Source: a virus
Lineage: Duplodnaviria; Heunggongvirae; Uroviricota; Caudoviricetes
Direction: 5' to 3' (one strand)
IMG/VR virus record: IMGVR_UViG_3300022699_000502
Location: 1-64,000 of that record
Length of the DNA stretch: 64,000 nucleotides
Notes under the pieces: model-generated
Database searches by the model: none
Told to the model about the DNA's origin: nothing
Seen by the model: the letters and a program-made list of their open reading frames with translations, nothing else
In this document: positions 1 to 64,000 of the stretch, in pieces
Position numbering within the stretch: the first letter of the stretch is position 1
Layout of the letters: every line of letters begins with the position of its first letter
Made by a program: the position numbers and the translations under genes

Positions 1-1101
1 TTATCTTCCATCATTCAATAAATATTTCCTATATTTTTTCGCTATTTCATTCCAGATACCTAATTTTCTGATCTTCTTTGCAAAATCATCCGTTCTTTGT
101 TTTATCATTCTAAGTAACAATGTTCCGAATTCTGGCTGCATTCTGTTTGCTACTGTTGCTGCTACCTTCAACGATTGCTGTGTGTCTTTACCCAAATGGT
201 ATTCTGATATACCAGATGATACTGCATAACACAAGTCTGCTCTTGTCGGTAATTCTGCATCTTCTGGATTCTTTATTATGTTGTCTAAGTCTACTTGTTC
301 TTGTAGTTTTAAGAATGATACGAATTCTGATGCCCATCCACTTCCACAAGATGATGCTGCTAACTTCTTTATAAGTCGACTGTTTTCTGTGTCAATACCC
401 TTTATGTCCTGTGATACCATTGCTACCGATCTTGGTGTTGGAAATGCCTTCGTTTTATCATCTGGATTAAATTTGAACAACATTTCCTTCCTGTCATTTA
501 TGAAGGTTACTACTCTTGTATCGATGTCATGATTTACTGCCCAATTTGTCCATTTTTGTACTGACGGTGGATTTAGTTTCATATGTGAAAATCTGTTAAG
601 AAGTGGCTGTGGCATCTCAAACGTATTTGCTCTATCTTCGGCTCTGTTTCCTGCTGCTACCACACTGAATCCTTCAGGAAGCCTGTATTGTCCTAACCTT
701 CTATCCAATATAACTTGGTACGCTGCTGCCTGAACAACCGGTGGTGCTAAATTAAGTTCATCGAAAAAGATGACTCCTGATCCTTCAGTTGGAAACCAAT
801 CCGGCTTCGACCAATTTGTGCTTTCACCTTCCATCCTTGGTATACCTTTTATGTCAGCAGGATCCATCTGTGCTAATCTCTGGTCTATCACCCTGAACTT
901 ATCTTTGTCCTCAAACCTTTCAGATACTTCCATGCCCTTATTCTTCGCTATTTCATCAGAAGCTTGCCTTACAGCGTCACTTTTACCAATACCAGGTGCT
1001 CCCCATACAAACATAGGGACACCGGTTTCGTACTTTCGTATCACCATTTGCTTCATTTCGTCGTGGTCTACTTCGACCATTTTTCCTATTTTTTCATCCA
1101 T
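1..1101 (-). CDS. MoxR-like AAA+ ATPase
   Basis: 366 aa; Walker A GAPGIGKS, Walker B FFDELN, downstream AAGNRAEDRAN sensor region typical of MoxR/RavA AAA+; stop TAA at 1-3. Confidence 0.8.
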   Translation of the reverse strand: MDEKIGKMVEVDHDEMKQMVIRKYETGVPMFVWGAPGIGKSDAVRQASDEIAKNKGMEVSERFEDKDKFRVIDQRLAQMDPADIKGIPRMEGESTNWSKPDWFPTEGSGVIFFDELNLAPPVVQAAAYQVILDRRLGQYRLPEGFSVVAAGNRAEDRANTFEMPQPLLNRFSHMKLNPPSVQKWTNWAVNHDIDTRVVTFINDRKEMLFKFNPDDKTKAFPTPRSVAMVSQDIKGIDTENSRLIKKLAASSCGSGWASEFVSFLKLQEQVDLDNIIKNPEDAELPTRADLCYAVSSGISEYHLGKDTQQSLKVAATVANRMQPEFGTLLLRMIKQRTDDFAKKIRKLGIWNEIAKKYRKYLLNDGR

Positions 1102-1110
1102 TTTTTACAC

Positions 1111-1707
1111 CTACAAAACTCTAGCTACTATTTCATTCTCCCATTCTGGGGGAGTTAAACTTAAACTAACTTGTTCACCTATTTTATTTTTATCTAACGT
1201 AAATATAATATTATGATATGCATCCCAATAAACTTTTTTATTCCATCTTAAATCAATATCTTCAGTCACCTTAAATAATCTAGGTTCATTCTTCTTATTA
1301 TAATTATCATCCCAATAATAGATTTGTATTGCAACATATTGATCGTTCTTTTTAATTATCGGACATTTTCTATCTGTTCTTCTATGGTAACCACCATCAT
1401 CATCATAGAATTGTGTTGTGAATTTTTGTTGTTTTGCTTCGTTCACTATATCTTTTTTTGCCCACCACATAACGACTGCATTACTACCATCACTATTTTC
1501 ATGCACTTTATATGGTGCCATAAATGGTTTCCCGCCTAACTCTTGTACCTTCTCATAAAATGTCGATGAAAAAGGTTCATATCCCTTATTCTTTAATTCC
1601 TCTCTTTTCTTCCTTATTTCACACCTTATGCTGTTCTTATGTCTAGGATAACCATTCTTATGTATTATCCTACCACAATTAGGGCATTTAATATGGTTCC
1701 CTTTCAT
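1111..1707 (-). CDS. C2H2-like zinc-finger protein, paralog family member 1 of 3
   Basis: N-term KCPNCGRIIHKNGYPRHKNSIRC (CxxC-x9-HxH-x5-C); paralogous to 17421..18017 and 18090..18653; AAGAGG ribosome-binding site 8-13 nt upstream. Confidence 0.6.
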   Translation of the reverse strand: MKGNHIKCPNCGRIIHKNGYPRHKNSIRCEIRKKREELKNKGYEPFSSTFYEKVQELGGKPFMAPYKVHENSDGSNAVVMWWAKKDIVNEAKQQKFTTQFYDDDGGYHRRTDRKCPIIKKNDQYVAIQIYYWDDNYNKKNEPRLFKVTEDIDLRWNKKVYWDAYHNIIFTLDKNKIGEQVSLSLTPPEWENEIVARVL

Positions 1708-1732
1708 AATTTTACCTCTTATATATTATAAA

Positions 1733-1779
1733 CTTGTTCATCCTATATAAATATTATGGGAATGGATATGTATGGTTAG
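1733..1779 (-). promoter_or_regulatory. conserved viral promoter element copy 1 (TATA box plus CCATTCCCA upstream element)
   Basis: plus-strand cttgttcatcctatataaatattatgggaatggatatgtatgg; on the minus strand CCATTCCCATAATATTTATATAGG lies ~40 nt upstream of the ATG at 1707. Confidence 0.6.
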
Positions 1780-2523
1780 TTAATATTAGTTGATTCGTTT
1801 CTTGATGCTGTTTCATCCTCGATTATTACAATCCTACATACCTTATAAAAGTTCTATCACAAGTCCTTCCACCACCACTCACCATCCACAGGCTTAACTC
1901 TGTATGTTTTACATATTTCACCATCTTTGATAATTAACATACGAAATTCATCATTCCATGATACGATCATATGATGCACCATCTACCAAGTACCATTTTT
2001 TGGTTATCCACATAATCACATAGCATATCCTTACCTACTGCGGGTACAACATATACATTATCATGTTCCCTAATAATATTTAATGTTATATTTATATGGT
2101 GGGGTTCAAACTTCATCAAATCTCACTCCAAAATGCGTACCATATTGCATGTTGATATATGATATTGTGAAAACATATCCATATATAATCCTGATGGATT
2201 TTTCATCTACTACTATGTATGCTCTTTCATCCATCAATACATATTCAATTTTTACAGTATACATGTCAAATCGTTAAATGCCAATAACATTGTCCGTTTT
2301 TAAACCTTTGTATTTCATCATAGCTTATAATTTCTAATTCACCATCAATTATTGCGATTGTCTTACTAATATTCAATATTTTCCAACTTCTAATTATTAT
2401 CATAATGATATACCACAATTTTCATCATCAGATAATTCATTTCGGACGAATTGGTGTGCATAACTTATACCAAATATAACCTTTAATCCATATTCACAAT
2501 ACACTACACAAAATAAAAATGGC

Positions 2524-2715
2524 CTATCTCTTCTGAATGTACGCATCATAATCCTCCATTTCATTCATCAATAAATTGTCCCAACACACATCATCATAAA
2601 AAGTATTTTTAACGTAGTTAGATATACCACCTGGTAATTGATAAATCTTATTGCCTGTTATTACTATAGCATAATCTATTTCAAACATACGTGTAAAATT
2701 ATATATTACTTTCAT
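2524..2715 (-). CDS. hypothetical protein (63 aa)
   Basis: ORF on coding (minus) strand of polycistronic block; no motif recognised. Confidence 0.3.
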   Translation of the reverse strand: MKVIYNFTRMFEIDYAIVITGNKIYQLPGGISNYVKNTFYDDVCWDNLLMNEMEDYDAYIQKR

Positions 2716-2735
2716 AAATAAATAAAGGAAAGGGT

Positions 2736-3125
2736 TTATGGGGTTTCGTCTGTTGTTTCAACGATCCAGATGTCGTAAGTTTCATCATGTTCTAACTTAC
2801 ATTTACTATCCTCTTCACCTAACAAATCCCGGACTCTTGTAACACTTACAGTTTTGCTTTCAGTAAATTTTATTCCTGATTCATCAATTTTAAGTGCTAC
2901 CATATCTTGATCGTCGTTCCTTAATATTTTGACATGGTCCTCGCCTGGTTCTAATCCCATCCAAGCTTGAGCTCTTTGTGGAATATATAACGTACAACTG
3001 TCTTCACCAACCCTATATGCCACTTCATTCTTCTTATAGGATTGATATCCTCTTCCACCTCTGCTCGTTATCAACCATCCATCTTCAGCCATCTGTCGCT
3101 TCTTCTCTTTCTTCATGTTATCCAC
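2736..3125 (-). CDS. hypothetical protein (129 aa)
   Basis: coding-strand ORF; basic N-term, acidic C-term; no motif recognised. Confidence 0.45.
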   Translation of the reverse strand: MDNMKKEKKRQMAEDGWLITSRGGRGYQSYKKNEVAYRVGEDSCTLYIPQRAQAWMGLEPGEDHVKILRNDDQDMVALKIDESGIKFTESKTVSVTRVRDLLGEEDSKCKLEHDETYDIWIVETTDETP

Positions 3126-3313
3126 CTATTATATATAAGACCTTCATATCTTTGCCTTTGAACTTTATTTTGTTCGACTAAATCCAATACAATACTATGT
3201 ACTGTCGTCTTGTTTTCGTCTATTGCTTCAGCGATCTCAGATGCTGTCCATCCATTATCATCGTTCTCTTTCAAAAACGTCTTTACTTTGTCTTTTACAC
3301 TCATCATTTCCAC
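3113..3313 (-). CDS. small winged-helix DNA-binding protein
   Basis: 66 aa; TASEIAEAIDENKTTVHSIVLDLVEQNKV resembles MarR-like HTH plus wing. Confidence 0.45.
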   Translation of the reverse strand: MEMMSVKDKVKTFLKENDDNGWTASEIAEAIDENKTTVHSIVLDLVEQNKVQRQRYEGLIYNRWIT

Positions 3314-3558
3314 CTAATATAATTCATGTTATAATCTCCTTCTTGTTTTTGGTCAACTTCGTTTTTATCAACCAATGACCTAATTGCTTGATTTATTGAT
3401 TGTCTGCGAAATCCAGTTACTTCTTCTATTTGCTTCGATGATATCCAATCACCATCGTTAAGTTTGACTATTTCCAATATTTTACCCTGTACGTCCCTTG
3501 ATTTCACACTCTCACCTTCTCTTTCCATTTTCTCAATCGATACTGGCATATAAATCAC
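3304..3558 (-). CDS. winged-helix DNA-binding protein
   Basis: 84 aa; N-term MPVSIEKMEREGE is shared with 33493..33864 (MSPVSIEKMEEEGT); the central helices look wHTH-like. Confidence 0.5.
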   Translation of the reverse strand: MIYMPVSIEKMEREGESVKSRDVQGKILEIVKLNDGDWISSKQIEEVTGFRRQSINQAIRSLVDKNEVDQKQEGDYNMNYIRWK

Positions 3559-3823
3559 CTAACGTATTTGATTCTTTCGTAATTAGAGCCTTCAATACAT
3601 GCTCACTTTTTATAGTTTTCTTATTTTCAATGTCTGTATATGTTGCAGCAGTCTGCATAAGGTCCTTAACATATATGTCTGCGATTTGTCTAATCGTGTT
3701 CACCGCCGTATCACTTATCCACGGCTCTCTATTGATCGCCGCTTTCGCTTCCAGTTTGAAAATATCCTTTGTCGTTTGGTACCTTAATAGTTCTTTCTTT
3801 TCTATATTCACACACATCACCAC
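3533..3823 (-). CDS. histone-fold protein
   Basis: 96 aa; IRQIADIYVKDLMQTAATYTDIENKKTIKSEHVLKAL matches the archaeal histone L2/alpha3 signature (compare HMf AGRKTIKAEDIELA). Confidence 0.5.
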   Translation of the reverse strand: MVMCVNIEKKELLRYQTTKDIFKLEAKAAINREPWISDTAVNTIRQIADIYVKDLMQTAATYTDIENKKTIKSEHVLKALITKESNTLGDLYASID

Positions 3824-3995
3824 ATTGTATTATTCCTGCTAAATCTTCACACGTACACTTACATGTTGCATCCATGTCTTCTGCATTCTCCTTTATCTCA
3901 TGGAACACGCAACCGTCATCACAGTTGATGTGTCCATGTGGACCATACGGACATGCGTCCTTTCTTTTCATATACTCCTTTTTGTTGATCACCAT
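3729..3995 (-). CDS. Cys-rich small protein (88 aa)
   Basis: 11 Cys in CPYGPHGHINCDDGC...CKCTCEDLAGIIQCGDVC; overlaps the next ORF by 95 nt, so uncertain. Confidence 0.3.
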   Translation of the reverse strand: MVINKKEYMKRKDACPYGPHGHINCDDGCVFHEIKENAEDMDATCKCTCEDLAGIIQCGDVCEYRKERTIKVPNDKGYFQTGSESGDQ

Positions 3996-4249
3996 TTCAC
4001 CTCGAACACTTCACTGTATGGAATGTTTATTTTGCCACATACATTCTGAATTTTCTTTTTGACAATTCTGGATTGATCCCATTCTTCAAGTCTTTCCGGT
4101 AAATCCAGTTCGACTTTAATACCCCTCATATTTTTGGTATGGGCTACAAACGGTATCTCTAATTTCCTTGCTCTCAACTTAATATGCCCCTCTATTTCAT
4201 TTTTTGTTGCTTTTGTAACAACCACGTCTGCTTTTTCCTTTCTTACCAT
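3989..4249 (-). CDS. hypothetical protein (86 aa)
   Basis: coding-strand ORF; start overlaps the neighbouring stop. Confidence 0.4.
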   Translation of the reverse strand: MVRKEKADVVVTKATKNEIEGHIKLRARKLEIPFVAHTKNMRGIKVELDLPERLEEWDQSRIVKKKIQNVCGKINIPYSEVFEVKW

Positions 4250-4537
4250 TTAATCACCTGCTGGAAAACAATACTTTGGTTCCTCTTCAGTTACTAATAT
4301 CACATTCTGATTAATTAATGCATTTATCATATTTAATGCCGTGTTTCGTTCTATACCAAACTCATCCATAAGCCACTCTATTAGACACTCCTTCTTGACA
4401 CCATGATTTTTTCGTAAGTAGTTGAATATTTTCATCTTCTTACTCATGTCCAATTTATCACGATTTGTCCATGCTTCCCAGAAACTTGCCGTCGCTTCTT
4501 CTAATGATTTTGACCTTGTAAGATTCTCCTTCATCAA
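4250..4537 (-). CDS. hypothetical protein (95 aa)
   Basis: coding-strand ORF. Confidence 0.45.
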   Translation of the reverse strand: MMKENLTRSKSLEEATASFWEAWTNRDKLDMSKKMKIFNYLRKNHGVKKECLIEWLMDEFGIERNTALNMINALINQNVILVTEEEPKYCFPAGD

Positions 4538-4652
4538 ATATCACAACCAGTTCTCCATCAACGTCATACACATGTTTATGTTTGACATTTCCTAGTTTCT
4601 CTATGTTTGTTGTATCGAATAAAAATTGGAGTGACCTAATATGTTTTTCCAT
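4458..4652 (-). CDS. hypothetical protein (64 aa)
   Basis: ORF overlapping 4250..4537 by 80 nt in another frame; weak. Confidence 0.25.
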   Translation of the reverse strand: MEKHIRSLQFLFDTTNIEKLGNVKHKHVYDVDGELVVIFDEGESYKVKIIRRSDGKFLGSMDKS

Positions 4653-4690
4653 GATAACGAATCCACCGCAAACTATTTAAATATTGTGGA

Positions 4691-4996
4691 CTATCCGTAC
4701 AACATGTCCGGTTCGTCCTGTTTTACCTCTTTAGCTCTTTCTTCCATTTGTTCTGCCATCTGTAATAATTTCTGGGTTTGCGCCGTCATCCTAGATAATT
4801 CATAGCAAACACCTATTATTGTGTTCACACTATTTGCTTTCTCAATAGCATATTCAACTGTTTCCGATATCCTACCTTCACTCCTGGCTATTTTACCTAT
4901 ACATTCATTCACCAGTCTTTTATTTGCACCAATAGCATCCAATATATCTTCCTCGTTATGGTTAAATTCATTCACCTCTACTTCTTTTTCCATCAT
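4691..4996 (-). CDS. hypothetical protein (101 aa)
   Basis: coding-strand ORF; predicted helical and acidic. Confidence 0.45.
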   Translation of the reverse strand: MMEKEVEVNEFNHNEEDILDAIGANKRLVNECIGKIARSEGRISETVEYAIEKANSVNTIIGVCYELSRMTAQTQKLLQMAEQMEERAKEVKQDEPDMLYG

Positions 4997-5247
4997 TCTT
5001 CACCTACCGTACTAGCTAACAAACATTTTTGTTGGATTGGTATATCCATTTCTGTTATTTTTTGCAATACTTCACTTTTTTTCACATTCTTCGATGTCAT
5101 TTCGGCTATTTCTTGATTTAGTTCCTCGAATTCATCTTCGTCACTTATGTTGAAAACTTCCAACATATCTTCTTCCCCATGCTTAAATTCCCATTCAATC
5201 TTCTGCTTCATATTTTCTAACCTCGTATTTTGGTTCTCCTTTAACAT
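4993..5247 (-). CDS. hypothetical acidic protein (84 aa)
   Basis: ATGA-type overlap with the upstream gene's stop. Confidence 0.4.
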   Translation of the reverse strand: MLKENQNTRLENMKQKIEWEFKHGEEDMLEVFNISDEDEFEELNQEIAEMTSKNVKKSEVLQKITEMDIPIQQKCLLASTVGEE

Positions 5248-5575
5248 AATTATAATATCCGATGGCCTTTATGATAGGTACATACACCATAAACATAAAT
5301 ACTGGAACTATTAGTAACACTGGACAAAAGGCCGGTAATAGAAGCGACGTGTATGCCACTTCTATTTTTTTGTCTACCCAATAATCAATTCCTTCCTTAG
5401 GTAAATTATCTAGATTATCAGAATCAATAACAGATTTCGGATCTACTATATCACCTGTTTCCCTGATTGCCCAATACTCCATATCCGGTGCTTCTGGTAC
5501 ACCTTCAATGCCTTGATGCATATACATATCGTTTAGGGCATCAATGCCCGTCATATTGTCCGACCACGGACACAT
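5195..5575 (-). CDS. membrane protein (126 aa)
   Basis: hydrophobic segment LLLPAFCPVLLIVPVFMFMVYVPII. Confidence 0.45.
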   Translation of the reverse strand: MCPWSDNMTGIDALNDMYMHQGIEGVPEAPDMEYWAIRETGDIVDPKSVIDSDNLDNLPKEGIDYWVDKKIEVAYTSLLLPAFCPVLLIVPVFMFMVYVPIIKAIGYYNYVKGEPKYEVRKYEAED

Positions 5576-5845
5576 CTATAGGACCTCTGCGGTCAACCTC
5601 GCCAATATCGCTTCTGAAATTCTATCATTACCTTCTTCCAGTTCCTCGAACGTATAGTCTGGCTCGTCGTCTTCACACATCAATATTTGTCTTTGTTCAT
5701 TATTCCTTTTTGTTGCATATACTTCATTGTCGCTTGGTATCAATATTGCATACCAAATCTCCGATTCACCGTTTTCGTCCTCTATCTCCATCTCGTCTAA
5801 TACATAGACCAAATCTTCATCTAAATCTATTGCCATTTTTTTCAC
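5576..5845 (-). CDS. hypothetical acidic protein (89 aa)
   Basis: first gene downstream of promoter copy 2. Confidence 0.45.
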   Translation of the reverse strand: MKKMAIDLDEDLVYVLDEMEIEDENGESEIWYAILIPSDNEVYATKRNNEQRQILMCEDDEPDYTFEELEEGNDRISEAILARLTAEVL

Positions 5846-5860
5846 CTTATATTTTATATA

Positions 5861-5904
5861 TATTGTTCATACTATTTAAATATATTGGGAATGGATATGT
5901 ATGG
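5861..5904 (-). promoter_or_regulatory. conserved viral promoter element copy 2
   Basis: tattgttcatactatttaaatatattgggaatggatatgtatgg; 40 nt upstream of the ATG at 5845. Confidence 0.6.
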
Positions 5905-5908
5905 TGTA

Positions 5909-6205
5909 TCACATTGCTAATATTGACTCACACACATATACCGTATTCCCAATGTTTACGGGGATAGCACCTACTATCTCCCTCAACATATCATAATCGC
6001 ATTTCCTAACATCAACAATCTTATTTTCGTAAGTATTATCGATGTCTCGTTCAATAACTGCGCTGGGAATGCGATCATTAAATGTCATAATAGAGAATAT
6101 ATATTCTCTAATTCTCATCAAATACCGTCCCGACCCAATTTTCCTATATTTTCTCATTAATATACCACAGGTCTTGTATTTATAATGTCGGATGGTTCCA
6201 ACCAA
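5909..6205 (-). CDS. hypothetical protein (98 aa)
   Basis: coding-strand ORF. Confidence 0.4.
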   Translation of the reverse strand: MVGTIRHYKYKTCGILMRKYRKIGSGRYLMRIREYIFSIMTFNDRIPSAVIERDIDNTYENKIVDVRKCDYDMLREIVGAIPVNIGNTVYVCESILAM

Positions 6206-7821
6206 CCTCTTCTAGCTATACCTACTCCAAATCTTCTAACAAAATCCATCATAGTTGTTCCGTGTGCATCGCTCCCGATCTCATACATAACATCGGTATC
6301 CATTATCATCTCATCGTTCAAGTCTAAGCGTTGAGGTAAACTATTTATTTCAAATATAATTCCATAATCTTCATGGAATGTATTTATATGTTTTGGTTGT
6401 AATACCTCATTTCCTTCTCTTTCACCTATAACTCTACCAGTTGGATGAGCCAACACATCTATAGAGTTTGTGCTGAAAGCATTATGTAACCTCTCAACTA
6501 TATTTTCATCTGTTATGCTTTGATGGACTGCGCCTATAACATAATCATAGTAGTCCAACCAATCCTCTTTATATATGTCACCGTCTTTCATTATATCAAC
6601 TTCAACACCCTTCAATATCTTTATGTCATGTTTATCGTTCAAATCATCTATGAGCATATTCCTATTTATTATGTCGTTCTCGTCCATATCTCCTAACGGT
6701 CTTTGATGGTCTGCTATACCAACATATTCATAATCTAACTCTATTGCTTTACTCACAATCCCTGGTATATCTACGTTTCCATCTGAATAATCGCTATGTA
6801 TATGAATATCACCCATTATATCTGATTCTTTAACCAAATCTGGTAAGTTATTGTTGAGTGCTGCTTCATGTTCACCTCTATCATCGCGTAATTCAGGTGG
6901 TATATATTCGAATCCCAATTTTTCGTATATTTCCCGTTCCTTTTCACCTGCAATCTTTTCATCGGTTTCCATGTCTGCCATCCTATATTCGTTCAGTGTC
7001 CAACCATACTGTTGTGCTCTCTTCCTCACCTTTATGTTGTGTTCTTTGCTTCCTGTAAAATATTGGATTGCTGCACCCCAACACTCAGGCTCTATGACCC
7101 TCACATCTATTTGTAGACCGTTATCCAACATAACGGAAGTTTTGGTGTCACCGCTTACCAATACCTTCATGACATCCTCGTAATTTTTAGTGGCTTCCAT
7201 AATCGTATCGCTATCGCCTGTTGTCAATATATCTATGTCACCGACTGTTTCCTTGCGCCTTCGTAGACTGCCCACAATTTCCAATTTATTCGTCTTTTCA
7301 GATAAAAATGAGGCCAATGAATGTGCATTATTCCACGCATCATCTAACCTATATCTGTCTGAAAATTTACGTAAATATTCAATTCCTTCTAATATATTCT
7401 GTTCAGTCTTTTTACCAAACCCGCTTAAATTCCTGATTGTACCTGATTGTGCGACTTCTTCTAAATCATCTAACGACTCAACACCTAACTCGTCATATAA
7501 TTTTTTGACGGCTTTTTTACCAATACCTTGTACCTTCTTCACTTCTTTAAGCCCATCCGGTATCTCTTCCTTCAAATTTTCTAAATATTCGCAAGTACCG
7601 CTTTCAATTATTTGTTCTATTTTTGAAGCAGTACTATCACCAACACCTGGGATCTCTTTCAAATTACCTTTCTCATACAGTTCCCTTATGTCCCAATCAG
7701 TGCTACTTATATTCCTAGCTGCATTTCTATACGCCCTTATCTTATATTGGTTTTTATCCAATATCTCCATCAATTCAACTATCTCATAAAATTTATCCGC
7801 TATTTCTTTCTTATTCATCAT
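6157..7821 (-). CDS. family X DNA polymerase (Pol beta-like core with C-terminal PHP domain)
   Basis: 554 aa; helix-hairpin-helix motifs IPGVGDSTASKI and GIGKKAVKKL; nucleotidyltransferase GSLRRRKETVGDIDIL; PHP motifs HIHSDYSDG, ADHQ, LAHP, GSDAHG. Confidence 0.85.
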   Translation of the reverse strand: MMNKKEIADKFYEIVELMEILDKNQYKIRAYRNAARNISSTDWDIRELYEKGNLKEIPGVGDSTASKIEQIIESGTCEYLENLKEEIPDGLKEVKKVQGIGKKAVKKLYDELGVESLDDLEEVAQSGTIRNLSGFGKKTEQNILEGIEYLRKFSDRYRLDDAWNNAHSLASFLSEKTNKLEIVGSLRRRKETVGDIDILTTGDSDTIMEATKNYEDVMKVLVSGDTKTSVMLDNGLQIDVRVIEPECWGAAIQYFTGSKEHNIKVRKRAQQYGWTLNEYRMADMETDEKIAGEKEREIYEKLGFEYIPPELRDDRGEHEAALNNNLPDLVKESDIMGDIHIHSDYSDGNVDIPGIVSKAIELDYEYVGIADHQRPLGDMDENDIINRNMLIDDLNDKHDIKILKGVEVDIMKDGDIYKEDWLDYYDYVIGAVHQSITDENIVERLHNAFSTNSIDVLAHPTGRVIGEREGNEVLQPKHINTFHEDYGIIFEINSLPQRLDLNDEMIMDTDVMYEIGSDAHGTTMMDFVRRFGVGIARRGWLEPSDIINTRPVVY

Positions 7822-7827
7822 ATCACC

Positions 7828-8079
7828 TTATGCATAATATATTTTTAGCTCTCCATCAATTATTGACCAATTGCATATTTTTTTATTCTTCGTAACGTTT
7901 ATTGCTTCACGTCCCATCTCTCCTTGCATCATCGGATGTACAAAGATCGCAATTATATCTGTTCCATCAACACATATATGTATGGGGTCCTCATACAACG
8001 GATTACCCATAATTAGATGGTATCGTGGTTTAATCGTCATCATAATATCACGGATCCACAAATTCTTCTTTGTGTACAC
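7828..8079 (-). CDS. hypothetical protein (83 aa)
   Basis: coding-strand ORF. Confidence 0.4.
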   Translation of the reverse strand: MYTKKNLWIRDIMMTIKPRYHLIMGNPLYEDPIHICVDGTDIIAIFVHPMMQGEMGREAINVTKNKKICNWSIIDGELKIYYA

Positions 8080-8195
8080 CTTCTCGGTATGTCAGTTCGC
8101 TAGGGAACATCGAACATATTTTATCTCCGTCTATGATGATTTTTACCGGAACCTTCTCAATACTTTCATCTATCGTCGAATATCTTGCATAAACA

Positions 8196-8453
8196 CTAAT
8201 CATTAATTATCGTCTCCGCACTTATACTAATTTTAATTTTGAATCCTGGTAAGTTGTTACCTATATGTTCCCATTCACACAACGAGCGCCCTTCCCAAAA
8301 ATACTGAACGTCTTCCGCCATATTCAAATTGTATGCACACGTATATATGTCACCTTCTTCGAATACAATTGCTGCAAACGTATATGGGTGACACATCTGC
8401 TCTATCTCATACATATTATCCCAAATCATATTTCTGTTTATCAAGATACCCAT
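8196..8453 (-). CDS. hypothetical protein (85 aa)
   Basis: coding-strand ORF. Confidence 0.4.
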   Translation of the reverse strand: MGILINRNMIWDNMYEIEQMCHPYTFAAIVFEEGDIYTCAYNLNMAEDVQYFWEGRSLCEWEHIGNNLPGFKIKISISAETIIND

Positions 8454-8551
8454 CGATTATTCTTTCTTTAGTTAACGACGGTTCAGTATAATATGTAACA
8501 CCTCTTAGTTTCGTGCTATTGACCCACAAAATCAATTCCCAGCGCCCTTTA

Positions 8552-8785
8552 TCAATAGCTATCATTAATACCACTACCTATGTCTTCGGGCGATACAAGT
8601 CTATAATGCTCCATCTCACGTTCCCACAATTTTTCAGCGTCTGGTTCAGTGATATTACCACCATATAACTCGTTATCATTTATCCATATAACTACAAAAC
8701 CGTCATGTTCGAATAACCTCTTACAACTACCGAAATCATTTTCAATACGATAAACCAATAATTTCATATTACCACTTCGAACCAC
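8552..8785 (-). CDS. hypothetical protein (77 aa)
   Basis: coding-strand ORF. Confidence 0.4.
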   Translation of the reverse strand: MVRSGNMKLLVYRIENDFGSCKRLFEHDGFVVIWINDNELYGGNITEPDAEKLWEREMEHYRLVSPEDIGSGINDSY

Positions 8786-9008
8786 TTATAAGTTCAAATG
8801 CACTATTTTCACAAGTCCTATATAGATGTATACCGAAATCTACACCACCCCCATACAACATATCACCGTAACGCCATATCGTTACAGGCGCTTTCAGTTT
8901 TTGCCACGATCCATATTCTCCATTTCTTTTACTCACCAATAGTTTCATCCAGTTTCCTCCATTCCCCATCACAAGCAATCGTCCAAGATTTGAATGCATG
9001 AATACCAT
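8769..9008 (-). CDS. hypothetical protein (79 aa)
   Basis: coding-strand ORF. Confidence 0.35.
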   Translation of the reverse strand: MVFMHSNLGRLLVMGNGGNWMKLLVSKRNGEYGSWQKLKAPVTIWRYGDMLYGGGVDFGIHLYRTCENSAFELISGSKW

Positions 9009-9183
9009 GTAATCCGAATTCTCTCATCAATTTAGGAGGTACTCTATCATCGAAAGGAAATATTGATACTGTGTCCTCCCTCCTAAATATAAGACATTTT
9101 CCATAATAAATTGATGTTATCATATGTGTGTCCTCATATTTAAAGGTTGTGGATACTGTCCATCTTCGTCCAATTATCCTCAA
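8929..9183 (-). CDS. hypothetical protein (84 aa)
   Basis: overlaps 8769..9008 by 80 nt; one of the two may be spurious. Confidence 0.3.
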   Translation of the reverse strand: MRIIGRRWTVSTTFKYEDTHMITSIYYGKCLIFRREDTVSIFPFDDRVPPKLMREFGLHGIHAFKSWTIACDGEWRKLDETIGE

Positions 9184-9300
9184 TATTTCCTTTTTTAACT
9201 AATTGTTTTCCCGCATAAATATCATCAAACATCCAACTATGAACATCTCCATCATATACCCAAATAATCTTATTAAAATTATGAGAATTAAAATTTACTA

Positions 9301-9489
9301 TCATATCGTTATCTCACACCTTTCCATTAGGAGTTCGCTACTATCATAATTTCCTTTATATATGTTCATCTTAATATCCTCCTTTCTTTTTTTATTAACT
9401 GCTCCTCCCCAATAAAAGTAGAATAATGCTTCACCCACCCTATAAATCCAGATGGTCTTACTAAGATTTCTTTTGAATGCATAAATCAT
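9301..9489 (-). CDS. hypothetical protein (62 aa)
   Basis: coding-strand ORF. Confidence 0.3.
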   Translation of the reverse strand: MIYAFKRNLSKTIWIYRVGEALFYFYWGGAVNKKRKEDIKMNIYKGNYDSSELLMERCEITI

Positions 9490-9491
9490 AG

Positions 9492-9677
9492 TTATATGTA
9501 CTCAATATCAAGACATTGTTGTATCTGTTTGTCAAACCTATCCGTGTTTTTTATTGTACGGATCACACGCTCTGGTTTATGATATGCGGTTTTCCTAAAA
9601 TATGCACCATAAACAGCGTTGTTAGCATACCAATAAACAACATAATAGTTATCTGATGTGTGTCTTCTTCCAATCAT
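9492..9677 (-). CDS. hypothetical protein (61 aa)
   Basis: coding-strand ORF. Confidence 0.3.
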   Translation of the reverse strand: MIGRRHTSDNYYVVYWYANNAVYGAYFRKTAYHKPERVIRTIKNTDRFDKQIQQCLDIEYI

Positions 9678-10147
9678 ATCATCAATTCTTGTCTATCAAG
9701 TTTATCCGTATGTTTTACCGTGTTACGTATTTTTTGATTCCAATCTAAGAAGATGGCACCGTACACCTCGTTATCTACGCGCCAAACCATACAGCAACAT
9801 CCATCGTATCTTTTAGTTAACTCGCACGATATCGTAGTCATGTTAACACATATACATCATAATCATACATATCCGATTCACGAATCCTATCCTTGAGTAC
9901 TTCATTTAGTTTTCCGGTGTAAAACGTTAAATATAGCTTGTTGTATGCATACCAACACACAACTTTATCATCCTTAAGCTTTAATCGACTTTTCATGTCG
10001 ATTCACACTTGTGATAATAGATATCTTTAGAGATTGACGTCTTCACGACACGCAACGCACTCCTCCCATCATCTTCACCGAAATATGCGCCATATATGAT
10101 GTCAGATACACGCCAATACACCATCCACCCATCATGATGCTCCCTAA

Positions 10148-10333
10148 TTAATATGATGAATCACCATACACTAAATATATGTCGTCATATGCGTCAATGT
10201 GGTTCCAATCCCAATCATTGGTATTATCTATATCGATATCAAAAGTATTTGATGTTGTTTGCCCAAACACAATTGAACTACCGTCTCTAACCACATCAAC
10301 CAAGCTAATGATTCCCCTGCTCACTTTTATCAT
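10148..10333 (-). CDS. hypothetical protein (61 aa)
   Basis: coding-strand ORF. Confidence 0.3.
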   Translation of the reverse strand: MIKVSRGIISLVDVVRDGSSIVFGQTTSNTFDIDIDNTNDWDWNHIDAYDDIYLVYGDSSY

Positions 10334-10498
10334 AATAGTCTCTCCTCACTATCGAAATCTCCGTCTAATATCCTATCTTTTATTTCTTGTGTTATACCAT
10401 CATAATTGAATCCTATTCTGACCGCATTGTCCGTTACCCACATAACTAAGTGATCCGAGTAGTATGCTCCATGTGTTTTCTTCATCGCCGAAACCTCG

Positions 10499-10726
10499 TT
10501 ACTCTTCATGTATTTTAGTCATCTCATCTGTAAATTCTGAGACCTTCGATACAATATATATAGTATCCATAGTTTGGCTTTCATTAAGTTCTATTCCAAC
10601 TTTATCAAGCGATTTCTGTACTAAACTTAACGGGGTAGCATCCTGTGCTTCCGTCTCTTGTATAACCTCATATACTATATCTACGATCTCATTCCATCTT
10701 TTATCCATATTATCACCTTTGTCCAC
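10499..10726 (-). CDS. hypothetical acidic protein (75 aa)
   Basis: coding-strand ORF. Confidence 0.4.
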   Translation of the reverse strand: MDKGDNMDKRWNEIVDIVYEVIQETEAQDATPLSLVQKSLDKVGIELNESQTMDTIYIVSKVSEFTDEMTKIHEE

Positions 10727-10786
10727 AACCTTTATATAATCCTACGTATTTATTTATGTGCCAACCACACAAAAATAGTGAGGGGT

Positions 10787-11086
10787 TCACCCCTTTACTA
10801 TTTTACATGTGAGCTCGCGTAATACATCGACTGTTCTCTCATCATATTTTTCGTTAGTATCAATCACTATCTTCTTTATTTTAGATTGTCTAATCGGTAT
10901 ATAACCTTCCATCTTTTCGCCATCATAATGCCGTTCAGTCCTTAAATGCACCTCACCGGTGACTGGGTTTAACCTTAGCCCATTCCCTGGCCTCGTCCAA
11001 TGATCTGTTTGCATAGCTAACTTACCTTTATATTCAACATATTTGTTGCGTTCGCTATTACGACTCCTAACTTTTTCTTTAAACAT
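10787..11086 (-). CDS. hypothetical protein (99 aa)
   Basis: first gene after promoter copy 3; HWTRPGNGLRLNPVTGEVHL segment not assigned. Confidence 0.45.
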   Translation of the reverse strand: MFKEKVRSRNSERNKYVEYKGKLAMQTDHWTRPGNGLRLNPVTGEVHLRTERHYDGEKMEGYIPIRQSKIKKIVIDTNEKYDERTVDVLRELTCKIVKG

Positions 11087-11113
11087 TCTTTTTTCCTCCT
11101 ATTATATTATTAT

Positions 11114-11160
11114 ATATTGTTCATCCTATATAAATATTATGGGAATGTTAGGGAAGGGGA
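11114..11160 (-). promoter_or_regulatory. conserved viral promoter element copy 3
   Basis: tattgttcatcctatataaatattatgggaatgttagggaagggg, with a tandem second half-copy gggaagggg. Confidence 0.6.
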
Positions 11161-11339
11161 GGATCTAATGCGTAATCCTCGCCATTAGACGAAACAATTG
11201 TTTCACCGTCTCCATCCATTATAATTATTATCCTGTCTTTAACCATTATATACCCGCCAGTTATTTTGAGAACGAGTTTTGATTTATGCCAATGGAAAGA
11301 TTGTCCTTCCTTCCACGCGCCAACGTTAATTCTTATCAT
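11148..11339 (-). CDS. hypothetical small protein (63 aa)
   Basis: coding-strand ORF immediately downstream of the 167-aa and radical-SAM genes. Confidence 0.35.
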   Translation of the reverse strand: MIRINVGAWKEGQSFHWHKSKLVLKITGGYIMVKDRIIIIMDGDGETIVSSNGEDYALDPPLP

Positions 11340-11839
11340 ATGAAACGACCATTAACATCATATCCATTTTCATCACACCACTCCAAGAAATCACCTGTAC
11401 CGCCACCTCGTGTCTCAATCGCCGAATTAAATTCACTACATATTTTTGCGAAATCTTCATAGTCCTCTGTGTTCCATTCATTTATTTGGAACCCGACGCT
11501 GTCGTCATTTGGTAAGAAAAACCACACTCCGGTGTTCTCAACACCAACTACCGTTGTTATGAAGGCAGGTGGTACACTTATTGCCGTGTCTTTTACTTCC
11601 AATCCGTCTTTACTAAAATCGATATCTTCAATATCGATGATTTGTTTAATAGGAATATGTGACAACTTATCGACATTCATCCCAATATCTTCGAGTTTAT
11701 CGCATTTTGGCCAATACTCGACCTTTAGTTTAGCATCCAATAAGTCTAATGCTCTTTTTAATACTGCTTTTTTCGATTCCGCATCTGTATATGGGAGCCT
11801 CGTAACTATTTCACTACAATTCGGTTGATCAACCATCAT
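11336..11839 (-). CDS. hypothetical protein (167 aa), translationally coupled to the radical-SAM gene
   Basis: start overlaps the radical-SAM gene's stop by 11 nt; acidic; function not recognised. Confidence 0.5.
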   Translation of the reverse strand: MMVDQPNCSEIVTRLPYTDAESKKAVLKRALDLLDAKLKVEYWPKCDKLEDIGMNVDKLSHIPIKQIIDIEDIDFSKDGLEVKDTAISVPPAFITTVVGVENTGVWFFLPNDDSVGFQINEWNTEDYEDFAKICSEFNSAIETRGGGTGDFLEWCDENGYDVNGRFI

Positions 11840-12629
11840 ATTTCCTCCTTTTTATATATGGACAACTAAATCTTTCATCTAATTGAACGTCTTTAAGTTT
11901 AGTGATGTCGGATGGTTCATCGAGATGTACTAATATGGAGTCGGCAAAACTGCACCCTCTTACATCACCCGTTTGGTCTATACACACAGTTGATGTGCCA
12001 TAATGACATGGTGATCCCCAATGATTTCCCATATTATCTAATAGTTTTGAACTGCATTCATCTACATATACGTTTTCTAATTTCTCGAAGTATCCGAATT
12101 CCCAATACTTGTCCAAAATATCCACTGTTGGTTCGTTTTTCATCGATAATAAATATACTCTATCTGCCCGATTAGATATACTATCAACGATGTTTACTAT
12201 GTTATCAAATACGCCGTCCGTCATCAATATGTTCGCACCTATACGTGAATCGCTAAACATCCGTGCTTGCTTGATGGTTTCTAAATACTCATCCATATTC
12301 CATTTGTAGTCATCGTATGATATACTGATCATGTCGATGTTAGCACTGCATTCTATCAGTTCATCTAAATACTTACCGTTCGTCGTCAAATTCATTTGTA
12401 CTCCATTCCGCTTCCCTTTTGCTGCCATCTTATGCAATAAATCACCTTTGTTTTTTAGTACTTCACCGCCGCCCACGGCTATCTGTTTCGTGTATGGCGC
12501 CACTTCTTCTACTAACTGCATCCAAAACTCATCCGGCCGACCCTCTTTGTTTTCTGCATAACAAAACGGGCAATCTAAATTGCAATCATTTGTTATATGC
12601 ATACTTACTACTTCAAAATTCATTTCCAT
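11829..12629 (-). CDS. radical SAM enzyme with C-terminal auxiliary Cys cluster (SPASM/Twitch-like)
   Basis: 266 aa; CNLDCPFCY CxxxCxxC cluster; glycine-rich VGGGE SAM-binding motif; C-terminal GSPCHYGTSTVCIDQTGDVRGCSF extra cysteines. Confidence 0.75.
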   Translation of the reverse strand: MEMNFEVVSMHITNDCNLDCPFCYAENKEGRPDEFWMQLVEEVAPYTKQIAVGGGEVLKNKGDLLHKMAAKGKRNGVQMNLTTNGKYLDELIECSANIDMISISYDDYKWNMDEYLETIKQARMFSDSRIGANILMTDGVFDNIVNIVDSISNRADRVYLLSMKNEPTVDILDKYWEFGYFEKLENVYVDECSSKLLDNMGNHWGSPCHYGTSTVCIDQTGDVRGCSFADSILVHLDEPSDITKLKDVQLDERFSCPYIKRRKYDG

Positions 12630-12849
12630 CTTTTATCACATCATTTAATTTAATTTTGTATAACGTTGGTAATTCCCAAACTAAAAACTGGCTACCTTCC
12701 GATACATGTTCGTTTATTATCTCAACAACTGTGTCTTCTACTATATGATTGTAATCGGCAAGCCTTGCAACGAATAAAGTATCATCAATTATCATAACTG
12801 ATATTTTGTTAAGAGATAAACCCCTCATTTTATCTTCCTCAATTTCCAT
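12613..12849 (-). CDS. hypothetical protein (78 aa), tandem paralog of 13075..13317
   Basis: shared pattern ISVMIIDDTLFVARL / ISTLIIDGDIYIIRIL and C-terminal DVIKD. Confidence 0.45.
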   Translation of the reverse strand: MEIEEDKMRGLSLNKISVMIIDDTLFVARLADYNHIVEDTVVEIINEHVSEGSQFLVWELPTLYKIKLNDVIKDGNEF

Positions 12850-12863
12850 AGTCGTCCAGCCTC

Positions 12864-13085
12864 TTAACCATATTCTTTAATGCTGCTTAATTCGCATTCC
12901 CATCCTTCCGGCATCTTCCATACTCTCCATTCCGGATCGGTTTTACCGCGTACGATAGACATCGTGGCCTCATATGGAGTCATATCCATATCTCTTCTGA
13001 ACGTAGCAAAATACACTTCGCGACCAAACCTGATCACTGTATTTTTACACTCATTTATCCATTCCCTGTGCTTCCTATACTTCAT
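12864..13085 (-). CDS. hypothetical protein (73 aa)
   Basis: coding-strand ORF. Confidence 0.4.
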   Translation of the reverse strand: MKYRKHREWINECKNTVIRFGREVYFATFRRDMDMTPYEATMSIVRGKTDPEWRVWKMPEGWECELSSIKEYG

Positions 13086-13317
13086 CCTTTATCACATCTT
13101 GTAAATATGTCACGCTAAAGTCTTGGAGACGCCAAATTATAAACCCCCTCGCTTTTTCTAAGTGCTTATCCATAACTTCAACTATTGATTGCGATGTCAC
13201 ATTATTATGTGCTTGGGAAAAAGGTAAGATACGTATAATATATATGTCACCATCGATTATCAGTGTTGATATTTTTAAATCCTCGAATAGTTTTAGGTCA
13301 TGTTTCTTTATTCTCAT
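13075..13317 (-). CDS. hypothetical protein (80 aa), paralog of 12613..12849
   Basis: see 12613..12849. Confidence 0.45.
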   Translation of the reverse strand: MRIKKHDLKLFEDLKISTLIIDGDIYIIRILPFSQAHNNVTSQSIVEVMDKHLEKARGFIIWRLQDFSVTYLQDVIKDEV

Positions 13318-13538
13318 AATAGTTCAGCCACCAACACATCTTCAACTTCTTCAGGCCATTGTAATTTCCTAAATTCTTCTTCGGCTTCCTCTTCAGTATC
13401 ATAATCGATAATCACTTTAGTTTGCTTATGTGCTTCACCATCATTTAGCTCATCCAACACGTTGATCGTAACTGTATTGTGAGAGCCGTCGGCATCTAAT
13501 ATGATTTCGTATCTACCTAATGATTTAGCACTGTACAT
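13314..13538 (-). CDS. hypothetical acidic protein (74 aa)
   Basis: coding-strand ORF. Confidence 0.4.
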   Translation of the reverse strand: MYSAKSLGRYEIILDADGSHNTVTINVLDELNDGEAHKQTKVIIDYDTEEEAEEEFRKLQWPEEVEDVLVAELL

Positions 13539-13881
13539 ACTTCATATATCTCTCCCAACAATCCGGACACCTATCCGTTAGTTCCTGAAATGCCTCATCT
13601 CTATCTATTTCGCCTAAAGTTGGGTCATAAAAGTAAGGTAACGGTGAATTATGATTATACCCTCTCCTTTCCATCTCTATCACTAACTCTTCATGCCGGC
13701 TTCTTATATTATGCACTTCAACTAAACCGTTTTCTATATACTCCTTCAGTTTTCTCTCCAAATCATCATCTGCTTTCTGTATTGTCCCGACAAACATATG
13801 GAGTTCGTTATGTTCGTCTAACAAATGTTGTCTACACATAAATCTTGGGTTTACCATCCACATTCTCATAAGCATCATCAA
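13525..13881 (-). CDS. pyrimidine-dimer DNA glycosylase-like (T4 endonuclease V family)
   Basis: 118 aa; N-term VNPRFMCRQHLLDEHNELHMFVG parallels T4 DenV [24 protein letters not shown]. Confidence 0.55.
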   Translation of the reverse strand: MMMLMRMWMVNPRFMCRQHLLDEHNELHMFVGTIQKADDDLERKLKEYIENGLVEVHNIRSRHEELVIEMERRGYNHNSPLPYFYDPTLGEIDRDEAFQELTDRCPDCWERYMKYVQC

Positions 13882-13914
13882 TAATACAATTGTTATGTTA
13901 TTTAAATGTTATTG

Positions 13915-14100
13915 AATAAAGAGCAGGTGGTAGGTGTTGAACCTACATAAGACGGTGTGGCCGGGCACATATGCGTCTTACTCACTCCTTCGGGACCCAA
14001 CTCCCTTCAGCAACACCTGCAAAAAGGTTTTAGTCGAGAAGCCTGTCATGGATGTCAAACGCTATCCTATCGACTTCATGTGCTTTGGCTTCTCTCGACT
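13915..14100 (-). ncRNA. GC-rich structured element (candidate ncRNA or structured leader)
   Basis: GC island in an AT-rich gap; closing stem GCAGGTG..CACCTGC; CCTTCGGG (UUCG) tetraloop hairpin; second stem GAGAAGCC..GGCTTCTC; degenerate promoter-like tatactatttaaatgttgtgga at 14163-14185. Confidence 0.3.
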
Positions 14101-14654
14101 TCATATTCTTTATTTTATCTATTATTTTTCTTACCATTTTCTCACCATTTGAACCTAATATGTTATACTATTTAAATGTTGTGGACTATATCTTCCATAT
14201 GTCTTGAAGTCATGGTTTGCACCCCCATCCCAATAAAACACGATGTTATCATTACGATACACCGCTGATTTTAAGATCGTATCGTAGTGGTGTGCTTTAA
14301 TCACCATAAACACATCCTAATTTACCGTCATATACGTATTTTGTTGTTGTACTACCACCCATGAGGCGAGCCTCCACTATATAACAATTTGGTCCGATAT
14401 TTTGTTCGAACTCTATTTTAATTACGTCGTGTACTTTTATTGTTATCATATCGGTAACCCCTACGGTTCCTTTGAATACATAATAACTTCGTTATTGTCT
14501 ATTATTACTGAACTGATAACACATATGTAATTTTCATTTTACCAAACTACAAATGTAAAATCTGTATTATCTGTTACAAGAACTACATATATATTTTCAT
14601 AATATGCGTATTCGATTTTTTGTGGTGACTTGCATTCTGTGGTTATCATGATTA

Positions 14655-14885
14655 TTATCCTCGTATTTCTTGTAATTCCTTAAAGAATTCTTCTTCATAT
14701 ATGTCGTCTAAGTCGTATTCTCCGTTCAATTTGACCCTCTTTACAATTTTCAAATTGTTACCTTTCCAGCTACTTGATAAGTTTGTTATGCGACCAACTA
14801 ACATATATATATTGTTGTCTTTTCTGATAATTATCCTTTTGTAATGCTCGGGCACTACTATGTGATGTGGACGATATGACAACAT
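14655..14885 (-). CDS. hypothetical protein (76 aa)
   Basis: coding-strand ORF. Confidence 0.4.
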   Translation of the reverse strand: MLSYRPHHIVVPEHYKRIIIRKDNNIYMLVGRITNLSSSWKGNNLKIVKRVKLNGEYDLDDIYEEEFFKELQEIRG

Positions 14886-15379
14886 CAGAATACCCTTTCT
14901 TCAAGGTTCTTGTTATATTTGAAACCTATTCTTTCTATTAACATCTTTAAGTGGTCTTTATCCTTTATTTCGAAGTCCGGTTCATAATGACACGGTGATG
15001 TTTCTGTTATATCTTGTGGCATAATCTCTTTCATCGCCTCATACCACTTACCTGATGTTGCTATCTTACATTGTTGTTGGTCATATGGTCGTTTTGCTGC
15101 AAATATAATTTCGTTCGTGTTTTTTAATCCGAAATAAAAGTCTTCGGGATTCACTTTAATTGTAATTTCTGGTAGGTCTTCATGTGCTTGTTCTACCATA
15201 TCATCTAGTTTACCATCATATAGTTGTTCCCCAAAATATCCGTCATCTTCTAGGCGTCCGATCCCTTCCATCACATCATTTAATGATAAACCTGTCATAT
15301 CCCTTATTTCTTTTGCTGATAGTTCGGCATCCTCCTCGTATTTTTCCAAACATTCTTTAACAATATTCTTTTTATTCAT
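14885..15379 (-). CDS. putative wHTH regulator (164 aa)
   Basis: first gene after promoter copy 4; N-term SAKEIRDMTGLSLNDVMEGIGRLEDDGYF looks HTH-like. Confidence 0.5.
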   Translation of the reverse strand: MNKKNIVKECLEKYEEDAELSAKEIRDMTGLSLNDVMEGIGRLEDDGYFGEQLYDGKLDDMVEQAHEDLPEITIKVNPEDFYFGLKNTNEIIFAAKRPYDQQQCKIATSGKWYEAMKEIMPQDITETSPCHYEPDFEIKDKDHLKMLIERIGFKYNKNLEERVF

Positions 15380-15402
15380 ATTTTTCCTCTTATATTATTA
15401 TA

Positions 15403-15447
15403 TATTGTTCATCCTATTTAAATATATTGGGAATGGTTTTGGATGGT
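15403..15447 (-). promoter_or_regulatory. conserved viral promoter element copy 4
   Basis: tattgttcatcctatttaaatatattgggaatggttttggatgg. Confidence 0.6.
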
Positions 15448-15777
15448 GTGGATAGCTTCAACTATGTCATCAGTTACACTATCTACCGTATGAATAGTTA
15501 TTTCGCGTGCTATTACGTCAGTTGTTTCGTAGTTTTGATATATACATTTGTCTCCGTAGTGTCCGTAATCCCATCCAACAACACCATCTTCACAGAATGT
15601 TACGCCGCCATGCACATTTCCTTCTAGTATGCCGTCCAAATTTTCATCGCCCGAAATTATGTATGCATTGAAGTGGCTGTAGTCATAATCTTTACCTGCT
15701 AATGTGTTGAATGTGATGAGTCCGACATAATTTCCTATTCTAATCGCTTTTATCGGATCCGTATATATGATCGCCAT
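15418..15777 (-). CDS. hypothetical protein (119 aa)
   Basis: coding-strand ORF; last gene of the upstream unit. Confidence 0.45.
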   Translation of the reverse strand: MAIIYTDPIKAIRIGNYVGLITFNTLAGKDYDYSHFNAYIISGDENLDGILEGNVHGGVTFCEDGVVGWDYGHYGDKCIYQNYETTDVIAREITIHTVDSVTDDIVEAIHTIQNHSQYI

Positions 15778-16027
15778 ACAACCCCCTCCTTTGTTTCATT
15801 ATTAGAGTTATGTCAGGTGGTACGTAGTTGTCCCAACGGTTGCTTCCTATTCTTATTTGGTTCAATTCGTACGTTGAACTATTTGGGTCTCCACGAGCTC
15901 TGAACTCATCATCAACCAAATACACGTTTCTGTTTTCGACATAAAATAGCCAATTACTGCGCTCTAAAAAACACTTCGACCATATATATTCCATTCTGTC
16001 AAACGCTAACATATTTTTTTTCCTCAA
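15740..16027 (-). CDS. hypothetical protein (95 aa)
   Basis: coding-strand ORF. Confidence 0.35.
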   Translation of the reverse strand: MRKKNMLAFDRMEYIWSKCFLERSNWLFYVENRNVYLVDDEFRARGDPNSSTYELNQIRIGSNRWDNYVPPDITLIMKQRRGLYGDHIYGSDKSD

Positions 16028-16152
16028 TTTAGTTTTATGTAGAACGTTAGTGCTTCATTCAACAATTCTTGCATACATGGTAGTTCGCCTATCGCGTTTA
16101 TCTCTCTATTTGGTCTTGGTCTATCTTCCATTTTTGGTTCCATAATATCATC

Positions 16153-16338
16153 TCAATATATTATTCTGAACGCACCATAAAATACTAGTGCGAGAAGCGG
16201 AAACAATACTTCAACTGATGTTAAACCTAATATTATCAGAATTCCTAATATGACACATATGAATGTTTCAACTACCATCGCTTCTGCGTGTGCTGTCATA
16301 TACCCGTTTTGGAATATATGCTCGTATTTCTTTTCCAT
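16153..16338 (-). CDS. small membrane protein (61 aa)
   Basis: two hydrophobic segments. Confidence 0.3.
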   Translation of the reverse strand: MEKKYEHIFQNGYMTAHAEAMVVETFICVILGILIILGLTSVEVLFPLLALVFYGAFRIIY

Positions 16339-16342
16339 TTTA

Positions 16343-16543
16343 TCATAACCTTTTTAATGCGTTTAGTTGGTCTTCCGTGAACTCATCCGTATTTAACGTT
16401 AATATGTTTTTGTCATGTAGTGCAAAAAAGACCAATATGTCATTTACATCAACTTCAGTAAACACATATGCTTTTTCTTTACCTATTTTTTGTAACCCAT
16501 GAAAGTCTTCACCTTCAATTATTCTCCATCTCATCATTTCCAC
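16343..16543 (-). CDS. hypothetical protein (66 aa)
   Basis: coding-strand ORF. Confidence 0.35.
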   Translation of the reverse strand: MEMMRWRIIEGEDFHGLQKIGKEKAYVFTEVDVNDILVFFALHDKNILTLNTDEFTEDQLNALKRL

Positions 16544-16827
16544 CTATCAAGTTCTATTTTTATACATTTAAATATATTACCGTCATACGCTATTTGATGA
16601 GTGGTACCACTCATACTTTCCATAATACGTCCCATCATTCCATCAGGATGCATTATCACATAATCCATAAATATATAGTCCTTGTACCGAACAACTTCAT
16701 TGTTGAGGAATTGAAATCCCATTCCCCTGTATGACCCTCTAAACGTGTACATGTCAGTAACCTGGCGGATATATCTCTTCGATGATGGTGTCTTGTACGT
16801 GAACCTGTAAGTGTCCTTCACCATCAC
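16534..16827 (-). CDS. hypothetical protein (97 aa)
   Basis: coding-strand ORF. Confidence 0.4.
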   Translation of the reverse strand: MMVKDTYRFTYKTPSSKRYIRQVTDMYTFRGSYRGMGFQFLNNEVVRYKDYIFMDYVIMHPDGMMGRIMESMSGTTHQIAYDGNIFKCIKIELDRWK

Positions 16828-16990
16828 ACAACCTACAAACGGCTTTGTATTGGATACTACCTACTTTCATATCGATTGTTCCTGTACCTTCACATAATGG
16901 ACATCGTGCGTTCAACTCATTATCTATATCTACTTCGATTTCTCCCATATTATCAATCCTCATATATTTTGGTGTTATGGTATATACCAA
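16754..16990 (-). CDS. DnaJ-type CxxCxGxG zinc-finger mini-protein
   Basis: 78 aa; CPLCEGTGTI and CRLCDGEGHL repeats. Confidence 0.45.
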   Translation of the reverse strand: MVYTITPKYMRIDNMGEIEVDIDNELNARCPLCEGTGTIDMKVGSIQYKAVCRLCDGEGHLQVHVQDTIIEEIYPPGY

Positions 16991-17190
16991 TCACTTGCAT
17001 CTAAATACTCGCCTCTATATATTATACAATTTCCAACTTGCTCATCAAATAGTGAGTAGTTACCATAATCCCCATTCATATCTGCCCTTATTATTTTATC
17101 CTTTAACCAATTACCTTCTTCTTGAACATCAATTATGCAATATAAGTTTTTATATTCGAGTGTTATCGCTATGTTCCCTGATGGCCACAC
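16975..17190 (-). CDS. hypothetical protein (71 aa)
   Basis: coding-strand ORF. Confidence 0.35.
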   Translation of the reverse strand: MWPSGNIAITLEYKNLYCIIDVQEEGNWLKDKIIRADMNGDYGNYSLFDEQVGNCIIYRGEYLDASDWYIP

Positions 17191-17198
17191 CTCGAATG

Positions 17199-17393
17199 TT
17201 ATGATTGTATCAACTCCAATATTTCATCCTTGCGATCATCGTTTTTGCTTAGGAATTCGATCGGCACATAGTTAGGTCCTATCAAATACATTTCATTGCG
17301 ATCGTTGTAGACGAATTGCTCGACTACCCTGAACTCGCCCCTGTATATTATAAACGTCTGTTTCATCCTACCTATGTCATATTTAAGCACCAT
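17199..17393 (-). CDS. hypothetical protein (64 aa)
   Basis: coding-strand ORF. Confidence 0.35.
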   Translation of the reverse strand: MVLKYDIGRMKQTFIIYRGEFRVVEQFVYNDRNEMYLIGPNYVPIEFLSKNDDRKDEILELIQS

Positions 17394-17420
17394 ACCACCT
17401 TCCTATGTTTCTTTATGTTG

Positions 17421-18017
17421 TTATATGCGGAGGGCCACCAACATGTCAAATAATAGTTCTCTTTCTTCATCATCCTCAACATCTTGTATGGTTTGTTCTG
17501 GGCCTAAATACGTGCCTTGTGCAATCTTATGACCTCGTATATCATAAACTTCATTATCATATATCTTTACATATTTTCGTCTTTGATAGTGATCCGGCTC
17601 CCTCTTCTCATACAGCTCATCATCTACAAACATGTAGTTAGTTGTATGAAATTGGATTTCGCGGTTTTTGTACCGGTCTGTATGTGGTAACACTTCATTC
17701 ATAGCTTCCTTCATGTTTTTGCGTGGTGCCCAATATACGGCAACAAGCTGTTCTCCCCACAACTTGTATGTCCACGGACACTTACTGTTCTGAAATAAGT
17801 TCGTGTATTCTCTCTCCATTTCCATATCGTTTCGTTTCAAATACTCATAATATTTTCTGTGTTTTACCCGCATCCACCCTGCACCTTTCATCTTTTTTTG
17901 CATCTTAGTTGCATAACATCTATTGCTATTAATGTGGTTATGGAAGCCTCTCTTATCGATAGCTCTACCACATTCCGGGCATATTTTCATGTTGTCTTTT
18001 TTGCTCATAAATCTCAA
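17421..18017 (-). CDS. C2H2-like zinc-finger protein, paralog family member 2 of 3
   Basis: KICPECGRAIDKRGFHNHINSNRC; shared downstream W-containing block YWAPRKNMKEAMNE. Confidence 0.6.
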   Translation of the reverse strand: MRFMSKKDNMKICPECGRAIDKRGFHNHINSNRCYATKMQKKMKGAGWMRVKHRKYYEYLKRNDMEMEREYTNLFQNSKCPWTYKLWGEQLVAVYWAPRKNMKEAMNEVLPHTDRYKNREIQFHTTNYMFVDDELYEKREPDHYQRRKYVKIYDNEVYDIRGHKIAQGTYLGPEQTIQDVEDDEERELLFDMLVALRI

Positions 18018-18089
18018 AACTCCTATATTAATGGTATAATATATTGAAAAGGTTTTATGCGCTTTAAAGCGCCTTTATGCCTGTTATAC

Positions 18090-18653
18090 TCAAAGTTTAT
18101 GCGCCACTTTAATCTGTTCTAATTCTTGTTTCAATTTGCAATCTTTGATCGAACTCACCGGTGTTATTTTTCCTAATAACCTGCCATTTACGTCGTATAT
18201 TTTGATCGGCCAGCCGCTCTTCACCTTCACCTTTCTGTTTTTACATGATGGGTCGATTAACCTATATATCTTGATTTCATCATTTATTTCGATAAATACG
18301 TACTCGTTATGTCTATCGATTATTTTGCGCGATTTTATGGTTGTAAATCCTCTCAGTATGCGTTTTTCTGCCTCATGTTTAGCTTCACTGGATATCCAAT
18401 GCCCCACCCTAAGGTTATTGTATCTTCTATAGTTGTTGTAGTCAACATAATCCCTTTCAATGTGTTCTGGCATATTTTCCCGAACCCAATTTATTATCGC
18501 TTTATTTGATTCTATTGTCCACCCCATGCTTTCATACATCTTACGCGTCCTGTTCCACTTACATTGTTTGCTGTTGCGATGTTGTTTGATGCCTCGCGAC
18601 TCAAACGCTTCCCCGCACTTATCACATATTTTTATGTTGTCAGGATGACTCAT
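18090..18653 (-). CDS. C2H2-like zinc-finger protein, paralog family member 3 of 3
   Basis: KICDKCGEAFESRGIKQHRNSKQC; HWISSEAKHEAEKRI block. Confidence 0.6.
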   Translation of the reverse strand: MSHPDNIKICDKCGEAFESRGIKQHRNSKQCKWNRTRKMYESMGWTIESNKAIINWVRENMPEHIERDYVDYNNYRRYNNLRVGHWISSEAKHEAEKRILRGFTTIKSRKIIDRHNEYVFIEINDEIKIYRLIDPSCKNRKVKVKSGWPIKIYDVNGRLLGKITPVSSIKDCKLKQELEQIKVAHKL

Positions 18654-18654
18654 A

Positions 18655-18900
18655 TTATTCCCCCGGTGTTATTATCCACAATGCCAACCCAATTAGTAGT
18701 CTCGTCCAGACATTTGTGTAGTACGGTGCATCAAACAACATATGTGTTAGGTAGGTTGCTGCCCAACCAGATATGTATATCGCCAATACTAATATGCCGA
18801 TGATTAAACCGCCCATCAATACACTACTTATTAGCGATCCATCTTCCGTCGCTTCCTTCATCCTTCCTATTACTTTTGATATTCCTAACATATTTTTCAC
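18655..18900 (-). CDS. membrane protein (81 aa)
   Basis: two transmembrane-like segments; stop/start abuts 18653. Confidence 0.4.
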   Translation of the reverse strand: MKNMLGISKVIGRMKEATEDGSLISSVLMGGLIIGILVLAIYISGWAATYLTHMLFDAPYYTNVWTRLLIGLALWIITPGE

Positions 18901-18952
18901 CTATTCCTGGGATAGTAATGACGACCCGTCCCGTCCGAAGATTTAGCCACTA

Positions 18953-19207
18953 CTACCCTTTCAGGAGGTCAATATCGTCTTTTAGTTTTGGTGCATAAAG
19001 ATTATATGGTTCATCTTCAAGTCTTGTCACCAATATTTGGTATAAGAAATCCGATAACCTTACATGAAAATTGTCATCTTCATCATACATTAATGATTTT
19101 CCCGTCTCAATATCTATGACACGGATATTTAATGTACCATCAATTATTGCTAATCCCTTTCCTTCAAACCATAATATGATCGGGTGGTCATCAGTTTCAA
19201 TCTTCAT
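18953..19207 (-). CDS. hypothetical protein (84 aa)
   Basis: coding-strand ORF. Confidence 0.4.
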   Translation of the reverse strand: MKIETDDHPIILWFEGKGLAIIDGTLNIRVIDIETGKSLMYDEDDNFHVRLSDFLYQILVTRLEDEPYNLYAPKLKDDIDLLKG

Positions 19208-19212
19208 GTTAT

Positions 19213-19413
19213 CTACCTACAATTATTTTTAACGTATTCATCCAACAATTTATTGTGGTTGCGATACACACACTTACTGTATTGGTTTTTCACACACAAT
19301 ATGTCGGATCCGTGGTCAGAGAGCATCACAAAAACATCATCATTTATTGCCAATACATCTGATACATAACCATATAGTTGGCGGTCTACCTCATACATAA
19401 TTTTACCTATCAA
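19213..19413 (-). CDS. hypothetical protein (66 aa)
   Basis: coding-strand ORF. Confidence 0.35.
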   Translation of the reverse strand: MIGKIMYEVDRQLYGYVSDVLAINDDVFVMLSDHGSDILCVKNQYSKCVYRNHNKLLDEYVKNNCR

Positions 19414-19609
19414 ACCTATTAGCCAATGTTTCGTTTAGTTCACGCGTACTAGTATGTGCATACACGAAATCGCCTGATGAACCGTCTACAACATACAACC
19501 TGTTATCCACATCCACATCAGTAAATACATAATAGAGTGAATCCAAATCTATTATTGCAAGTAATCCACCGAGAGTTTCACTACCATGTTCTCTTTGTAC
19601 ACTTATCAT
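19403..19609 (-). CDS. hypothetical protein (68 aa)
   Basis: coding-strand ORF. Confidence 0.35.
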   Translation of the reverse strand: MISVQREHGSETLGGLLAIIDLDSLYYVFTDVDVDNRLYVVDGSSGDFVYAHTSTRELNETLANRFDR

Positions 19610-20124
19610 CTATATAACTCCAATATAGCGTCTGTCGTTTTTCCGCTATGTTTTGGTAACTTATCATACTCTTTTATTATGTGGTGTTTAAAATCTTCAA
19701 TGTTTACGAATGGTTCAACTATATCTTCAAATACTTCTCTGAGTCCATCTGGGTCATTAAGCGGGTCCTTTATATACTTCCACTTTAAGTCGTCTACGTA
19801 TTTGAACTCGAAACTGTTCGGGTATGAAGGTACAACAGGCCCATTAAATACGTCTAAGTATGTATGCGATGCCACTAATGTTTCGATCGCACACCTATGT
19901 TTTTCAGAGTATGGTGCATATCCTGTAACCTTTCCTTGTTCAATACATGTTGGGATGTTAGGCATCCCGTGTAACGACCACCTGTGTAATAAGAGCCACG
20001 TATAATGGTCATCACTAAAGTACTTCATGTCCGGAATCGCACACCAATCCTTATATCTTTCTGGTATGTTGAAATGTTCGCAAACTACATCTGCAAACAC
20101 ATAATGTCCTTCATTCATCCTCAA
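19606..20124 (-). CDS. hypothetical protein (172 aa)
   Basis: His/Cys-containing segment HRCAIETLVASHTYLDVF; function not recognised. Confidence 0.5.
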   Translation of the reverse strand: MRMNEGHYVFADVVCEHFNIPERYKDWCAIPDMKYFSDDHYTWLLLHRWSLHGMPNIPTCIEQGKVTGYAPYSEKHRCAIETLVASHTYLDVFNGPVVPSYPNSFEFKYVDDLKWKYIKDPLNDPDGLREVFEDIVEPFVNIEDFKHHIIKEYDKLPKHSGKTTDAILELYR

Positions 20125-20390
20125 GCACCCATTGTAATATCAGTATTTGAGTTCCGTAGAATTCCCTGAATTGACTATCACCGCTTAACCTATTCGCCTT
20201 CTTTTTGTATTCCTCCAACTTATCTCTTATTTCTTCTTCACTCCTCATCGCTATCGACCTCAGATTTTCCTAATTCTTCTATTCTTTTTTCAAGTCTGCC
20301 CATCCTCAATGCTTGATATGTATGTGTTACCAAATATATGACCGACAAAATAAATACAACTGTTTCTATTGACATGTTATCCAGTCCCCA

Positions 20391-20759
20391 TCACCACGTC
20401 CTGTGTTTTTCTCTGATGGTCTCTTTACCATCATATTCATCTATGTACCAATCCACACTGTCAGGTACCTCCACTACTTCTAAGGAGGCGTGTGGTCCAT
20501 TCGCTTCTTCACCTAACTCTTCAACAACCTGTATTAGTGCTTCATCATCTCTATCAACGTGTCTCATTCCCCAATAATATTCTTGTTGTTCATCTTCACT
20601 TAATTCCGTAAATTCCTCATATGGTATCGTGATATAATATGCGAAACCCCTATGGTCGACCTTATGTAGTTCGATATCTTTGATGTTTGCATATCTATCT
20701 ATTCCTTTTTTGCTTAATTCAAATCCGCCAAAACATCTGTTTACTACTACTTTTGTCAT
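20391..20759 (-). CDS. hypothetical acidic protein (122 aa)
   Basis: coding-strand ORF. Confidence 0.45.
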   Translation of the reverse strand: MTKVVVNRCFGGFELSKKGIDRYANIKDIELHKVDHRGFAYYITIPYEEFTELSEDEQQEYYWGMRHVDRDDEALIQVVEELGEEANGPHASLEVVEVPDSVDWYIDEYDGKETIREKHRTW

Positions 20760-20767
20760 CGTATCGC

Positions 20768-20983
20768 CTAATCTTCATCTTTGCCAGGTTTGTGGTCTAA
20801 CGATATGACGCCACTCATCCCACATTCTTCACAATAAAAGTCAACTTCGTAGAACTGCTCACTTTCGAGTTCCTGGATATCCTCCAATGTTTCACCGCAT
20901 ACTGGACACACCAACTCTATGTCCATATCTTCATCTATTTTGAGTCCGTTCTTAGCATATTTCATCTGATTCACCTTTTTCAA
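20768..20983 (-). CDS. zinc-ribbon mini-protein (71 aa)
   Basis: CPVCGE ... CEECG. Confidence 0.4.
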   Translation of the reverse strand: MKKVNQMKYAKNGLKIDEDMDIELVCPVCGETLEDIQELESEQFYEVDFYCEECGMSGVISLDHKPGKDED

Positions 20984-21251
20984 CTATTTTTTCTATCGCA
21001 TCTTTAAAAGCTAATGCGACTTCCATTTTCTGTTCTTCAGTAGCATCAGGATTATCTTCCATGGTGGACGCCGCTTCCTCAAAATCATTCCTTATTTTTT
21101 TCTCCGTTTCATCATACATCTCTTGTTTTTCTTCTTCACTGCTTGCCAACTCCTCAAATTCTTCTTCTGATTTAACATGGTTTACTAGATTTTCAAACTG
21201 CTCCTTCAATTTTTGTACATCTTCATCATCCATATTACCACTCGCCAACAT
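20952..21251 (-). CDS. highly acidic helical protein (99 aa)
   Basis: E/D-rich; EEEFEELASSEEEKQEMYDETEKK. Confidence 0.4.
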   Translation of the reverse strand: MLASGNMDDEDVQKLKEQFENLVNHVKSEEEFEELASSEEEKQEMYDETEKKIRNDFEEAASTMEDNPDATEEQKMEVALAFKDAIEKIVEKGESDEIC

Positions 21252-21385
21252 CCACTATATCAATACCATTCTCAGTCAACTTATGTACTCTCTCCCTCGC
21301 TTCCTCTTCACTGCCTGCATCTACAGTCAATGTTTGCTCTAATCCTTTACCTTCTTCCCTATAATATACTGCATATCTCATCATA

Positions 21386-21580
21386 TCACTCTTCAAACAT
21401 TCCATTCATTATCGTTTTTCTCACAGCCTCATTCAACGTTTCGTTTGGAAGTCCAAACTCACATACCGCTTCATAATATGTATAACCAAATGTGTTATGC
21501 ACCAATTCATCAAGCAATTGCTCATCATCTATTTCATCTAAGATACCTTTTATTCTTTTCTTTACCTTTTCCCTTTTCAT
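21386..21580 (-). CDS. hypothetical protein (64 aa)
   Basis: first gene after promoter copy 5. Confidence 0.4.
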   Translation of the reverse strand: MKREKVKKRIKGILDEIDDEQLLDELVHNTFGYTYYEAVCEFGLPNETLNEAVRKTIMNGMFEE

Positions 21581-21602
21581 CTTTTCACCTTATTAATATT
21601 AT

Positions 21603-21640
21603 ATATTGTGCATCATATATAAAAGTTTTGGGAAGGGTAT
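21603..21640 (-). promoter_or_regulatory. conserved viral promoter element copy 5 (variant)
   Basis: tattgtgcatcatatataaaagttttgggaagggtat. Confidence 0.5.
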
Positions 21641-21646
21641 TGTAGT

Positions 21647-21835
21647 TTAGTTTTTTTCGTTAATATCGTAGATATGCTCGAATTGTTCACGTAGCATATC
21701 CTCATCTATAGGTGTGTCAGTCGTATGTGCTTTCCTATACCCTCTCTTAAACCACTCAAATGCCATCTTTTTTTCTAACCCTTTACCTTCTAACCTATCT
21801 GCGACCTTCTCTACAATCTCTTCTAATTCCGTCAT
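21647..21835 (-). CDS. hypothetical protein (62 aa)
   Basis: coding-strand ORF. Confidence 0.35.
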   Translation of the reverse strand: MTELEEIVEKVADRLEGKGLEKKMAFEWFKRGYRKAHTTDTPIDEDMLREQFEHIYDINEKN

Positions 21836-22067
21836 ATTTCCACCTAAATATTAATTTTTTGTCTAAAATTCCGTGGAAGTGCACGCACCCCGTCCATGCT
21901 TTATAACCATCTTCATATGCGTCGTCATAATCGATGATGCATAAACTGCCACATATCGGGCATCGTGCTCTATTCCTCTTAGTACCTGAATAACAGAAAT
22001 ATTTTCTGTTATATTTAGCCTTTAATACGAAATATAAGTCACCATCAACCACATCTACCCTAATCAT
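21795..22067 (-). CDS. zinc-binding protein (90 aa)
   Basis: CPICGSLC ... CVHFHG. Confidence 0.4.
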   Translation of the reverse strand: MIRVDVVDGDLYFVLKAKYNRKYFCYSGTKRNRARCPICGSLCIIDYDDAYEDGYKAWTGCVHFHGILDKKLIFRWKYDGIRRDCREGRR

Positions 22068-22245
22068 CTTCTAATTGTTCATATACATATATGTATATGA
22101 ATATGCCACCAATTATACTAAATGTTAATATGGTCAACGCTTCAACCATATCGCTAAATCCTTTCTCTTTAAGCATTATGTCGAATGCAGCGAGACCAAA
22201 CCCGATGTAGGCAACAATACCTACTAACAACACAGTTCCTATCAT
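22060..22245 (-). CDS. small membrane protein (61 aa)
   Basis: two hydrophobic helices. Confidence 0.35.
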   Translation of the reverse strand: MIGTVLLVGIVAYIGFGLAAFDIMLKEKGFSDMVEALTILTFSIIGGIFIYIYVYEQLEDD

Positions 22246-22255
22246 TATTACGCCC

Positions 22256-22513
22256 CTATTCTATTTCGTGAATACATTCTAACCAGACCCATGTTTTCCA
22301 TAATATAAATATCAACAGTAATGGAAAAAGCATCAATGTTTTTATACCGATATATGAGTCTAACAATGATACAATTATTATATGGTGTAGGAATACTGTC
22401 GTAATATCGAGAGCTGCGATGTACATAAACATAATTTCTATTATGTCGTCTTTACCTATATTGTTGACCCATTTTGGTATAAGCTTTACCATATTATCTA
22501 TCTCCAAACACAT
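22256..22513 (-). CDS. membrane protein (85 aa)
   Basis: hydrophobic. Confidence 0.35.
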   Translation of the reverse strand: MCLEIDNMVKLIPKWVNNIGKDDIIEIMFMYIAALDITTVFLHHIIIVSLLDSYIGIKTLMLFPLLLIFILWKTWVWLECIHEIE

Positions 22514-22730
22514 CTATTATTGATTCGTCGTTCTCTAATACTTCCAATATTTTTTCCAATCGTTGTTTTAAACAGTCTTTACAATATTCTTTATCACTAT
22601 CGACAATCCATGATTCCTTAAACTCGTTCCAAATTTCCATTTTTTGGAGGACTATCCTATATAGTGGTTTACCATCCAATTCATTTATTTCTTCGCCGCA
22701 TTCATCACATATCCAAACTTCTTTATACAT
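22494..22730 (-). CDS. zinc-ribbon protein (78 aa)
   Basis: WICDECGEE ... CKDC. Confidence 0.4.
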   Translation of the reverse strand: MYKEVWICDECGEEINELDGKPLYRIVLQKMEIWNEFKESWIVDSDKEYCKDCLKQRLEKILEVLENDESIIDVFGDR

Positions 22731-22927
22731 TCTATCACCTATTTATATAATACTTCGTCGAAATACCCATCTGATATCTCACATTCTGTCCCACAATCTT
22801 CACATTTGACAGTGTACCATCTACGAATATATCCGTTTGCTTCGTTCTCTTTATATGATTTTATGTTTGAACTCCCACATTCCGGACAATATTTCACATC
22901 AATATCCATATTTATCCGTCCTTATTT

Positions 22928-23131
22928 TTATTTACTTTTGAACACACATTTTTTGTTTTCCCACATGGTACACTCATCTTCTATGCAGTAATCTCTGAGT
23001 TGGTCAGTTCTAAATGGACAAATGCCCTTCTCTTCCCTTTTCTTTCTAAGCTCTTCAATGTTTTTGTCTATTTGCTCGAACATCTCTTTTTCTTGTTTAT
23101 TTTCCATACAATTTTTTAGTTTTTCTAACAT
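22928..23131 (-). CDS. hypothetical Cys-containing protein (67 aa)
   Basis: CPFRTDQLRDYCIEDEC. Confidence 0.35.
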   Translation of the reverse strand: MLEKLKNCMENKQEKEMFEQIDKNIEELRKKREEKGICPFRTDQLRDYCIEDECTMWENKKCVFKSK

Positions 23132-23216
23132 AATCTTTTTTCCTCCATAACATTTTTACAATCCCAACACATCTTTTTCATATACCAACCACCCTCTTTA
23201 AATACCCTATATTTTA

Positions 23217-23381
23217 TTATTTTACGCATTCCGGGCATACTCTGTTTGTTTCCTTGTATATTTCCCATGCTGTTTTACCATTCTCAAACTCAGTACATGG
23301 TTCGCCCGGGGATGATAAACATCCTATATCTGCGCATACCTTGAAAGCCGGACACTCAACACTACATATACGTTTATCCAT
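23217..23381 (-). CDS. Cys-rich mini-protein (54 aa; hand-translated, below the ORF-track cutoff)
   Basis: MDKRICSVECPAFKVCADIGCLSSPGEPCTEFENGKTAWEIYKETNRVCPECVK; start overlaps the upstream ORF. Confidence 0.35.
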   Translation of the reverse strand: MDKRICSVECPAFKVCADIGCLSSPGEPCTEFENGKTAWEIYKETNRVCPECVK

Positions 23382-23553
23382 CATCTTCCTCCAAATCTGT
23401 CATTGTTACACTTTTTATGTTCCTCATGGGATAATATATTAGTCCATCATCAAAGTATATTTCTAGGTTTTGCTCCGACATATGTACGATTTCTTCTGTT
23501 GTTATCTCTTCCATATCTCCATTCATAAAATGGATTGTTACTTTTGTTTTCAT
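23374..23553 (-). CDS. hypothetical mini-protein (59 aa; hand-translated)
   Basis: MKTKVTIHFMNGDMEE...; ATG overlaps the ligase gene's stop as ATGA. Confidence 0.35.
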   Translation of the reverse strand: MKTKVTIHFMNGDMEEITTEEIVHMSEQNLEIYFDDGLIYYPMRNIKSVTMTDLEEDDG

Positions 23554-24437
23554 TTAAATGCCTCCCTATTTATAACTTGTCTTAATACTTCTTCGCACCT
23601 AGTCCCCACCATATTCCTTATTTCTTTGAAGTTTAGTTCCCAATTATTCCATATTATTTCGTCCCACTCTTCACTCCATATGTCTTTGTATACCGTATCC
23701 ATGAGTTGCGGCATTATCTCCATCTGTATGTTTCTGTTGTATTCGTCTCTTATCTTATATATGTTTTTTTCTATGCGGTGGTTAGTTACGTATTTGCTTA
23801 CGAATTTTTCGTTGTCGTCTGCTGCCCTGCCTTTTGGTTTCCCGTAAACTTTATCCCTTTTCTCAAAAAATTCTTCAGCTCGTTTTTTACTGAAGAACTG
23901 CGTACCATAACACTTTAATACCACTCCTTCTGCCTTACCATCTCTATATTCACTGTCTGGAACCTCTATGTCCTTTGGTGATACATGTCCTACAATAGTT
24001 ATTAAGGGCACCATATCAAAATTTAAGTCTTCAAATACTAACTGTTTTTTTGCATAACTTACAAATTGTTCATTTTCCTCGTCATATATGTCGAACCACA
24101 ACACATCAGGCATATTTTCCCAATCATACTCTAATGCATGCGGTACCATCTGTTCACCAAATAATGTTAAGTTATTATGTCCAAAATGTTCACATAATAT
24201 TTGTGACATCTCTTCAGGTGTTGTTTTGTTGTTAACATAATCTATTGTTTGCTGGAACTGTTCGCGATTACCGTTTAATCCAACAACGTTTCTACTCCTA
24301 AACAAAAAGCCATCGTTATTCAGTTTAACACCAACATTAGCACCATCCAACTTTTCTTCGATTATAACATCTCCAGAACCCTGTAAATTACTTATGTCTT
24401 CGCTCCCAAACTCACTTATTTTTGGATACTTCTTCAT
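23550..24437 (-). CDS. ATP-dependent polynucleotide ligase (nucleotidyltransferase superfamily; RNA-ligase-like)
   Basis: 295 aa; motif I EEKLDGANVG (KxDG); motif IV AEGVVLK (EGxVxK); small size and KLDGxN favour an Rnl2/Rnl3-like RNA ligase over a replicative DNA ligase. Confidence 0.7.
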   Translation of the reverse strand: MKKYPKISEFGSEDISNLQGSGDVIIEEKLDGANVGVKLNNDGFLFRSRNVVGLNGNREQFQQTIDYVNNKTTPEEMSQILCEHFGHNNLTLFGEQMVPHALEYDWENMPDVLWFDIYDEENEQFVSYAKKQLVFEDLNFDMVPLITIVGHVSPKDIEVPDSEYRDGKAEGVVLKCYGTQFFSKKRAEEFFEKRDKVYGKPKGRAADDNEKFVSKYVTNHRIEKNIYKIRDEYNRNIQMEIMPQLMDTVYKDIWSEEWDEIIWNNWELNFKEIRNMVGTRCEEVLRQVINREAFK

Positions 24438-24676
24438 AATTCCACCTCATTATCCATCCATTGGATTTCTATCCAAAATATCCATATCAACATAAATATT
24501 GTTAGTGGAAACAAATATATGCTGATCGTTAGTAGTAGTAACCCAATTGCAGTAACCGACCAAATGCCTGTTAGGAATCCTAACAAGACTTTCCTTTTTA
24601 TAATATTGTCATAAATGACTTTTATTAGTTTTATCGGTGAATACTGTATGTCACCCATAATATCACATGTGCTCAT
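24434..24676 (-). CDS. membrane protein (80 aa)
   Basis: two transmembrane segments. Confidence 0.4.
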   Translation of the reverse strand: MSTCDIMGDIQYSPIKLIKVIYDNIIKRKVLLGFLTGIWSVTAIGLLLLTISIYLFPLTIFMLIWIFWIEIQWMDNEVEL

Positions 24677-25067
24677 TTATCTTGTTTAGTAAGTGTTCGG
24701 CGTCACCGTATCGTTGCTCGACATCACCATTCATGTATTCTTGTACTACCATCCTAGATTTCTCTAATTCTTTTTTCGATAATTGTTCGATATCTTCACT
24801 CCATATGTCTGCATCCAACACACAATCCTCATATATGGTTTGTATGAGGTCAGTACCAAAGAACTCATCGAATGTGAACTCACGGTATTCACCATCTATT
24901 GCATTTTCATCCCATAACATCTGGATATCGTTATTTGTTCTCTCCGTCACCAACACCTGATCATCCCCAGGAGACATCACTACATAATGTTCGTTTCCGC
25001 CTATCTCTACATCAAACACATACGCAAATTCTTCTTCCATAAATTCTCTTATAAATTCTTCCATCAT
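24663..25067 (-). CDS. hypothetical acidic protein (134 aa)
   Basis: coding-strand ORF. Confidence 0.45.
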   Translation of the reverse strand: MMEEFIREFMEEEFAYVFDVEIGGNEHYVVMSPGDDQVLVTERTNNDIQMLWDENAIDGEYREFTFDEFFGTDLIQTIYEDCVLDADIWSEDIEQLSKKELEKSRMVVQEYMNGDVEQRYGDAEHLLNKINEHM

Positions 25068-25621
25068 AGTTCCTCCATTATCTCTTCTATTGAATCGTAT
25101 TCAATGAATCCACCATCAACAAGTAATTCATACCCATCATCATTCATAACTATGATATTGTCTGTGTTTAGTCGCTCATGCCTCATGAGTCTACTACCTA
25201 AGGGACCAACATCGTCTATTATGTCAACATATTGTTCAGTTGTTGGTTTTGCTTCCACACCTCTGTTCGGTAACACTACAGTCGTGTATGGTGCTCCATC
25301 TCTTATCTGTCGGATTTTTTCGTTCTGTTCATTCTGTTCTTCTTTGGCCTGCTCCACCCAATCAAATATTTTTAGTGCATGCCCTTTTGCTTTTTCAAAG
25401 TTCTCTTCATTTATTGGACTTTCGTCATTTACTGGGCTCTTGCTTTGTTGTATTTCCTTGCGGTGTTCCTCTAACGACATATCTCGTTTCAATATCTTTT
25501 CAACTTGGATATAAATGACATATCTTTCGTACCCATCTATGTCGTGCCAATGATTGCCGCGTGCAGCTCTCGCTAACACACCTACCAAATAATTCCTTTC
25601 CCAATCTGTTAACCCACTCAT
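25064..25621 (-). CDS. hypothetical protein (185 aa)
   Basis: coding-strand ORF. Confidence 0.5.
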   Translation of the reverse strand: MSGLTDWERNYLVGVLARAARGNHWHDIDGYERYVIYIQVEKILKRDMSLEEHRKEIQQSKSPVNDESPINEENFEKAKGHALKIFDWVEQAKEEQNEQNEKIRQIRDGAPYTTVVLPNRGVEAKPTTEQYVDIIDDVGPLGSRLMRHERLNTDNIIVMNDDGYELLVDGGFIEYDSIEEIMEEL

Positions 25622-25863
25622 AATACCATCTCCTTTACAACATCAACTAAATTATATATTGTGAGGCTCATCAATATTATACATAGTAGTTTCCACCAAT
25701 GAGATACGTGTAGTGCGGCATATCCCAATATGATTGTTGATGTTATATGTAAGTTCACGTTTGCTATATTTTTCCAATCCATCTCATTCACTCTCCATAT
25801 ATAGGTCGCCCGTTCCTGGATAACCACCTGCTCTAAAACTACAACCACCGTTAGTATCCTCAT
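25618..25863 (-). CDS. membrane protein (81 aa)
   Basis: hydrophobic. Confidence 0.35.
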   Translation of the reverse strand: MRILTVVVVLEQVVIQERATYIWRVNEMDWKNIANVNLHITSTIILGYAALHVSHWWKLLCIILMSLTIYNLVDVVKEMVL

Positions 25864-26365
25864 ACAGTTGTATCATCGCTGCTTCATAATTATCATGAGT
25901 CATAGGTTCTTTTGTTTGTGCCTCAATCTCCGTAACATGATACAATACCGATGTTTTATAATCTGGATATACTTTGATTGTAATATCCATACATTTCTCT
26001 TTCAACCATTTATAGAAATCCAAAGGAAAAGTTTTTGCGTTAGCACCGATGTTTGCTCCACACATCGTATCCATATGTTGTAAGTATGGTATCGGTGCAT
26101 TCAATATCCTTTTAGTAATAATACCTTCTGAGTTTTCCACTTCGATATCCATTATTCCTTTGCCTAAATCTAATGTTTCAACCATATCTTCTCCTTCAAG
26201 ATTCTCTACTATACTCTTCATCGCGTTCTTTATAAATAGCCCATCACGCGTTAATTTTTCATTATCTTCCATATAGTATTCATTATATAGGAATATGAAA
26301 TCTTCAAGTACAGATTGTGTTTGAACTCCCAATTGTTCATAATTCTCTATATTTTTAACATTCAT
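25784..26365 (-). CDS. hypothetical protein (193 aa)
   Basis: first gene after promoter copy 6. Confidence 0.5.
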   Translation of the reverse strand: MNVKNIENYEQLGVQTQSVLEDFIFLYNEYYMEDNEKLTRDGLFIKNAMKSIVENLEGEDMVETLDLGKGIMDIEVENSEGIITKRILNAPIPYLQHMDTMCGANIGANAKTFPLDFYKWLKEKCMDITIKVYPDYKTSVLYHVTEIEAQTKEPMTHDNYEAAMIQLYEDTNGGCSFRAGGYPGTGDLYMESE

Positions 26366-26389
26366 ATTCTCAACTCTTATATTATTATA

Positions 26390-26425
26390 ACTCTTTTCTC
26401 TTATATAAAAGTTTTGGGAATGGTG
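26390..26425 (-). promoter_or_regulatory. conserved viral promoter element copy 6
   Basis: ctcttttctcttatataaaagttttgggaatggtgt. Confidence 0.55.
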
Positions 26426-26589
26426 TTTAAAGTACTTTTTCTATGCGTATTATAGCGTTAGGTGGATAATAAACGCAAGGAAGTCCTGTGTCGCTCATCT
26501 TCACCCACCCATTTGGCAATATCTGCATTTCATCATAATGCTTACCTTTCTCCTCATGTGTATATATACGATATCCCATCATATCACCA

Positions 26590-26916
26590 TTATTTATAAT
26601 CCAATGCTCCTTTTTTGTATGTTGATATTCGTTCAGATAACTCAGGATCCGTCATAGGGTACACGACATATTCTATATCTGCTTTTTTGAACTCTTCAAT
26701 TTCCTGCTCATTCATCTTCCTCATCGGTTTGTTCCTATACTTAAATATGTCGTCCTCATCCGTACTCCTCCATCTGGTTTTTGCGAGTGGTCTAAGACCA
26801 CCACACCGAAATGCTTGTCCGTCATTTATGTCAACTGCATACAACGTTTCTACATTTTTATCGTCACAAACCAATACAGGTATTCCATCCTTCACATAAC
26901 CGCCAATTATTTCCAT
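26590..26916 (-). CDS. hypothetical protein (108 aa)
   Basis: coding-strand ORF. Confidence 0.45.
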   Translation of the reverse strand: MEIIGGYVKDGIPVLVCDDKNVETLYAVDINDGQAFRCGGLRPLAKTRWRSTDEDDIFKYRNKPMRKMNEQEIEEFKKADIEYVVYPMTDPELSERISTYKKGALDYK

Positions 26917-26938
26917 ATTTTCACCATTGTTTATATTA

Positions 26939-27388
26939 TCAATTATGTATTGTTATGTAGTCATACTTTGATAAGTCCACAAAATCATCAACATTCTCTT
27001 TGTGGTCTTTCCAATCTATGTCTTCCCATCCTGGACTTTTCATCATCCTTGGCTCATTTTCTAACTTAACTATGTCGTCTCCTTCTTTCAAATATACGTA
27101 CCAACTATTAGTCAGTAAGTTAGTCATATTTTTTCTGTCATTATATACTTCTGCTTCATCTTCTATATATATTTCACCGTATGACAACCAATATGGACAA
27201 TGATGTAGAATTGTTGCTGGACCTTCTATTGTGCCAACCTGCTCAAATTTATCCCATAACTTGTTTCTACCGTTGTTTTGTACCTGTCCTTTTGTTAGAA
27301 GGTGTACGCTCTCCGCCATCTCCAGACAGAAAATAGCATCCGTATCCGGCTCTTCTACTCCATCTTCCGTTATTTTTTTAATATACAT
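26939..27388 (-). CDS. hypothetical acidic protein (149 aa)
   Basis: coding-strand ORF ending 16 nt before the tRNA. Confidence 0.45.
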   Translation of the reverse strand: MYIKKITEDGVEEPDTDAIFCLEMAESVHLLTKGQVQNNGRNKLWDKFEQVGTIEGPATILHHCPYWLSYGEIYIEDEAEVYNDRKNMTNLLTNSWYVYLKEGDDIVKLENEPRMMKSPGWEDIDWKDHKENVDDFVDLSKYDYITIHN

Positions 27389-27403
27389 AAAATTCCTCCA
27401 TGA

Positions 27404-27475
27404 TTGCGGGTGGAGGAATCGAACCTCCGACTACCGGGTTATGAGCCCGGTGCCCTACCACTAGACCAACCCGCA
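27404..27475 (-). tRNA. tRNA-Met (anticodon CAU), initiator-like
   Basis: folds by hand as a 72-nt cloverleaf; 7-bp acceptor stem (U1:A72), U8, A14, D-loop GG, anticodon stem CCGGG/CCCGG, loop CUCAUAA with U33 and A37, 5-nt variable loop, T-arm GGAGG-TTCGATT-CCTCC; three G:C pairs next to the anticodon loop; no encoded CCA. Confidence 0.85.
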
Positions 27476-27477
27476 CA

Positions 27478-27771
27478 TTATCCTATAACATTTTTTATGG
27501 TGAATTCCCATCCACCCTTTCCGTACGTCCCTTCAACACTTACTTCCATCACATCATCTAAAGGCACCACAACTATGTCCGCCGTTATACCCTCATCATA
27601 GATGTCACCTCGTCCATCATTCTTAAAGTCATCAGCAACCATTGAACCACTATTGAACGTACTCGCATCGATATGTAGTTTGTTTATTGCATCTAATCTG
27701 TTTTTTGCCTCGATTGTACCTAAAATTTCGACTCTACCAAATTTTTTGATTCCAACCATATATTCCATCAT
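27478..27771 (-). CDS. hypothetical protein (97 aa)
   Basis: coding-strand ORF between the tRNA and aRF1. Confidence 0.4.
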   Translation of the reverse strand: MMEYMVGIKKFGRVEILGTIEAKNRLDAINKLHIDASTFNSGSMVADDFKNDGRGDIYDEGITADIVVVPLDDVMEVSVEGTYGKGGWEFTIKNVIG

Positions 27772-28754
27772 TTCACCTCATACCTCAATATTAGGCCGTG
27801 TTCGAATGTATCCTTGAAGTTTTTCCCATAATCCGTTGATGTATCTATATCTATTATGTTCGTTCCATATTTTTCAGCTAACTCTTTATGTTCGTCGTTC
27901 GTAGTTAGTAGTGTGTCGCCGGCTCCCATCCGTAATACCCTCTGTACGTCCTGCCCGTACGTCGCCATATCTTGTGTTATCTTCTTTTTGAACTCCTCTA
28001 TTTTTTCTTTCTGTTTACCTTTGTGTTTCTCTTCTATTGTTTTATGTGCCTTGTCCGTTAGTTCATTTAGGCCGTTTATGTTAGTGTACTCCACTGTATA
28101 TGTGTCTTGTGCTCCTATGTCGCAGTTTTTTAGGAAGTTTGTGGGGGTTAGGCCGGTCCCTCCCACAAACACGTAGTCGTGTGAGCCTATCAAATGCTTT
28201 GCTTTCTCACATACTTTCTTGTAGTATTGTTTTGCGCGCTCCTCTATGTCTCTTTCGAACCTTTGCGCCGATTGTCCACCCTGGCTATGTTTACTTGGTA
28301 CTAATGAATTTATGTGTTCTAATTCCATCGTACTATTATTAACGTGTTCACCTATGACGGCTTCTTTCCGGTCTAACACTATAAGACCTATCGATATTTT
28401 GTCTTTGTTGAGTACATCTAGTAGGGGTTGTACATAAAATGTGTTATCACAATAATACTTGTTTGGTACCTCACCTTCCACTTCGTATACCTCACATACT
28501 TCTTGTTTATCGACATCTCCTGAGAATACTACCAAAGATGTATCTAAATTGTTTATTCCTTTTAAAACGCGAATAATACGCTTTAGAGCAGCTTTAACGT
28601 TTCCCCTCGTCTCCTTACTCTTGATGTTATCGGATTTTGCGAGCTGTTGTTGTAATTTACTCTTCATCGCATTAATGTTATGGTCTTTATTTATGTATAC
28701 ACTTATCAGTTCCGTGTTGTTACCCCTCATGTCTTTTAGGTCCTCTACATCCAT
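27768..28754 (-). CDS. class-I peptide chain release factor, aRF1/eRF1 family
   Basis: 328 aa; N-term LKDMRGNNTELISVYI (compare eRF1 LEAARGNGTSMISLII); NIKS motif; YYCDNTFYVQPL (eRF1 YxCxxxF YLCDNKFH); GGQ motif HSQGGQSAQRFER. Confidence 0.8.
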   Translation of the reverse strand: MDVEDLKDMRGNNTELISVYINKDHNINAMKSKLQQQLAKSDNIKSKETRGNVKAALKRIIRVLKGINNLDTSLVVFSGDVDKQEVCEVYEVEGEVPNKYYCDNTFYVQPLLDVLNKDKISIGLIVLDRKEAVIGEHVNNSTMELEHINSLVPSKHSQGGQSAQRFERDIEERAKQYYKKVCEKAKHLIGSHDYVFVGGTGLTPTNFLKNCDIGAQDTYTVEYTNINGLNELTDKAHKTIEEKHKGKQKEKIEEFKKKITQDMATYGQDVQRVLRMGAGDTLLTTNDEHKELAEKYGTNIIDIDTSTDYGKNFKDTFEHGLILRYEVK

Positions 28755-28763
28755 AGTGTTTCC

Positions 28764-28988
28764 TCATTCGACATAGTAGTACCCGATCGTATCCTTGTCA
28801 CTTTCTTTGATATCGTTTACAAATTCGTTTAATGTTGCAACATACTCGATGTCTATTCTATATCTGTCCGATATTTTTAGGTCTGCTGCCTCTTTAGACT
28901 CTGCTTTCACAAATATGAGACCTCCGCTATACGGTCTCATTAGTTCATACACATATATATTCATTATTTCACCTTTGTTTTCGTCCAT
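28764..28988 (-). CDS. hypothetical protein (74 aa)
   Basis: coding-strand ORF. Confidence 0.4.
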   Translation of the reverse strand: MDENKGEIMNIYVYELMRPYSGGLIFVKAESKEAADLKISDRYRIDIEYVATLNEFVNDIKESDKDTIGYYYVE

Positions 28989-29185
28989 TCTTTAAATTTG
29001 TCGTAAGGAGGTTGTGTGTTGAACGTCCTACACACCCTACCATGTTCTTTGTTGGTGCGTACCACCCCGAAAAACCAATATTCAATGTGGTTTTTATTAA
29101 ATCCTCTTGTTAGCTCCAGTTTCCTCACACATCCATCATATATGTCTATGGACATATATAGTGGCTGATATTGGAAGGTAATCAT
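28964..29185 (-). CDS. hypothetical protein (73 aa)
   Basis: coding-strand ORF. Confidence 0.35.
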   Translation of the reverse strand: MITFQYQPLYMSIDIYDGCVRKLELTRGFNKNHIEYWFFGVVRTNKEHGRVCRTFNTQPPYDKFKEWTKTKVK

Positions 29186-29442
29186 ATTTTCCGTCTACTC
29201 TTTATTTTCGTTTTGTAACTGTTACAGTTCGGACACCTAATAGGTGTGTCTATTAGGCCGAACAACTTATCGCCCTTCTTGACGGCATACCCACCAATTA
29301 TACCAGTATGCCTTATGTCTGTCCCTTCTTCGTGTTTTTTAGTGAATTTGTGCGTACAATTCTTACATTTATATTTTACTTCAAAAACTTTCATTATCAT
29401 CAACTCCGTTGTTATGATGGTATGAGGGAATTGCACCCCCAC
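29182..29442 (-). CDS. zinc-ribbon protein (86 aa), paralog of 32169..32405
   Basis: KCKNCTHKFTKK ... CPNCNSYKTKIKSRRKI versus KCRNCNHVFTKE ... CPNCGVEKCEIKKRIPV. Confidence 0.45.
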   Translation of the reverse strand: MGVQFPHTIITTELMIMKVFEVKYKCKNCTHKFTKKHEEGTDIRHTGIIGGYAVKKGDKLFGLIDTPIRCPNCNSYKTKIKSRRKI

Positions 29443-29474
29443 AAACGTCTACGTACCACCGAACTTTAAAGGGT

Positions 29475-30422
29475 TTACTGGTCGGCCTCGTCGAGTGCAC
29501 CACTATCTTGTGATGTCGTTGGATCATACGTGTTGTTCGTATCGGTTTGTTCGTTTGGTATGGTTCCGTTTCCTATATCTAATATCAGACTTTGTCCACC
29601 TTCAGTTATGACCCACCTAACGTTACTTTCAGGATCCCTTAGTGCTTGTATATACCTAAGTGCCTTTATGTATTCCATCGTCTCTTGTGTCATATTTTCG
29701 GATTGATATGACAATATTTCTATCGCTTCGGCTTGACCTTCTGCTAACTGAACTGTTGCGTTAGCTTCACTGGCGGCTCTCACTCTAATCTTTTGCGCTC
29801 TTGCTTCTTCCGCATCCAACTCGTATTGTGCTGCCTTAACATCTATTCGAGCAGCTTCACGTTTTTCTGCAGCTGCCAACACGGCATTCGGCATATCAAC
29901 ATTCCTTATACGTACACTTTGTACATATAAATTCTCTATGTTCAATGCTTCTTTAACTGCAATCTGTACATTCTCATTGAATTTGGCTCTATTCTGGTTC
30001 AGTTCTAATCCCGTTAAGTTCATTTTGTTTGCCACCAATGTTATTTGTGATTCCAATTCCATCTTTATCTTTTCCTTGTATTGTGGGTTATTTACCCTTA
30101 AATCACCGACACTCTTCTCATCAATATTGTATTGTATCTGGTATGTGACCGGTACATTATAACCGTCATCCGTTATAACTTGTGTATCAACTTTTATGTA
30201 TTGTGTGTTATACCTGACCATTTCCGTCTCCAAAAATGGATTCTTAAAGTTGAATCCTTCATCGTATTGTGAACCGATTCCGCCGAACCCACTGACTCCT
30301 ACAGCTTTGTGTCCAGCTGGCACTATCACTACACTCATCGACAGTAGTACTATTAGTGCTACTACTATTATTCCTATTCCGACCATCAGGCCTTTTCTAA
30401 ATCCTTCATCTTTGCTTACCAT
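29475..30422 (-). CDS. SPFH/band-7 (stomatin/prohibitin/HflKC-like) membrane protein
   Basis: 315 aa; N-terminal transmembrane segment GLMVGIGIIVVALIVLLSMSVVIV then a band-7 core, then a long coiled-coil with AAEKREAARIDVKAAQYELDAEEARAQ. Confidence 0.7.
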   Translation of the reverse strand: MVSKDEGFRKGLMVGIGIIVVALIVLLSMSVVIVPAGHKAVGVSGFGGIGSQYDEGFNFKNPFLETEMVRYNTQYIKVDTQVITDDGYNVPVTYQIQYNIDEKSVGDLRVNNPQYKEKIKMELESQITLVANKMNLTGLELNQNRAKFNENVQIAVKEALNIENLYVQSVRIRNVDMPNAVLAAAEKREAARIDVKAAQYELDAEEARAQKIRVRAASEANATVQLAEGQAEAIEILSYQSENMTQETMEYIKALRYIQALRDPESNVRWVITEGGQSLILDIGNGTIPNEQTDTNNTYDPTTSQDSGALDEADQ

Positions 30423-30424
30423 AT

Positions 30425-30460
30425 AGGGACTATGGGGATCGAACCCACATCATCCCTCAT
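30425..30460 (-). other. tRNA 3'-half-like minihelix (T-arm plus acceptor-like)
   Basis: minus strand AGGGAT-GAT-GTGGG-TTCGATC-CCCAT-AGTCCCT-A; not a complete tRNA. Confidence 0.3.
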
Positions 30461-30794
30461 TTAGTTTCTTCCATGCTCTTCCGGTTGCTATAACTCTACC
30501 TAATTGTTTGTTGAACTGATCCCCTTTGCTACATACTGCATACCCTTTCGTTATCACTGGTGGTCCATCCAACTCTTCGTCCCAACTCTCTGGTATTATT
30601 TTTACACACGTTACTGCAATCGTATCTTCATACTGTTCATTATTGACTTCAACCATCGTAGGATCATCGTACCTATCATGATATATTTTTCGTTGTAAAT
30701 GTTTTTTATGCAGTTTCCTCTCTAACCTTTCTTCATCATCTTCTAAACACATGTTGAACCTCCACGAGTGGACAGGGAATTGAACCCCTACCAC
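30450..30794 (-). CDS. hypothetical protein (114 aa)
   Basis: coding-strand ORF flanked on both sides by tRNA-like T-arm fragments. Confidence 0.45.
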   Translation of the reverse strand: MVGVQFPVHSWRFNMCLEDDEERLERKLHKKHLQRKIYHDRYDDPTMVEVNNEQYEDTIAVTCVKIIPESWDEELDGPPVITKGYAVCSKGDQFNKQLGRVIATGRAWKKLNEG

Positions 30795-30812
30795 CCACTA
30801 CGAACGTTATTT
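30772..30812 (-). other. second tRNA T-arm-like fragment
   Basis: minus strand GGTAGGGGTTCAATTCCCTGTCCACTCG; imperfect. Confidence 0.25.
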
Positions 30813-31362
30813 ATTGGGTGTTCCGACCAGTTCCTACCGTCACATCCGAGTGGTTCGGTCTCGTTTTAACCGGGTCCTTCATACCCTTCACTTTATATAT
30901 TGTCGATGGCTTCGGATACTCCTTATGGTCTTTCTTTAGTATGACTCCTGACCCTTTCCAAACATGGCTATATTTTTCGGAAGGTAGCCACCTAACAGAC
31001 TTATGTGTACCTTTCAACATCTTCGCAAGTTTACGACCAAATGCATATGAGGCACTGCTAGCATTCTCTCCTTTGAATACGAGGTAGTGCGTCGTAGCTT
31101 TACGTGCCACCATGACAATCTGCACATTCCTATATTCCTCTTCGAGGTGCTTCCATTCAGCTTTATTGACGTCTAACCTTTTCCTATAGTGCTGGTCTAA
31201 ATTAACGAACTGTTTCCAACCATCATATTGTAAGTCTTCGATGCTCTTTTTATCGAGATAATCCTGTCCCTTTACCTGGACGATGGAATATCCCATATTG
31301 TCACCTTTCCTTTTTTCTAAAATCCATTTGTTCATCCATGTTTTTCGCCTCCTCAGTCGCAA
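30811..31362 (-). CDS. basic protein (183 aa), unusual in an otherwise acidic proteome
   Basis: K/R-rich; GYSIVQVKGQDYLDKK N-terminal segment; function not recognised. Confidence 0.45.
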   Translation of the reverse strand: MRLRRRKTWMNKWILEKRKGDNMGYSIVQVKGQDYLDKKSIEDLQYDGWKQFVNLDQHYRKRLDVNKAEWKHLEEEYRNVQIVMVARKATTHYLVFKGENASSASYAFGRKLAKMLKGTHKSVRWLPSEKYSHVWKGSGVILKKDHKEYPKPSTIYKVKGMKDPVKTRPNHSDVTVGTGRNTQ

Positions 31363-31513
31363 CCTGCAACTTTTCTTCTATATTTCGCTCTATCTTTTCC
31401 ATATATTCATCTACCTCCTTATGAAGTTCTTCTTTTAAACATGATAAATGATAAGGTTCCTTTTTATGTATGATTGCATTTTTAACCTTTTTTCCACATC
31501 TACAACAATTCAT
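31301..31513 (-). CDS. hypothetical protein (70 aa)
   Basis: first gene after promoter copy 7; CxxC...C. Confidence 0.4.
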   Translation of the reverse strand: MNCCRCGKKVKNAIIHKKEPYHLSCLKEELHKEVDEYMEKIERNIEEKLQVATEEAKNMDEQMDFRKKER

Positions 31514-31540
31514 ATTTTTCCTCTTATATTATTATAACTA

Positions 31541-31585
31541 CTTCCTATTATATAAATATATTGGGAATGGTGTTTAGGTTATGGG
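31541..31585 (-). promoter_or_regulatory. conserved viral promoter element copy 7
   Basis: cttcctattatataaatatattgggaatggtgtttaggttatggg. Confidence 0.6.
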
Positions 31586-31803
31586 ATGAGTTTGTAATAT
31601 TCACGAATTTTGGATTCTTCAATGTGTTCCTGATTATGTTCTTCAAATCTGGTCACGTTTGTTGTTTCTTTTGCAATCGTCACTTCATCCTGTTCGTTCT
31701 TCACAATCATTATCTTTGTGTTTCCGAGATTTATTGCCATCCAATCGCTTTTCCTTAAGCGTCTCTTTTTTGCTTCGTCCGGCGATATCTTCTCTAGTTT
31801 CAT
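31579..31803 (-). CDS. hypothetical protein (74 aa)
   Basis: coding-strand ORF. Confidence 0.4.
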   Translation of the reverse strand: MKLEKISPDEAKKRRLRKSDWMAINLGNTKIMIVKNEQDEVTIAKETTNVTRFEEHNQEHIEESKIREYYKLIP

Positions 31804-31957
31804 CCTATCACATCTTCATCAAATTCATCCGGGTTGTTCTGTTTATACTCTGCTTTACACTCATCACACAAACTCTTATTACCATATTTCTCTTTTACTG
31901 GTTTAGGTTGACTCGGTATTGTTTTCCCACACTCTTCACATTCTGTTGGTCCTACCA

Positions 31958-32176
31958 TTATTCTTCCTCCGGTTTATATATTTTAACATTGTCGTAGAAT
32001 TTACCCATCAATTCGTATGCTTTTATGATTTCGATGAGGTCCTCCACTGTTAAGTCATACCCCATCCTTTTTAGTGTCCTTCTTAAATGTTCAATTCCAG
32101 TTTCTTCATCGTCAATTATGCCATCCGCTTCCTCCTTAAATATTTCCCATATTTCCTTTTCATCCATATTAATCAC
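31958..32176 (-). CDS. hypothetical acidic protein (72 aa)
   Basis: coding-strand ORF. Confidence 0.4.
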   Translation of the reverse strand: MINMDEKEIWEIFKEEADGIIDDEETGIEHLRRTLKRMGYDLTVEDLIEIIKAYELMGKFYDNVKIYKPEEE

Positions 32177-32405
32177 CTACTGGTATCCTTTTCTTTATCT
32201 CACATTTTTCGACACCACAATTTGGACATTCCACATACCTTCGTCGATATTTCAACACTTCTAATATACCTTCTTTGAGATTCTTTTTTGTGTATGCGGC
32301 ACCATCAATTATCCCTTCACTGTCGACAATTATGTTTTTATCGTACTCTTTTGTGAATACGTGATTACAATTCCTGCACTTAAATCTCACCTTTGTTGTT
32401 TTCAT
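32169..32405 (-). CDS. zinc-ribbon protein (78 aa), paralog of 29182..29442
   Basis: see 29182..29442. Confidence 0.45.
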   Translation of the reverse strand: MKTTKVRFKCRNCNHVFTKEYDKNIIVDSEGIIDGAAYTKKNLKEGILEVLKYRRRYVECPNCGVEKCEIKKRIPVGD

Positions 32406-32620
32406 ACGCTCACCACCACATGTCCATATGTATCCACGTCTATCGTAGCATGTTCAGTTATTATTTGAACACTTCCCGGTAGCATCTCTATTTCACAGAA
32501 ATCCTTTATTTTGAACGATATTGTTGAGTTGTCTGAATATAGACGTATCCTTTGTGCATTCTCTTCGACTTCGATGTTGTTTGGCAGTTCTCTATCCAAC
32601 CTATCTCTTAATTTACCCAT
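32402..32620 (-). CDS. hypothetical protein (72 aa)
   Basis: coding-strand ORF. Confidence 0.35.
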   Translation of the reverse strand: MGKLRDRLDRELPNNIEVEENAQRIRLYSDNSTISFKIKDFCEIEMLPGSVQIITEHATIDVDTYGHVVVSV

Positions 32621-32846
32621 GTTTTATCACCATATAATTCTTATGTATCGTTAATGTCGTGCTAAACGTCTCTATTTTCACCGTGGAATTCTTATGTGTC
32701 ACTTGTAATATTTCATCCATCGGGACTTCATATCCTGCTTTTGGAGTAGTGAACCGAACAACTCCATCTTTAAACGTAGCCTTCACTTTAGTGTTTATGT
32801 CATCCATCCCCATCTTTATTTCGTCCTCAAACATCATAAGTTTCAC
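32613..32846 (-). CDS. hypothetical protein (77 aa)
   Basis: coding-strand ORF. Confidence 0.35.
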   Translation of the reverse strand: MKLMMFEDEIKMGMDDINTKVKATFKDGVVRFTTPKAGYEVPMDEILQVTHKNSTVKIETFSTTLTIHKNYMVIKHG

Positions 32847-33192
32847 CTACCATAAATTTAGTATGGTCTCCCACTAACACATATACCGGGTTATCCGTAA
32901 ACGATACCTTATCGACTTCTACTAAATCACTGTGAACATCCATCTTATCATCGTCTATCATCAGTGCCTTTATGTCGTCGCCTGTAGTTAGCGTACCCTT
33001 CCTAACGAGCACTTCTAGCGTGACACCGATACCAATCTCGTCGCGTTTTCCTCTAACATATATTTTCGTCATATCAACACCGCTCCCGGGTCGGACAACG
33101 AGTCGGAAGGGGAGAGGATTTCTTCCTTGAACCGTGATATTACTTATCCAGGCGAGGTACACATTTTGTGTACATTTGTTTTCCCGCCCCAC
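32827..33192 (-). CDS. hypothetical protein (121 aa; the true start may be Met41 at 33072)
   Basis: the N-terminal 40 codons lie in a GC-rich hairpin-dense region that may be RNA structure rather than coding. Confidence 0.4.
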   Translation of the reverse strand: MGRENKCTQNVYLAWISNITVQGRNPLPFRLVVRPGSGVDMTKIYVRGKRDEIGIGVTLEVLVRKGTLTTGDDIKALMIDDDKMDVHSDLVEVDKVSFTDNPVYVLVGDHTKFMVGETYDV

Positions 33193-33194
33193 GT

Positions 33195-33460
33195 TCTCAC
33201 TGTCCGTCCTATCGGGGGTGTGGGATTTTTAGGTGTCCCACAAACACCATCCTTTGGAGGAAGGATGTCAAGATTGGGCGACACGGTTCTTGACTGACCG
33301 TGGTTTACGATTTATTGTGAAGGGTAGTTTTACGTGATACCCAGCACGTGGATTTTTACGAGTGCTGCTCGGAGGCGAATTGGGTAAAATAACCCAGGTT
33401 TATCGTGATAATAATGAGGGTAGGGACGCTAATCCCTCTACCCTCTTTGGAGGCGATATT
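33195..33460 (-). ncRNA. GC-rich multi-hairpin structured RNA candidate (leader or ncRNA)
   Basis: at least 6 consecutive perfect inverted repeats: GTGTGGGA/TCCCACA, CATCCT/AGGATG, GTCAAGA/TCTTGAC, CAGCAC/GTGCTG, GGGT/ACCC, GAGGGTAGGGA/TCCCTCTACCCTC; sits downstream of promoter copy at 33466-33495. Confidence 0.4.
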
Positions 33461-33465
33461 ATCGT

Positions 33466-33495
33466 GATATAAATAAATAATGGGAAAGGGGTTTA
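33466..33495 (-). promoter_or_regulatory. conserved promoter element, variant copy
   Basis: tgatataaataaataatgggaaaggggttt. Confidence 0.45.
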
Positions 33496-33864
33496 TTCGG
33501 CTAAGTCGTCGAGGTCAACCTCATCCTCACTTTCGTCTGCTTCCTCTGTTCCTTCACTGTCTGTTTCCTCGTCCATCTGGAATTCTTCAGGATTGTCGAA
33601 CCAATCCTTTTTACCGTAGTGTATCAGGTTCTTGCCTTCATCGTTCTCGACTCTTCCCCTAACGAAATCGCCGTTATCACACAAACCTCTTAATTCTGTG
33701 TTTGCATGTGGACCCTTTATGTCCAACGCTTCGGCAACTTCGCCTTGGGTCATTAACGCTTCCTCTTCTTCAAAGAGGGACTTAATCCTATCTTTTACTG
33801 TTTCCTTCGATTGGTTTACTGGCGTTCCTTCTTCTTCCATCTTCTCGATAGATACAGGGCTCAT
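33493..33864 (-). CDS. wHTH-like protein with acidic tail (123 aa)
   Basis: N-term MSPVSIEKMEEEGT is paralogous to 3304..3558; C-terminal D/E tract. Confidence 0.5.
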   Translation of the reverse strand: MSPVSIEKMEEEGTPVNQSKETVKDRIKSLFEEEEALMTQGEVAEALDIKGPHANTELRGLCDNGDFVRGRVENDEGKNLIHYGKKDWFDNPEEFQMDEETDSEGTEEADESEDEVDLDDLAE

Positions 33865-33908
33865 AATATCATTCCTTCTTCTTTTTTTCTATTAACATTA
33901 TATATAAT

Positions 33909-33950
33909 ATGTTCATACTATATAAATATATTGGGAAAGGTGTTGGGGCT
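33909..33950 (-). promoter_or_regulatory. conserved viral promoter element copy
   Basis: atgttcatactatataaatatattgggaaaggtgttggggc. Confidence 0.55.
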
Positions 33951-34108
33951 TATGAATGTATTGTAACTTGAAGTGTTTTCGGTTTTCCTTCGAGCTTATG
34001 TTTTTTGACGTACAGTGTACCAACAACCGGGTCATCGCTGACTTCTTTGTATCTATATGTGCGTTTGGTCGATTTTTCAAATTCAAACTCAACTTCAATT
34101 TTGTCCAT
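33950..34108 (-). CDS. hypothetical mini-protein (52 aa; hand-translated)
   Basis: MDKIEVEFEFEKSTKRTYRYKEVSDDPVVGTLYVKKHKLEGKPKTLQVTIHS; AGGAGG 8 nt upstream; replaces the wrong-frame track ORF 33913..34098. Confidence 0.35.
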   Translation of the reverse strand: MDKIEVEFEFEKSTKRTYRYKEVSDDPVVGTLYVKKHKLEGKPKTLQVTIHS

Positions 34109-34159
34109 TTTTTTCCTCCTTTGCCATATTATATTATATTATATCATTATTACATTAGA

Positions 34160-34190
34160 TATATATAAAGGTTTTGGGAATGGATTGGTC
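34160..34190 (-). promoter_or_regulatory. conserved viral promoter element copy
   Basis: atatatataaaggttttgggaatggattggt. Confidence 0.55.
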
Positions 34191-34563
34191 ACTTCTTGTT
34201 TTGTCGTCTCATGACGAATGCCCTCGCATTCATGCTATCTGTGATCGCTTCCCACACATACATCGGTGCTGCATTATAAAAGTAACGCACGATGTATGGG
34301 AGTGCTCGTTGTATCGTATCGTCTGCTCTAGTAACACACCCAACCATGTCGTTCGCCAAGAAATTCTCGACGAAATGCCCGCCTTGACGTTCGTACATCA
34401 TACACTTATATATGTTGTGTATTATGCCGGCTACGTGGCTCACTTCCTTGTCAGTCCATTCATCTCGTTCCATGCGAGCCTCCTCACGAAGATACGCCAC
34501 GATATCTTCACGGCTCAAATCACGTTCTAACCAATTTTCCATACATATACTCTTCTTTTTCAT
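34189..34563 (-). CDS. hypothetical protein (124 aa)
   Basis: coding-strand ORF. Confidence 0.45.
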   Translation of the reverse strand: MKKKSICMENWLERDLSREDIVAYLREEARMERDEWTDKEVSHVAGIIHNIYKCMMYERQGGHFVENFLANDMVGCVTRADDTIQRALPYIVRYFYNAAPMYVWEAITDSMNARAFVMRRQNKK

Positions 34564-34588
34564 CTTATCAACTCATTATCATCTTTAC

Positions 34589-34621
34589 CCTATATAAAGG
34601 TTTTGGGAATGGATTTAGGGG
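34589..34621 (-). promoter_or_regulatory. conserved viral promoter element copy
   Basis: cctatataaaggttttgggaatggatttagggg. Confidence 0.55.
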
Positions 34622-35001
34622 GTTGGTCTGCTGTCGTCATCGTCGAATTCATATCCGGATTCTTCAAGGATTTCTTCGACAGATACCGTATCGACTTCTC
34701 CCATCGATGCTACACTAATGTTGTGTGCGTGTCTGTCTGTTCCTACTGCTTTGAACCGTGTCACAGCACATATTGGGCATCTCTGATATAATTTTCCATG
34801 TGATTCCCCGACCTTCATATCGTCTTCCTTCACTACGTGTCCGTTCTCGCATTCCCATACAACCGGCATCTCTAACCATCCGGCGAAATTCTTGCGTGCT
34901 AAATACGAACGCTTCATCGGCGTTTCATCATGTTCAATGATTACGATGTCACCTAATTCACATTCATGTACCTCATTTACCTCATCGCTCAAATCCATCA
35001 T
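34615..35001 (-). CDS. hypothetical protein with zinc-ribbon motif (128 aa)
   Basis: WECENGH ... CPICAV. Confidence 0.45.
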   Translation of the reverse strand: MMDLSDEVNEVHECELGDIVIIEHDETPMKRSYLARKNFAGWLEMPVVWECENGHVVKEDDMKVGESHGKLYQRCPICAVTRFKAVGTDRHAHNISVASMGEVDTVSVEEILEESGYEFDDDDSRPTP

Positions 35002-35234
35002 AGCAACTCCTTCAAATCGGTCGGGTCCATATCATATTTGCCTACCAACCAATTCGCTTCCTTGATTTTCTCCTTCGCATCCTCTATGTCTTCTGCATCA
35101 AATATTACGAATGGTATTCCTACATATCCCATACCGCTTGGTTCTTCCGGTTCACTGAATAAATGTCCGTTGTAGTCAAAGTACCTCCGACAATTACCAA
35201 AGTCATGGCTCCCTATGTGTGTCTGAAACTTCAT
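34998..35234 (-). CDS. hypothetical protein (78 aa)
   Basis: coding-strand ORF. Confidence 0.4.
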   Translation of the reverse strand: MKFQTHIGSHDFGNCRRYFDYNGHLFSEPEEPSGMGYVGIPFVIFDAEDIEDAKEKIKEANWLVGKYDMDPTDLKELL

Positions 35235-35437
35235 AGGGATTCCTCCATTAGCATTATGTCCTTCACTTCAGTTAAGTGCGGTGGTAACCCGTACAACTGA
35301 TGTGCTGATTGTTTTACGGCTTCACAGTCGTTGTATGTCACTTCTCGTACGAGCTCTGCGAACGATTGGTTATCATCCGTGTCGTCTTCAGTATACGTCA
35401 CCGTGTGGTCTCCTAAATCGAATTTAACCTTCAACAT
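35231..35437 (-). CDS. hypothetical protein (68 aa)
   Basis: coding-strand ORF. Confidence 0.35.
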   Translation of the reverse strand: MLKVKFDLGDHTVTYTEDDTDDNQSFAELVREVTYNDCEAVKQSAHQLYGLPPHLTEVKDIMLMEESL

Positions 35438-35702
35438 CGTCTAACACCTCATCTATGTTATTTAGGTTTTGTTCCGCTCTACCCTTTATCATTTCCCACG
35501 CTCGGATGGTTTCGTGACCCATCCTTATCGCTCGTTCATTGTCCGATTGTTCAATTCTTTCTTGTGTTCCTTTAATTTCGTCCTGTGCATCTTCAACTGC
35601 TTGTTTCACATATTTGCGTGCCTGTTTCAGTACACGTTTGGATACCTTAACATTTTTCTTCATTGTTAACACCTCATACATACGTGATTCATGTCTTGCC
35701 AC
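35424..35702 (-). CDS. hypothetical helical protein (92 aa)
   Basis: coding-strand ORF. Confidence 0.4.
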   Translation of the reverse strand: MARHESRMYEVLTMKKNVKVSKRVLKQARKYVKQAVEDAQDEIKGTQERIEQSDNERAIRMGHETIRAWEMIKGRAEQNLNNIDEVLDDVEG

Positions 35703-36061
35703 GTCATAAAACGTGTTAACAATTCGTCTCGTATAATGTCGTAGAAATTGATTTCATCTAGCCGTGATATCGATTCTATTTTCAAAACTAATTCGTTGTT
35801 TTCATTGCCATACTGATGATGCATGTCATGCCTTATTATCTTCATGGTCGTACTATTGAATACATCTTCGATGAATGTTTCGATTGATTCTTTTGTAACC
35901 GTACCTTCGAACAAAATCTTTATCATATGCTTATATTCCCTTGAACCGTCTTTCTTCTCGAACCTGAATACATTTTCATCGGAAATTGCATCACTTATTG
36001 TTTGCTCAACACTGTCGGCTTCGTCTCTTTCTACTTCTACACTGAATGATGTATACTTCAT
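35666..36061 (-). CDS. hypothetical protein (131 aa)
   Basis: coding-strand ORF. Confidence 0.45.
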   Translation of the reverse strand: MKYTSFSVEVERDEADSVEQTISDAISDENVFRFEKKDGSREYKHMIKILFEGTVTKESIETFIEDVFNSTTMKIIRHDMHHQYGNENNELVLKIESISRLDEINFYDIIRDELLTRFMTWQDMNHVCMRC

Positions 36062-36366
36062 TGTTTCACCTTCTGTGCCAAGTATTCGGTCAACAATTTT
36101 AGTTTCGTCACTTTAGTTTCGTCGTCATATTCGTATAGTTCGAGCGGTGTATAGTATTCGCTCACAAGGATATGACCGAAGCTTCCGCCCAACTCACCAC
36201 AACTGGTGCATTGATGACGTATGAAATCCTGTGCATCTTGTTTAAAGTCGAAGTCTTGTACGACCCATTCACGTTCAGTATCTATTCCGTCGTCGCCTCT
36301 CGGTAACTCTTTCGGATTCGCGTTCCTAATGGTAGGCGTGTTCGTCCGTCCTATAACTCTATACAT
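36058..36366 (-). CDS. hypothetical protein (102 aa)
   Basis: coding-strand ORF. Confidence 0.4.
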   Translation of the reverse strand: MYRVIGRTNTPTIRNANPKELPRGDDGIDTEREWVVQDFDFKQDAQDFIRHQCTSCGELGGSFGHILVSEYYTPLELYEYDDETKVTKLKLLTEYLAQKVKQ

Positions 36367-36499
36367 TTTTAATACGCTCCTTTTTCGTTTTTTGCCAATC
36401 CTTCACAGACTGTATCAGTATTTCCCAACCTTGTCGTTCCTCGTCGTCTGCTTCTTCGGCCCTTCGCTCATATTCTTCTAACTTTTTCGTCCAATCCAT
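36359..36499 (-). CDS. hypothetical mini-protein (46 aa; hand-translated)
   Basis: MDWTKKLEEYERRAEEADDEERQGWEILIQSVKDWQKTKKERIKNV; GGTGG 7 nt upstream; stop overlaps the start of 36058..36366. Confidence 0.3.
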   Translation of the reverse strand: MDWTKKLEEYERRAEEADDEERQGWEILIQSVKDWQKTKKERIKNV

Positions 36500-36570
36500 A
36501 CGTATCGCCACCTAATGTCGCCTCAGGATTTGCACCTGACTATGCCGCTATGGGACGACTACATAAGGGT

Positions 36571-36843
36571 TTATTCGATGTTATGCATACTTGCTATATC
36601 GTATGCTAATTCATCGTATTCATCAATTTTAATGAGTTCAACGAATACTTGTGGCCCTTTTCTAAAGATTACCGCATCAGGCACATTAACCTGATAGTTA
36701 TGGTTTAGCGATTCTAAGAATCTTATCGTACAATTCTCTAAATCTTCTAAACCGTTCTTTTTCATCAGAAACGAAGTACAATTATTATCGAATCCGACAC
36801 GAACAAATCCGTCGTGTTTACTTTTTCTTATCTCATATTTCAT
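36571..36843 (-). CDS. hypothetical protein (90 aa)
   Basis: coding-strand ORF. Confidence 0.4.
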   Translation of the reverse strand: MKYEIRKSKHDGFVRVGFDNNCTSFLMKKNGLEDLENCTIRFLESLNHNYQVNVPDAVIFRKGPQVFVELIKIDEYDELAYDIASMHNIE

Positions 36844-36902
36844 ATATATCGGCCTCTCATTTTTTCATTCATTTCTTCTTTATATTATAATAACACTCTA
36901 CT

Positions 36903-36932
36903 TATATATAAATATAATGGGAATGGTTTGGT
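36903..36932 (-). promoter_or_regulatory. conserved viral promoter element copy
   Basis: tatatataaatataatgggaatggtttggt. Confidence 0.55.
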
Positions 36933-36946
36933 TGTTTATGGTTTTT

Positions 36947-37231
36947 TCAGGGTAAATGTTCGAAATGTTCGACATGGTTCTTTATTATCTTATCATCTAT
37001 TCGTTCTGCCGCACAACTCGGTTTGTATGTCGCTGTCAGTTTTCCCGTAACAACTGCTTGTTCTCCTGCGTATTCGTATGTTGCTCCATACTTACACGGT
37101 CGCTTATGCAATATTTTCATGAAGTCCTTTCTGTCGACTTGTATGTATAGCTCGTCGAATTCGCTTATGTCTATCGGCCCGTTTGGTTCTATACTTATAT
37201 CTTCCGCCCCTACATCTTTTTCATTTTTCAT
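36947..37231 (-). CDS. hypothetical protein (94 aa)
   Basis: coding-strand ORF. Confidence 0.4.
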   Translation of the reverse strand: MKNEKDVGAEDISIEPNGPIDISEFDELYIQVDRKDFMKILHKRPCKYGATYEYAGEQAVVTGKLTATYKPSCAAERIDDKIIKNHVEHFEHLP

Positions 37232-37257
37232 ATTTATCTAATCTATAATACATTTAA

Positions 37258-37290
37258 TTATATATAAAGGTTTTGGGAATGGTATGGATT
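37258..37290 (-). promoter_or_regulatory. conserved viral promoter element copy (last before the strand switch)
   Basis: ttatatataaaggttttgggaatggtatggatt. Confidence 0.55.
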
Positions 37291-37363
37291 AAAAATTGAA
37301 AGTGTGGAATTTTGAAGATGTCATTATGTCATAATGCGTTATTCCGAAAACTTTAAATAGTAA

Positions 37364-37804
37364 TTGCGTATTATTTATATTATGCGATGGACTCCAGAAG
37401 ACGAAAAAGAGTTAATGGATTGGTATGAGCTGTGTGGTAGTGATATCCCGAGTTTGTTAAATAAAGGGTATACTAAGAGTCAGATTAGGAGTAAGGCGTT
37501 CAGGATGGGATTATCAGAGAAGAATAAGTGTGGTCCTGGAAAATGTGATTTGACGGAACAGCAACTACTAGATATGTACCATGGTGAATACATGACAATC
37601 GAGCAGATTGCCGAGAAGACTGGGTGGGCCGAACAAACCATCTATAGGAAGATGCACGAGTATGAAGTGCCGTTAACCGGCAAGTTTCGGTATACAAAAT
37701 GTAGTGAGTGCGGGAAACGTATTAAGGCGGAGCGCGCTGATATATTGGATGATGATGCGGTTTTATGTGATATGTGTAAGGTTATGCGTAATTTAGGTAT
37801 CTAG
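37364..37804 (+). CDS. HTH-repeat DNA-binding protein with C-terminal zinc ribbon
   Basis: 146 aa; repeated ~40-aa HTH-like units ending RMGL / HEYEV, resembling the N-terminal repeats of the adjacent LAGLIDADG protein; CSECGKR ... CDMC. Confidence 0.5.
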   Translation: MRIIYIMRWTPEDEKELMDWYELCGSDIPSLLNKGYTKSQIRSKAFRMGLSEKNKCGPGKCDLTEQQLLDMYHGEYMTIEQIAEKTGWAEQTIYRKMHEYEVPLTGKFRYTKCSECGKRIKAERADILDDDAVLCDMCKVMRNLGI

Positions 37805-38872
37805 AGACTTTTCAAATTGTCTTTTTTTACGTTCTAAATACGTTTGTGCATCATCATATAAATATTCGTAAATATTCCTTTTATCGGTTTGTTTTCCGTA
37901 ATGTACAACGTAGTTTTCCTTTGATGGGTGTTTATATATGTCGTTCTTCGAATTTATTATAGTACCAATTATTTCGTTTACGTCTTGCATAAGTTGACGT
38001 GACCCGCATATCGTGAAACTATTACCGCTAATACTGCCGTCTGCATCAAACAATCCCCTTATGAAATGTCTGTGGTATTTTTCGGGTATATCTGGCATAT
38101 ATGTCTTATGTGACTTACACGGAACGACACCATATTTTTCTAAATCCTCAACTATCTTCTTTCGGGTTATCGATAAAGCAAATCCGTCCTTACCCGATTC
38201 GTGTATGCTGTGCGACGAACTCATTGCGTTTCTTAGTTTCAAAAGATGGTCGGTATCTTTCGCGTTCAATGATACAGTTAAACTATATCCCGTACCACCT
38301 TCTCCTGTTTTACCTATGTTTCCATCACCAACTATGAACCCCAACCAATATGCCTTTTCAGAACTATCCATCTCTTCGAAATAATCTTCGTCTACTTCTT
38401 TATATGAGTACTTTGTGTTCAGCCCATACTTCTTCAGATTCCTATAGACTGTATGCGGCGAAATATTGAGTGCATCCGCAATTTCCTGTTGTGTCATATC
38501 CTTATCATGGTACATTGTGTTTAGCATATTTTCCGTCGAATCGTAATCATTCAAGCTAGTTCTACATAATCCCATATCCTTCAAATAATTCGATATTGTT
38601 GATGTTGAAACCGAGAAAACCGAAGCAATTTTTTCTCGCGACAGTCCTTCATCAATATACATCCGTTTTAACATATCCTTATCTAATTCTTCTTGTACTC
38701 TCGTTTTGTTTTCGGACCAATCAGTTCGTTCTTCTATTAACCCAAACTTGATTATATGTTCATTGATATGCGATTTATCTACGTCTAGCAGACCCGCAAT
38801 GCGCTTGTGTGAATACTTTTTGTCTACGTACAAGTTCCGCAAAATCCGCTTCAATAACTGTTCTGCATCCAT
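37793..38872 (-). CDS. free-standing LAGLIDADG homing endonuclease with three N-terminal HTH repeats
   Basis: 359 aa; two LAGLIDADG motifs LGFIVGDGNIG and GLFDADGSIS; N-terminal repeats (each ending K-F/M/Y-GL). Confidence 0.75.
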   Translation of the reverse strand: MDAEQLLKRILRNLYVDKKYSHKRIAGLLDVDKSHINEHIIKFGLIEERTDWSENKTRVQEELDKDMLKRMYIDEGLSREKIASVFSVSTSTISNYLKDMGLCRTSLNDYDSTENMLNTMYHDKDMTQQEIADALNISPHTVYRNLKKYGLNTKYSYKEVDEDYFEEMDSSEKAYWLGFIVGDGNIGKTGEGGTGYSLTVSLNAKDTDHLLKLRNAMSSSHSIHESGKDGFALSITRKKIVEDLEKYGVVPCKSHKTYMPDIPEKYHRHFIRGLFDADGSISGNSFTICGSRQLMQDVNEIIGTIINSKNDIYKHPSKENYVVHYGKQTDKRNIYEYLYDDAQTYLERKKRQFEKSLDT

Positions 38873-38879
38873 AATATAA

Positions 38880-39725
38880 CATTGTTGCCGCGCTATTTAA
38901 ACTTTTTGGAATGTTTGGCCAAATAACCACAAAATATGCTGTATTTTTGTCGTTAATCGTATAAAATACCAAAAGATTTAAATATTATATATGTGTATAT
39001 GTATATGTGCGGTCTTTCCTATTTAAATGTTGCGGTGAGTTAGCGGGGTATTTAAAGGTTGGGGTGGACAGATTTTCATATTTTTTTCATACCCCTGTCC
39101 CCACGGGGGCATTTTCCGGGAAAAGTATTTAACGTTCACCAACTAACTCTGCGAGCTACACCGGATAGTTGCTGTATAGCTGCAATTTACTCGTAGGTGA
39201 TTTTCGGTACAAAATTTGTAGATGGCGGGGGGTTTATATACCCCTTTATATACGCAAATTATATGCCAACATTTGGGCGCCCGAAACCCTATATAAACCC
39301 CCCGCAAAAAATCGCGATAAATGTATACTTTCATAGAATTAATAATATTATAGCGCATTGATATATCCCTGCCGATTTTGCGCTCTAGATGGGAGTTACT
39401 CGCAGATATAGCGCAATCCTGAGAGCTACTCGCAGAAGGTTGTTTACCCCCCCTAAAAAGCGATATATCCCTGCAAATTTTGCGCAATTTTAGCCTTCTC
39501 CTATATAAAGTTTTTGCATAAAGTTTATAAACCCCCCGGCAAAAATTCGATAATATTATAGATTTATCGCAAAACCGATATATCCCTGCTAAAAAGCGAT
39601 ATATCCCTGCAAAATCACCGCAAACTTTATATACTACTTGGGTTTTGTCGGTTTTGGGAAAAACCCAAAAACTACCCTTGGGCATCGAGTCCAGAATCTT
39701 TATATATCCCTTCAGGGATATACTA
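38880..39725. repeat. iteron- and palindrome-rich ori-like or strand-switch control region
   Basis: 4 copies of CGATATATCCCTGC (39360, 39463, 39577, 39596); inverted pair GGGGGGTTTATATA (39226) / TATATAAACCCCCC (39289), plus a TATAAACCCCCCGGCAAAAATTCGATAA repeat (39517); TATTTAAA x4 (38888-39056); TTACTCGCAGA x2. Confidence 0.6.
39702..39721. promoter_or_regulatory. perfect palindrome TATATCCCT-TC-AGGGATATA (operator-like) 6 nt before the ATG of 39727..40284
   Basis: 9-bp arms; its half-site ATATCCCT is the core of the four upstream iterons. Confidence 0.6.
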
Positions 39726-39726
39726 A

Positions 39727-40284
39727 ATGATGATACCGAACAAAAGAAAGGCGAGATTAGCTGGGAGTATCTATAGGAAGGGCGGAATATATGTGTATCC
39801 TGACCGGTATGAGTGGCGGGCACGCATGTATATGTTATCGAAGACGGACGCGGATAGGGTCGCAAACTCGTATTTGCGCAGAGTCGTCGGTAAAAAGGGC
39901 CAAGTTAAGGAAGTTGGAGAAAGATATAAGGTTGTTTTGTATGGTAAAGACCAGGTTGAACAGTTGCAAGAAATTTATGATGAATGTATGAACGCATTGC
40001 GCAATATGGAATTTGATGGAAACCCGTTTTTGGATGTCGATAAGGAAAATTTCTTGTGGGAATTTGTGAAAGGATTGTTCAAAAGCGGCATGGCAGATAA
40101 GGAAAATGGCTGTGTGTTCCACACGCACGACGAATACCTGAAGAATCTGTTGTTGAAAATCCTGATAGAACTTGGAGTTGACCACGAGATTTTGGGAAGT
40201 GGACCATGGCGCTTCAAATTTTCACAGGATACGAGGGAATATTTAGGTGGAAAAAAGATATTACCTGGAAACTTTGACTGGTGA
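39727..40284 (+). CDS. hypothetical protein with basic N-terminus (185 aa), candidate iteron/palindrome-binding factor
   Basis: first plus-strand gene after the repeat region; N-term KRKARLAGSIYRKGGIYVY; no secure family assignment. Confidence 0.45.
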   Translation: MMIPNKRKARLAGSIYRKGGIYVYPDRYEWRARMYMLSKTDADRVANSYLRRVVGKKGQVKEVGERYKVVLYGKDQVEQLQEIYDECMNALRNMEFDGNPFLDVDKENFLWEFVKGLFKSGMADKENGCVFHTHDEYLKNLLLKILIELGVDHEILGSGPWRFKFSQDTREYLGGKKILPGNFDW

Positions 40285-40599
40285 CCTTGGCGTCGATGTT
40301 CGCTTGCTCATGAAACCGAAACGCGAAGACGTCGTCTACCAGTACACCGTGTCCATAATCTTTATATAGGACCTGAAAGGTTATAATAGATGCCCAACCA
40401 ACAAGAGCCTCCCACAGGAAAAAGACGGAACGGTTCGGGTCATTATATATTAGCGCGATTCTTGGACGGATGTCGATTTGCGCTTTAGATTTTTGATGAG
40501 GTTGGGATTTTAGGGTATTTTTAGGGTTTTTGGTGACTTGTTGTGCTAGCTGGCAGGGTGGCAAACCCCGTTCGCGGTGGGAATTTTGTCGAGATGGAG

Positions 40600-40800
40600 G
40601 AGCTGTGCTCACTTACGCATGGTATGATGGAAGATACTGTGTGATAATGCCATAAAGTGCCTCACTTACGGTGGATCATAAAGGTGTGGTCACTAATGTA
40701 ATGGGTTTAGTGTAATGGGGGGTGTGGGATATGCGAAAATTCGCATATTAGAAATTGCGCGTTTTAGAAATTGCGCATTTACTAAATTGCGATTACAAAA
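40600..40800. repeat. left flank repeat block of the GC-rich module
   Basis: TCACTTACG at 40609 and 40662; palindrome ATGCGAAAATTCGCAT at 40731-40746; tandem TTAGAAATTGCGC x2 (40748, 40765). Confidence 0.5.
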
Positions 40801-40940
40801 TTTTTAAAATTCCCCCAAAATCCATAAGGTTTATATAGGTTTAAACCTATATGGTGTATTGAGTAGGTTCGTGGTGCGTAATATGTGTTATATTACGCCA
40901 GAAACCGAAAATTAAGAAAATTGTATTGGAGGCATAAAAT

Positions 40941-41246
40941 ATGGAACAAGACGAGTTTGAAGAAATGGAGTCGGTTAGTACGAGAGCAATACGCTTAGGT
41001 CGTGTACAAAAGTTAATTTTGAGGGCATCGATGGATGAAGGACCAATGCGACAGAGGACGTTAACAGAGAAAGTTAACGAATTAGGCGATAAAGAAAGAA
41101 GTGAACAAACAGTTCGACAAAGTGCGATAAAGTTGCATAAAAAAGAGGAAGTGCCATTTGAGCGCAAAGATAACGGGAATTATATATATTACGGTATAAG
41201 CAATATGAGTGCGGCAAAAAAGATGTTTGGGAAAACATACGACTAA
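40941..41246 (+). CDS. winged-helix transcription regulator-like protein (101 aa)
   Basis: RVQKLILRASMDEGPMRQRTLTEKVNEL ... wing ERKDNGNYIYYGI; visibly GC-richer codons. Confidence 0.5.
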   Translation: MEQDEFEEMESVSTRAIRLGRVQKLILRASMDEGPMRQRTLTEKVNELGDKERSEQTVRQSAIKLHKKEEVPFERKDNGNYIYYGISNMSAAKKMFGKTYD

Positions 41247-41250
41247 ATAG

Positions 41251-41682
41251 GTGGTAGACATGATAAGCGAATTTGATGAAGTAATGCATATAGTTGCGGA
41301 TACACATAAACGCGTGTTATTTAAGTATCCGGCGCATGATATTGAGAGTTTCGCGATAGCAACGCACGAGATACTGACGTGGATCGAGATGAGCGAACCA
41401 GGTGATGAATACCATTTAGTTGAGAATATGTGCGAGAATTTGGCGTACAAAATGAATACGAACGTACCGATAACGATACAGAACGAAGCACAGAAGTGGG
41501 AAGCGTTAACAGCGTATGAATACGATGATATGAGGATGGTCGGTGTTGCGTTGAATACGGAATTATGGGAAGAAGAAGTAGGAGACGTTAAAGTTGCGTT
41601 AGAACACAATGGATACGAAGTAGTCGACGTAGAATACGGTAGCGAAGTGCATAACGCGTGGAATAAGTTCATCCGCGACTAA
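41251..41682 (+). CDS. hypothetical acidic protein (143 aa)
   Basis: GC-rich module; predicted pI very low. Confidence 0.5.
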   Translation: MVDMISEFDEVMHIVADTHKRVLFKYPAHDIESFAIATHEILTWIEMSEPGDEYHLVENMCENLAYKMNTNVPITIQNEAQKWEALTAYEYDDMRMVGVALNTELWEEEVGDVKVALEHNGYEVVDVEYGSEVHNAWNKFIRD

Positions 41683-41702
41683 ATCCCTTTATTTCTTTAT
41701 TT

Positions 41703-42038
41703 ATGTTGGAGGCGAATAATATGGAAAAAAAGAATGTAGTCGAGAAGATAGTGGAAATTGGGAATCAGATGATGTGGCTCGGGATACACGTGAATAGAGG
41801 CGATTGGACGTTAGCCTCACAGAGATTAGGAGTTAGCGATGATGGCGGATTAAGTGTGGCGTACTTGGTTGATTCGTTAGAAGACGAGATGCCTGAGAGT
41901 TCGTATGGGATGCTGAATTGGTTGATAACGCAAATACAGGATGATGTGATAGATGAAGCGGATTCAGTGAAATTCGATGTGTATGCGGAAAAAATGATGG
42001 CCGTCATTAAAGAAGAAGTTATACCGGAGGTGTTGTAG
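41703..42038 (+). CDS. hypothetical acidic protein (111 aa)
   Basis: GGAGG ribosome-binding site upstream. Confidence 0.45.
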   Translation: MLEANNMEKKNVVEKIVEIGNQMMWLGIHVNRGDWTLASQRLGVSDDGGLSVAYLVDSLEDEMPESSYGMLNWLITQIQDDVIDEADSVKFDVYAEKMMAVIKEEVIPEVL

Positions 42039-42221
42039 ATGACGAATAGTTGTAGGGCAGCGGAATGCCAGTTTTATGACGGAAGTGGGCAGCCGTGTGA
42101 GGTACCCGCCGAATTTTGTCCGTTGAGTAGTGGAAGAGAAGAGTTGAGTCCGGAGCTTGAGGATATGATCGCAAAGAATGAGCCGGAGCCGTTGCCTTCG
42201 TTCGAGGAGGTGTTCGGATGA
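42039..42221 (+). CDS. Cys-containing mini-protein (60 aa)
   Basis: CRAAECQFYDGSGQPCEVPAEFC; start abuts the upstream stop. Confidence 0.35.
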   Translation: MTNSCRAAECQFYDGSGQPCEVPAEFCPLSSGREELSPELEDMIAKNEPEPLPSFEEVFG

Positions 42222-42604
42222 GTAGAGAATTGTTGGTTGAGAGGCGGAATTTTAAGTTGTATAGGGATGACGGGCAATATGAGCTATATATCGATGTTGC
42301 CGGGACTGATACGGAAGTGATGCTCAATTTCCCTGATTTCGATGATGCGGAGTATGAGGAGTCCCTTAAGGAAGCGGCGGAATTCATGGGGTACGCCGAA
42401 CTAGTTGAGTCGGGTGAGTTTGATAACCCGGTATGTCCGCGATGTAAAGTGCATATGAGGCATGTGCCGTTTGAGGAGCATAGTTTGGAAGAAGCGCTGT
42501 ATGTGTGTGATGAATGTGATGATGAGTGGCCAGCGACAACGCTGGTTGATATGCATGCGGAGCACGAAGCGGATAAAGCACAGATGGCGTCAATGGAGAG
42601 ATGA
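42218..42604 (+). CDS. acidic protein with zinc ribbon (128 aa)
   Basis: CPRCKVHMRH ... CDECDDEW; 4-nt overlap coupling on both sides. Confidence 0.45.
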   Translation: MSRELLVERRNFKLYRDDGQYELYIDVAGTDTEVMLNFPDFDDAEYEESLKEAAEFMGYAELVESGEFDNPVCPRCKVHMRHVPFEEHSLEEALYVCDECDDEWPATTLVDMHAEHEADKAQMASMER

Positions 42605-42792
42605 CGATGACAGTGTATCCAGATGAGAAGCCGGATGATTGGAAAGAACGAGCAACATGCCCCGAGTGCGGAGCACAAGGCGATGGTGATACGTATGTGT
42701 ATGATGCTGGAGCATCTACGGTGTGCGGGGAATCTACGTATAAGTGTAGGAAGTGCGGTACTAAGTGGAGTTTCCTGTATGCGAGGGATTGA
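42601..42792 (+). CDS. zinc-ribbon mini-protein (63 aa)
   Basis: CPECGAQGDG ... CRKCGTKW. Confidence 0.4.
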   Translation: MTMTVYPDEKPDDWKERATCPECGAQGDGDTYVYDAGASTVCGESTYKCRKCGTKWSFLYARD

Positions 42793-42895
42793 GATGCCGG
42801 AGCTGTATTGTAAGAGGTGCGGAATATATCAGGAGTTTGAGAAGGTACCCGGTGGATACGAGTGTAAGGAGTGCGGGTACGTCGTTGAAACGTGA
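42779..42895 (+). CDS. zinc-ribbon mini-protein (~38 aa)
   Basis: MRGIEMPELYCKRCGIYQEFEKVPGGYECKECGYVVET; preferred over the long overlapping track ORF 42623..42895. Confidence 0.35.
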   Translation: MRGIEMPELYCKRCGIYQEFEKVPGGYECKECGYVVET

Positions 42896-42924
42896 AACCC
42901 TTCCTTTTCTTTTTTTAACGTTAA

Positions 42925-43100
42925 TTGCGTCACTTACGCCATAGATTGGTTAGTGGTCGGCGCGTCACTTACGCCATAAAATTTGATGCGCATTTTCGCA
43001 ATTTAGAAATTTCGCCGTTTACGCATTTGCGCAGTTTACGAATTTTCGCATACACAAAATACTAGTTGCGAATTTTCGCAATCTGCGAATTTGCGCAGGG
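42925..43100. repeat. right flank repeat block of the GC-rich module
   Basis: TCACTTACG at 42930 and 42965 (variant TCACTAACG at 43241); palindromes ACGAATTTTCGCAT (43038), TGCGAATTTTCGCAA (43067), TGCGAATTTGCGCA (43085); TTTAGAAATTTCGCC. Confidence 0.5.
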
Positions 43101-43505
43101 TCCCGCCTAGCGCGCCGGTACATGGTCCGGTTGGTCCCGGACGCGTACCCGGTCCACAATTTGTTGAAAACGAAGCCGCGGGCTCACTTGGGCAATTTAA
43201 GGTGAACCCGGAAAAATTTGTTGAATACCGGGGGGTCCCCTCACTAACGCAATAAATTTTATTTACGGTTTTAAATATTTTATAAGATTTGTTAGAGGTA
43301 TAAAATATTTTTAATTTTAAATAATTTATTGTCCTAAATAGCACAACAGTAATTATTTAAAATTTAAATATTATAAGGATAATTTAAACTAAAATCAGTA
43401 AATATGACGATTGTATGACAAAATTAACTATTTGTCATAAAACTGTCTGACGGTGTTTAATTAATATATTTTTATTATTTAGTTATTTTTTAAATTATAC
43501 TTATC

Positions 43506-43524
43506 GTTTAGATGACATCTAAAC
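43506..43524. repeat. palindrome GTTTAGAT-GAC-ATCTAAAC (left copy)
   Basis: 8-bp perfect inverted repeat with 3-nt spacer; same arms as 46409..46429. Confidence 0.5.
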
Positions 43525-44017
43525 ATAAAATTAGTGTTTATTTTTATAAAAATAAAATTTCAATAGGTTTATATGTAAAGTCTGCGTTAATTAAAAAAAA
43601 GAAAAAAAAAAAGAGGTCGGCTGGGCATACCTCTCAAAAAGGTTTGTAGGTTAATTACCTATGAATCTTGAGATAAAAATAAGCAAAATTGTAGGTAATA
43701 ATTTAAATCCTTATCTAATTTATTAAGTAATTTCATAATAACTTTATTTGGTCGGTATTACTGACTAAATAGAAATTAAACATTAAACTATCATACAGTT
43801 ATTAACTACCCTTAAAATAGGTTTAAACAATATTCAAGAGTAAATTAATACATACTTTTAGTATGCTTAAACATTAATCCTAATAAATTAGATAATAGGT
43901 TTTTTAGAATTTTTTTGGATAAACCAAATATAAAAAATCAATAATTCTGTATGTATGAATTTAAGTAGTATATACAGAATTAAAAAACCATTAAAATATA
44001 TATGTGAGGCGAATAAA

Positions 44018-44500
44018 ATGAAAAAAGAAGATATAGATAAATGGATAGAAGAAGCGAAAATAACAACAAACAACAAACAAAATAGTCTAAATATGAATGT
44101 AAGGGCAGATAGGTTATTATACCTATTTATCGGAGATAAAGAAAATAGGAAAATCCTTTATGGGAATGGATTACAGCAAAAAAGGATAAGAGATAGTCTG
44201 GTAAAATTAGGAATAGAAGAAGATAGTATAACCAGTCAGACCATTAGGAAACAAATGAGAAAAAACGCAGTAATAGATTATAACTGTAAAGAAACTAATG
44301 GAGATAATCCAGAAAATAAAACAAACAAACCTATATGGGCTAATAAAAGAAATTTCATTTATTACAGAGTTAATCCATATTATGTTAAGGAAAATATGGA
44401 TTTAAGGAAAGTCAGTAAAGTTGAAGTCAGTAATACAGTTAAGTCTATCATTAAATTCATTAAAAACCATCGACCAAAATTATATAATCTAAAGAAATAA
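44018..44500 (+). CDS. basic K/N-rich protein P1 of the AT-rich island (160 aa from the GAGG-linked ATG)
   Basis: GAGG 8 nt upstream of the ATG at 44018; very AT-rich codons; possible HTH near RIRDSLVKLGIEEDSITSQTIRKQMRKN. Confidence 0.5.
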   Translation: MKKEDIDKWIEEAKITTNNKQNSLNMNVRADRLLYLFIGDKENRKILYGNGLQQKRIRDSLVKLGIEEDSITSQTIRKQMRKNAVIDYNCKETNGDNPENKTNKPIWANKRNFIYYRVNPYYVKENMDLRKVSKVEVSNTVKSIIKFIKNHRPKLYNLKK

Positions 44501-44514
44501 AAACCTTTTATTTT
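44499..44514 (+). terminator. intergenic oligo-T element AAAAACCTTTTATTTT
   Basis: repeated after P1, P2 and P4; followed by TTTTTATATAAA TATA-like box. Confidence 0.35.
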
Positions 44515-44540
44515 CTTTTTTTATATAAATGGTGATAAAA

Positions 44541-44930
44541 ATGAATTTAGAAGATATGTATAAATTAAACATAAAATTCAATAATAGATATAGACTTAAG
44601 AATACAATTAAGAAAATAAAAAACAATAGTGAATACAGTAATTATGAGAAAATAAAAAGAATCAGTAGGTTAAAAAAGACCACAAAATTACATAATTGGT
44701 ATAAGTTATTTTCTTATTTTATAAAAGATAAGAAAATAATAACTGATACCGATTTAATTTTTACTGCATACAGATATATAACCAAATATACAGATATAAA
44801 AATAACCACAGTAATAAATAAATTTAATGAAATAGAATCATCATTAAAAACTAAATGGATAAAAGAAAAATCATTTTGGGTTAATATACAAAATGATGAA
44901 TTTTATCTTATCAGAAGTCTATGGAAATAA
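44541..44930 (+). CDS. basic K/N-rich protein P2 (129 aa)
   Basis: GGTGATAAAAATG start context. Confidence 0.5.
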   Translation: MNLEDMYKLNIKFNNRYRLKNTIKKIKNNSEYSNYEKIKRISRLKKTTKLHNWYKLFSYFIKDKKIITDTDLIFTAYRYITKYTDIKITTVINKFNEIESSLKTKWIKEKSFWVNIQNDEFYLIRSLWK

Positions 44931-44935
44931 AATAA

Positions 44936-44950
44936 AAACCTTTTATTTTT
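44936..44950 (+). terminator. intergenic oligo-T element AAAAACCTTTTATTTT
   Basis: second copy. Confidence 0.35.
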
Positions 44951-44994
44951 TATTTTTATATAAACTAAAAAACCTTTAATTTAGATGTGATAAA

Positions 44995-45423
44995 ATGATA
45001 TATGAATTTAATAGACCAGAAGAAATAAATTTAAAACCCTTTAAGGTTATTTTCAATAAAATAACCCTATCTGAAAATAGAAATCATTTAAAGATAAAAC
45101 TATCCTATTGGGATAATTGCCAAAGGTTAAGAGAAATAAATAAAAGGAAAAAAGAAACTGACTTATATATAAAAATACCAAAGAAATTAACTGATGATAT
45201 TAAGGTAAATATCAATAAAACAATAAACCTAAATTTAGAATTGGAATTAATCCATACAGTAATTAAAAATATAAAATATTTAATTTTACATAAAAATAGA
45301 AATTACAGTAAATATCATTATACAAAAATACAGAAAATTATAAGATTTTTAGAAGATATAGAAAATAAAATTTCCAGAAGGATAGATGTTAAACCATTAA
45401 ATGACTTATTTGGTGGTGAATAA
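44995..45423 (+). CDS. basic K/N-rich protein P3 (142 aa)
   Basis: GATGTGATAAAATG start context. Confidence 0.5.
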   Translation: MIYEFNRPEEINLKPFKVIFNKITLSENRNHLKIKLSYWDNCQRLREINKRKKETDLYIKIPKKLTDDIKVNINKTINLNLELELIHTVIKNIKYLILHKNRNYSKYHYTKIQKIIRFLEDIENKISRRIDVKPLNDLFGGE

Positions 45424-45424
45424 A

Positions 45425-45790
45425 ATGATAAAAAATACTTCTCTTATTGGATTAGGGAAAATAGTACATTTAAGAATAAACCAAATAGTAACAGATATAT
45501 CAGAAAATACAATTTATTTAGAATTTAATAAACATAATAGTGATAAAAACCATACTGATACAATAAGAATAATTGAAATAGATAAAAATAACATTAAAAC
45601 CAATAAATATAATGACCCAATTACTGAAATAACAATAAATGATGATACATTTATTAAAATAACATTTAATCAGTTATATAGTTGGATAGATACAATAATA
45701 TCATTTATTACGATAAATAATCAGATAGAGTTAAAAAGAAAATTAGAGAAAATACAGTTATTCTTAAATGAATATATAGATTATATCTAA
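45425..45790 (+). CDS. K/N/I-rich protein P4 (121 aa from the GGTGA-linked ATG)
   Basis: GGTGGTGAATAAAATG start context; abuts the P3 stop. Confidence 0.5.
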   Translation: MIKNTSLIGLGKIVHLRINQIVTDISENTIYLEFNKHNSDKNHTDTIRIIEIDKNNIKTNKYNDPITEITINDDTFIKITFNQLYSWIDTIISFITINNQIELKRKLEKIQLFLNEYIDYI

Positions 45791-45804
45791 AAACCTATTT
45801 TTTT
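45789..45804 (+). terminator. intergenic oligo-T element AAAACCTATTTTTTTT
   Basis: third copy (variant). Confidence 0.3.
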
Positions 45805-46057
45805 TATTATATTTTTTTGAGAATTTTTATTGGAATTTTTATATATAAATTAATTAATCCTTAATATCTATTATCCTATTTTCTATCTTAACATATAGGT
45901 TATAGATTTATCAAAATTAGGTTATTAGAAGTCTTATAGTGGGGTATATTACCGATTGAATTAATTGATTAAGGGTTAATAACATTTAGACTTTTTAGAT
46001 ACAATATAAAAATTATGATAATAGAAAATATAAATCTAATTTTGTGTGTTTTATCAT

Positions 46058-46222
46058 ATTTCTATTTACTCAATTCTTATAAATTAGTTAATTGTTAAAT
46101 TTTTATTTCTATAAACCTTAATCCTATAATTAACCTATATTTTATTTCTATAAACCTTAATCTTATAATAAGATATTTCTTATTTCTATTTACTTAATTC
46201 TTATATTAATTAGTTATTTCTT
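46058..46222. repeat. nested direct repeats R1-R2-R2-R1
   Basis: R1 ~36 bp TATTTCTATTTACT(C/T)AATTCTTATA..TTAGTTA at 46058 and 46180; R2 ~29 bp TTTATTTCTATAAACCTTAATC(C/T)TATAAT at 46097 and 46140. Confidence 0.5.
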
Positions 46223-46408
46223 AATTGATAGGTTAATATATATTTTATATCTATAAATTAAAAAATTCTGTAATTTTTTTTTTATAAGATTAATCCTAAT
46301 ATTAATTAAAATTTAATTTTTTTTAGATTGAGTTAATAAAAATATTTTCTATATTGAGATATTTTTATAAAATATTTTTAGCCGAATCTCAAATAAAAAT
46401 CATCTAAT

Positions 46409-46429
46409 CGTTTAGATATTATCTAAACG
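46409..46429. repeat. palindrome CGTTTAGATA-T-TATCTAAACG (right copy)
   Basis: 10-bp arms; core GTTTAGAT..ATCTAAAC is identical to 43506..43524; preceded by a partial CATCTAAT. Confidence 0.5.
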
Positions 46430-46784
46430 GAGAGATGAATTTTTTATATTCTTATAAAACAATTAAGGTAAATTAATTAATTAGTAGGTTTATTAAAATA
46501 TCTCTATATATGTGTGTATGACATATCGTCAGACATATTTATATTGAGATTTTAAATATTATACGGTATTAAATTGAGAATTTAAAATAATTTTATTTGA
46601 GAAAAATTTTCATTAATTATTTAAAATTTTAAATAATTAACAAATCTGTAAAATAATTTTTAATTATTAAAATCACAAAATAAATTTCATTTGTCACTGG
46701 TTATTTAAATTATATACAAATTTAAAATTTTTTTACCCTCCAATTATTCCAAAACATTTATATAGTACCCCATTTATATAATAT

Positions 46785-47318
46785 ATGATGGGTTGCCCAA
46801 TATGTGACCATGAGAACAGGGATGATATCGAAGCGGAAGTCGCGAACGGTTTCCCTAAAAAGATAATCGCGCAAGATATTGGATGCAGTATCGAGGACAT
46901 ATTAGACCACATGGAAAACCACTCAAAATACGGCCAGCCCGGTGGTGAGGACGCTACCATGGAGGACCAAATTGGGGGCCACTACAAAAATATGTACCCT
47001 CCCAGGGACTCATACGAAAAATACGACGTGCTGAACACGAATATGGAGCGCCTTACAGACCGGTTCGACAGCTTGATGGAGAAAGACCATCTCGACAAAG
47101 ACGACACAAAACAGATAGTTAGTATGGCGCGCGAACTCAGGCAAACAGTGATGAATTTGGCCGAATTAGAAGGCGAATTACACAAGGAGCTTGCCCTAAC
47201 AAGGGCGCAATTTGAAGCGCTCAAAGAAGCCGTTCTACGCGAACTTGACCCCGACACGCAAGAGGTCATAATCAACGCGATCGATGAGTCCCAAATAGAA
47301 GTAGAAGCTGACCAATAG
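46785..47318 (+). CDS. terminase small subunit candidate
   Basis: 177 aa directly upstream of TerL; N-terminal CPICDH and HTH-like AQDIGCSIEDILDH; C-terminal coiled-coil, the usual TerS architecture. Confidence 0.55.
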   Translation: MMGCPICDHENRDDIEAEVANGFPKKIIAQDIGCSIEDILDHMENHSKYGQPGGEDATMEDQIGGHYKNMYPPRDSYEKYDVLNTNMERLTDRFDSLMEKDHLDKDDTKQIVSMARELRQTVMNLAELEGELHKELALTRAQFEALKEAVLRELDPDTQEVIINAIDESQIEVEADQ

Positions 47319-47327
47319 GCGAATATT

Positions 47328-47546
47328 ATGTCGACAACAATGACGTTTGAAGCGAACGGATATTCCTTTAAAAGACCATCTGGGATAAAAATAGCCCACG
47401 AGGTACAAGATGTGACCGGCAGGATGCCCGACGGTATATCTGATAACGGTGACCGTATAACATTCATATGGAATAAGAGCTTGCCGTACGAACTCAAGTG
47501 TGCGGTGCGTGACCTGATGGATAGATATAGGTATGAAGAATTATGA
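47328..47546 (+). CDS. hypothetical protein (72 aa)
   Basis: between TerS and TerL; start overlaps the TerL start region (ATGA). Confidence 0.4.
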   Translation: MSTTMTFEANGYSFKRPSGIKIAHEVQDVTGRMPDGISDNGDRITFIWNKSLPYELKCAVRDLMDRYRYEEL

Positions 47547-48967
47547 CGAGCGAACTCCAAAAACAAATGGCCATCGAGATGAAGGCCTTTAGAGATCCGC
47601 GCATCTTCGTAGAAGATATTCTAGGTATAGATTGGTTGTGGCCAGTCCAAGAAGAACTAATTTACGACTTCTATGACGGTAATTACCAACAGCTAGTTGC
47701 GGTCCTAGGTCAACGTAGCGGAAAGACAACTGCGGCATCAATAATAGCTACCTATGAACTATTTAAACTATTAGCCATCGGTAAACCATGTTCATATTAC
47801 GATTTGCCAGCAGGCCAGGACCTATATATTATATGCACCGCGTCAAGCGCGCAACAGGCAAAGGATACGATATATTCTCAGGTGGAAGCCCGTATTGAAA
47901 ATTGCGAATGGTTTAAAAATTACGGATATACAAAACATTCACGCGAATTCATATTTGAAACAGATGAAAACGAAATATATTTAAGATCAGAACATTCAAA
48001 TTCGTCGTCACTTGCAGGGCATACGTGTAAAGCCGTTCTTCTTGATGAAATGGCACGGTTCAAAGACACAGGCGGTCATACATCAGCCGATATGGTGTAC
48101 GACACACTTAGCAGAACACTCGCTACATTCGGTCGCCAAGGAAAAATGGTAGTTATATCATCACCGCTCTTGAAGGACGACTTCCTCATGAACTTATATA
48201 GGTCGGGGAAAGAAGATCCTCGGACACTCACAAAGCATTACGCGACATGGGAAGCGAACCCGAACATAACAATGGAGGATTTGGATAGCGAATTCCAAAG
48301 GAATCCTGAAGCAGCGTGGCGTGATTTCGGTGCACAACCGTCATCTTCATTAGAAGGTTATTTCAAAGAACAGGATCGTATCGATGACGTAGTAGATACT
48401 TCCATAGAGTTGTGCCCTGATGAATATACACCACCCGACATCCCATCCATCGAACAACCATGTTACATAGCGGGCGACCCAGCTACTAAAAACGACGCGT
48501 TCGGTATAGCTATGTGCCACCAAGACCCTAAAACTGAAAAAATATTAGTAGATATTGCGCATAGGTTCGAACCAAAAGGCACTAAATCAGCAGAAGTTGA
48601 TGCACAAAAGGTCGCGGAATTCATAGTTGAGTTAGCCGAAAAACATAACGTTGTATCATTCACAACAGACGTATGGTCATTCCAAAGAGCATTACAGCGC
48701 ATAGAACAGGCCGGCATACCAGTCGAACAAAACCACGCGCTCAAAGAGGAATATGACCACCTTAAAGAATTAATTTACACAAATCAAATTAAGTTACCCG
48801 ACACTAAAGTCGTGGAAGAATTAAAATCATTAGAGATCAAAAACGCAAAGAAAGTCGACCACCCATCAAAAGGTAGCAAAGATGTATCCGATGCTGTTTG
48901 TAACGCAGTATGGGCCCTTGAACAAAAAAGTGGCGATACGGAAGAACCGATCGCGCTTGTATTTTAA
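47543..48967 (+). CDS. terminase large subunit
   Basis: 474 aa; Walker A LGQRSGKTT, Walker B VLLDEMARF, C-terminal RNaseH-like nuclease acidic residues (GDPATKNDAFGIAMCH, TTDVWSFQ). Confidence 0.85.
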   Translation: MTSELQKQMAIEMKAFRDPRIFVEDILGIDWLWPVQEELIYDFYDGNYQQLVAVLGQRSGKTTAASIIATYELFKLLAIGKPCSYYDLPAGQDLYIICTASSAQQAKDTIYSQVEARIENCEWFKNYGYTKHSREFIFETDENEIYLRSEHSNSSSLAGHTCKAVLLDEMARFKDTGGHTSADMVYDTLSRTLATFGRQGKMVVISSPLLKDDFLMNLYRSGKEDPRTLTKHYATWEANPNITMEDLDSEFQRNPEAAWRDFGAQPSSSLEGYFKEQDRIDDVVDTSIELCPDEYTPPDIPSIEQPCYIAGDPATKNDAFGIAMCHQDPKTEKILVDIAHRFEPKGTKSAEVDAQKVAEFIVELAEKHNVVSFTTDVWSFQRALQRIEQAGIPVEQNHALKEEYDHLKELIYTNQIKLPDTKVVEELKSLEIKNAKKVDHPSKGSKDVSDAVCNAVWALEQKSGDTEEPIALVF

Positions 48968-49057
48968 TGGCTCAATCCCGTTCCGTTTTCCTTTCGGTGT
49001 TTGGGCGACTAACTATATGTGTAAGGTCATATATAAAGATTATGGACAGGTGTTCAC

Positions 49058-50326
49058 ATGTTTGAAGGAATAAAGAAGATGTTTAATTTGGACTCATCGA
49101 TCGCAGAAAGCAAAATTGCTGGATTTCCTAAAAAGCGTAAATGGAGTGATGAGTGGCCAGAAGAAATGGACGATTATGGTGATGTATACGAGCAAGTAAG
49201 TGTAGTTAGACAATGTATTAGTTTGATAGCCGATTTTTCGGTATCAACAGGATATCACGTTAAAACTCCGCATGATGATCTAGAGAAACGCATCAAAAAT
49301 ATGCAAAAACGTACCAATTTCGGTGAATTTTTGAAGACAGCCGTCAAAAAGCGTGAGATATGGGGTTATGCGGCTTTTGAGATCGTCACCGATGGAAATG
49401 GACATATAACTGGATTTAATGCACTAGATTCACGTAAATTAAAGGTTAAAGTTGATGAAAATACGATGGAAATAGACCATTTTGAGTACTTAACAGGTGG
49501 TACTCAATACGTTTTGGATCCTGATGACGTCTTTTACGTCACAAAGGATTCATTAGACACATCTAGAAAGGGTGTAAGTGCATTAGAGTCTATTAAGACG
49601 ACAATTAAGAGGAAATGGCAGCTTGAGAAGGATTTAGAACAAGCCGCGATGCGTTTATGGGCTCCCTACACGTTATTCCAATTTGACACATCGTATGTAC
49701 AAGATAAGGAGAAGCAGAAGAGGGAGATGCAGAAATTCACTGAGCAAATAAAACCCGGTAAAACTATTGTGCATAATAAGAAAGTTGAGCCGAGTATAAT
49801 CGATATGAGTCCTGACATTGGTTCACTTAATGAATCTATTGATAATGCTGATCAAGAAATAATGGGTAATTGGAGCATACCAAAGGCATTATTGTCAAGA
49901 GAACAATCTAGTACTGGTGCAAGTTTGGCACCTGCTGTTAGGTCCCTTTATGAATCCACAGTTGCTTCGGTTCAACAGTATTTTAAAAGTGAGATCGAGA
50001 ATCAAATTTATGATAGGATTGCAAAAGAGATGGAGTATGAACCTAATGTAGCTGAACACGCATGGAGGCCGCCTAAATTCCATGATAGTACACTTATTAG
50101 AGCATTATCATATGCTGTACGCAACGGTGTTATATCACCCAAAGATATGGTTACTATGTTGGGTTGGGATGTTGAAGATGTCCCAGATGCAGGAGCAGAT
50201 GGGGATGCGGCACCACGTGAAAGAGCACCTCCTGGTAATCAGCCGGAAACTATGTCGATGGATGTCGTTGAAGCGATCAAGGAAGATCCGGAGATGTTAA
50301 GACAACTCAAGGAGGCGTTACAATGA
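49058..50326 (+). CDS. portal protein candidate
   Basis: 422 aa immediately after TerL (conserved synteny); the size fits; no decisive motif readable by eye. Confidence 0.55.
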   Translation: MFEGIKKMFNLDSSIAESKIAGFPKKRKWSDEWPEEMDDYGDVYEQVSVVRQCISLIADFSVSTGYHVKTPHDDLEKRIKNMQKRTNFGEFLKTAVKKREIWGYAAFEIVTDGNGHITGFNALDSRKLKVKVDENTMEIDHFEYLTGGTQYVLDPDDVFYVTKDSLDTSRKGVSALESIKTTIKRKWQLEKDLEQAAMRLWAPYTLFQFDTSYVQDKEKQKREMQKFTEQIKPGKTIVHNKKVEPSIIDMSPDIGSLNESIDNADQEIMGNWSIPKALLSREQSSTGASLAPAVRSLYESTVASVQQYFKSEIENQIYDRIAKEMEYEPNVAEHAWRPPKFHDSTLIRALSYAVRNGVISPKDMVTMLGWDVEDVPDAGADGDAAPRERAPPGNQPETMSMDVVEAIKEDPEMLRQLKEALQ

Positions 50327-50664
50327 GTGAAGCTGAATTATGGATATATAGAGGTGATGATGAGAAATTCCAATTTGAATTCGAAGATAGTGAAGGTGTA
50401 CCAATCAGTATATCTGGATGTGGTATCACTATGACTGTTAGGGAAGATTGGGATAGTCAAGATGTTGTGATGGTTGATAGTGCCTCAGCAGGTACGCATG
50501 TTGATGCGGCTGGTGGCATCACGCAACTACAATTTACGCATAGTCAGACCGCATTATTAGAACCAAAGGGATATGTATATGATGTTCAAGTTACAGATCC
50601 GGCTGGACAAATAACTACTGTATTGGCTGATGACCTGTTTGTTAAGGAGGATGCAACGAGGTAA
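50323..50664 (+). CDS. structural protein, Ig-like beta-sandwich (113 aa)
   Basis: 4-nt overlap with the portal stop; beta-rich. Confidence 0.45.
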   Translation: MSEAELWIYRGDDEKFQFEFEDSEGVPISISGCGITMTVREDWDSQDVVMVDSASAGTHVDAAGGITQLQFTHSQTALLEPKGYVYDVQVTDPAGQITTVLADDLFVKEDATR

Positions 50665-50668
50665 TTAT

Positions 50669-51073
50669 ATGGCGCATTTTAGCGAGAAAGATGATTTAGT
50701 GGTCACTGTTAGCACGGGAATATACACGAAACATGCACAAAGTCATGTTGAAGGAGGGTATGATGAGATAGATACACCTTTAAATAAGAAGGCATATCCA
50801 ACAGGTAGAGGTGATAGTTTACCTGCAGCATCAACAGATGGTGAGCTATTTTACAATAGGAGTGAAGAAGCACTATATATTGTCGATGAGGATGAATGGA
50901 AAAGAACTGGTGTTGCAGCCGGTCAAGCTGTTGGTATCAGAAAGGTTGAATTTGCAAAATATACCGGTCAAAGCATACCCAGTGGATCAACATTTGTCGT
51001 AGGCGACGTAGATGTACCGCCTGAGTATGATACAGCGTCAATAGTTGAAGTGAGCGAAGTATTCTTGGAGTGA
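50669..51073 (+). CDS. structural protein with HxxxH-GG-DE N-terminal motif (134 aa)
   Basis: TKHAQSHVEGGYDEID motif shared with 52058, 56435 and 63590 ORFs; AGGAGG upstream. Confidence 0.5.
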   Translation: MAHFSEKDDLVVTVSTGIYTKHAQSHVEGGYDEIDTPLNKKAYPTGRGDSLPAASTDGELFYNRSEEALYIVDEDEWKRTGVAAGQAVGIRKVEFAKYTGQSIPSGSTFVVGDVDVPPEYDTASIVEVSEVFLE

Positions 51074-51077
51074 TATT

Positions 51078-52058
51078 ATGGCGAATTATCAGATTGAAGT
51101 TGAAGGCGACATCAGGGAAGACGTGTCGGTTGGTGATGATATCGATATCATCAATTCTCAAGTTAATGATGGTACATATACTGTTGACGATATTACGTAT
51201 GATGGTAATACTTTTTTGATTCTGGAAGATGAAACTTTAAATCCTGATGATAATACTGGTGATGTCAGATTTAATGTGGGTGGTGAAGGAGAAGAACCTT
51301 TTGCGTCGCATCCGAACGAATACGGTGATTATACAGACGGATCGTATGAATGGACACAACCTGAAGAAGGTGACGTTGTATATAGTAAAGAAGATGATGG
51401 CATATTTGTTTATGACGGACACAGTTGGTGTCAAATTACGGATAGCAAAATTAAGAACACTATTGATATTTATCACGATTTTACGGATCCATCAGAATTA
51501 AATGGTTGGTCGAAAGGATCAAATGAATGGGGTTATGCGCCAAGGATAACTAGTAGTTTACCGATAGGTACGGGTACAGGCGGATGGATAAACGCTGAGG
51601 CTGATGCATCTGAAACCGGGGTGGATGCATACAGTTACATGAGTTTAAATGTTGAAATCCCAATGAGTAATCATTTTGTTTTTACTACGAGGTTTTTAGT
51701 AGACGGGACCACACACGACATACAAATAGGATTTTCAGACACATATTTAAGTATACATAATTTGGCGGGCGACGTTAAGTTTGGCGAAGCGGGGATTGGA
51801 TTGTCGATGAATATAAGTGAAAATGAGGTACATACATTCCAACTACAAACATTTTGGAATGAACGAACTTTAGGTATCTGGCTTGACGGTGAATTACAGG
51901 TGTCAGTTACAATACCTGATGAGTATTGGTATGCGATCGATGATCCATATGTGAGGGTCGAAACAACAAGTACAGCAGCGCAAGATCTTTATGTTGATTA
52001 TTTATATTATTATGCTGATAATAGAGGTATAGTGATAGGAGAAGGGGGTCCATCATAA
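51078..52058 (+). CDS. structural protein with C-terminal lectin/jelly-roll-like domain (326 aa)
   Basis: acidic N-terminal half; C-terminal beta-rich region (FVFTTRFLVDGTTHDIQIGF ... TFQLQTFWNERTLGIWLDGELQVSV). Confidence 0.55.
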   Translation: MANYQIEVEGDIREDVSVGDDIDIINSQVNDGTYTVDDITYDGNTFLILEDETLNPDDNTGDVRFNVGGEGEEPFASHPNEYGDYTDGSYEWTQPEEGDVVYSKEDDGIFVYDGHSWCQITDSKIKNTIDIYHDFTDPSELNGWSKGSNEWGYAPRITSSLPIGTGTGGWINAEADASETGVDAYSYMSLNVEIPMSNHFVFTTRFLVDGTTHDIQIGFSDTYLSIHNLAGDVKFGEAGIGLSMNISENEVHTFQLQTFWNERTLGIWLDGELQVSVTIPDEYWYAIDDPYVRVETTSTAAQDLYVDYLYYYADNRGIVIGEGGPS

Positions 52059-52921
52059 TGGGTAGTGTAAAGGAGAAAAATAAGATTGTTATTCAAACTA
52101 ACAGAAATGCATTTGATAAACATGCATCTTCGCATAATAAAGACGGATTTGATCCCGTATCAGTAGCCGATTTACAATCCGATGGTTCAGATAATGAAGT
52201 TTTGACGGCGGATGGTTCTGGTGGACTTTATTGGGCTGAAAGAGGCACCGTTGGTGGTGTTGAATCGTTGAGTGGTTTAATTATTGATACTGATAAAGAT
52301 TGGAATGGATATAATATAACTAATTTTGGTAGCGGAAACTATGATATTGAAGATGAATTAGGTAATATTGTAACAACCATCAACAATATGGGCGGTATTA
52401 CTAATATAAGCGCAATGAAGTTAGGCGAGAGTTTTCCAGCGGGTCATACAACAAATAGGTTATTTTTTAAACCAGATAGTGGCATCTTGTATGATGATGG
52501 GAGTGACTGGAATAATATTTCATTTGTAGATCATAATGATATGGAGTTAACGTCATATGATCATCATCATCCGGAAAGGGACAGTGGAACGGATATACAG
52601 ATGACGCCATTTATTGAGTATGCAGGTGATTTAGATGCACAACCGATAATGGCGATATCGTTAGAACCAGATGAGAGGTTACAGGTATGGCGACTAGGAT
52701 ACGAAAAAACTGATGGTACTCATGGTAATGTTACGATCGATGTTTATGATGATACGAACGATGAGGTCATATATAGTACAACTGATAATGATAGTTCAAT
52801 AGGCGAGTTACCGGCATTAGCATATTCAGAATATGGGGTTGATATTAAGGTGAGATTGCATACATCAACGGGTACACCTGTTACACTGTCGGTTAATTAT
52901 GGATTTAAATTAAATGGATGA
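52058..52921 (+). CDS. structural protein with HxxxH-GG-D motif (287 aa)
   Basis: DKHASSHNKDGFDPVSVADL; ATGA overlap with upstream gene. Confidence 0.55.
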   Translation: MGSVKEKNKIVIQTNRNAFDKHASSHNKDGFDPVSVADLQSDGSDNEVLTADGSGGLYWAERGTVGGVESLSGLIIDTDKDWNGYNITNFGSGNYDIEDELGNIVTTINNMGGITNISAMKLGESFPAGHTTNRLFFKPDSGILYDDGSDWNNISFVDHNDMELTSYDHHHPERDSGTDIQMTPFIEYAGDLDAQPIMAISLEPDERLQVWRLGYEKTDGTHGNVTIDVYDDTNDEVIYSTTDNDSSIGELPALAYSEYGVDIKVRLHTSTGTPVTLSVNYGFKLNG

Positions 52922-53372
52922 TATTATGGATAAGATTATTGGTGATTCTAGGATCAAGATTACAAAGATTGGTGATGATGGAGTGGTTACCGAAGAATAT
53001 GAAGGTAATACTTTCTTGGATGAAGGTATAAAGCACATATGGTCGTTAGTATGTGGCGAAACGGCTAATGCATTAACTACAGATAATGCACAAGTTGGAG
53101 TTGGAAATAGTGGTGTTAGTACTTCATCCGATCAATTAAGCTTACAAGGAACATCAACGTATTTTTCACCAGTCGGGTCCGAATATCCTGTGTATGGCAG
53201 CACTACTCACATAACACTAAGAGGTACGTTTGGTGTAAATGATGCAAATTTCCATTGGAAAGAGATAGGTGTGAGTGCGGGTGACATCCTTATTAATAGG
53301 ATGGTAAATGATATGGGAACTAAAACAGATGAAGAGGCATGGATAGTTGATGTTAAATTATTGTTGGAGTGA
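52914..53372 (+). CDS. structural protein (152 aa), tandem paralog of 53369..53821
   Basis: shared pattern QVGVGNSGVSTSSDQLSLQG / MAIGSDTTSESVSDSQLGLQT and a C-terminal G-rich block. Confidence 0.5.
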   Translation: MDDIMDKIIGDSRIKITKIGDDGVVTEEYEGNTFLDEGIKHIWSLVCGETANALTTDNAQVGVGNSGVSTSSDQLSLQGTSTYFSPVGSEYPVYGSTTHITLRGTFGVNDANFHWKEIGVSAGDILINRMVNDMGTKTDEEAWIVDVKLLLE

Positions 53373-53821
53373 TATTTATGAAACTAAAAGGTAAAGTTAC
53401 AGTAGTTGAAATAAATGGTGATGAAAAAGTTAATGAGGTTGAATCTTGTAACGTTGTCGTTGAGAACGGAAAACAGAGAGTAGCACAATATATAAATGGT
53501 AATAGTGCTAATTCCTTCGAATATATGGCTATAGGTAGTGATACAACTTCGGAATCAGTATCTGATTCCCAGTTAGGTTTACAAACTGATATAGTGGGTC
53601 CAGTTCCCCATAGTGTTGTTGCTTTATCTGGTACGAATTATGGCGTTGAATACAATTATACTTATAGTGCCGGTGCAGGAGGTACGCAAGTTACTGAGAT
53701 GGGTATATTTGACGGTGATTCAGGGAGCGGTATCGATACGATGCTGAACAGGGTTACATTTGAGGCGATGAATAATCAAGACTATGAGTTAGATGTTAAT
53801 TATGTGGTTGAAATAGTATGA
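53369..53821 (+). CDS. structural protein (150 aa), paralog of 52914..53372
   Basis: see 52914..53372. Confidence 0.5.
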   Translation: MIFMKLKGKVTVVEINGDEKVNEVESCNVVVENGKQRVAQYINGNSANSFEYMAIGSDTTSESVSDSQLGLQTDIVGPVPHSVVALSGTNYGVEYNYTYSAGAGGTQVTEMGIFDGDSGSGIDTMLNRVTFEAMNNQDYELDVNYVVEIV

Positions 53822-54453
53822 ATACGATAGACGATTTTAATGGACAATCTAACGGTACATCGCCCGATGGTTGGACGATCGTAAATACGGGTGATGCGTT
53901 CGAGATCGACACTACCACTGTATATGAAGGTGACGCTTGTTTATATGTTGAGGGTAGCGGTAGCAGTACGAGAGCAGAAGGATATAAAACGTTTAGCACA
54001 TTAGCTCCAATGGAACTTAAGTTCATATTTAGGATGAATTATGAGAGTAGATCAAATGATGATGGAAGACAAGTTTATTTTGAGATGGATGATACGTCAT
54101 TAATAACAGTTCAATTGGATACGAATGGTGGAGACAACGATATTGATTTCGCTGTTGGGAATTCAGCTACATATAGTTTTGGTTCAACGCAAACGTGGTA
54201 TGAAGTATATATAAAAAATGTTGATTATACTGATTATTCGTTCGATTGTGTTATTTCTAAAATGGATGGAACTGAAGTATTTTCAATTTCAAATGTTCAA
54301 TTTAATAATAATGGTTCACAAATAAATAGTATTAGAGTTAGAGCAAAAGGTTGGGGTGCATGTGGGATGAGAGTTGATAATTTTGAGTATTATGCGTGTA
54401 CACCTCCCACCGTTTCTGCAGATGGAGTAACTAACATGGAAGTAGTGAGATGA
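53818..54453 (+). CDS. structural protein (211 aa)
   Basis: beta-rich; overlap-coupled. Confidence 0.5.
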   Translation: MNTIDDFNGQSNGTSPDGWTIVNTGDAFEIDTTTVYEGDACLYVEGSGSSTRAEGYKTFSTLAPMELKFIFRMNYESRSNDDGRQVYFEMDDTSLITVQLDTNGGDNDIDFAVGNSATYSFGSTQTWYEVYIKNVDYTDYSFDCVISKMDGTEVFSISNVQFNNNGSQINSIRVRAKGWGACGMRVDNFEYYACTPPTVSADGVTNMEVVR

Positions 54454-54457
54454 TAAT

Positions 54458-54970
54458 ATGGCATGGGATGATGAAAAACAAGTAGGCGATGAGTTAACTG
54501 CGCCAGAATGGAATAGCATGGTAGATGATCAAAAACCTAAATTAGGTGCATATTTTGATGCGTACGCGTCATCATCGCAAGCATTTGGTGACGGTAATAC
54601 AATAACTGTTAATACAGATACTATTGAATTTAATACGGATTTTAGCTTAAGTAGCGGAGAGATCACTTTTAATACTGATGGTATATATTTAATTATTGCG
54701 AGAGTATCGTCTGATTGGAATGATACAACGAATAGGGCTACATCGGAGGCTTGGATCGAAATAGACGGTGTAGAGGTTGCCGGTTCAAAAGGTCTTATGT
54801 ACAATAGGACAGACCCAGAAAGCGATAATAGTACTACAATACAATTATTACAGAATATTAGCTCCGGTGAAACATTAAGAGTCAGAGCGTCTGGTCGCAA
54901 TATGGTTGATTATAATAGAGTTAAGACTGTTCCAGATGGGTGTAGAACAACAATTATTAGGATAGCATAA
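54458..54970 (+). CDS. structural protein (170 aa)
   Basis: beta-rich. Confidence 0.5.
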   Translation: MAWDDEKQVGDELTAPEWNSMVDDQKPKLGAYFDAYASSSQAFGDGNTITVNTDTIEFNTDFSLSSGEITFNTDGIYLIIARVSSDWNDTTNRATSEAWIEIDGVEVAGSKGLMYNRTDPESDNSTTIQLLQNISSGETLRVRASGRNMVDYNRVKTVPDGCRTTIIRIA

Positions 54971-54971
54971 G

Positions 54972-56306
54972 ATGCCTTTTCCATACACATATCCGATACC
55001 GTTGACTGGTGTACGTGCAACACTGACAGGTAGTTATAATACTCAAGATTGTGAGGTTACAAGTGTCGGATTCGTGTGGGGTACATCTTCATATGAAGAT
55101 CCAGGTGATGTGCAACCTGAAGATACTAACTATGATAATTATGTGGAGACATCCGTTCAAGATAATTTCGAGGAAATTATACAATTATTACCAAATACAA
55201 CATATTATTATAGAGCGTTTGCAGAAAATGCTGGGGGTATCACGTATAGTGATGAAATACAATTCACAACTCCATGGTTAGATACTGGACAAGTATCTAT
55301 AAATGAAACCATGACAATCGATGGTGTTTATTCTAATGCAGTTGAAGAACAACCAGCTGATCCAGTATCGATAGATGATTCTATAAATGTTAGTGGTGAA
55401 GATGCGGATATTCCATCATATGATGATACGGCTGTAAGCATTCAAGATATTTTTATATATGAAGAAGGCAATAAATATCATTTAGCGATTGAAGTGTATT
55501 CATTATACCATTATAATTCGTATTCGGTTATGCTACCAACAAATAAAATCGAACAATTAATAGATATGGATATAATTACGAGTCTTTATGATTTAAATGG
55601 GATTAATTGTAATGTATGGTTTGATGATGAACATTACAGTTCGGATTATCCTGTATGGATAGAAATGCCGATAACACAAGGATCAAATGTTGCTGTAGTT
55701 GAAGTAGGCGAACCAGATCCAAGTGATACAAGGAATGACGCGTTTGCGTATCATAGTCCTGGTTATGATGCGGAATACAGTTTAAGTTGGGAAACAAATA
55801 AGTACGGGGAAGTCAATATTGATGGTCCAGTGTTAATCTATTGTTTAAGGGGTACTACGCATGAATCATCAACTGTTTATAGATATGCAAATTATAGAAT
55901 TCAGTTGAAGGTAGATGGTGATTGGATAACCGTATTACAAGAAACGCAGCCTTTCACCAATGGACCGATCAATATTAATACCGATAATTATGAAACATAT
56001 TCTGATTATTGGGGGTCCGATAACCGGGTTATTATGGGTCCAAACAGCAGAAATTACTATAGGATAGATTATGATAATATTGAGGCAATTAGAGGACAGA
56101 CATATACGGACGATCCGGATGGATGGCATACATATGCATTGTATTTAGCGGATTTACGTATATTTCCGATAATAAATGAAAAGGAAAATTACGATGTTTC
56201 GTGTATGTATCCTGGTAATGTTGTTAGAGCCAAATTCGATGGATACAAATTACAATCAAATGGTTACGGTACGTTATTAACTAAGCAAGATGGGAATAAG
56301 AAATGA
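54972..56306 (+). CDS. structural protein with N-terminal fibronectin-III/Ig-like domain (444 aa)
   Basis: TTYYYRAFAENAGGITYSDEIQFTTPW is an FN3-type signature. Confidence 0.55.
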   Translation: MPFPYTYPIPLTGVRATLTGSYNTQDCEVTSVGFVWGTSSYEDPGDVQPEDTNYDNYVETSVQDNFEEIIQLLPNTTYYYRAFAENAGGITYSDEIQFTTPWLDTGQVSINETMTIDGVYSNAVEEQPADPVSIDDSINVSGEDADIPSYDDTAVSIQDIFIYEEGNKYHLAIEVYSLYHYNSYSVMLPTNKIEQLIDMDIITSLYDLNGINCNVWFDDEHYSSDYPVWIEMPITQGSNVAVVEVGEPDPSDTRNDAFAYHSPGYDAEYSLSWETNKYGEVNIDGPVLIYCLRGTTHESSTVYRYANYRIQLKVDGDWITVLQETQPFTNGPININTDNYETYSDYWGSDNRVIMGPNSRNYYRIDYDNIEAIRGQTYTDDPDGWHTYALYLADLRIFPIINEKENYDVSCMYPGNVVRAKFDGYKLQSNGYGTLLTKQDGNKK

Positions 56307-56428
56307 TGTCAGAAGATGAAGTAGATGAGAAGTTCCGTGAAATGATAGATAGGTTAGACAAAACCGATCAAAGATATGAGATCTTATTGAAGAAACTGGA
56401 TAAAATTATTGATGATCTAGGAGAGTAA
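56303..56428 (+). CDS. small coiled-coil protein (41 aa; hand-translated), possible fibre assembly factor
   Basis: MMSEDEVDEKFREMIDRLDKTDQRYEILLKKLDKIIDDLGE; ATGA overlap with the upstream stop. Confidence 0.3.
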   Translation: MMSEDEVDEKFREMIDRLDKTDQRYEILLKKLDKIIDDLGE

Positions 56429-56434
56429 TAGACA

Positions 56435-59400
56435 GTGCATGATAAGATACATGGTGTTTCCCACGAATATGGTGGGGAAGACGAAATCAGCGTCGATAGT
56501 CTCAGTGGGCTATTAGTAGATCCGCAATATACACGCGTACTTGATAGTGGTGCGTATGAAGGTACTTCATATACTCTTGATTTTGATACTGGTTTGAGGG
56601 CTCAACTAGATGTTGATGATGTAGTTGTTACGCTTGATGCGATATTATCTGATTTAGATGATGTGTCAGGCATTTCATACGATACCGGGAAGGTTTTAGT
56701 AGGTGATGGATCCGAATTTCATGCTGACTACCTAAGTCATAGTGCATTATTAGGACTAACAGATGATGATCATTTAGAATATTTGCCAAGAGATGGCCAA
56801 AGAGCCATGTATGGCGACCTCGATATGGGTAGCCAAGAAATAACGAACGTAACATATGTGGATGGTATAGATATATCGGAGCATGATCATGATGGAGATG
56901 CACCAAATGTTCCGATGGAAGGATTGTTGGATATCAATGGGTTTTCAAAATTAGATTTAGGTAAATATGTTGATAGACCAATACCGGGTATCCAGGATAG
57001 AGTTTATACTGCTTATGATAGTCAAGTTGGTTTTTGGTATGACGATGGTAGTAGTTGGAGAGCATTAACTACTAAAAATCATCAAAGTTTAACTGGAATT
57101 AAATCTGATGATCATCATAGTAGGTATACTGATGGTGAAGCTATAACAGCTATAAATACTGACGGAGACCATGGAAGTACAGCTCAACACGACTACTATA
57201 CGGATAGTGACGCAATAACCGCTATAAATAACGATACTGATCATGGTAGTACAGCACAACATAACTACTTCAGTGGATCACACGACGACTTAACAGATGT
57301 GAGTGTGAATGACCATATAAGTAACATAACGGATATACCAAACAGAGATCATAATGATTTAAACAACATAGGAACTTCGGATCATCATGTAAAGACCGGT
57401 GATGATGAAGTATATGCACTTACTAGGTATCAAAGTGCGCAGCCGGGCACGCCTAGTGCTGGTATGACATATATGGATAGCGACAACGACATCATATATG
57501 TTTATGATGGTACATCATGGCAAGGAGCCAAGGCAGAGGCTGCAGTAGGAATATTATCCGATTTAGGCGATGTTACCAACGTAGATTATACTGATGGGTA
57601 TGTGTTGAGAGCGGATGGGTCAAAATACGTATCAACGACGCTTAATCATGATGATTTAACTAATGTAAATAGTGATGATCATCATAGTAGATATACAAAT
57701 AGTGAAGCAGTAACAGCGATAAACGACGACAGTGATCACGGAAGCACAGCGCAACATGACTATTTTAGCGGTTCTCATGATGATTTAACTGATGTAAGTG
57801 CAACAGATCACATTCAAAATTTAAACCAAATACCTACTAGAAGTCACGATGATTTACAGAATATCGATAGTAGTGATCATCATGTCAAAACGGGTGATGA
57901 TGAAGTATATGGTTTAATTCATTATGATGATAGTTCACCCGGTGATTCGCAACTTGGATTAGCATATGTAGATACGTATGACAACATATTATATGTTAAT
58001 GACGGAACTTCGTTTGTTGGTGTAAAAGGAGCATCACCGAGTATATTTTTGGAAGATATTCAAGATGTTAGTGATGTTAGTTATAATGCAGGGTATGTGT
58101 TGAGAGCGGATGGTTCACAGTACGCTACTTCAACATTAAGACATACTGATCTTACTAACGTACAGCCCGAGCAACATCATGTTGCATTTGTAGGGCTTGA
58201 AGATAATCAAGGTGTTGTGGTACAACCTGCACCTGATGATAGGGTTCAGTTTACTGATGATGAAATTGTTAATGCGGATGCTGTTGATAGTACAGTAGCA
58301 TTTTCAATAGATCAATCTAAAATTTCACATGATAGTATATCAGGAGTGTCACCTGATGATCACCATAATGCATTTATAGGATTAGAAGATGAAGACGGTG
58401 CTGTTGTTGATCCTGCAATTGATAACAGAATACAAATACTTGGTGATGATACCATCAGCATCGTTGGTAGCGCTAGCGTACTTAACCTATCTGCGTCTGT
58501 AGGAAACATACATCATGATAGTTTATTAGGTCTAACAGCGCATAATCATCATTACAAGACAGTAGATGATGAGGTATATGGGTTAACGAGAAGGCAATCC
58601 AATGCACCGGGTTCACCTAGTGCTGGTATGACATATATGGACGCAGAGAATGATGTGATCTATGTATATGATGGTACAAGTTGGTCCGGCGCGAGAGCAG
58701 AAGCAGCTGTAGGCCAACTTTCTGACCTTTCTGATGTACAAAATATCGGATATACTGATGGATATGTACTAAGAGCATCAGGATCATATTATGAGACTTC
58801 ACAGTTGAGTCACACTGATTTGGGTGACATCGGTTCTAGTGCTCATCACACAAGATATAGTGATGAAGAGGCACAAGATGCCGTAGGACCTATAGTAACA
58901 GGCGGTACAAACATCGATGTGACTTATAATGATGGTGTTCCATCTATTGTTGTTGATAATACACAAAGCAAGTATACTGATGAAGAGGCACAAGATGCCG
59001 TCGGCAACATAATGGTCGGAACCGGAGCTACTACGGTTGACTATGATGATAGTACTGACACAATAACAATAGATAGTACGCAACTGAATGAAGAAACAGT
59101 ACAAGATTATGCTTGGGACGTATTAGATGGCACTCAGACGCTCATAAACGTTACTTATGATGATCAAAATGATAATGTAGACTTTGTAGTCAGAGAATCT
59201 GAGATCAATCATAATAACTTAATAAACGGCAGTCAAATTGATGCGCATCATACTAGATATACAGATATGGAAGCAATTAATGCTGTTGAATCATACGGAG
59301 CACTTGATATATCTGTTACAAACTCTGATATGGTGGATAGTTACCATGCAAGTGCTTTCGTGTTAGAGTCCGGAGACAGTATGAGTGGTAACCTAAAGGT

Positions 59401-62400
59401 ACCATCACTAAAATTCAGTGATACTGTTGAAAGTGATGATCATGCGGGTGTGATATTATCAAGTGAGACGACTAACGATAAGCACACATATATACATAAT
59501 TATGACAATTCACTATTATTTATTGATGACAGAGAAACTGTAAATACATCACCGGTACCTGACATAAATAATACATCCGATATATTTAATGATACGAAAA
59601 GCCAATCTGCGCAATGGACGGATTGGGATGCAGCAAAACCAGTAACGATCACAATTGATTCAAATAATCATGATAGTTCGTCGATTGATTATATTTACTT
59701 TGATTTTGAGAATGGAAGATATTGTTCCGATATAAAAGCAGAGTATTATGATGGTTCATGGCATACATTTTATAATACAACAAATAATGATGATGAATTA
59801 CCATTTATACACAAAAGCGAATTTAGCGAGCAGGTTAGCGGCTGGATACAACTTAAGTTCACGTTTGACGGTACGTTAGCATACACGGATGATCTGCGTA
59901 TTGATGAAATAGGTGTATTTAGTCCGGATGAAGATGAAGGGTTTGTGATGAAACGTAGCGGTGGGAATATATATGATACCATCGATATGAACCAAAATAG
60001 TATCATTAATGCAAGCGCATATAATGGTGTGGACATAAATACACATATAACTGATGCAGATGCGCATCACTGGCATGATGATCATTATGGCCTCATCAGA
60101 TATCAGAGTGTACCGCCCGGAACTACCAAATTTGAGCAAGTATATATAGATACCGATGATGATACCTTACAAGTTTATGATGGCGGTGCATGGGTAACGA
60201 TAGCTGGCGGCGGTACAGCGCCACAAAACTTATCCGACTTGAACGACGTTACAGATGTATCATATTCGGCAGGCTATACATTAAGAGCAAACGGATCGCA
60301 ATATGTTACGGCCCAATTAGATCATAGCGATTTGGCAGGACTAAGTCCTGATAACCACCACACAGCGTTCACACCGACTGATCATGATTCTAGAGATCAT
60401 AGTCCTGTTGCATCTACAATGGACTTGAATGAGTTAGCAGCACCTTCCTCCCAACTCGACATCAATTATCAAGACCTCGATAATGTAGGCGTAATAGATT
60501 TCGATACAACTCCTTCAACAACATCACATCAAGAGGGTAGAGTAAGGTGGAATAATACTGATAAAACTCTACAAGCGGATACTGAAATAACTGATGTTTC
60601 ATTACAAGTCGGTCAAGAAATGTATGTAAGAGTCCAAAATAATACTGGAAGCACTATTAATAATGGCGATGTAGTATATATTAATGATGGTTCTTCTGAT
60701 AATCCTACTATCGGGTTAGCACAAGCAAATGATAAAAATAAAGCCCATAGAACCATAGGTATGGCAACACACGATATATCCGACGGCTCAATTGGATATG
60801 TAACAACGTACGGTAGAATTAGAGGATTAGATACTTCATCCTACACATTAGGCGACGAATTGTGGTTAAGCCCAGATACTGCTGGCGGTGTTACAGATAC
60901 AGAACCGGTCGGATTGGATAACAGGATAAAAGTAGGGGTAGTAATAAGAAGTGATGCAAGTGATGGTATCATATTCTTCAATAAAACTCAATTCTTTAAT
61001 GCATCAGATATAAAGCTCAATAATGCTGCTAATGCATCATATACTAACTTACAGCAAAAATTAGACCATACCGCTGCAACCGGCATATATGAAGGCGGGG
61101 CGATAACTGATAATGGTGACGGAACTATCGATATATCTGGTGGTAGTGCCCAAATTAAAACAAGTAGTAGTTGGACTGCTGAAGTATTAGAAATAGATTT
61201 TAGTAGTGCAACAAATTTAACACCAACAGACGATGATAGTACATATTATTATTTGGATTATAACGGTGGTAGTCCAACAATCTCGTCAACTACATCTAGA
61301 GATAGTATAAATTTCCAAGACGAATTATATATCGGTAAGGTATATAGGAACGGTACGGACATAACCATAATAAATACTTCACAACAAGTGGCTGGAATAA
61401 CAACTAAAGGTCTATATTCAACATATTATAAAGACGAAGTAAAAAGAGTAACTGGATTAACATTGAGTGAAACTGGAAACAGGTATTTACAAATAACGGC
61501 TGGGTTATTATTTTATGGATATACAAGGATAGACATAAGCGCTAAAGATACATCAGGAACAGACACATTCACATATTGGTATAGAGATGGTAGTGGTGGT
61601 TGGACGACGACTACTGGTAATACGCAAGTATCCAACCAGCAGTACGACGATGGTACTGGAACCCTAGCAAATATCGAAAATAACGACTACGGTGTATTTT
61701 GGGTTTATATGGGACACGACGGGAAATTACATGTACAATATGGACAAAATTCTTATAATAAATATGCAGATGCTTTGAATGCAACTATACCAGATGCGCC
61801 CGATTTATTGGGTACCTTCTGTACATTCATCGCTAAAATCATAATTGAAGAAGACGGAACTAACTTTGATGATGTACTGATACCATGGATGAACGGTGGT
61901 GTTGGTGGTGCTACCGTTACAGACCACGGTAATCTAAGTGGATTGGGCGACGATGACCACCTACAATACCTGTTACATGACGGTAGTAGAGCTATGAGTG
62001 GAAATTTAGATATGGGTACAAACAACATCACTAATGTAGGCAATGTAGATGGTGTAGATGTATCTGACCATAGCACGAGACATGAAGATGGTGGTGCAGA
62101 CGAATTGAATGTGGGTGGGTTATCAGGAGAATTAGCCGACCCACAAACGCCTAAAACACATGCTAGCACACATTATGATGGTGGAACCGATGAGTTGGAT
62201 GCTGCAGATTTAGCAGGAGCATCAGGAACATCCGGACAATATTTGAAGACGGATGGATCAACAGCAACTTGGGCAGATATAGAAGCTGTATCGGATCATG
62301 GAAACCTTACGGGGCTTGATGATGATGATCATACCCAATATTTGCTGGTTGATGGTACCAGGACTATGAGTGGAAACTTAAATATGGACGGAAACAATAT

Positions 62401-62644
62401 AAATAGTGTTGGGGCTTTAACAACTAACACAATAACAGTTAATAATTCGATGAGTGCAGATTCGATCACAGCAAACACAACGTTGGATTGGTCTGCAGGA
62501 GAAGCATTTCCAAATATTATTGAGCAGAATAGCGAACCAAGCTTGTCCTCTGGAGCTTGGGGAGTTTGGTATGATAATGATGACGACCAAATGTGGCTTA
62601 TCATTAACCACGGAGGAGATCAAAGAAAAGTAGAGATTGCGTAA
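56435..62644 (+). CDS. giant repetitive D/H-rich fibre-like (receptor-binding) protein, 2069 aa, GTG start
   Basis: internal repeats (TDxxAITAINxDxDHGSTAQHDY x4, VKTGDDEVYxL x3, DGTSWxGAxAEAAVG x2, LSDLxDVxxxxYTDGYVLRAxGS x4); HxxxHxxGGxDEL motif at the N-terminus and twice near the C-terminus; extremely acidic. Confidence 0.8.
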   Translation: MHDKIHGVSHEYGGEDEISVDSLSGLLVDPQYTRVLDSGAYEGTSYTLDFDTGLRAQLDVDDVVVTLDAILSDLDDVSGISYDTGKVLVGDGSEFHADYLSHSALLGLTDDDHLEYLPRDGQRAMYGDLDMGSQEITNVTYVDGIDISEHDHDGDAPNVPMEGLLDINGFSKLDLGKYVDRPIPGIQDRVYTAYDSQVGFWYDDGSSWRALTTKNHQSLTGIKSDDHHSRYTDGEAITAINTDGDHGSTAQHDYYTDSDAITAINNDTDHGSTAQHNYFSGSHDDLTDVSVNDHISNITDIPNRDHNDLNNIGTSDHHVKTGDDEVYALTRYQSAQPGTPSAGMTYMDSDNDIIYVYDGTSWQGAKAEAAVGILSDLGDVTNVDYTDGYVLRADGSKYVSTTLNHDDLTNVNSDDHHSRYTNSEAVTAINDDSDHGSTAQHDYFSGSHDDLTDVSATDHIQNLNQIPTRSHDDLQNIDSSDHHVKTGDDEVYGLIHYDDSSPGDSQLGLAYVDTYDNILYVNDGTSFVGVKGASPSIFLEDIQDVSDVSYNAGYVLRADGSQYATSTLRHTDLTNVQPEQHHVAFVGLEDNQGVVVQPAPDDRVQFTDDEIVNADAVDSTVAFSIDQSKISHDSISGVSPDDHHNAFIGLEDEDGAVVDPAIDNRIQILGDDTISIVGSASVLNLSASVGNIHHDSLLGLTAHNHHYKTVDDEVYGLTRRQSNAPGSPSAGMTYMDAENDVIYVYDGTSWSGARAEAAVGQLSDLSDVQNIGYTDGYVLRASGSYYETSQLSHTDLGDIGSSAHHTRYSDEEAQDAVGPIVTGGTNIDVTYNDGVPSIVVDNTQSKYTDEEAQDAVGNIMVGTGATTVDYDDSTDTITIDSTQLNEETVQDYAWDVLDGTQTLINVTYDDQNDNVDFVVRESEINHNNLINGSQIDAHHTRYTDMEAINAVESYGALDISVTNSDMVDSYHASAFVLESGDSMSGNLKVPSLKFSDTVESDDHAGVILSSETTNDKHTYIHNYDNSLLFIDDRETVNTSPVPDINNTSDIFNDTKSQSAQWTDWDAAKPVTITIDSNNHDSSSIDYIYFDFENGRYCSDIKAEYYDGSWHTFYNTTNNDDELPFIHKSEFSEQVSGWIQLKFTFDGTLAYTDDLRIDEIGVFSPDEDEGFVMKRSGGNIYDTIDMNQNSIINASAYNGVDINTHITDADAHHWHDDHYGLIRYQSVPPGTTKFEQVYIDTDDDTLQVYDGGAWVTIAGGGTAPQNLSDLNDVTDVSYSAGYTLRANGSQYVTAQLDHSDLAGLSPDNHHTAFTPTDHDSRDHSPVASTMDLNELAAPSSQLDINYQDLDNVGVIDFDTTPSTTSHQEGRVRWNNTDKTLQADTEITDVSLQVGQEMYVRVQNNTGSTINNGDVVYINDGSSDNPTIGLAQANDKNKAHRTIGMATHDISDGSIGYVTTYGRIRGLDTSSYTLGDELWLSPDTAGGVTDTEPVGLDNRIKVGVVIRSDASDGIIFFNKTQFFNASDIKLNNAANASYTNLQQKLDHTAATGIYEGGAITDNGDGTIDISGGSAQIKTSSSWTAEVLEIDFSSATNLTPTDDDSTYYYLDYNGGSPTISSTTSRDSINFQDELYIGKVYRNGTDITIINTSQQVAGITTKGLYSTYYKDEVKRVTGLTLSETGNRYLQITAGLLFYGYTRIDISAKDTSGTDTFTYWYRDGSGGWTTTTGNTQVSNQQYDDGTGTLANIENNDYGVFWVYMGHDGKLHVQYGQNSYNKYADALNATIPDAPDLLGTFCTFIAKIIIEEDGTNFDDVLIPWMNGGVGGATVTDHGNLSGLGDDDHLQYLLHDGSRAMSGNLDMGTNNITNVGNVDGVDVSDHSTRHEDGGADELNVGGLSGELADPQTPKTHASTHYDGGTDELDAADLAGASGTSGQYLKTDGSTATWADIEAVSDHGNLTGLDDDDHTQYLLVDGTRTMSGNLNMDGNNINSVGALTTNTITVNNSMSADSITANTTLDWSAGEAFPNIIEQNSEPSLSSGAWGVWYDNDDDQMWLIINHGGDQRKVEIA

Positions 62645-63542
62645 CGATAATAGAGGTAAAATAATGGTAGAACAATATAAAAATAAAAAAGTATTGCAGA
62701 AGTTATATTATGATAAGGAAATGAGTATGTCAGAAATAGGTAATAAATTTAATGTTTCACAACAAACAATAATGTATTATATGGACAAATATGATATTAA
62801 AAGAAGAAGTTTATCGGAAGCACTCAAAGGTGAAAATGCTCCTATGTATGGTAAAACACATAGTGAAGAAACTAAAAAGAAAATGTCAGAATCACATAAG
62901 GGTGTAAACCATCACCAGTATGGGAAAAAACTTCCTCAGGAAGTTAAACAAAAAATATCAGAGTCTATGAAGGGAGAAAAAAATCCTATGTACGGAAAGT
63001 TAGGTAAAGATGCTCCTTGGTATAATAAAAGTCATTCCGAAGAAACTAAAAAGAAAATGTCAGAATCACATAAGGGTGTAAACCATCATTTCTACGGCAA
63101 GAATTTATCTAAAAAACATAAGAATAAGATATCAGAATCTATGAAAGGAAAAACATGTAGTGAGGAAACTAAGCAGAAAATTTCCAAAGCATTATCAGGT
63201 GAAAATGCTCCGTGGTATGGTAAATCAGGTAAAGATAATCCTCATTGGAAACCTGATAGTAATAATTATGAGATTTGGAGAGAAAGAACTTTATCAAGTA
63301 ATAAGTATCAAAAAGTTAGAAAAAAAGTACTAAAAAGAGATAATTATAAATGTCAATTGTGTGATAATAATATGAAATTAGAAGTTCATCATATTATACC
63401 AATGAGAAAACTATGGGATATAGATAATAAAAAATTGGTTACAGATATAAATAATCTTATCACGTTATGTAAGAAATGTCATCAAAGTATAAAAGGTAGG
63501 GAAAAGGAATATAAAAAGATTTTTAAGGAGATTGTAAAATAA
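62637..63542 (+). CDS. HNH homing endonuclease with NUMOD3 DNA-binding repeats
   Basis: 301 aa; repeated (T/S)HSEETKKKMSESHKG... NUMOD3-type units (5 or more); C-terminal HNH CQLCDN..EVHHIIP..N..LCKKCH; N-terminal HTH. Confidence 0.75.
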   Translation: MRNDNRGKIMVEQYKNKKVLQKLYYDKEMSMSEIGNKFNVSQQTIMYYMDKYDIKRRSLSEALKGENAPMYGKTHSEETKKKMSESHKGVNHHQYGKKLPQEVKQKISESMKGEKNPMYGKLGKDAPWYNKSHSEETKKKMSESHKGVNHHFYGKNLSKKHKNKISESMKGKTCSEETKQKISKALSGENAPWYGKSGKDNPHWKPDSNNYEIWRERTLSSNKYQKVRKKVLKRDNYKCQLCDNNMKLEVHHIIPMRKLWDIDNKKLVTDINNLITLCKKCHQSIKGREKEYKKIFKEIVK

Positions 63543-63589
63543 GGTGAGTATTATGGTAGATATTAAGATTAAAATATTAGGTGATATAT

Positions 63590-64000
63590 ATGGCAGATGG
63601 ACATACTAAATTACATTCCAACGAACATCTTAAAGGGAACGTAGACGAACTGACAGGTTTAGACGCAACACAGATCGCCGATGGTACAGTTAACAACACG
63701 GAATTCGAGTACCTAGATGGTCTTAGCGGTACTATAGCCACCGAAGACTATGTTGATAGTAAAGTACAAGGGATAGATTGGCAGGATTCTGTTATAGATA
63801 AGGATGTTTCAGACCCATCAACTTTGACACCGAGTGATGGTGACCGATATATAGTCGCTGCGGGTGGTTCTGGAGATTGGTCAGGACATGACGATGACAT
63901 AGCAGAATATAATGGAAGTAGTTGGGAATTCATTACACCAAACGAAGGATTTGCAACGTGGGTAGAAGATGAAAATATCCAATATGTATGGAATGGTTCA
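63590..64000 (+). CDS. second fibre-like protein (partial, runs off the window)
   Basis: hand-translated MADGHTKLHSNEHLKGNVDELTGLDATQIADG... carries the same HxxEHxxGxxDEL N-terminal motif as the 2069-aa protein. Confidence 0.5.
   Translation, partial: MADGHTKLHSNEHLKGNVDELTGLDATQIADGTVNNTEFEYLDGLSGTIATEDYVDSKVQGIDWQDSVIDKDVSDPSTLTPSDGDRYIVAAGGSGDWSGHDDDIAEYNGSSWEFITPNEGFATWVEDENIQYVWNGS

What the first reader, a model, noticed from the sequence alone, without database searches (positions are those of the whole stretch)
43260..46780. Compositionally alien ~3.5-kb island of four self-contained gene cassettes encoding basic K/N-rich proteins
The neighbouring virus sequence is moderately AT-rich and encodes strongly acidic, halophile-like proteins. 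This segment is extremely AT-rich and encodes four low-complexity basic proteins (P1 to P4), the opposite charge signature. Each gene carries the same private signal set: TTTTTATATAAA box, GGTGAT(A)AAAATG start context, and an AAAAACCTTTTATTTT terminator. They therefore look like four independently expressed cassettes rather than part of the surrounding polycistronic architecture. The island sits exactly between a GC-rich acquired module and the packaging genes and is bracketed by a shared palindrome. It is the best candidate in the window for a recently acquired, undescribed accessory system. Candidate roles are anti-defence effectors, a selfish element, or nucleoid-binding proteins from a non-halophilic donor.
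Basis: seen in the sequence. Interest (0 to 1): 0.85.

Follow-up and report, generated by a model that had tools for sequence, protein, structure and literature searches.

The report
AT-rich orphan-gene island before packaging genes
A complete ~137-kb genome of an uncultured salt-adapted archaeal virus has a real 3.5-kb, 19%-GC stretch just before its DNA-packaging genes; half of it is non-coding control DNA partly shared with a related virus, and half is four small genes with no relatives anywhere, so it is an add-on gene cluster in a variable slot, not a demonstrably recent alien system.

Summary
The compositional anomaly is real and extreme. GC is about 0.19 over 43256-46784, against 0.38 for the genome. 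The edges are sharp, and the dinucleotide signature lies 7 SD from any other 3.5-kb segment.

Four same-strand ORFs (P1-P4) are far longer than chance allows. They have no homologues in any library searched (only P1 in the two largest).

The finding needs these corrections:
- 47% of the island is non-coding.
- Only three proteins are basic, and that charge is what a 50%-A coding strand produces anyway.
- P3 and P4 are translationally coupled, so there are at most three transcription units.
- The TTTTTATATAAA box precedes only P2 and P3 and travels with the preceding terminator motif.
- The GGTGA start context and the AAACC..T-run terminator are the virus lineage's own grammar, not private signals.

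None of the virus's roughly 30 canonical BRE-TATA promoters lies in the island.

The rightmost ~390 bp, carrying two dyad sites and the late promoter, is conserved in the only close relative (terminase large subunit, TerL, 87% identical). More distant relatives also carry AT-rich tracts, with different small genes or none, at the same slot.

Best reading: a moron-like orphan-gene cluster sitting in an ancestral AT-rich control region. Its function is unknown.

The parts
42895..42920 (+). Terminator-like motif AAACCCTTCCTTTTCTTTTTTTA ending the zinc-ribbon gene operon left of the island. It is the same motif type as the ones after P1 and P2.
   Evidence: (repeat family D3). In the window this motif occurs only here and after P1 and P2.
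42925..43255 (.). GC-rich non-coding repeat region abutting the island. It holds GCGTCACTTACGCCATA twice plus one degenerate copy at 43238, 3.5 copies of a 17-bp tandem unit, and TTNCGCA-type boxes every 8-9 bp. Function unknown; it is probably a protein-binding array.
   Evidence: (D1, D11, D12). No significant RNA fold. No Rfam match.
43256..44017 (.). Left AT-rich non-coding arm. It contains the dyad TATGACAAA-N8-TTTGTCATA (43414-43439), the motif TGTCTGACG (43444-43452) and the palindrome CGTTTAGAT-GAC-ATCTAAAC (43505-43525).
   Evidence: no ORF longer than 45 aa; motifs far above chance; palindrome hairpin z = -4.5.
43586..43640 (-). Intrinsic-terminator-like element on the minus strand: a hairpin of -9.7 kcal/mol followed by U11CU8. 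It implies a leftward transcript inside the left arm.
   Evidence: (1 of 200 shuffles folds as well) and the sequence.
44018..44500 (+). P1, 160 aa (181 aa if translation starts at 43955, as JGI called it). GC 0.27, pI about 10. GAGG lies 9 nt before the ATG. It has no homologues.
   Evidence: (no real homologue among 1.84 billion representative proteins). AlphaFold2 pLDDT 37.
44495..44529 (+). Copy 1 of the 35-nt intergenic repeat AAATAAAAACCTTTTATTTTCTTTTTTTATATAAA: a weak A/U hairpin, a T-run and a palindromic TATA-like box.
   Evidence: D8, 94% identity between copies; hairpin only -3.5 kcal/mol.
44541..44930 (+). P2, 129 aa, GC 0.19, pI 9.9. GGTGAT lies 4 nt before the ATG (GGTGAT 44531-44536, ATG 44541). 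It has no homologues.
44930..44964 (+). Copy 2 of the 35-nt repeat. The geometry of its TATA-like box fits a transcription start about 10 nt before the P3 ATG.
   Evidence: (40 nt from box to ATG, against 43-44 nt in the virus's leadered promoters).
44995..45423 (+). P3, 142 aa, GC 0.20, pI 9.75. It has no homologues.
45425..45790 (+). P4, 121 aa (129 aa if translation starts at 45401). GC 0.19, pI about 6, net charge -2. It is translationally coupled to P3: GGTGGTGA, then the P3 stop TAA, one base, then ATG.
   Evidence: AlphaFold2 pLDDT 39.
45788..45849 (+). Third terminator-like motif (TAAAAACCTATTTTTTTT) plus a TATA-like box (TTTTTATATATAAA) after P4. No ORF follows it.
   Evidence: (D9).
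45850..46748 (.). Right AT-rich non-coding arm. It holds four iteron-like direct repeats of 28-30 nt (46054, 46101, 46140, 46178), the palindrome CGTTTAGAT-ATT-ATCTAAACG (46409-46429), and the imperfect dyad GTATGACA-TAT-CGTCAGACA (46515-46535; the CGTCAGACA half is the inverted TGTCTGACG motif). Positions 46408-46748 are homologous to relative L003.
   Evidence: D2, D19; palindrome hairpin -12.2 kcal/mol, z = -4.1.
46749..46766 (+). Canonical BRE-TATA promoter CCAAAACATTTATATAGT of the packaging/late operon (24.7 bits, among the highest scores in the window). It gives a leaderless start for the terminase small subunit (TerS)-like gene at 46785/46788. This is native virus sequence, not part of any insert.
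   Evidence: It is conserved in L003 and L007.

Best explanation
The segment is a composite of two things.

(1) Ancestral control DNA. The right arm, and probably the AT-rich tract as such, is a non-coding control region that precedes the single strong promoter of the packaging/late operon in this archaeal virus lineage. It carries conserved dyad-symmetric sites and iteron-like repeats. These most likely bind a regulator or packaging protein.

(2) An add-on gene cluster. Inside that slot lies a moron-like cluster of four orphan genes in at most three transcription units: P1, P2, and P3-P4. They are translated through the host-type GGTGA Shine-Dalgarno motif and end at A/U hairpin plus oligo-T motifs of the lineage's own kind. 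No canonical virus BRE-TATA promoter serves them. Expression would therefore have to come from BRE-less TATA-like boxes or from read-through, and may be weak or differently timed.

The lysine-rich, basic character of the proteins follows from an A-rich coding strand.

Shown: composition, coding potential, signal anatomy, orphan status, and conservation of the right arm.

Inferred: that the genes are accessory; that the slot turns over genes; that the products are small nucleic-acid-binding or regulatory/host-takeover proteins; and that the dyads are protein-binding sites.
For: - Composition and dinucleotide signature are outliers.
- The ORFs are far longer than chance allows, and codon periodicity is present.
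- Orphan status. P1 has no homologue in 5.8 billion proteins by word search or 1.84 billion representatives by HMMER. P1-P4 are singletons at 90% identity among 15 billion proteins. There are no hits in 84 related loci, IMG/VR (P2-P4 only), phage or plasmid records, or Pfam, PHROGs, PADLOC and NCBIfam.
- The same slot in relatives:
  - L003 (TerL 87%) has at least 548 bp of 15-17% GC DNA upstream of its TerS-like gene, with 46408-46799 homologous and both dyads retained, including one compensatory change in the palindrome.
  - L007 (TerL 54%) has more than 2 kb of AT-rich DNA there. It holds three different small genes, each with a TATA box, a GTGA(T/A)AAAATG start and an AAATCCTTTTATTTTT-type terminator.
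  - L004 has about 340 bp of AT-rich DNA there and no gene.
- The terminator motif and the Shine-Dalgarno context are shared with the host virus.
- No canonical promoter lies in the island, whereas the flanking TerS-like gene's promoter scores 24.7 bits.
- The contig closes on itself through a 99-bp overlap, so the island lies inside a complete genome.
- The published definition of a moron is extra DNA between conserved genes, with deviating GC and its own promoter and terminator (PMC3594210).
- Long AT-rich intergenic control repeats are known in HF1-group haloviruses (PMC7230728).
Against: - No relative shows the empty site or the same genes, so 'insertion' is not demonstrated. The close relative's contigs stop on both sides of the slot (L003 and L087).
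- Promoters for P1, P2 and P4 are not identified. The box before P2 is too close to its ATG for archaeal geometry (21 nt, against 28-30 or 43-44 nt).
- 1.66 kb of non-coding DNA with mirrored motifs is more than a simple moron needs.
- Function is pure inference: the structure predictions failed.
Confidence: 0.5

Rival explanations
1. One reading: the whole 3.5 kb is a single recent acquisition from an extremely AT-rich, non-halophilic donor. It brought its own expression signals and an accessory (anti-defence or similar) system.
For: - GC is 0.19 against 0.38, and the dinucleotide distance of 0.258 is 7 SD out.
- No canonical virus promoter lies in 3.5 kb, against about 30 in the other ~60 kb of the window.
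- The proteins are orphans.
- Other low-GC basic genes in this genome are demonstrably selfish, such as the HNH-NUMOD3 homing endonuclease at GC 0.28.
Against: - The right ~390 bp of the tract is shared with a relative that has diverged to 87% TerL identity.
- AT-rich tracts occupy the same slot in L004, L007 and L016.
- The Shine-Dalgarno and terminator grammar is that of the lineage.
- The basic charge is explained by composition.
- No donor or homologue was found anywhere.
- There are no hits to defence or anti-defence models.
Confidence: 0.2
2. It is an integrated or degenerate autonomous element, either a small plasmid-like replicon or a transposon-like cassette. The element would be bounded by the mirrored motif pairs: TGTCTGACG then the palindrome on the left, and the palindrome then CGTCAGACA on the right. 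It would carry iterons as its origin and P1-P4 as its own genes.
For: - The two motifs occur only in the two arms, in mirror order, far above chance.
- Four iteron-like direct repeats lie in the right arm.
- Composition is alien.
- No virus-type promoters are present.
Against: - There are no long terminal inverted repeats. Arm-to-arm similarity beyond the short motifs is weak (score 38 against shuffles at 23.6 +/- 4, and 34 in direct orientation).
- No target-site duplication is visible at the compositional edges.
- No transposase, integrase, Rep or partition NTPase was detected.
- The right-hand motif pair sits at a conserved distance from the promoter of the TerS-like gene in the relative, as expected of native control DNA.
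- Collection scans for the palindrome (the longer 21-nt form in genome contigs) returned only chance-level hits.
Confidence: 0.12
3. It is a purely cis-acting region, either a replication origin with an unwinding element or a pac/cos and concatemer-processing site next to the TerS-like gene. The four ORFs would be incidental or non-functional.
For: - There is 1.66 kb of non-coding AT-rich DNA with iterons, dyads and an adjacent GC-rich repeat array, immediately upstream of the small-terminase-like gene.
- Part of it is conserved in relatives.
Against: - Four tandem same-strand ORFs of 121-160 aa in 19%-GC DNA are highly improbable by chance.
- Each has a Shine-Dalgarno-like motif.
- A-skew and codon periodicity are confined to the ORF block.
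- P4's charge departs strongly from the compositional expectation.
- A cis-acting role for the arms is compatible with the best explanation.
Confidence: 0.08
4. It is an assembly chimera: foreign AT-rich DNA mis-joined into the virus contig.
For: The compositional edges are sharp, and the source is a single metagenome.
Against: - The right junction, AT tract plus TerS-like gene, was assembled independently in another sequencing run (L003).
- Both flanks are syntenic with that relative.
- An internal 3.5-kb chimera would need two false joins.
- The contig circularises cleanly.
Confidence: 0.03

Closest known systems
Phage morons (HK97/HK022 concept; Juhala/Hendrix, reviewed in PMC3594210)
   Same: - Extra small genes sit between conserved modules.
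- GC differs strongly from the neighbours.
- Terminator-like elements follow the genes, and TATA-like boxes precede some of them.
- The location is next to the head/packaging genes.
- The proteins are orphans.
   Different: - The virus is archaeal.
- The empty site has not been observed in a relative.
- No promoter of the virus's canonical type is present.
- Half of the segment is non-coding, with conserved dyads.
- This is a cluster of four genes rather than one.
- Expression from a prophage is unknown.
AT-rich intergenic repeat (IR) control regions of HF1-group haloarchaeal myoviruses (PMC7230728)
   Same: Long AT-rich non-coding stretches lie at strategic positions relative to transcription units in a tailed halovirus, and they are conserved among relatives.
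   Different: - The HF1 repeats are repeated around the genome and contain functional promoters.
- This tract is unique in the ~84 kb examined.
- It contains no canonical promoter except the one for the TerS-like gene at its edge.
- It encloses four genes.
Host-takeover modules of SPO1 and pre-early regions of T5 (my own knowledge, not checked here)
   Same: A cluster of small orphan genes lies in short operons with their own terminators, near the packaging or terminal region of a large virulent-type genome.
   Different: Those modules lie in terminal redundancies and have many strong early promoters. Here no strong promoters are found, and the genome ends are unknown because the assembly is circular.
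Lambda immunity region flanked by the OL and OR operator sets (my own knowledge)
   Same: A small gene block of about 3 kb with lower GC is bracketed by repeated dyad-symmetric sites on both sides.
   Different: - No divergent promoters are present.
- No recognisable repressor is present. A helix-turn-helix in P1 is only suggested by a low-confidence model.
- The flanking genes are all co-oriented.

Membership tests
Phage moron | Extra DNA relative to otherwise syntenic related genomes (an insertion between conserved neighbours) | tested here: inconclusive
   Flanking synteny is conserved in the closest relative (L087 to the left, L003 to the right), but its contigs break inside the slot. L004 has only about 340 bp of AT-rich DNA there. 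L007 has three other genes. No P1-P4 homologue is found in 84 related loci.
Phage moron | Nucleotide composition different from the surrounding genes | tested here: met
   GC is 0.19-0.27 against 0.377 +/- 0.044, and the dinucleotide distance is 7 SD out.
Phage moron | Own promoter and own terminator | tested here: inconclusive
   Terminator-like motifs follow P1, P2 and P4. TATA-like boxes precede only P2 and P3. They lack the virus BRE, and the one before P2 is mis-spaced. There are no transcript data.
Phage moron | Expressed independently, for example from a prophage, and conferring a phenotype | not testable with these tools
   Needs RNA-seq or experiments.
Transposon, IS or MITE-like mobile element | Terminal inverted repeats at the element ends plus a target-site duplication | tested here: not met
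   Only short internal motifs are shared between the arms. There is no extended TIR and no direct repeat at the compositional edges.
Transposon, IS or MITE-like mobile element | Transposase or recombinase gene, or multiple copies elsewhere | tested here: not met
   No Pfam, PHROG or NCBIfam hit. The motifs are absent from the rest of the window and from 20 kb more of the contig. Collection scans gave only chance-level hits.
Iteron-type plasmid or viral replicon | Array of direct repeats (iterons) next to an AT-rich stretch | tested here: met
   Four copies of 28-30 nt at 46054-46207, with spacing of 38-47 bp.
Iteron-type plasmid or viral replicon | Adjacent replication initiator (Rep, primase or helicase) gene | tested here: not met
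   P1-P4 are 121-160 aa and match no Rep-type family.
Type II toxin-antitoxin pair (P3-P4) | Two small overlapping or coupled genes | tested here: met
   The P3 stop is at 45421-45423 and the P4 ATG at 45425, with GGTGGTGA upstream.
Type II toxin-antitoxin pair (P3-P4) | Homology of either partner to a known toxin or antitoxin fold or family | tested here: not met
   No Pfam, PADLOC or NCBIfam hit. The P4 model is unusable.
Homing endonuclease gene | LAGLIDADG, HNH, GIY-YIG or similar nuclease domain | tested here: not met
   None is found in P1-P4. Genuine examples elsewhere in the genome are readily detected.

The most novel reading that the evidence does not exclude
The 3-kb core (about 43410-46540) is a discrete autonomous element of a so-far undescribed kind that lives inside archaeal virus genomes. 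It would be bracketed by mirrored operator-like motif pairs, carry its own iteron origin and four orphan genes, derive from an extremely AT-rich gene pool, and be transcriptionally insulated from its carrier virus because it has no canonical promoters. In effect it would be a plasmid-like or satellite-like parasite of a halovirus.
Probability: 0.1. Interest if true: 0.7.

Novelty: new member of a known kind. Interest (0 to 1): 0.35.

Why it matters
If the best reading holds, this is a clear archaeal-virus example of the 'moron / variable slot' architecture well known in bacteriophages. Orphan small genes accumulate in an AT-rich control region just upstream of the packaging operon, with composition far from the rest of the genome.

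It also yields a practical by-product: a well-defined promoter grammar for this uncultured virus lineage (CCAnnAnn-TTTAWATA, either leaderless or with a leader of about 14 nt). It identifies two conserved dyad sites upstream of the late operon that could be tested as regulator or terminase binding sites.

It does not, on present evidence, open a long-standing question. The proteins have no homologues, no predicted fold and no assignable function.

Tried and rejected
HOMOLOGY SEARCHES
- P1 was searched by word index and by full HMMER. The only non-self hit (P0075) is a 1302-aa tandem-repeat protein matched 19 times by a 47-residue stretch, and I rejected it as spurious.
- The DUF5889 hit for P2 (E = 8e-4, below the curated cut-off) and weak PHROG hits were rejected as compositional.
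- PADLOC, NCBIfam and PDB sequence searches gave nothing.
- IMG/VR scans for P2-P4 and for TerL found no close relatives.
- The only match among phage and plasmid DNA or protein records was an AT-rich endosymbiont plasmid, which is compositional.

STRUCTURE AND PARALOGY
- Single-sequence AlphaFold2 models of P1 and P4 had pLDDT 37 and 39, so I ran no fold search.
- No paralogy exists among P1-P4 or with other window ORFs.
- An apparent P1 / 40941-41246 winged-helix resemblance seen by eye was not significant.

NON-CODING RNA AND REGULATORY SCANS
- Rfam and tRNA scans of the arms found no family.
- Folding the GC-rich region gave z-scores of -0.6 and -1.0, so it is not a structured RNA.
- The sigma-70 promoter scan found fewer sites than in shuffles and is uninformative for an archaeal virus.

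OTHER TESTS
- Alternative genetic codes (TGA or TAG read as sense) change none of the ORFs and do not open the arms.
- Scans for the palindrome in virus and genome collections gave chance-level hits in unrelated bacteria.
- Extended inverted repeats between the arms were rejected.
- Paper searches for the sample accessions found nothing.

Full report
CONTEXT

The window is part of JGI metagenome contig Ga0248669_100020 (137,081 bp). Window position 1 is contig position 76,699. The window runs across the contig end, whose last 99 bp repeat its first 99 bp. The assembly therefore closes into a genome of about 136,982 bp.

The virus is a tailed archaeal virus:
- It has a large terminase subunit (TerL) of the MJ0330_N family, a portal protein, Hjc resolvase, AGOG glycosylase, PolX and an NAD-dependent ligase.
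- Its promoters are archaeal BRE-TATA elements.
- Its proteome is acidic, with a median pI of 4.96 over 121 ORFs.

Genes run leftward up to about 38.9 kb and rightward from about 39 kb. From the promoter at 46749 to the window end no further canonical + strand promoter occurs. The small-terminase-like (TerS-like), TerL, portal and structural genes therefore form one long late operon.

Composition. GC drops from about 0.48-0.50 to 0.15-0.25 at 43255 and recovers at 46785. No other AT-rich tract longer than 400 bp exists in the window or in about 20 kb more of the contig. P2-P4 have GC 0.195-0.204 and P1 0.265, against 0.377 +/- 0.044 (minimum 0.28) for the other ORFs. The dinucleotide relative-abundance distance of the island to the rest is 0.258, against 0.061 +/- 0.028 (maximum 0.141) for other 3.5-kb segments.

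Coding. Four consecutive + strand ORFs have stop-free runs of 188, 147, 133 and 129 codons. The longest run in shuffled island sequence averages 72.6 +/- 14, and only the most extreme of 500 shuffles reached 146. Codon-position periodicity is significant in P1 (p = 0.006) and P4 (p = 0.001) and absent in the arms. A strong A-over-T skew is confined to the ORF block. Alternative genetic codes change nothing, and all four genes stop at TAA.

WHAT NEEDS CORRECTING IN THE OBSERVATION

1. Almost half of the island is non-coding. This covers 43256-44017 and 45791-46748, with no ORF above 45 and 27 aa respectively.

2. P4 is not basic (pI about 6, net charge -2). P1-P3 carry net +16, +16 and +12. Random translation of the 50%-A coding strand gives +22.6 +/- 6.2 per 138 residues. 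The 'opposite charge signature' is therefore a consequence of composition, not independent evidence. If anything, the proteins are less basic than expected.

3. The signal set is neither uniform nor private.
   - TTTTTATATAAA occurs twice only, before P2 and P3.
   - Both copies sit exactly 19 nt after the AAAAACCTTTTATTTT motif, inside a 35-nt repeat (94% identical).
   - They lie at different distances from the start codons, 21 nt and 40 nt.
   - P3 and P4 are translationally coupled, with no intergenic signals.
   - The hairpins are weak, at -3.5 and -5.5 kcal/mol. If these are terminators, they work as archaeal oligo-T signals.
   - The same motif type ends the operon to the left of the island at 42895. 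It also follows the small genes in relative L007.
   - A GGTGA or GAGG motif followed by an A-rich spacer and ATG is also the start context of other genes in the virus.

4. The bracketing palindrome is real. CGTTTAGAT-N3-ATCTAAAC occurs at 43505 and 46409 only. A second motif, TGTCTGACG, occurs at 43444 on the + strand and at 46527 on the - strand only. All are far above chance for the island's own composition.

PROMOTER GRAMMAR

Nineteen promoters taken from TTTAWATA boxes that precede ORFs define a clear consensus, CCAnnAnn-TTTAWATA. The ATG lies either 28-30 nt from the TATA start (leaderless) or 43-44 nt from it (a leader of about 14 nt containing AAGAGG or AGGTGA).

A weight matrix built from these sites finds 31 sites of at least 12 bits in the 64-kb window. 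None of them lies among the island's genes and arms (43256-46740), where the best score is 9.2 bits, even though that stretch is full of A/T strings. The site at 46749, for the TerS-like gene, scores 24.7 bits.

The BRE-less box before P3 has workable geometry. The one before P2 does not, unless translation starts at Met-6.

COMPARATIVE EVIDENCE

TerL has only one close relative in 5.8 billion proteins. It is P0003 (87% identity, carrying an intein), on a 7.1-kb Logan contig from SRR11308167, locus L003.

L003 begins 548 bp upstream of its TerS-like gene, in DNA of 15-17% GC. Window 46408-46799 aligns to it: 77% identity over the last 150 bp and 63% over the next 230 bp. The promoter and both dyad motifs are retained in the same order and at similar spacing. 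One A·T to C·G double change preserves the symmetry of the palindrome.

A second contig from the same run, L087, matches window 41658-42864 at 77-87% identity and has about 50% GC. The 'GC-rich module' is therefore shared with the relative and is not a recent acquisition. Neither contig spans the slot.

The state of the slot in more distant relatives:

| Locus | TerL identity | Slot upstream of the TerS-like gene |
|---|---|---|
| L007 (soda-lake sediment) | 54% | More than 2 kb of 14-33% GC DNA with three small genes, each with a TATA box, a GTGA(T/A)AAAATG start and an AAATCCTTTTATTTTT-type terminator. Two are zinc-ribbon proteins and one is a 216-aa basic protein. The conserved promoter of the TerS-like gene follows. 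|
| L004 | 49% | About 340 bp of AT-rich DNA, no gene |
| L016 | 46% | An AT-rich stretch |
| Still more distant relatives | lower | No AT-rich tract |

None of the 84 related loci encodes a P1-P4 homologue.

An AT-rich, signal-dense slot upstream of the packaging operon is therefore a lineage trait, and its gene content varies.

THE PROTEINS

- P1 has no homologue by word-indexed search or by full HMMER against 1.84 billion representatives. The one extra hit is a repeat-protein artefact.
- All four proteins are singletons at 90% identity among 15 billion sequences.
- Pfam, PHROGs, PADLOC, NCBIfam, PDB, IMG/VR (P2-P4 only), phage and plasmid searches gave nothing credible.
- They are not paralogues of each other.
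- Single-sequence structure models are unusable.

MOST LIKELY EXPLANATION (confidence about 0.5)

The segment is a composite.

The right arm, and probably the AT-rich tract itself, is ancestral control DNA in front of the late/packaging promoter. Its conserved dyads and iteron-like repeats are best read as protein-binding sites for a regulator or for the packaging machinery. That reading is inference.

Within this slot the virus carries a moron-like cluster of four orphan genes in at most three units. The cluster meets the compositional criterion for morons and partly meets the promoter/terminator criterion (definition in PMC3594210). The insertion criterion could not be tested.

The products are small and lysine-rich. 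In an acid-proteome, salt-adapted host, a nucleic-acid-binding, regulatory or host-takeover role is the most plausible guess. Nothing here demonstrates it.

Long AT-rich intergenic control regions are already known in HF1-group haloviruses (PMC7230728).

RIVAL EXPLANATIONS

| Rival | Confidence | Main evidence for | Main evidence against |
|---|---|---|---|
| One recent foreign block | 0.2 | Composition; missing canonical promoters | Shared right arm; lineage-type translation and termination signals |
| Autonomous or mobile element bounded by the mirrored motifs, with iterons as its origin | about 0.12 | Mirrored motifs; iteron-like repeats | No extended inverted repeats; no recombinase or Rep; no other copies |
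| Purely cis-acting origin or packaging region with spurious ORFs | about 0.08 | Long non-coding arms with repeats next to the TerS-like gene | ORF statistics |
| Assembly chimera | about 0.03 | Sharp edges; single metagenome | Independently assembled right junction; conserved synteny on both sides; clean circular closure |

VERDICT

The anomaly is real and striking in composition. It is best classed as a new member of a known kind: an accessory orphan-gene cluster in a variable, AT-rich slot of a tailed virus.

The 'cassette' regularity and the charge argument do not hold up, part of the tract is demonstrably old, and no functional handle exists.

Interest is about 0.35. The reading as a novel element remains possible at about 0.1.

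Noticed in passing
window 62664-63542 (+): A free-standing HNH homing endonuclease with six NUMOD3 repeats (Pfam E = 7e-44 and 5e-9). It has GC 0.28 and pI 9.7 and is inserted among the late (tail or fibre) genes. It is the only other markedly low-GC, basic gene in the window.
   Followed up: partly
window 37793-38872 (-): A 359-aa protein with several helix-turn-helix repeats and a LAGLIDADG_3 domain, probably a homing endonuclease or maturase-like gene. It lies at the divergence point of the two transcription arms.
   Followed up: partly
L003 1301-3130 (relative from SRR11308167): The TerL of the closest relative is 609 aa and carries an intein (PF14890). The window's TerL (474 aa) does not. 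This is presence/absence of a selfish element in the packaging ATPase.
   Followed up: no
window 60285-60383: The window runs across the end of the source contig. The contig's last 99 bp equal its first 99 bp, so the assembly is circular and the genome is about 136,982 bp.
   Followed up: yes
window 42925-43255: A 330-bp GC-rich non-coding array lies directly left of the island. It holds GCGTCACTTACGCCATA twice plus a degenerate copy at the island edge, TTNCGCA-type boxes every 8-9 bp, and ATTTGTTGAA(A/T)AC twice. It shows no significant RNA fold. It could be an origin, pac site or regulator array.
   Followed up: partly
window 49028-49045 (-); L003 about 3206 (-); L007 about 4245 (-): A canonical BRE-TATA promoter on the minus strand lies in the short TerL-portal spacer and is conserved in three related viruses. 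It would drive antisense transcription into TerL. Alternatively, its near-palindromic TATA box, 28 nt before the portal ATG, serves the portal gene.
   Followed up: no
window 43586-43640 (-): A good intrinsic-terminator-like hairpin followed by U11CU8 lies on the minus strand inside the left arm. This suggests an unannotated leftward transcript of about 300 nt (a possible ncRNA) divergent from P1.
   Followed up: partly
whole window, for example 1759(-), 11142(-), 34606(-), 40353(+), 46749(+): The virus has a very regular promoter grammar, CCAnnAnn-TTTAWATA. The ATG is either 28-30 nt from the TATA start (leaderless) or 43-44 nt from it (short leader with AAGAGG or AGGTGA). There are 31 sites of at least 12 bits in 64 kb.
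   Followed up: yes
window 27404-27475 (-): A virus-encoded tRNA-Met (CAT).
   Followed up: no
L015 about 1600-2870 and L011 about 300-1600: In two relatives with 54% TerL identity, a stretch of about 1.3 kb at 24-30% GC, without + strand ORFs, separates the TerS-like gene or its neighbouring small gene from TerL. This is another variable low-GC insert in the packaging module.
   Followed up: no

Follow-up and report, generated by a model that had tools for sequence, protein, structure and literature searches.

An identical palindrome pair within degenerate inverted repeats bordering an AT-rich ORFan island of an archaeal-type tailed virus

Two copies of a palindrome (PAL-A) have been identified in a 64,000-nucleotide stretch of DNA (the window) from an uncultivated, archaeal-type tailed virus with BRE/TATA promoters. 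The pair is real and non-random. The two copies enclose four genes (P1, P2, P3 and P4) in an AT-rich island of 3.4 kb (43251-46692), and they lie in two long, degenerate inverted repeats (TIR-L and TIR-R) at the borders of this island. Judged from the sequence, the PAL-A copies most likely serve a single dimeric protein as binding sites. The fuller account, which is preferred with some reserve, takes them for dyads that one dimeric DNA-binding protein recognises, located within the bordering repeats of a foreign cassette that was acquired as a unit. The mobility and function of the cassette are unproven. Accessory ORFan islands are common in viral genomes, and their arrival and control are rarely visible in the sequence. 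This island retains a recognisable frame of long degenerate inverted repeats, each with a perfectly preserved dyad, and it may offer a concrete way to test how cassettes are acquired or regulated in archaeal tailed viruses, for which almost no regulators or mobile cassettes have been characterised.

Copy 1 of PAL-A (43504-43525) has the sequence TCGTTTAGAT-GAC-ATCTAAACA and contains a perfect 9+1+9 palindrome (GTTTAGATG-A-CATCTAAAC). Copy 2 (46408-46429) has the sequence TCGTTTAGAT-ATT-ATCTAAACG and contains a perfect 10+1+10 palindrome, which is nested in a longer imperfect palindrome (46400-46438, TCATCT..AGATGA). Neither copy is assigned to a strand. A preliminary description of this DNA had placed two palindromes with identical arms 2.9 kb apart around P1 to P4, and this was confirmed; the 10-bp arms that it gave are right for copy 2. 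The 64 kb contain the pattern GTTTAGAT-N3-ATCTAAAC at two positions only, 43506 and 46410, and the spacing of 2904 bp encloses the four open reading frames (44018-45790). The half-sites are identical between both copies. The symmetry reaches a single central base in each copy, and the centre contains G..C in one copy versus A..T in the other, which is a compensatory change. A dyad-symmetric site of about 15-21 bp, as for the operator of a dimeric regulator, is present. As single-stranded DNA, copy 1 and copy 2 fold with -5.5 kcal/mol (z -4.0) and -10.5 kcal/mol (z -5.5), respectively.

The concern that the motif might recur at random positions throughout the genome proved unfounded. The window still holds just the two PAL-A matches when up to two mismatches are allowed, no further occurrence of the 8-mer half-site was found in it, and 8.9 kb of extra contig to the left contains no copy with up to three mismatches. 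Two or more matches were obtained in 0 of 100 dinucleotide shuffles of the whole window. In first-order Markov simulations with the island's own composition (palindromes with 8-nt arms and a loop of 1-5), a repeated identical palindrome appeared in 0.25% of 2000 sequences, and in 0 of 2000 when the arms contained at least two G/C. A scan of IMG/VR for the PAL-A pattern gave 14 single matches, all unrelated. A scan of metagenome contigs gave at least 120 listed matches, which were unrelated and did not include the source contig. Two loci with two sites each among the matches listed (L037 and L104) were rejected as unrelated, GC-richer hairpin repeats.

The inverted repeats TIR-L (43251-43545) and TIR-R (46390-46692), which are likewise unstranded, carry the PAL-A copies at their inner ends, about 255-265 bp inside the island borders. 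Alignment of TIR-L with the reverse complement of TIR-R gave a score of 86 and 76% identity, versus a control mean of 42-43 (sd 9, maximum 61.5) and a score of 53 in direct orientation (z about 3.5-5). With PAL-A removed, the score was 67 versus 37-48 for controls (z 3.4-4.4), a similarity that is only moderately significant and was matched by 1 of 500 Markov sequences. The repeats contain many indels, and their longest identical run is an AT-only 14-mer outside PAL-A. Weak similarity of TIR-L may run inward to about 43600, and the repeats are about 300 bp, possibly about 350 bp, in length; extra inverted symmetry was not found in the interior non-coding flanks of the island. Terminal inverted repeats are thus present at both ends, long and degenerate, unlike typical IS repeats. 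The outer end of TIR-L is the left edge of the AT-rich island, and TIR-R ends 57 nt upstream of the terS promoter. The earlier idea that the palindromes mark borders survives in a modified form, as the outer ends of the repeats coincide with the compositional edges of the island, but PAL-A copies are not the borders themselves.

A second type of motif (PAL-B) is also present in both repeats, without strand assignment. The left motifs (43404-43452) comprise ATGACGATTGTATGACA, TATGACA-N12-TGTCATA and TGTCTGACG, and the right PAL-B (46515-46535) is the imperfect palindrome TGTATGACA-TAT-CGTCAGACA. The 9-mer TGTCTGACG occurs once per strand in 64 kb, at 43444 on the plus strand and at 46527 as the reverse complement, and both copies lie on the outer side of PAL-A in mirror orientation. 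A search of IMG/VR with the PAL-B pattern gave five GC-rich matches, all unrelated. At the island borders, the left flank reads CCTCACTAACGC followed by AATAAA..., and the right flank reads ...TTTCATT followed by TGTCACTGG. An assembly chimera was rejected as the source of this arrangement, since the repeats are just 76% identical, the right junction recurs in an independent sample (the relative L017) and the island is found on two contigs.

The GC content is 0.13-0.26 inside the island versus 0.37-0.5 outside, with edges at 43251 and about 46700, and it rises from about 20% to 40-60% at the outer ends of the repeats. The four genes are ORFans and are all complete and co-oriented on the plus strand. 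P1 (44018-44500), P2 (44541-44930), P3 (44995-45423) and P4 (45425-45790) encode proteins of 160 aa (181 aa from the start at 43955), 129 aa, 142 aa and 121 aa (129 aa from 45401), with pI values of 9.9, 9.9, 9.8 and 5.9, respectively. The pI of 9.8-9.9 for P1-P3 compares with 4-5 for most backbone proteins, and their GC3 is 0.13-0.23 versus 0.32-0.57 for most backbone genes. Residues 58-104 of P1 form an HTH-like stretch, as recognised by eye only. No credible domain match to P1-P4 was obtained in Pfam, PHROGs, NCBIfam or PADLOC, and no transposase or recombinase domain was found in these collections at E<=0.1; sub-threshold matches to DUF5889, phrog_18476 and TIGR01489 were disregarded. Domains like those of Rep, Orc1, ParA or ParB were not detected either. 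A search of 5.8 billion clusters and a HMMER search of 1.84 billion sequences returned no homologue of P1 other than P1 itself, and a further match of the P1 search, the translated tandem repeat P0079, was rejected as spurious. The four proteins are singletons without cluster mates at 90% identity. No match was found for P2 and P3 by tblastn against phages or for P3 in IMG/VR, P3 and P4 show no paralogy, and the island DNA gave just one low-complexity match among phage and plasmid records. AlphaFold2 (AF2) single-sequence models of P1 and P2 had pLDDT values of 37 and 57, respectively, and were unusable, being too poor for fold searches.

Motifs of the type AAAAACC plus A/T box, which resemble the backbone promoter consensus, accompany the island genes, as do GGTGA-type ribosome-binding sites, and the genes therefore appear to be adapted to the expression system of the virus. 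The AAAAACC plus A/T box and runs of T, read as putative signals, stand before and after each island gene. A candidate structured RNA or 5' leader (43590-43880, plus strand) is located between TIR-L and P1. This region folds with a z of -3.7 on the plus strand (0 of 200 shuffles) versus -1.4 on the minus strand, and it contains several hairpins with G-U pairs that become mismatched if read from the opposite strand. It has no match in Rfam, where only sub-threshold miRNA noise was obtained. No unusual fold was found on either strand of the GC-rich region at 43085-43255 or in the right non-coding region (45820-46330). Four iteron-like direct repeats (46056-46220, plus strand), with the consensus TTATTTCTAT(A/T)(A/T)AC..TTAATC or TTAATT followed by (C/T)TATAA, are spaced at 47, 39 and 38 nt. 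The motif TTAATC[CT]T has five of its six window copies in the non-coding DNA of the island, all on the plus strand.

On one side of the island is the early-gene block, and on the other is the terS promoter (46749-46764, plus strand; BRE/TATA-like, CCAAAACATTTATATA), which lies outside the island and is conserved in the relative L017 and in L022. The promoter is followed by a putative small terminase gene (46785-47318, plus strand), assigned by position and a weak PHROG match, and by TerL (47543-48967). A terS search identified one close relative and two distant ones, both of the latter on tiny contigs. The close relative, L017 (TerL 87%), also has AT-rich DNA at this locus; its contig stops 548 nt upstream of terS, inside the AT-rich region. 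Gene order is different in more distant relatives. A TerL search in IMG/VR gave no relative, a search of IMG/VR with the 22-mer of the terS promoter gave no match, and the TerL profile matched proteins of GTDB genomes at <=30% identity in bacteria and archaea alike, so that no host can be named. The virus carries LAGLIDADG and HNH endonucleases, and the TerL of the relative has an intein. A LAGLIDADG target was rejected as an identity for PAL-A because such sites are of even length with a 4-nt centre. A pac or cos site was also rejected, as the copies are separated by 2.9 kb of DNA that contains genes.

An orthologue of TIR-R is present in L017 (positions 201-465; score 70.5, 77% identity, controls 49-55). 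The preliminary description had made its case depend on related loci, and a related though imperfect palindrome, CGGTTCGATG-T-CATCGTAACG, was indeed found at the homologous place in this closest relative. It pairs at 7 of 9 arm positions, is centred on a single base and includes one A:T to C:G compensatory pair. As a hairpin it is not stable (z -1.2). Its half-sites differ from PAL-A of the present genome at 4 of 16 positions. The PAL-B of L017 (TGTCTGACG-ATT-CGTCAGA) is better formed, and it lies at the homologous position, 100 nt downstream of the palindrome. For the upstream 200 nt of L017, no convincing match to a part of the island was found.

The operator reading is the most economical one because the dyad is symmetric to its central base, has a compensatory centre, is identical within the genome and has diverged in L017. 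Half-sites that are identical within one genome and different at 4 of 16 positions in its relative are expected if both track one lineage-specific protein. The operator suggested by the preliminary description therefore gains from symmetry, the compensatory centre and divergence in the relative, but no binding protein was found. According to the preferred account, the PAL-A copies would be the best-preserved dyad cores of two degenerate repeats of about 300 bp that border a foreign 3.4-kb cassette, the cargo of which would comprise the candidate structured RNA, the four ORFan genes and the iteron-like repeats. The same dimeric, sequence-specific protein would bind each copy in double-stranded form; it would be one of P1-P3, the basic proteins of the island, or else a regulator of the virus. 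This would allow symmetric recognition or control of the two cassette ends, for example via nearby TATA-like boxes. Such boxes lie about 15-55 bp from each PAL-A (43569; 46444), and they are frequent in DNA of 80% AT. The cassette may have come into the virus as a single moron- or MIC-like unit bounded by repeats, before the lineages of the virus and its relative separated. Several findings count against this account: no binding protein was identified, the PAL-A copies are 375-510 nt away from any annotated start codon and overlap no canonical TTTATATA box, the palindrome of L017 is imperfect and not a stable hairpin, the similarity of the repeats is only moderately significant once PAL-A is removed, and L017 is the only close relative. 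The conserved terS promoter is 330 nt from PAL-A, and the half-site 7-mers are not enriched at island promoters, as estimated from counts. If the dyads are recognition sites of an island ORFan protein, they would provide a first function for a protein without a family; if they are operator-like relics only, the island would be an ordinary accessory island.

Several other explanations of the island and its palindromes have been considered. A transposon-like mobile cassette, either non-autonomous (MIC-like) or with a novel transposase or recombinase among P1-P4, would have the repeats of about 300 bp as its terminal inverted repeats and would use PAL-A as subterminal sites for enzyme binding or synapsis. 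This is unlikely, even though the inverted repeats stand exactly at the compositional borders, the composition is foreign, the proteins are small and basic, and other selfish elements occur (the endonucleases of the virus and the intein of its relative). The four domain collections yielded no enzyme of this kind, the sole candidate duplication in the flanks is an offset 5-nt TCACT, of which the left copy belongs to a backbone repeat family, no second TIR-like or PAL-A-like copy exists in the window plus 8.9 kb (73 kb of genome), P1 had no homologue in the two large protein searches and P1-P4 lack cluster mates at 90% identity, and the locus is also occupied in the relative, hence no empty site is known. 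Since the repeats are merely 76% identical, any transposition would be old. The mobile cassette of the preliminary description thus holds as a repeat-bounded segment, but its mobility is unproven because no transposase, clear target duplication, second copy or empty site was found. Core sites of tyrosine or serine recombinases were rejected on account of the odd centre (1-3 nt) and the different spacers of the two copies. It is a long shot that the island represents a new kind of repeat-bounded selfish element of archaeal viruses, in which a basic ORFan, as a novel transposase, recombinase or hairpin-resolving enzyme, would recognise the PAL-A dyads at both ends and be able to bring about excision, inversion or movement of the 3-kb segment. 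The decay of the repeats to 76% identity with many indels, the location of their longest identical run in the AT-only 14-mer elsewhere in the repeat, and the imperfect version in L017 would also suit relics without present function, left by an ancestral inverted duplication or by recombination between similar AT-rich regulatory regions. This is quite unlikely, as perfect symmetry has been kept in both copies with compensation at the centre, L017 still has a palindrome at the orthologous position in which one pair has changed in a compensatory way, and 18 specified positions are identical in both copies, which has a probability of about 0.007 for independent sites at 76% identity.

The island is improbable as a replication origin or maintenance module, in which an initiator or partition-type protein from among P1-P4 would bind the dyads that flank an AT-rich melting region with iterons. 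A GC content down to 11-20%, four direct repeats spaced at about 38-47 nt with five co-oriented TTAATC[CT]T motifs, a mirror-symmetric architecture and a location at the early/late junction would agree with it. Rep, Orc1, ParA and ParB-like domains were looked for in vain, however, the dyads are 2.9 kb apart, which is far wider than the inverted repeats of known origins, and the cumulative GC-skew minimum and divergent promoters are at 37-39 kb instead. PAL-A could also act in RNA, as hairpins that terminate the transcripts leaving the island, stabilise their 3' ends or mark them for processing. Both copies fold as hairpins, a T6 run follows copy 2 after 12 nt, and candidate transcripts flank the copies. 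This role is nevertheless very improbable, as the symmetry extends through the 3-nt "loop" as far as a single central base, which is of no use to an RNA hairpin, no T-run accompanies copy 1 on either strand, the version in L017 is not a stable hairpin, a terminator scan was negative at both copies, and the copies are at least 600 nt from the preceding stop codons. Hairpins are not known to be needed for archaeal termination.

The island shares several features with known systems. Like the morons and accessory islands ("ORFanage" regions) of tailed phages (PMC4503421, PMC4378225), it is composed of self-contained genes with promoter-like and T-run signals between conserved modules, it has no homologues, and its composition is sharply unlike that of its neighbours. 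Its apparent own promoter and terminator signals together with the deviant composition (GC 0.19-0.27 versus 0.4-0.5) would place it with the morons. Long flanking inverted repeats and matching end palindromes are not moron-defining, however, and the usual criterion for a moron is absence from relatives; the L017 contig ends inside the AT-rich region. Mobile insertion cassettes (MICs) consist of IS- or Tn-type inverted repeats around passenger genes and are transposase-free (PMC4337579). Similarly, the inverted repeats of the island bound a few passenger open reading frames with no transposase inside. The repeats of MICs are short (tens of bp) and near-identical, match a known IS/Tn family, have target duplications and occur in multiple copies, whereas the island has a single pair of repeats of about 300 bp with 76% identity, and neither a cognate transposase nor a clear duplication was found.

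The PeSL (promoter-stem-loop) cassettes of T4-type phages are reportedly short and present in many copies in direct orientation; their conserved stem-loop regulatory motifs are said to flank novel open reading frames in plastic regions and may mediate cassette shuffling. Stem-loop-type motifs flank novel open reading frames in a large virus genome here too, but only as two copies that lie inside inverted repeats, and the virus is of archaeal type and has BRE/TATA promoters, so that the island does not qualify as a PeSL cassette. The invertible segments of the Gin/Cin/Hin type and the IS-flanked L segment of Halobacterium virus phiH are virus segments of a few kb between inverted repeats. The island resembles them in size and in being bounded by such repeats, but it differs from invertible segments in having no recombinase domain nearby, no split or alternative coding sequences, and repeats too diverged for homologous inversion. 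The operators of dimeric (HTH, winged-helix or RHH) regulators of archaeal viruses and plasmids resemble PAL-A as perfect non-coding palindromes of 19-21 bp with identical half-sites at two places, but PAL-A, unlike such operators, overlaps no identified core promoter. Other promoters of this virus often carry palindromes that overlap TATA boxes (39703, 40833), a further likeness to such operators.

The evidence is strong that the AT-rich island at about 43251-46692 is a foreign cassette bordered by inverted repeats, with a non-random pair of palindromes inside those repeats. Palindrome 1 (43504-43525) consists of TCGTTTAGAT-GAC-ATCTAAACA and palindrome 2 (46408-46429) of TCGTTTAGAT-ATT-ATCTAAACG, and a single central base is reached by symmetry in each (GTTTAGATG-A-CATCTAAAC and CGTTTAGATA-T-TATCTAAACG, respectively). 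With up to two mismatches allowed, the 64-kb window contains two matches, both being the known copies, and the 8-mer half-site is absent from the window outside both palindromes. None of 100 dinucleotide-preserving shuffles contained two matches. As AT content is much higher in the island than in the window, 2000 simulations with the island's own first-order composition served as a second null; a palindrome with 8-nt arms and a loop of 1-5 recurred identically in 0.25% of these, and in none when the arms carried at least two G/C. The shuffles and simulations thus exclude chance and confirm the two same-armed palindromes reported in the preliminary description. This palindrome type (PAL-A) is not scattered over the genome: there are two copies in the 64 kb, and no further copy of it, or of the second type on its outer side (PAL-B; right copy at 46515-46535), was found in the window and 8.9 kb of extra contig. 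The matches to PAL-A listed from public collections were scattered and unrelated.

The 9-mer TGTCTGACG occurs once per strand across the whole window, in mirror orientation, 62 nt left of palindrome 1 and 99 nt right of palindrome 2. The two island borders were therefore aligned to each other. The reverse complement of 46390-46692 aligned to 43251-43545 with a score of 86 (76% identity over aligned columns), compared with 42 +/- 9 (maximum 61.5) for 204 same-length island-interior segments in either orientation and 53 for the borders in direct orientation. Once the palindromes were taken out, the remaining outer segments (253 and 262 nt) still scored 67 versus 37-48 in three kinds of control (z 3.4-4.4), a score reached by 1 of 500 Markov sequences. 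On the left the alignment starts at the first AT-rich base, and on the right it stops 57 nt short of the terS promoter. A weaker resemblance may extend further in, to about 43600 and 46310. As judged from the alignment, the island is framed by degenerate inverted repeats of about 300 bp, possibly about 350 bp, and no further repeat copy is present in the window or the 8.9 kb of extra contig. The palindromes lie at the inner ends of these repeats. The earlier proposal of cassette borders is supported for the repeats, whereas the palindromes themselves lie about 255-265 bp inside the true borders.

The GC content is 0.11-0.26 from about 43250 to 46750 versus 0.35-0.49 along the window. Four co-oriented open reading frames (P1-P4, 44018-45790, plus strand) are each preceded by a GGTGA-type ribosome-binding site; in DNA of 20% GC, chance would not be expected to leave 120-180 codons open (about 0.9^120, estimated from stop-codon frequencies). 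Their GC3 is 0.13-0.23, compared with mostly 0.32-0.57 in flanking genes, and P1-P3 have a pI of 9.8-9.9 versus mostly 4-5 for flanking viral proteins. P1-P4 are singletons without a match in family, phage and plasmid searches. P0079 (1302 aa), which showed 31% identity to P1 residues 58-104 in the 1.84-billion search, was treated as a spurious hit; with its approximately 19 near-identical repeats of about 65 aa it has the look of a translated tandem repeat. The motif (A)AAACC(T/C)TT followed by a T-run occurs after the stop codon of each island gene and of the backbone gene that immediately precedes the island (44495-44515, 44929-44950, 45788-45805, 42895-42917). The string AAAAACC, similar to the BRE/TATA portion of the backbone promoter, has 6 of its 11 window copies inside the island. 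The segment between the left repeat and P1 (43590-43880) has an unusually stable RNA fold on the plus strand alone (z -3.7 versus -1.4 on the minus) with G-U pairs in its hairpins; it had no match in Rfam and could be a non-coding RNA or a structured leader.

The sole close relative found is the 7.1-kb Logan contig L017, whose TerL and terS are 87% and 86% identical, respectively. Upstream of terS it carries 548 nt of 17-21% GC before the contig ends, short of any P1-P4 locus. L017 and the window share 90% identity close to the promoter, and the adjoining 265 nt of L017 are an orthologue of the right repeat (77% identity, score 70.5, controls 49-55). Where the window has palindrome 2, L017 carries CGGTTCGATG-T-CATCGTAACG, in which 7 of 9 arm pairs are kept, one by a compensatory change (A:T to C:G). 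The motif is thus represented in a relative by a dyad at the homologous position, although an imperfect one that is not significant when folded as a hairpin. About 100 nt further downstream, PAL-B is represented by TGTCTGACG-ATT-CGTCAGA, in a better form than in the window. Since AT-rich DNA and dyads occur at the same place, either they would predate the divergence of the two viruses, or the same site would be used by related elements. In more distant relatives (TerL at most 55% identity), either the genes are ordered differently or the contigs are very short. The L017 TerL (1301-3130) contains an intein and that of the window does not. The contigs of L017 and two other relatives, L022 and L018, end at their starts (1-660 in L018) in or beside AT-rich DNA upstream of packaging genes, which could reflect poor coverage of such DNA or a genome terminus; L018 starts with a (TTGTC)n pentamer run.

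Each palindrome is predicted to be recognized, as double-stranded DNA, by a dimeric protein, a function given about an even chance. It is proposed because the symmetry runs into the would-be hairpin loop, the centers differ compensatorily between copies (G..C versus A..T), the half-sites are identical within the genome and differ from L017 at 4 of 16 positions, and the virus habitually lays palindromes on TATA boxes (39703, 40833). The same evidence speaks against an RNA hairpin or terminator. Each palindrome has TATA-like boxes at a distance of 15-55 bp; such boxes are common in this DNA, and the palindromes may control promoters. The suggested operator for a dimeric regulator accords with the dyad features, but no feature singles out a binder; P1-P3 are candidates because they are basic.

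The inverted-repeat framing and foreign composition suggest that the cassette was acquired as one unit. An actively mobile element is a minority possibility: no transposase or recombinase domain was found in the island, the flank match is 5 nt long and offset, the island is single-copy, the locus is also occupied in L017 and the repeats have decayed to 76%. In its behavior the island matches a moron or ORFan island. Matched structured motifs at the borders are also a feature of mobile insertion cassettes (PMC4337579) and of the PeSL-bounded cassettes that T4-type phages carry (PMC2839356, PMC4122927), but the island lacks defining features of both: the number of copies, the type and orientation of the repeats, and a cognate enzyme. 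An origin-type module is possible, given four iteron-like direct repeats (46056-46220, spaced 38-47 nt) and the motif TTAATC[CT]T, of which island non-coding DNA has 5 of the 6 window copies, all on one strand (43874, 45854, 46118, 46157, 46290); no recognizable initiator was found.

The window belongs to a large uncultivated tailed virus. The 137-kb JGI contig Ga0248669_100020 matches it up to about window position 60,383 and ends there, so the window derives from a second contig with the same genes. Among the genes of the virus are those for a large terminase (MJ0330_N family), a portal, LAGLIDADG and HNH endonucleases, an aRF1-like protein, RNA ligase and PolX-PHP, with Hjc resolvase and AGOG glycosylase genes just outside the window. 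The promoter CCATTCCCAAAAC(C/T)TTTATATA is common to ten leftward genes, and the terS promoter (CCAAAACATTTATATA) is kept in two relatives. Gene content and promoters point to an archaeal host; the best TerL matches among genomes were at most 30% identical and named no host.

Conserved archaeal-type promoters of two classes occur at 1751-37268 (minus), 39699, 40361, 40830 and 49037. Class 1, CCATTCCCA(A/T)AA(C/T)NTTTATATA, lies upstream of ten leftward genes, and class 2 is (G/A)TCCA(T/G)AA(T/G)(C/G)TTTATATA, some members of which have a palindrome that covers both TATA box and start site (39703-39722, 40833-40852). Selfish elements include an HTH-LAGLIDADG protein (37793-38872, minus) and a NUMOD3-HNH endonuclease (62637-63542, plus). 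The unusual repertoire includes tRNA-Met and PolX-PHP, RNA ligase, aRF1-like, SPFH and radical-SAM proteins, joined just outside the window by Hjc, AGOG, RNase H and an NAD-dependent DNA ligase (27404-27475, minus; 6157-7821; 23550-24437; 27768-28754; L218 13924-15385 and 17563-19413).

Left of the island, the non-coding stretch 42896-43250 reaches about 60% GC, is dense in repeats and shows nothing unusual in RNA folding; it could hold packaging or regulator sites. It contains four to five GCG(A/C)ATTT(T/G)CGCA units and two copies of GCGTCACTTACGCCATA (42927, 42962), with a degenerate third copy across the island junction (43238-43254). The palindrome TTGCGAATTTTCGCAA (43066-43081) has its 14-nt core repeated in opposite orientation at 40731-40746.
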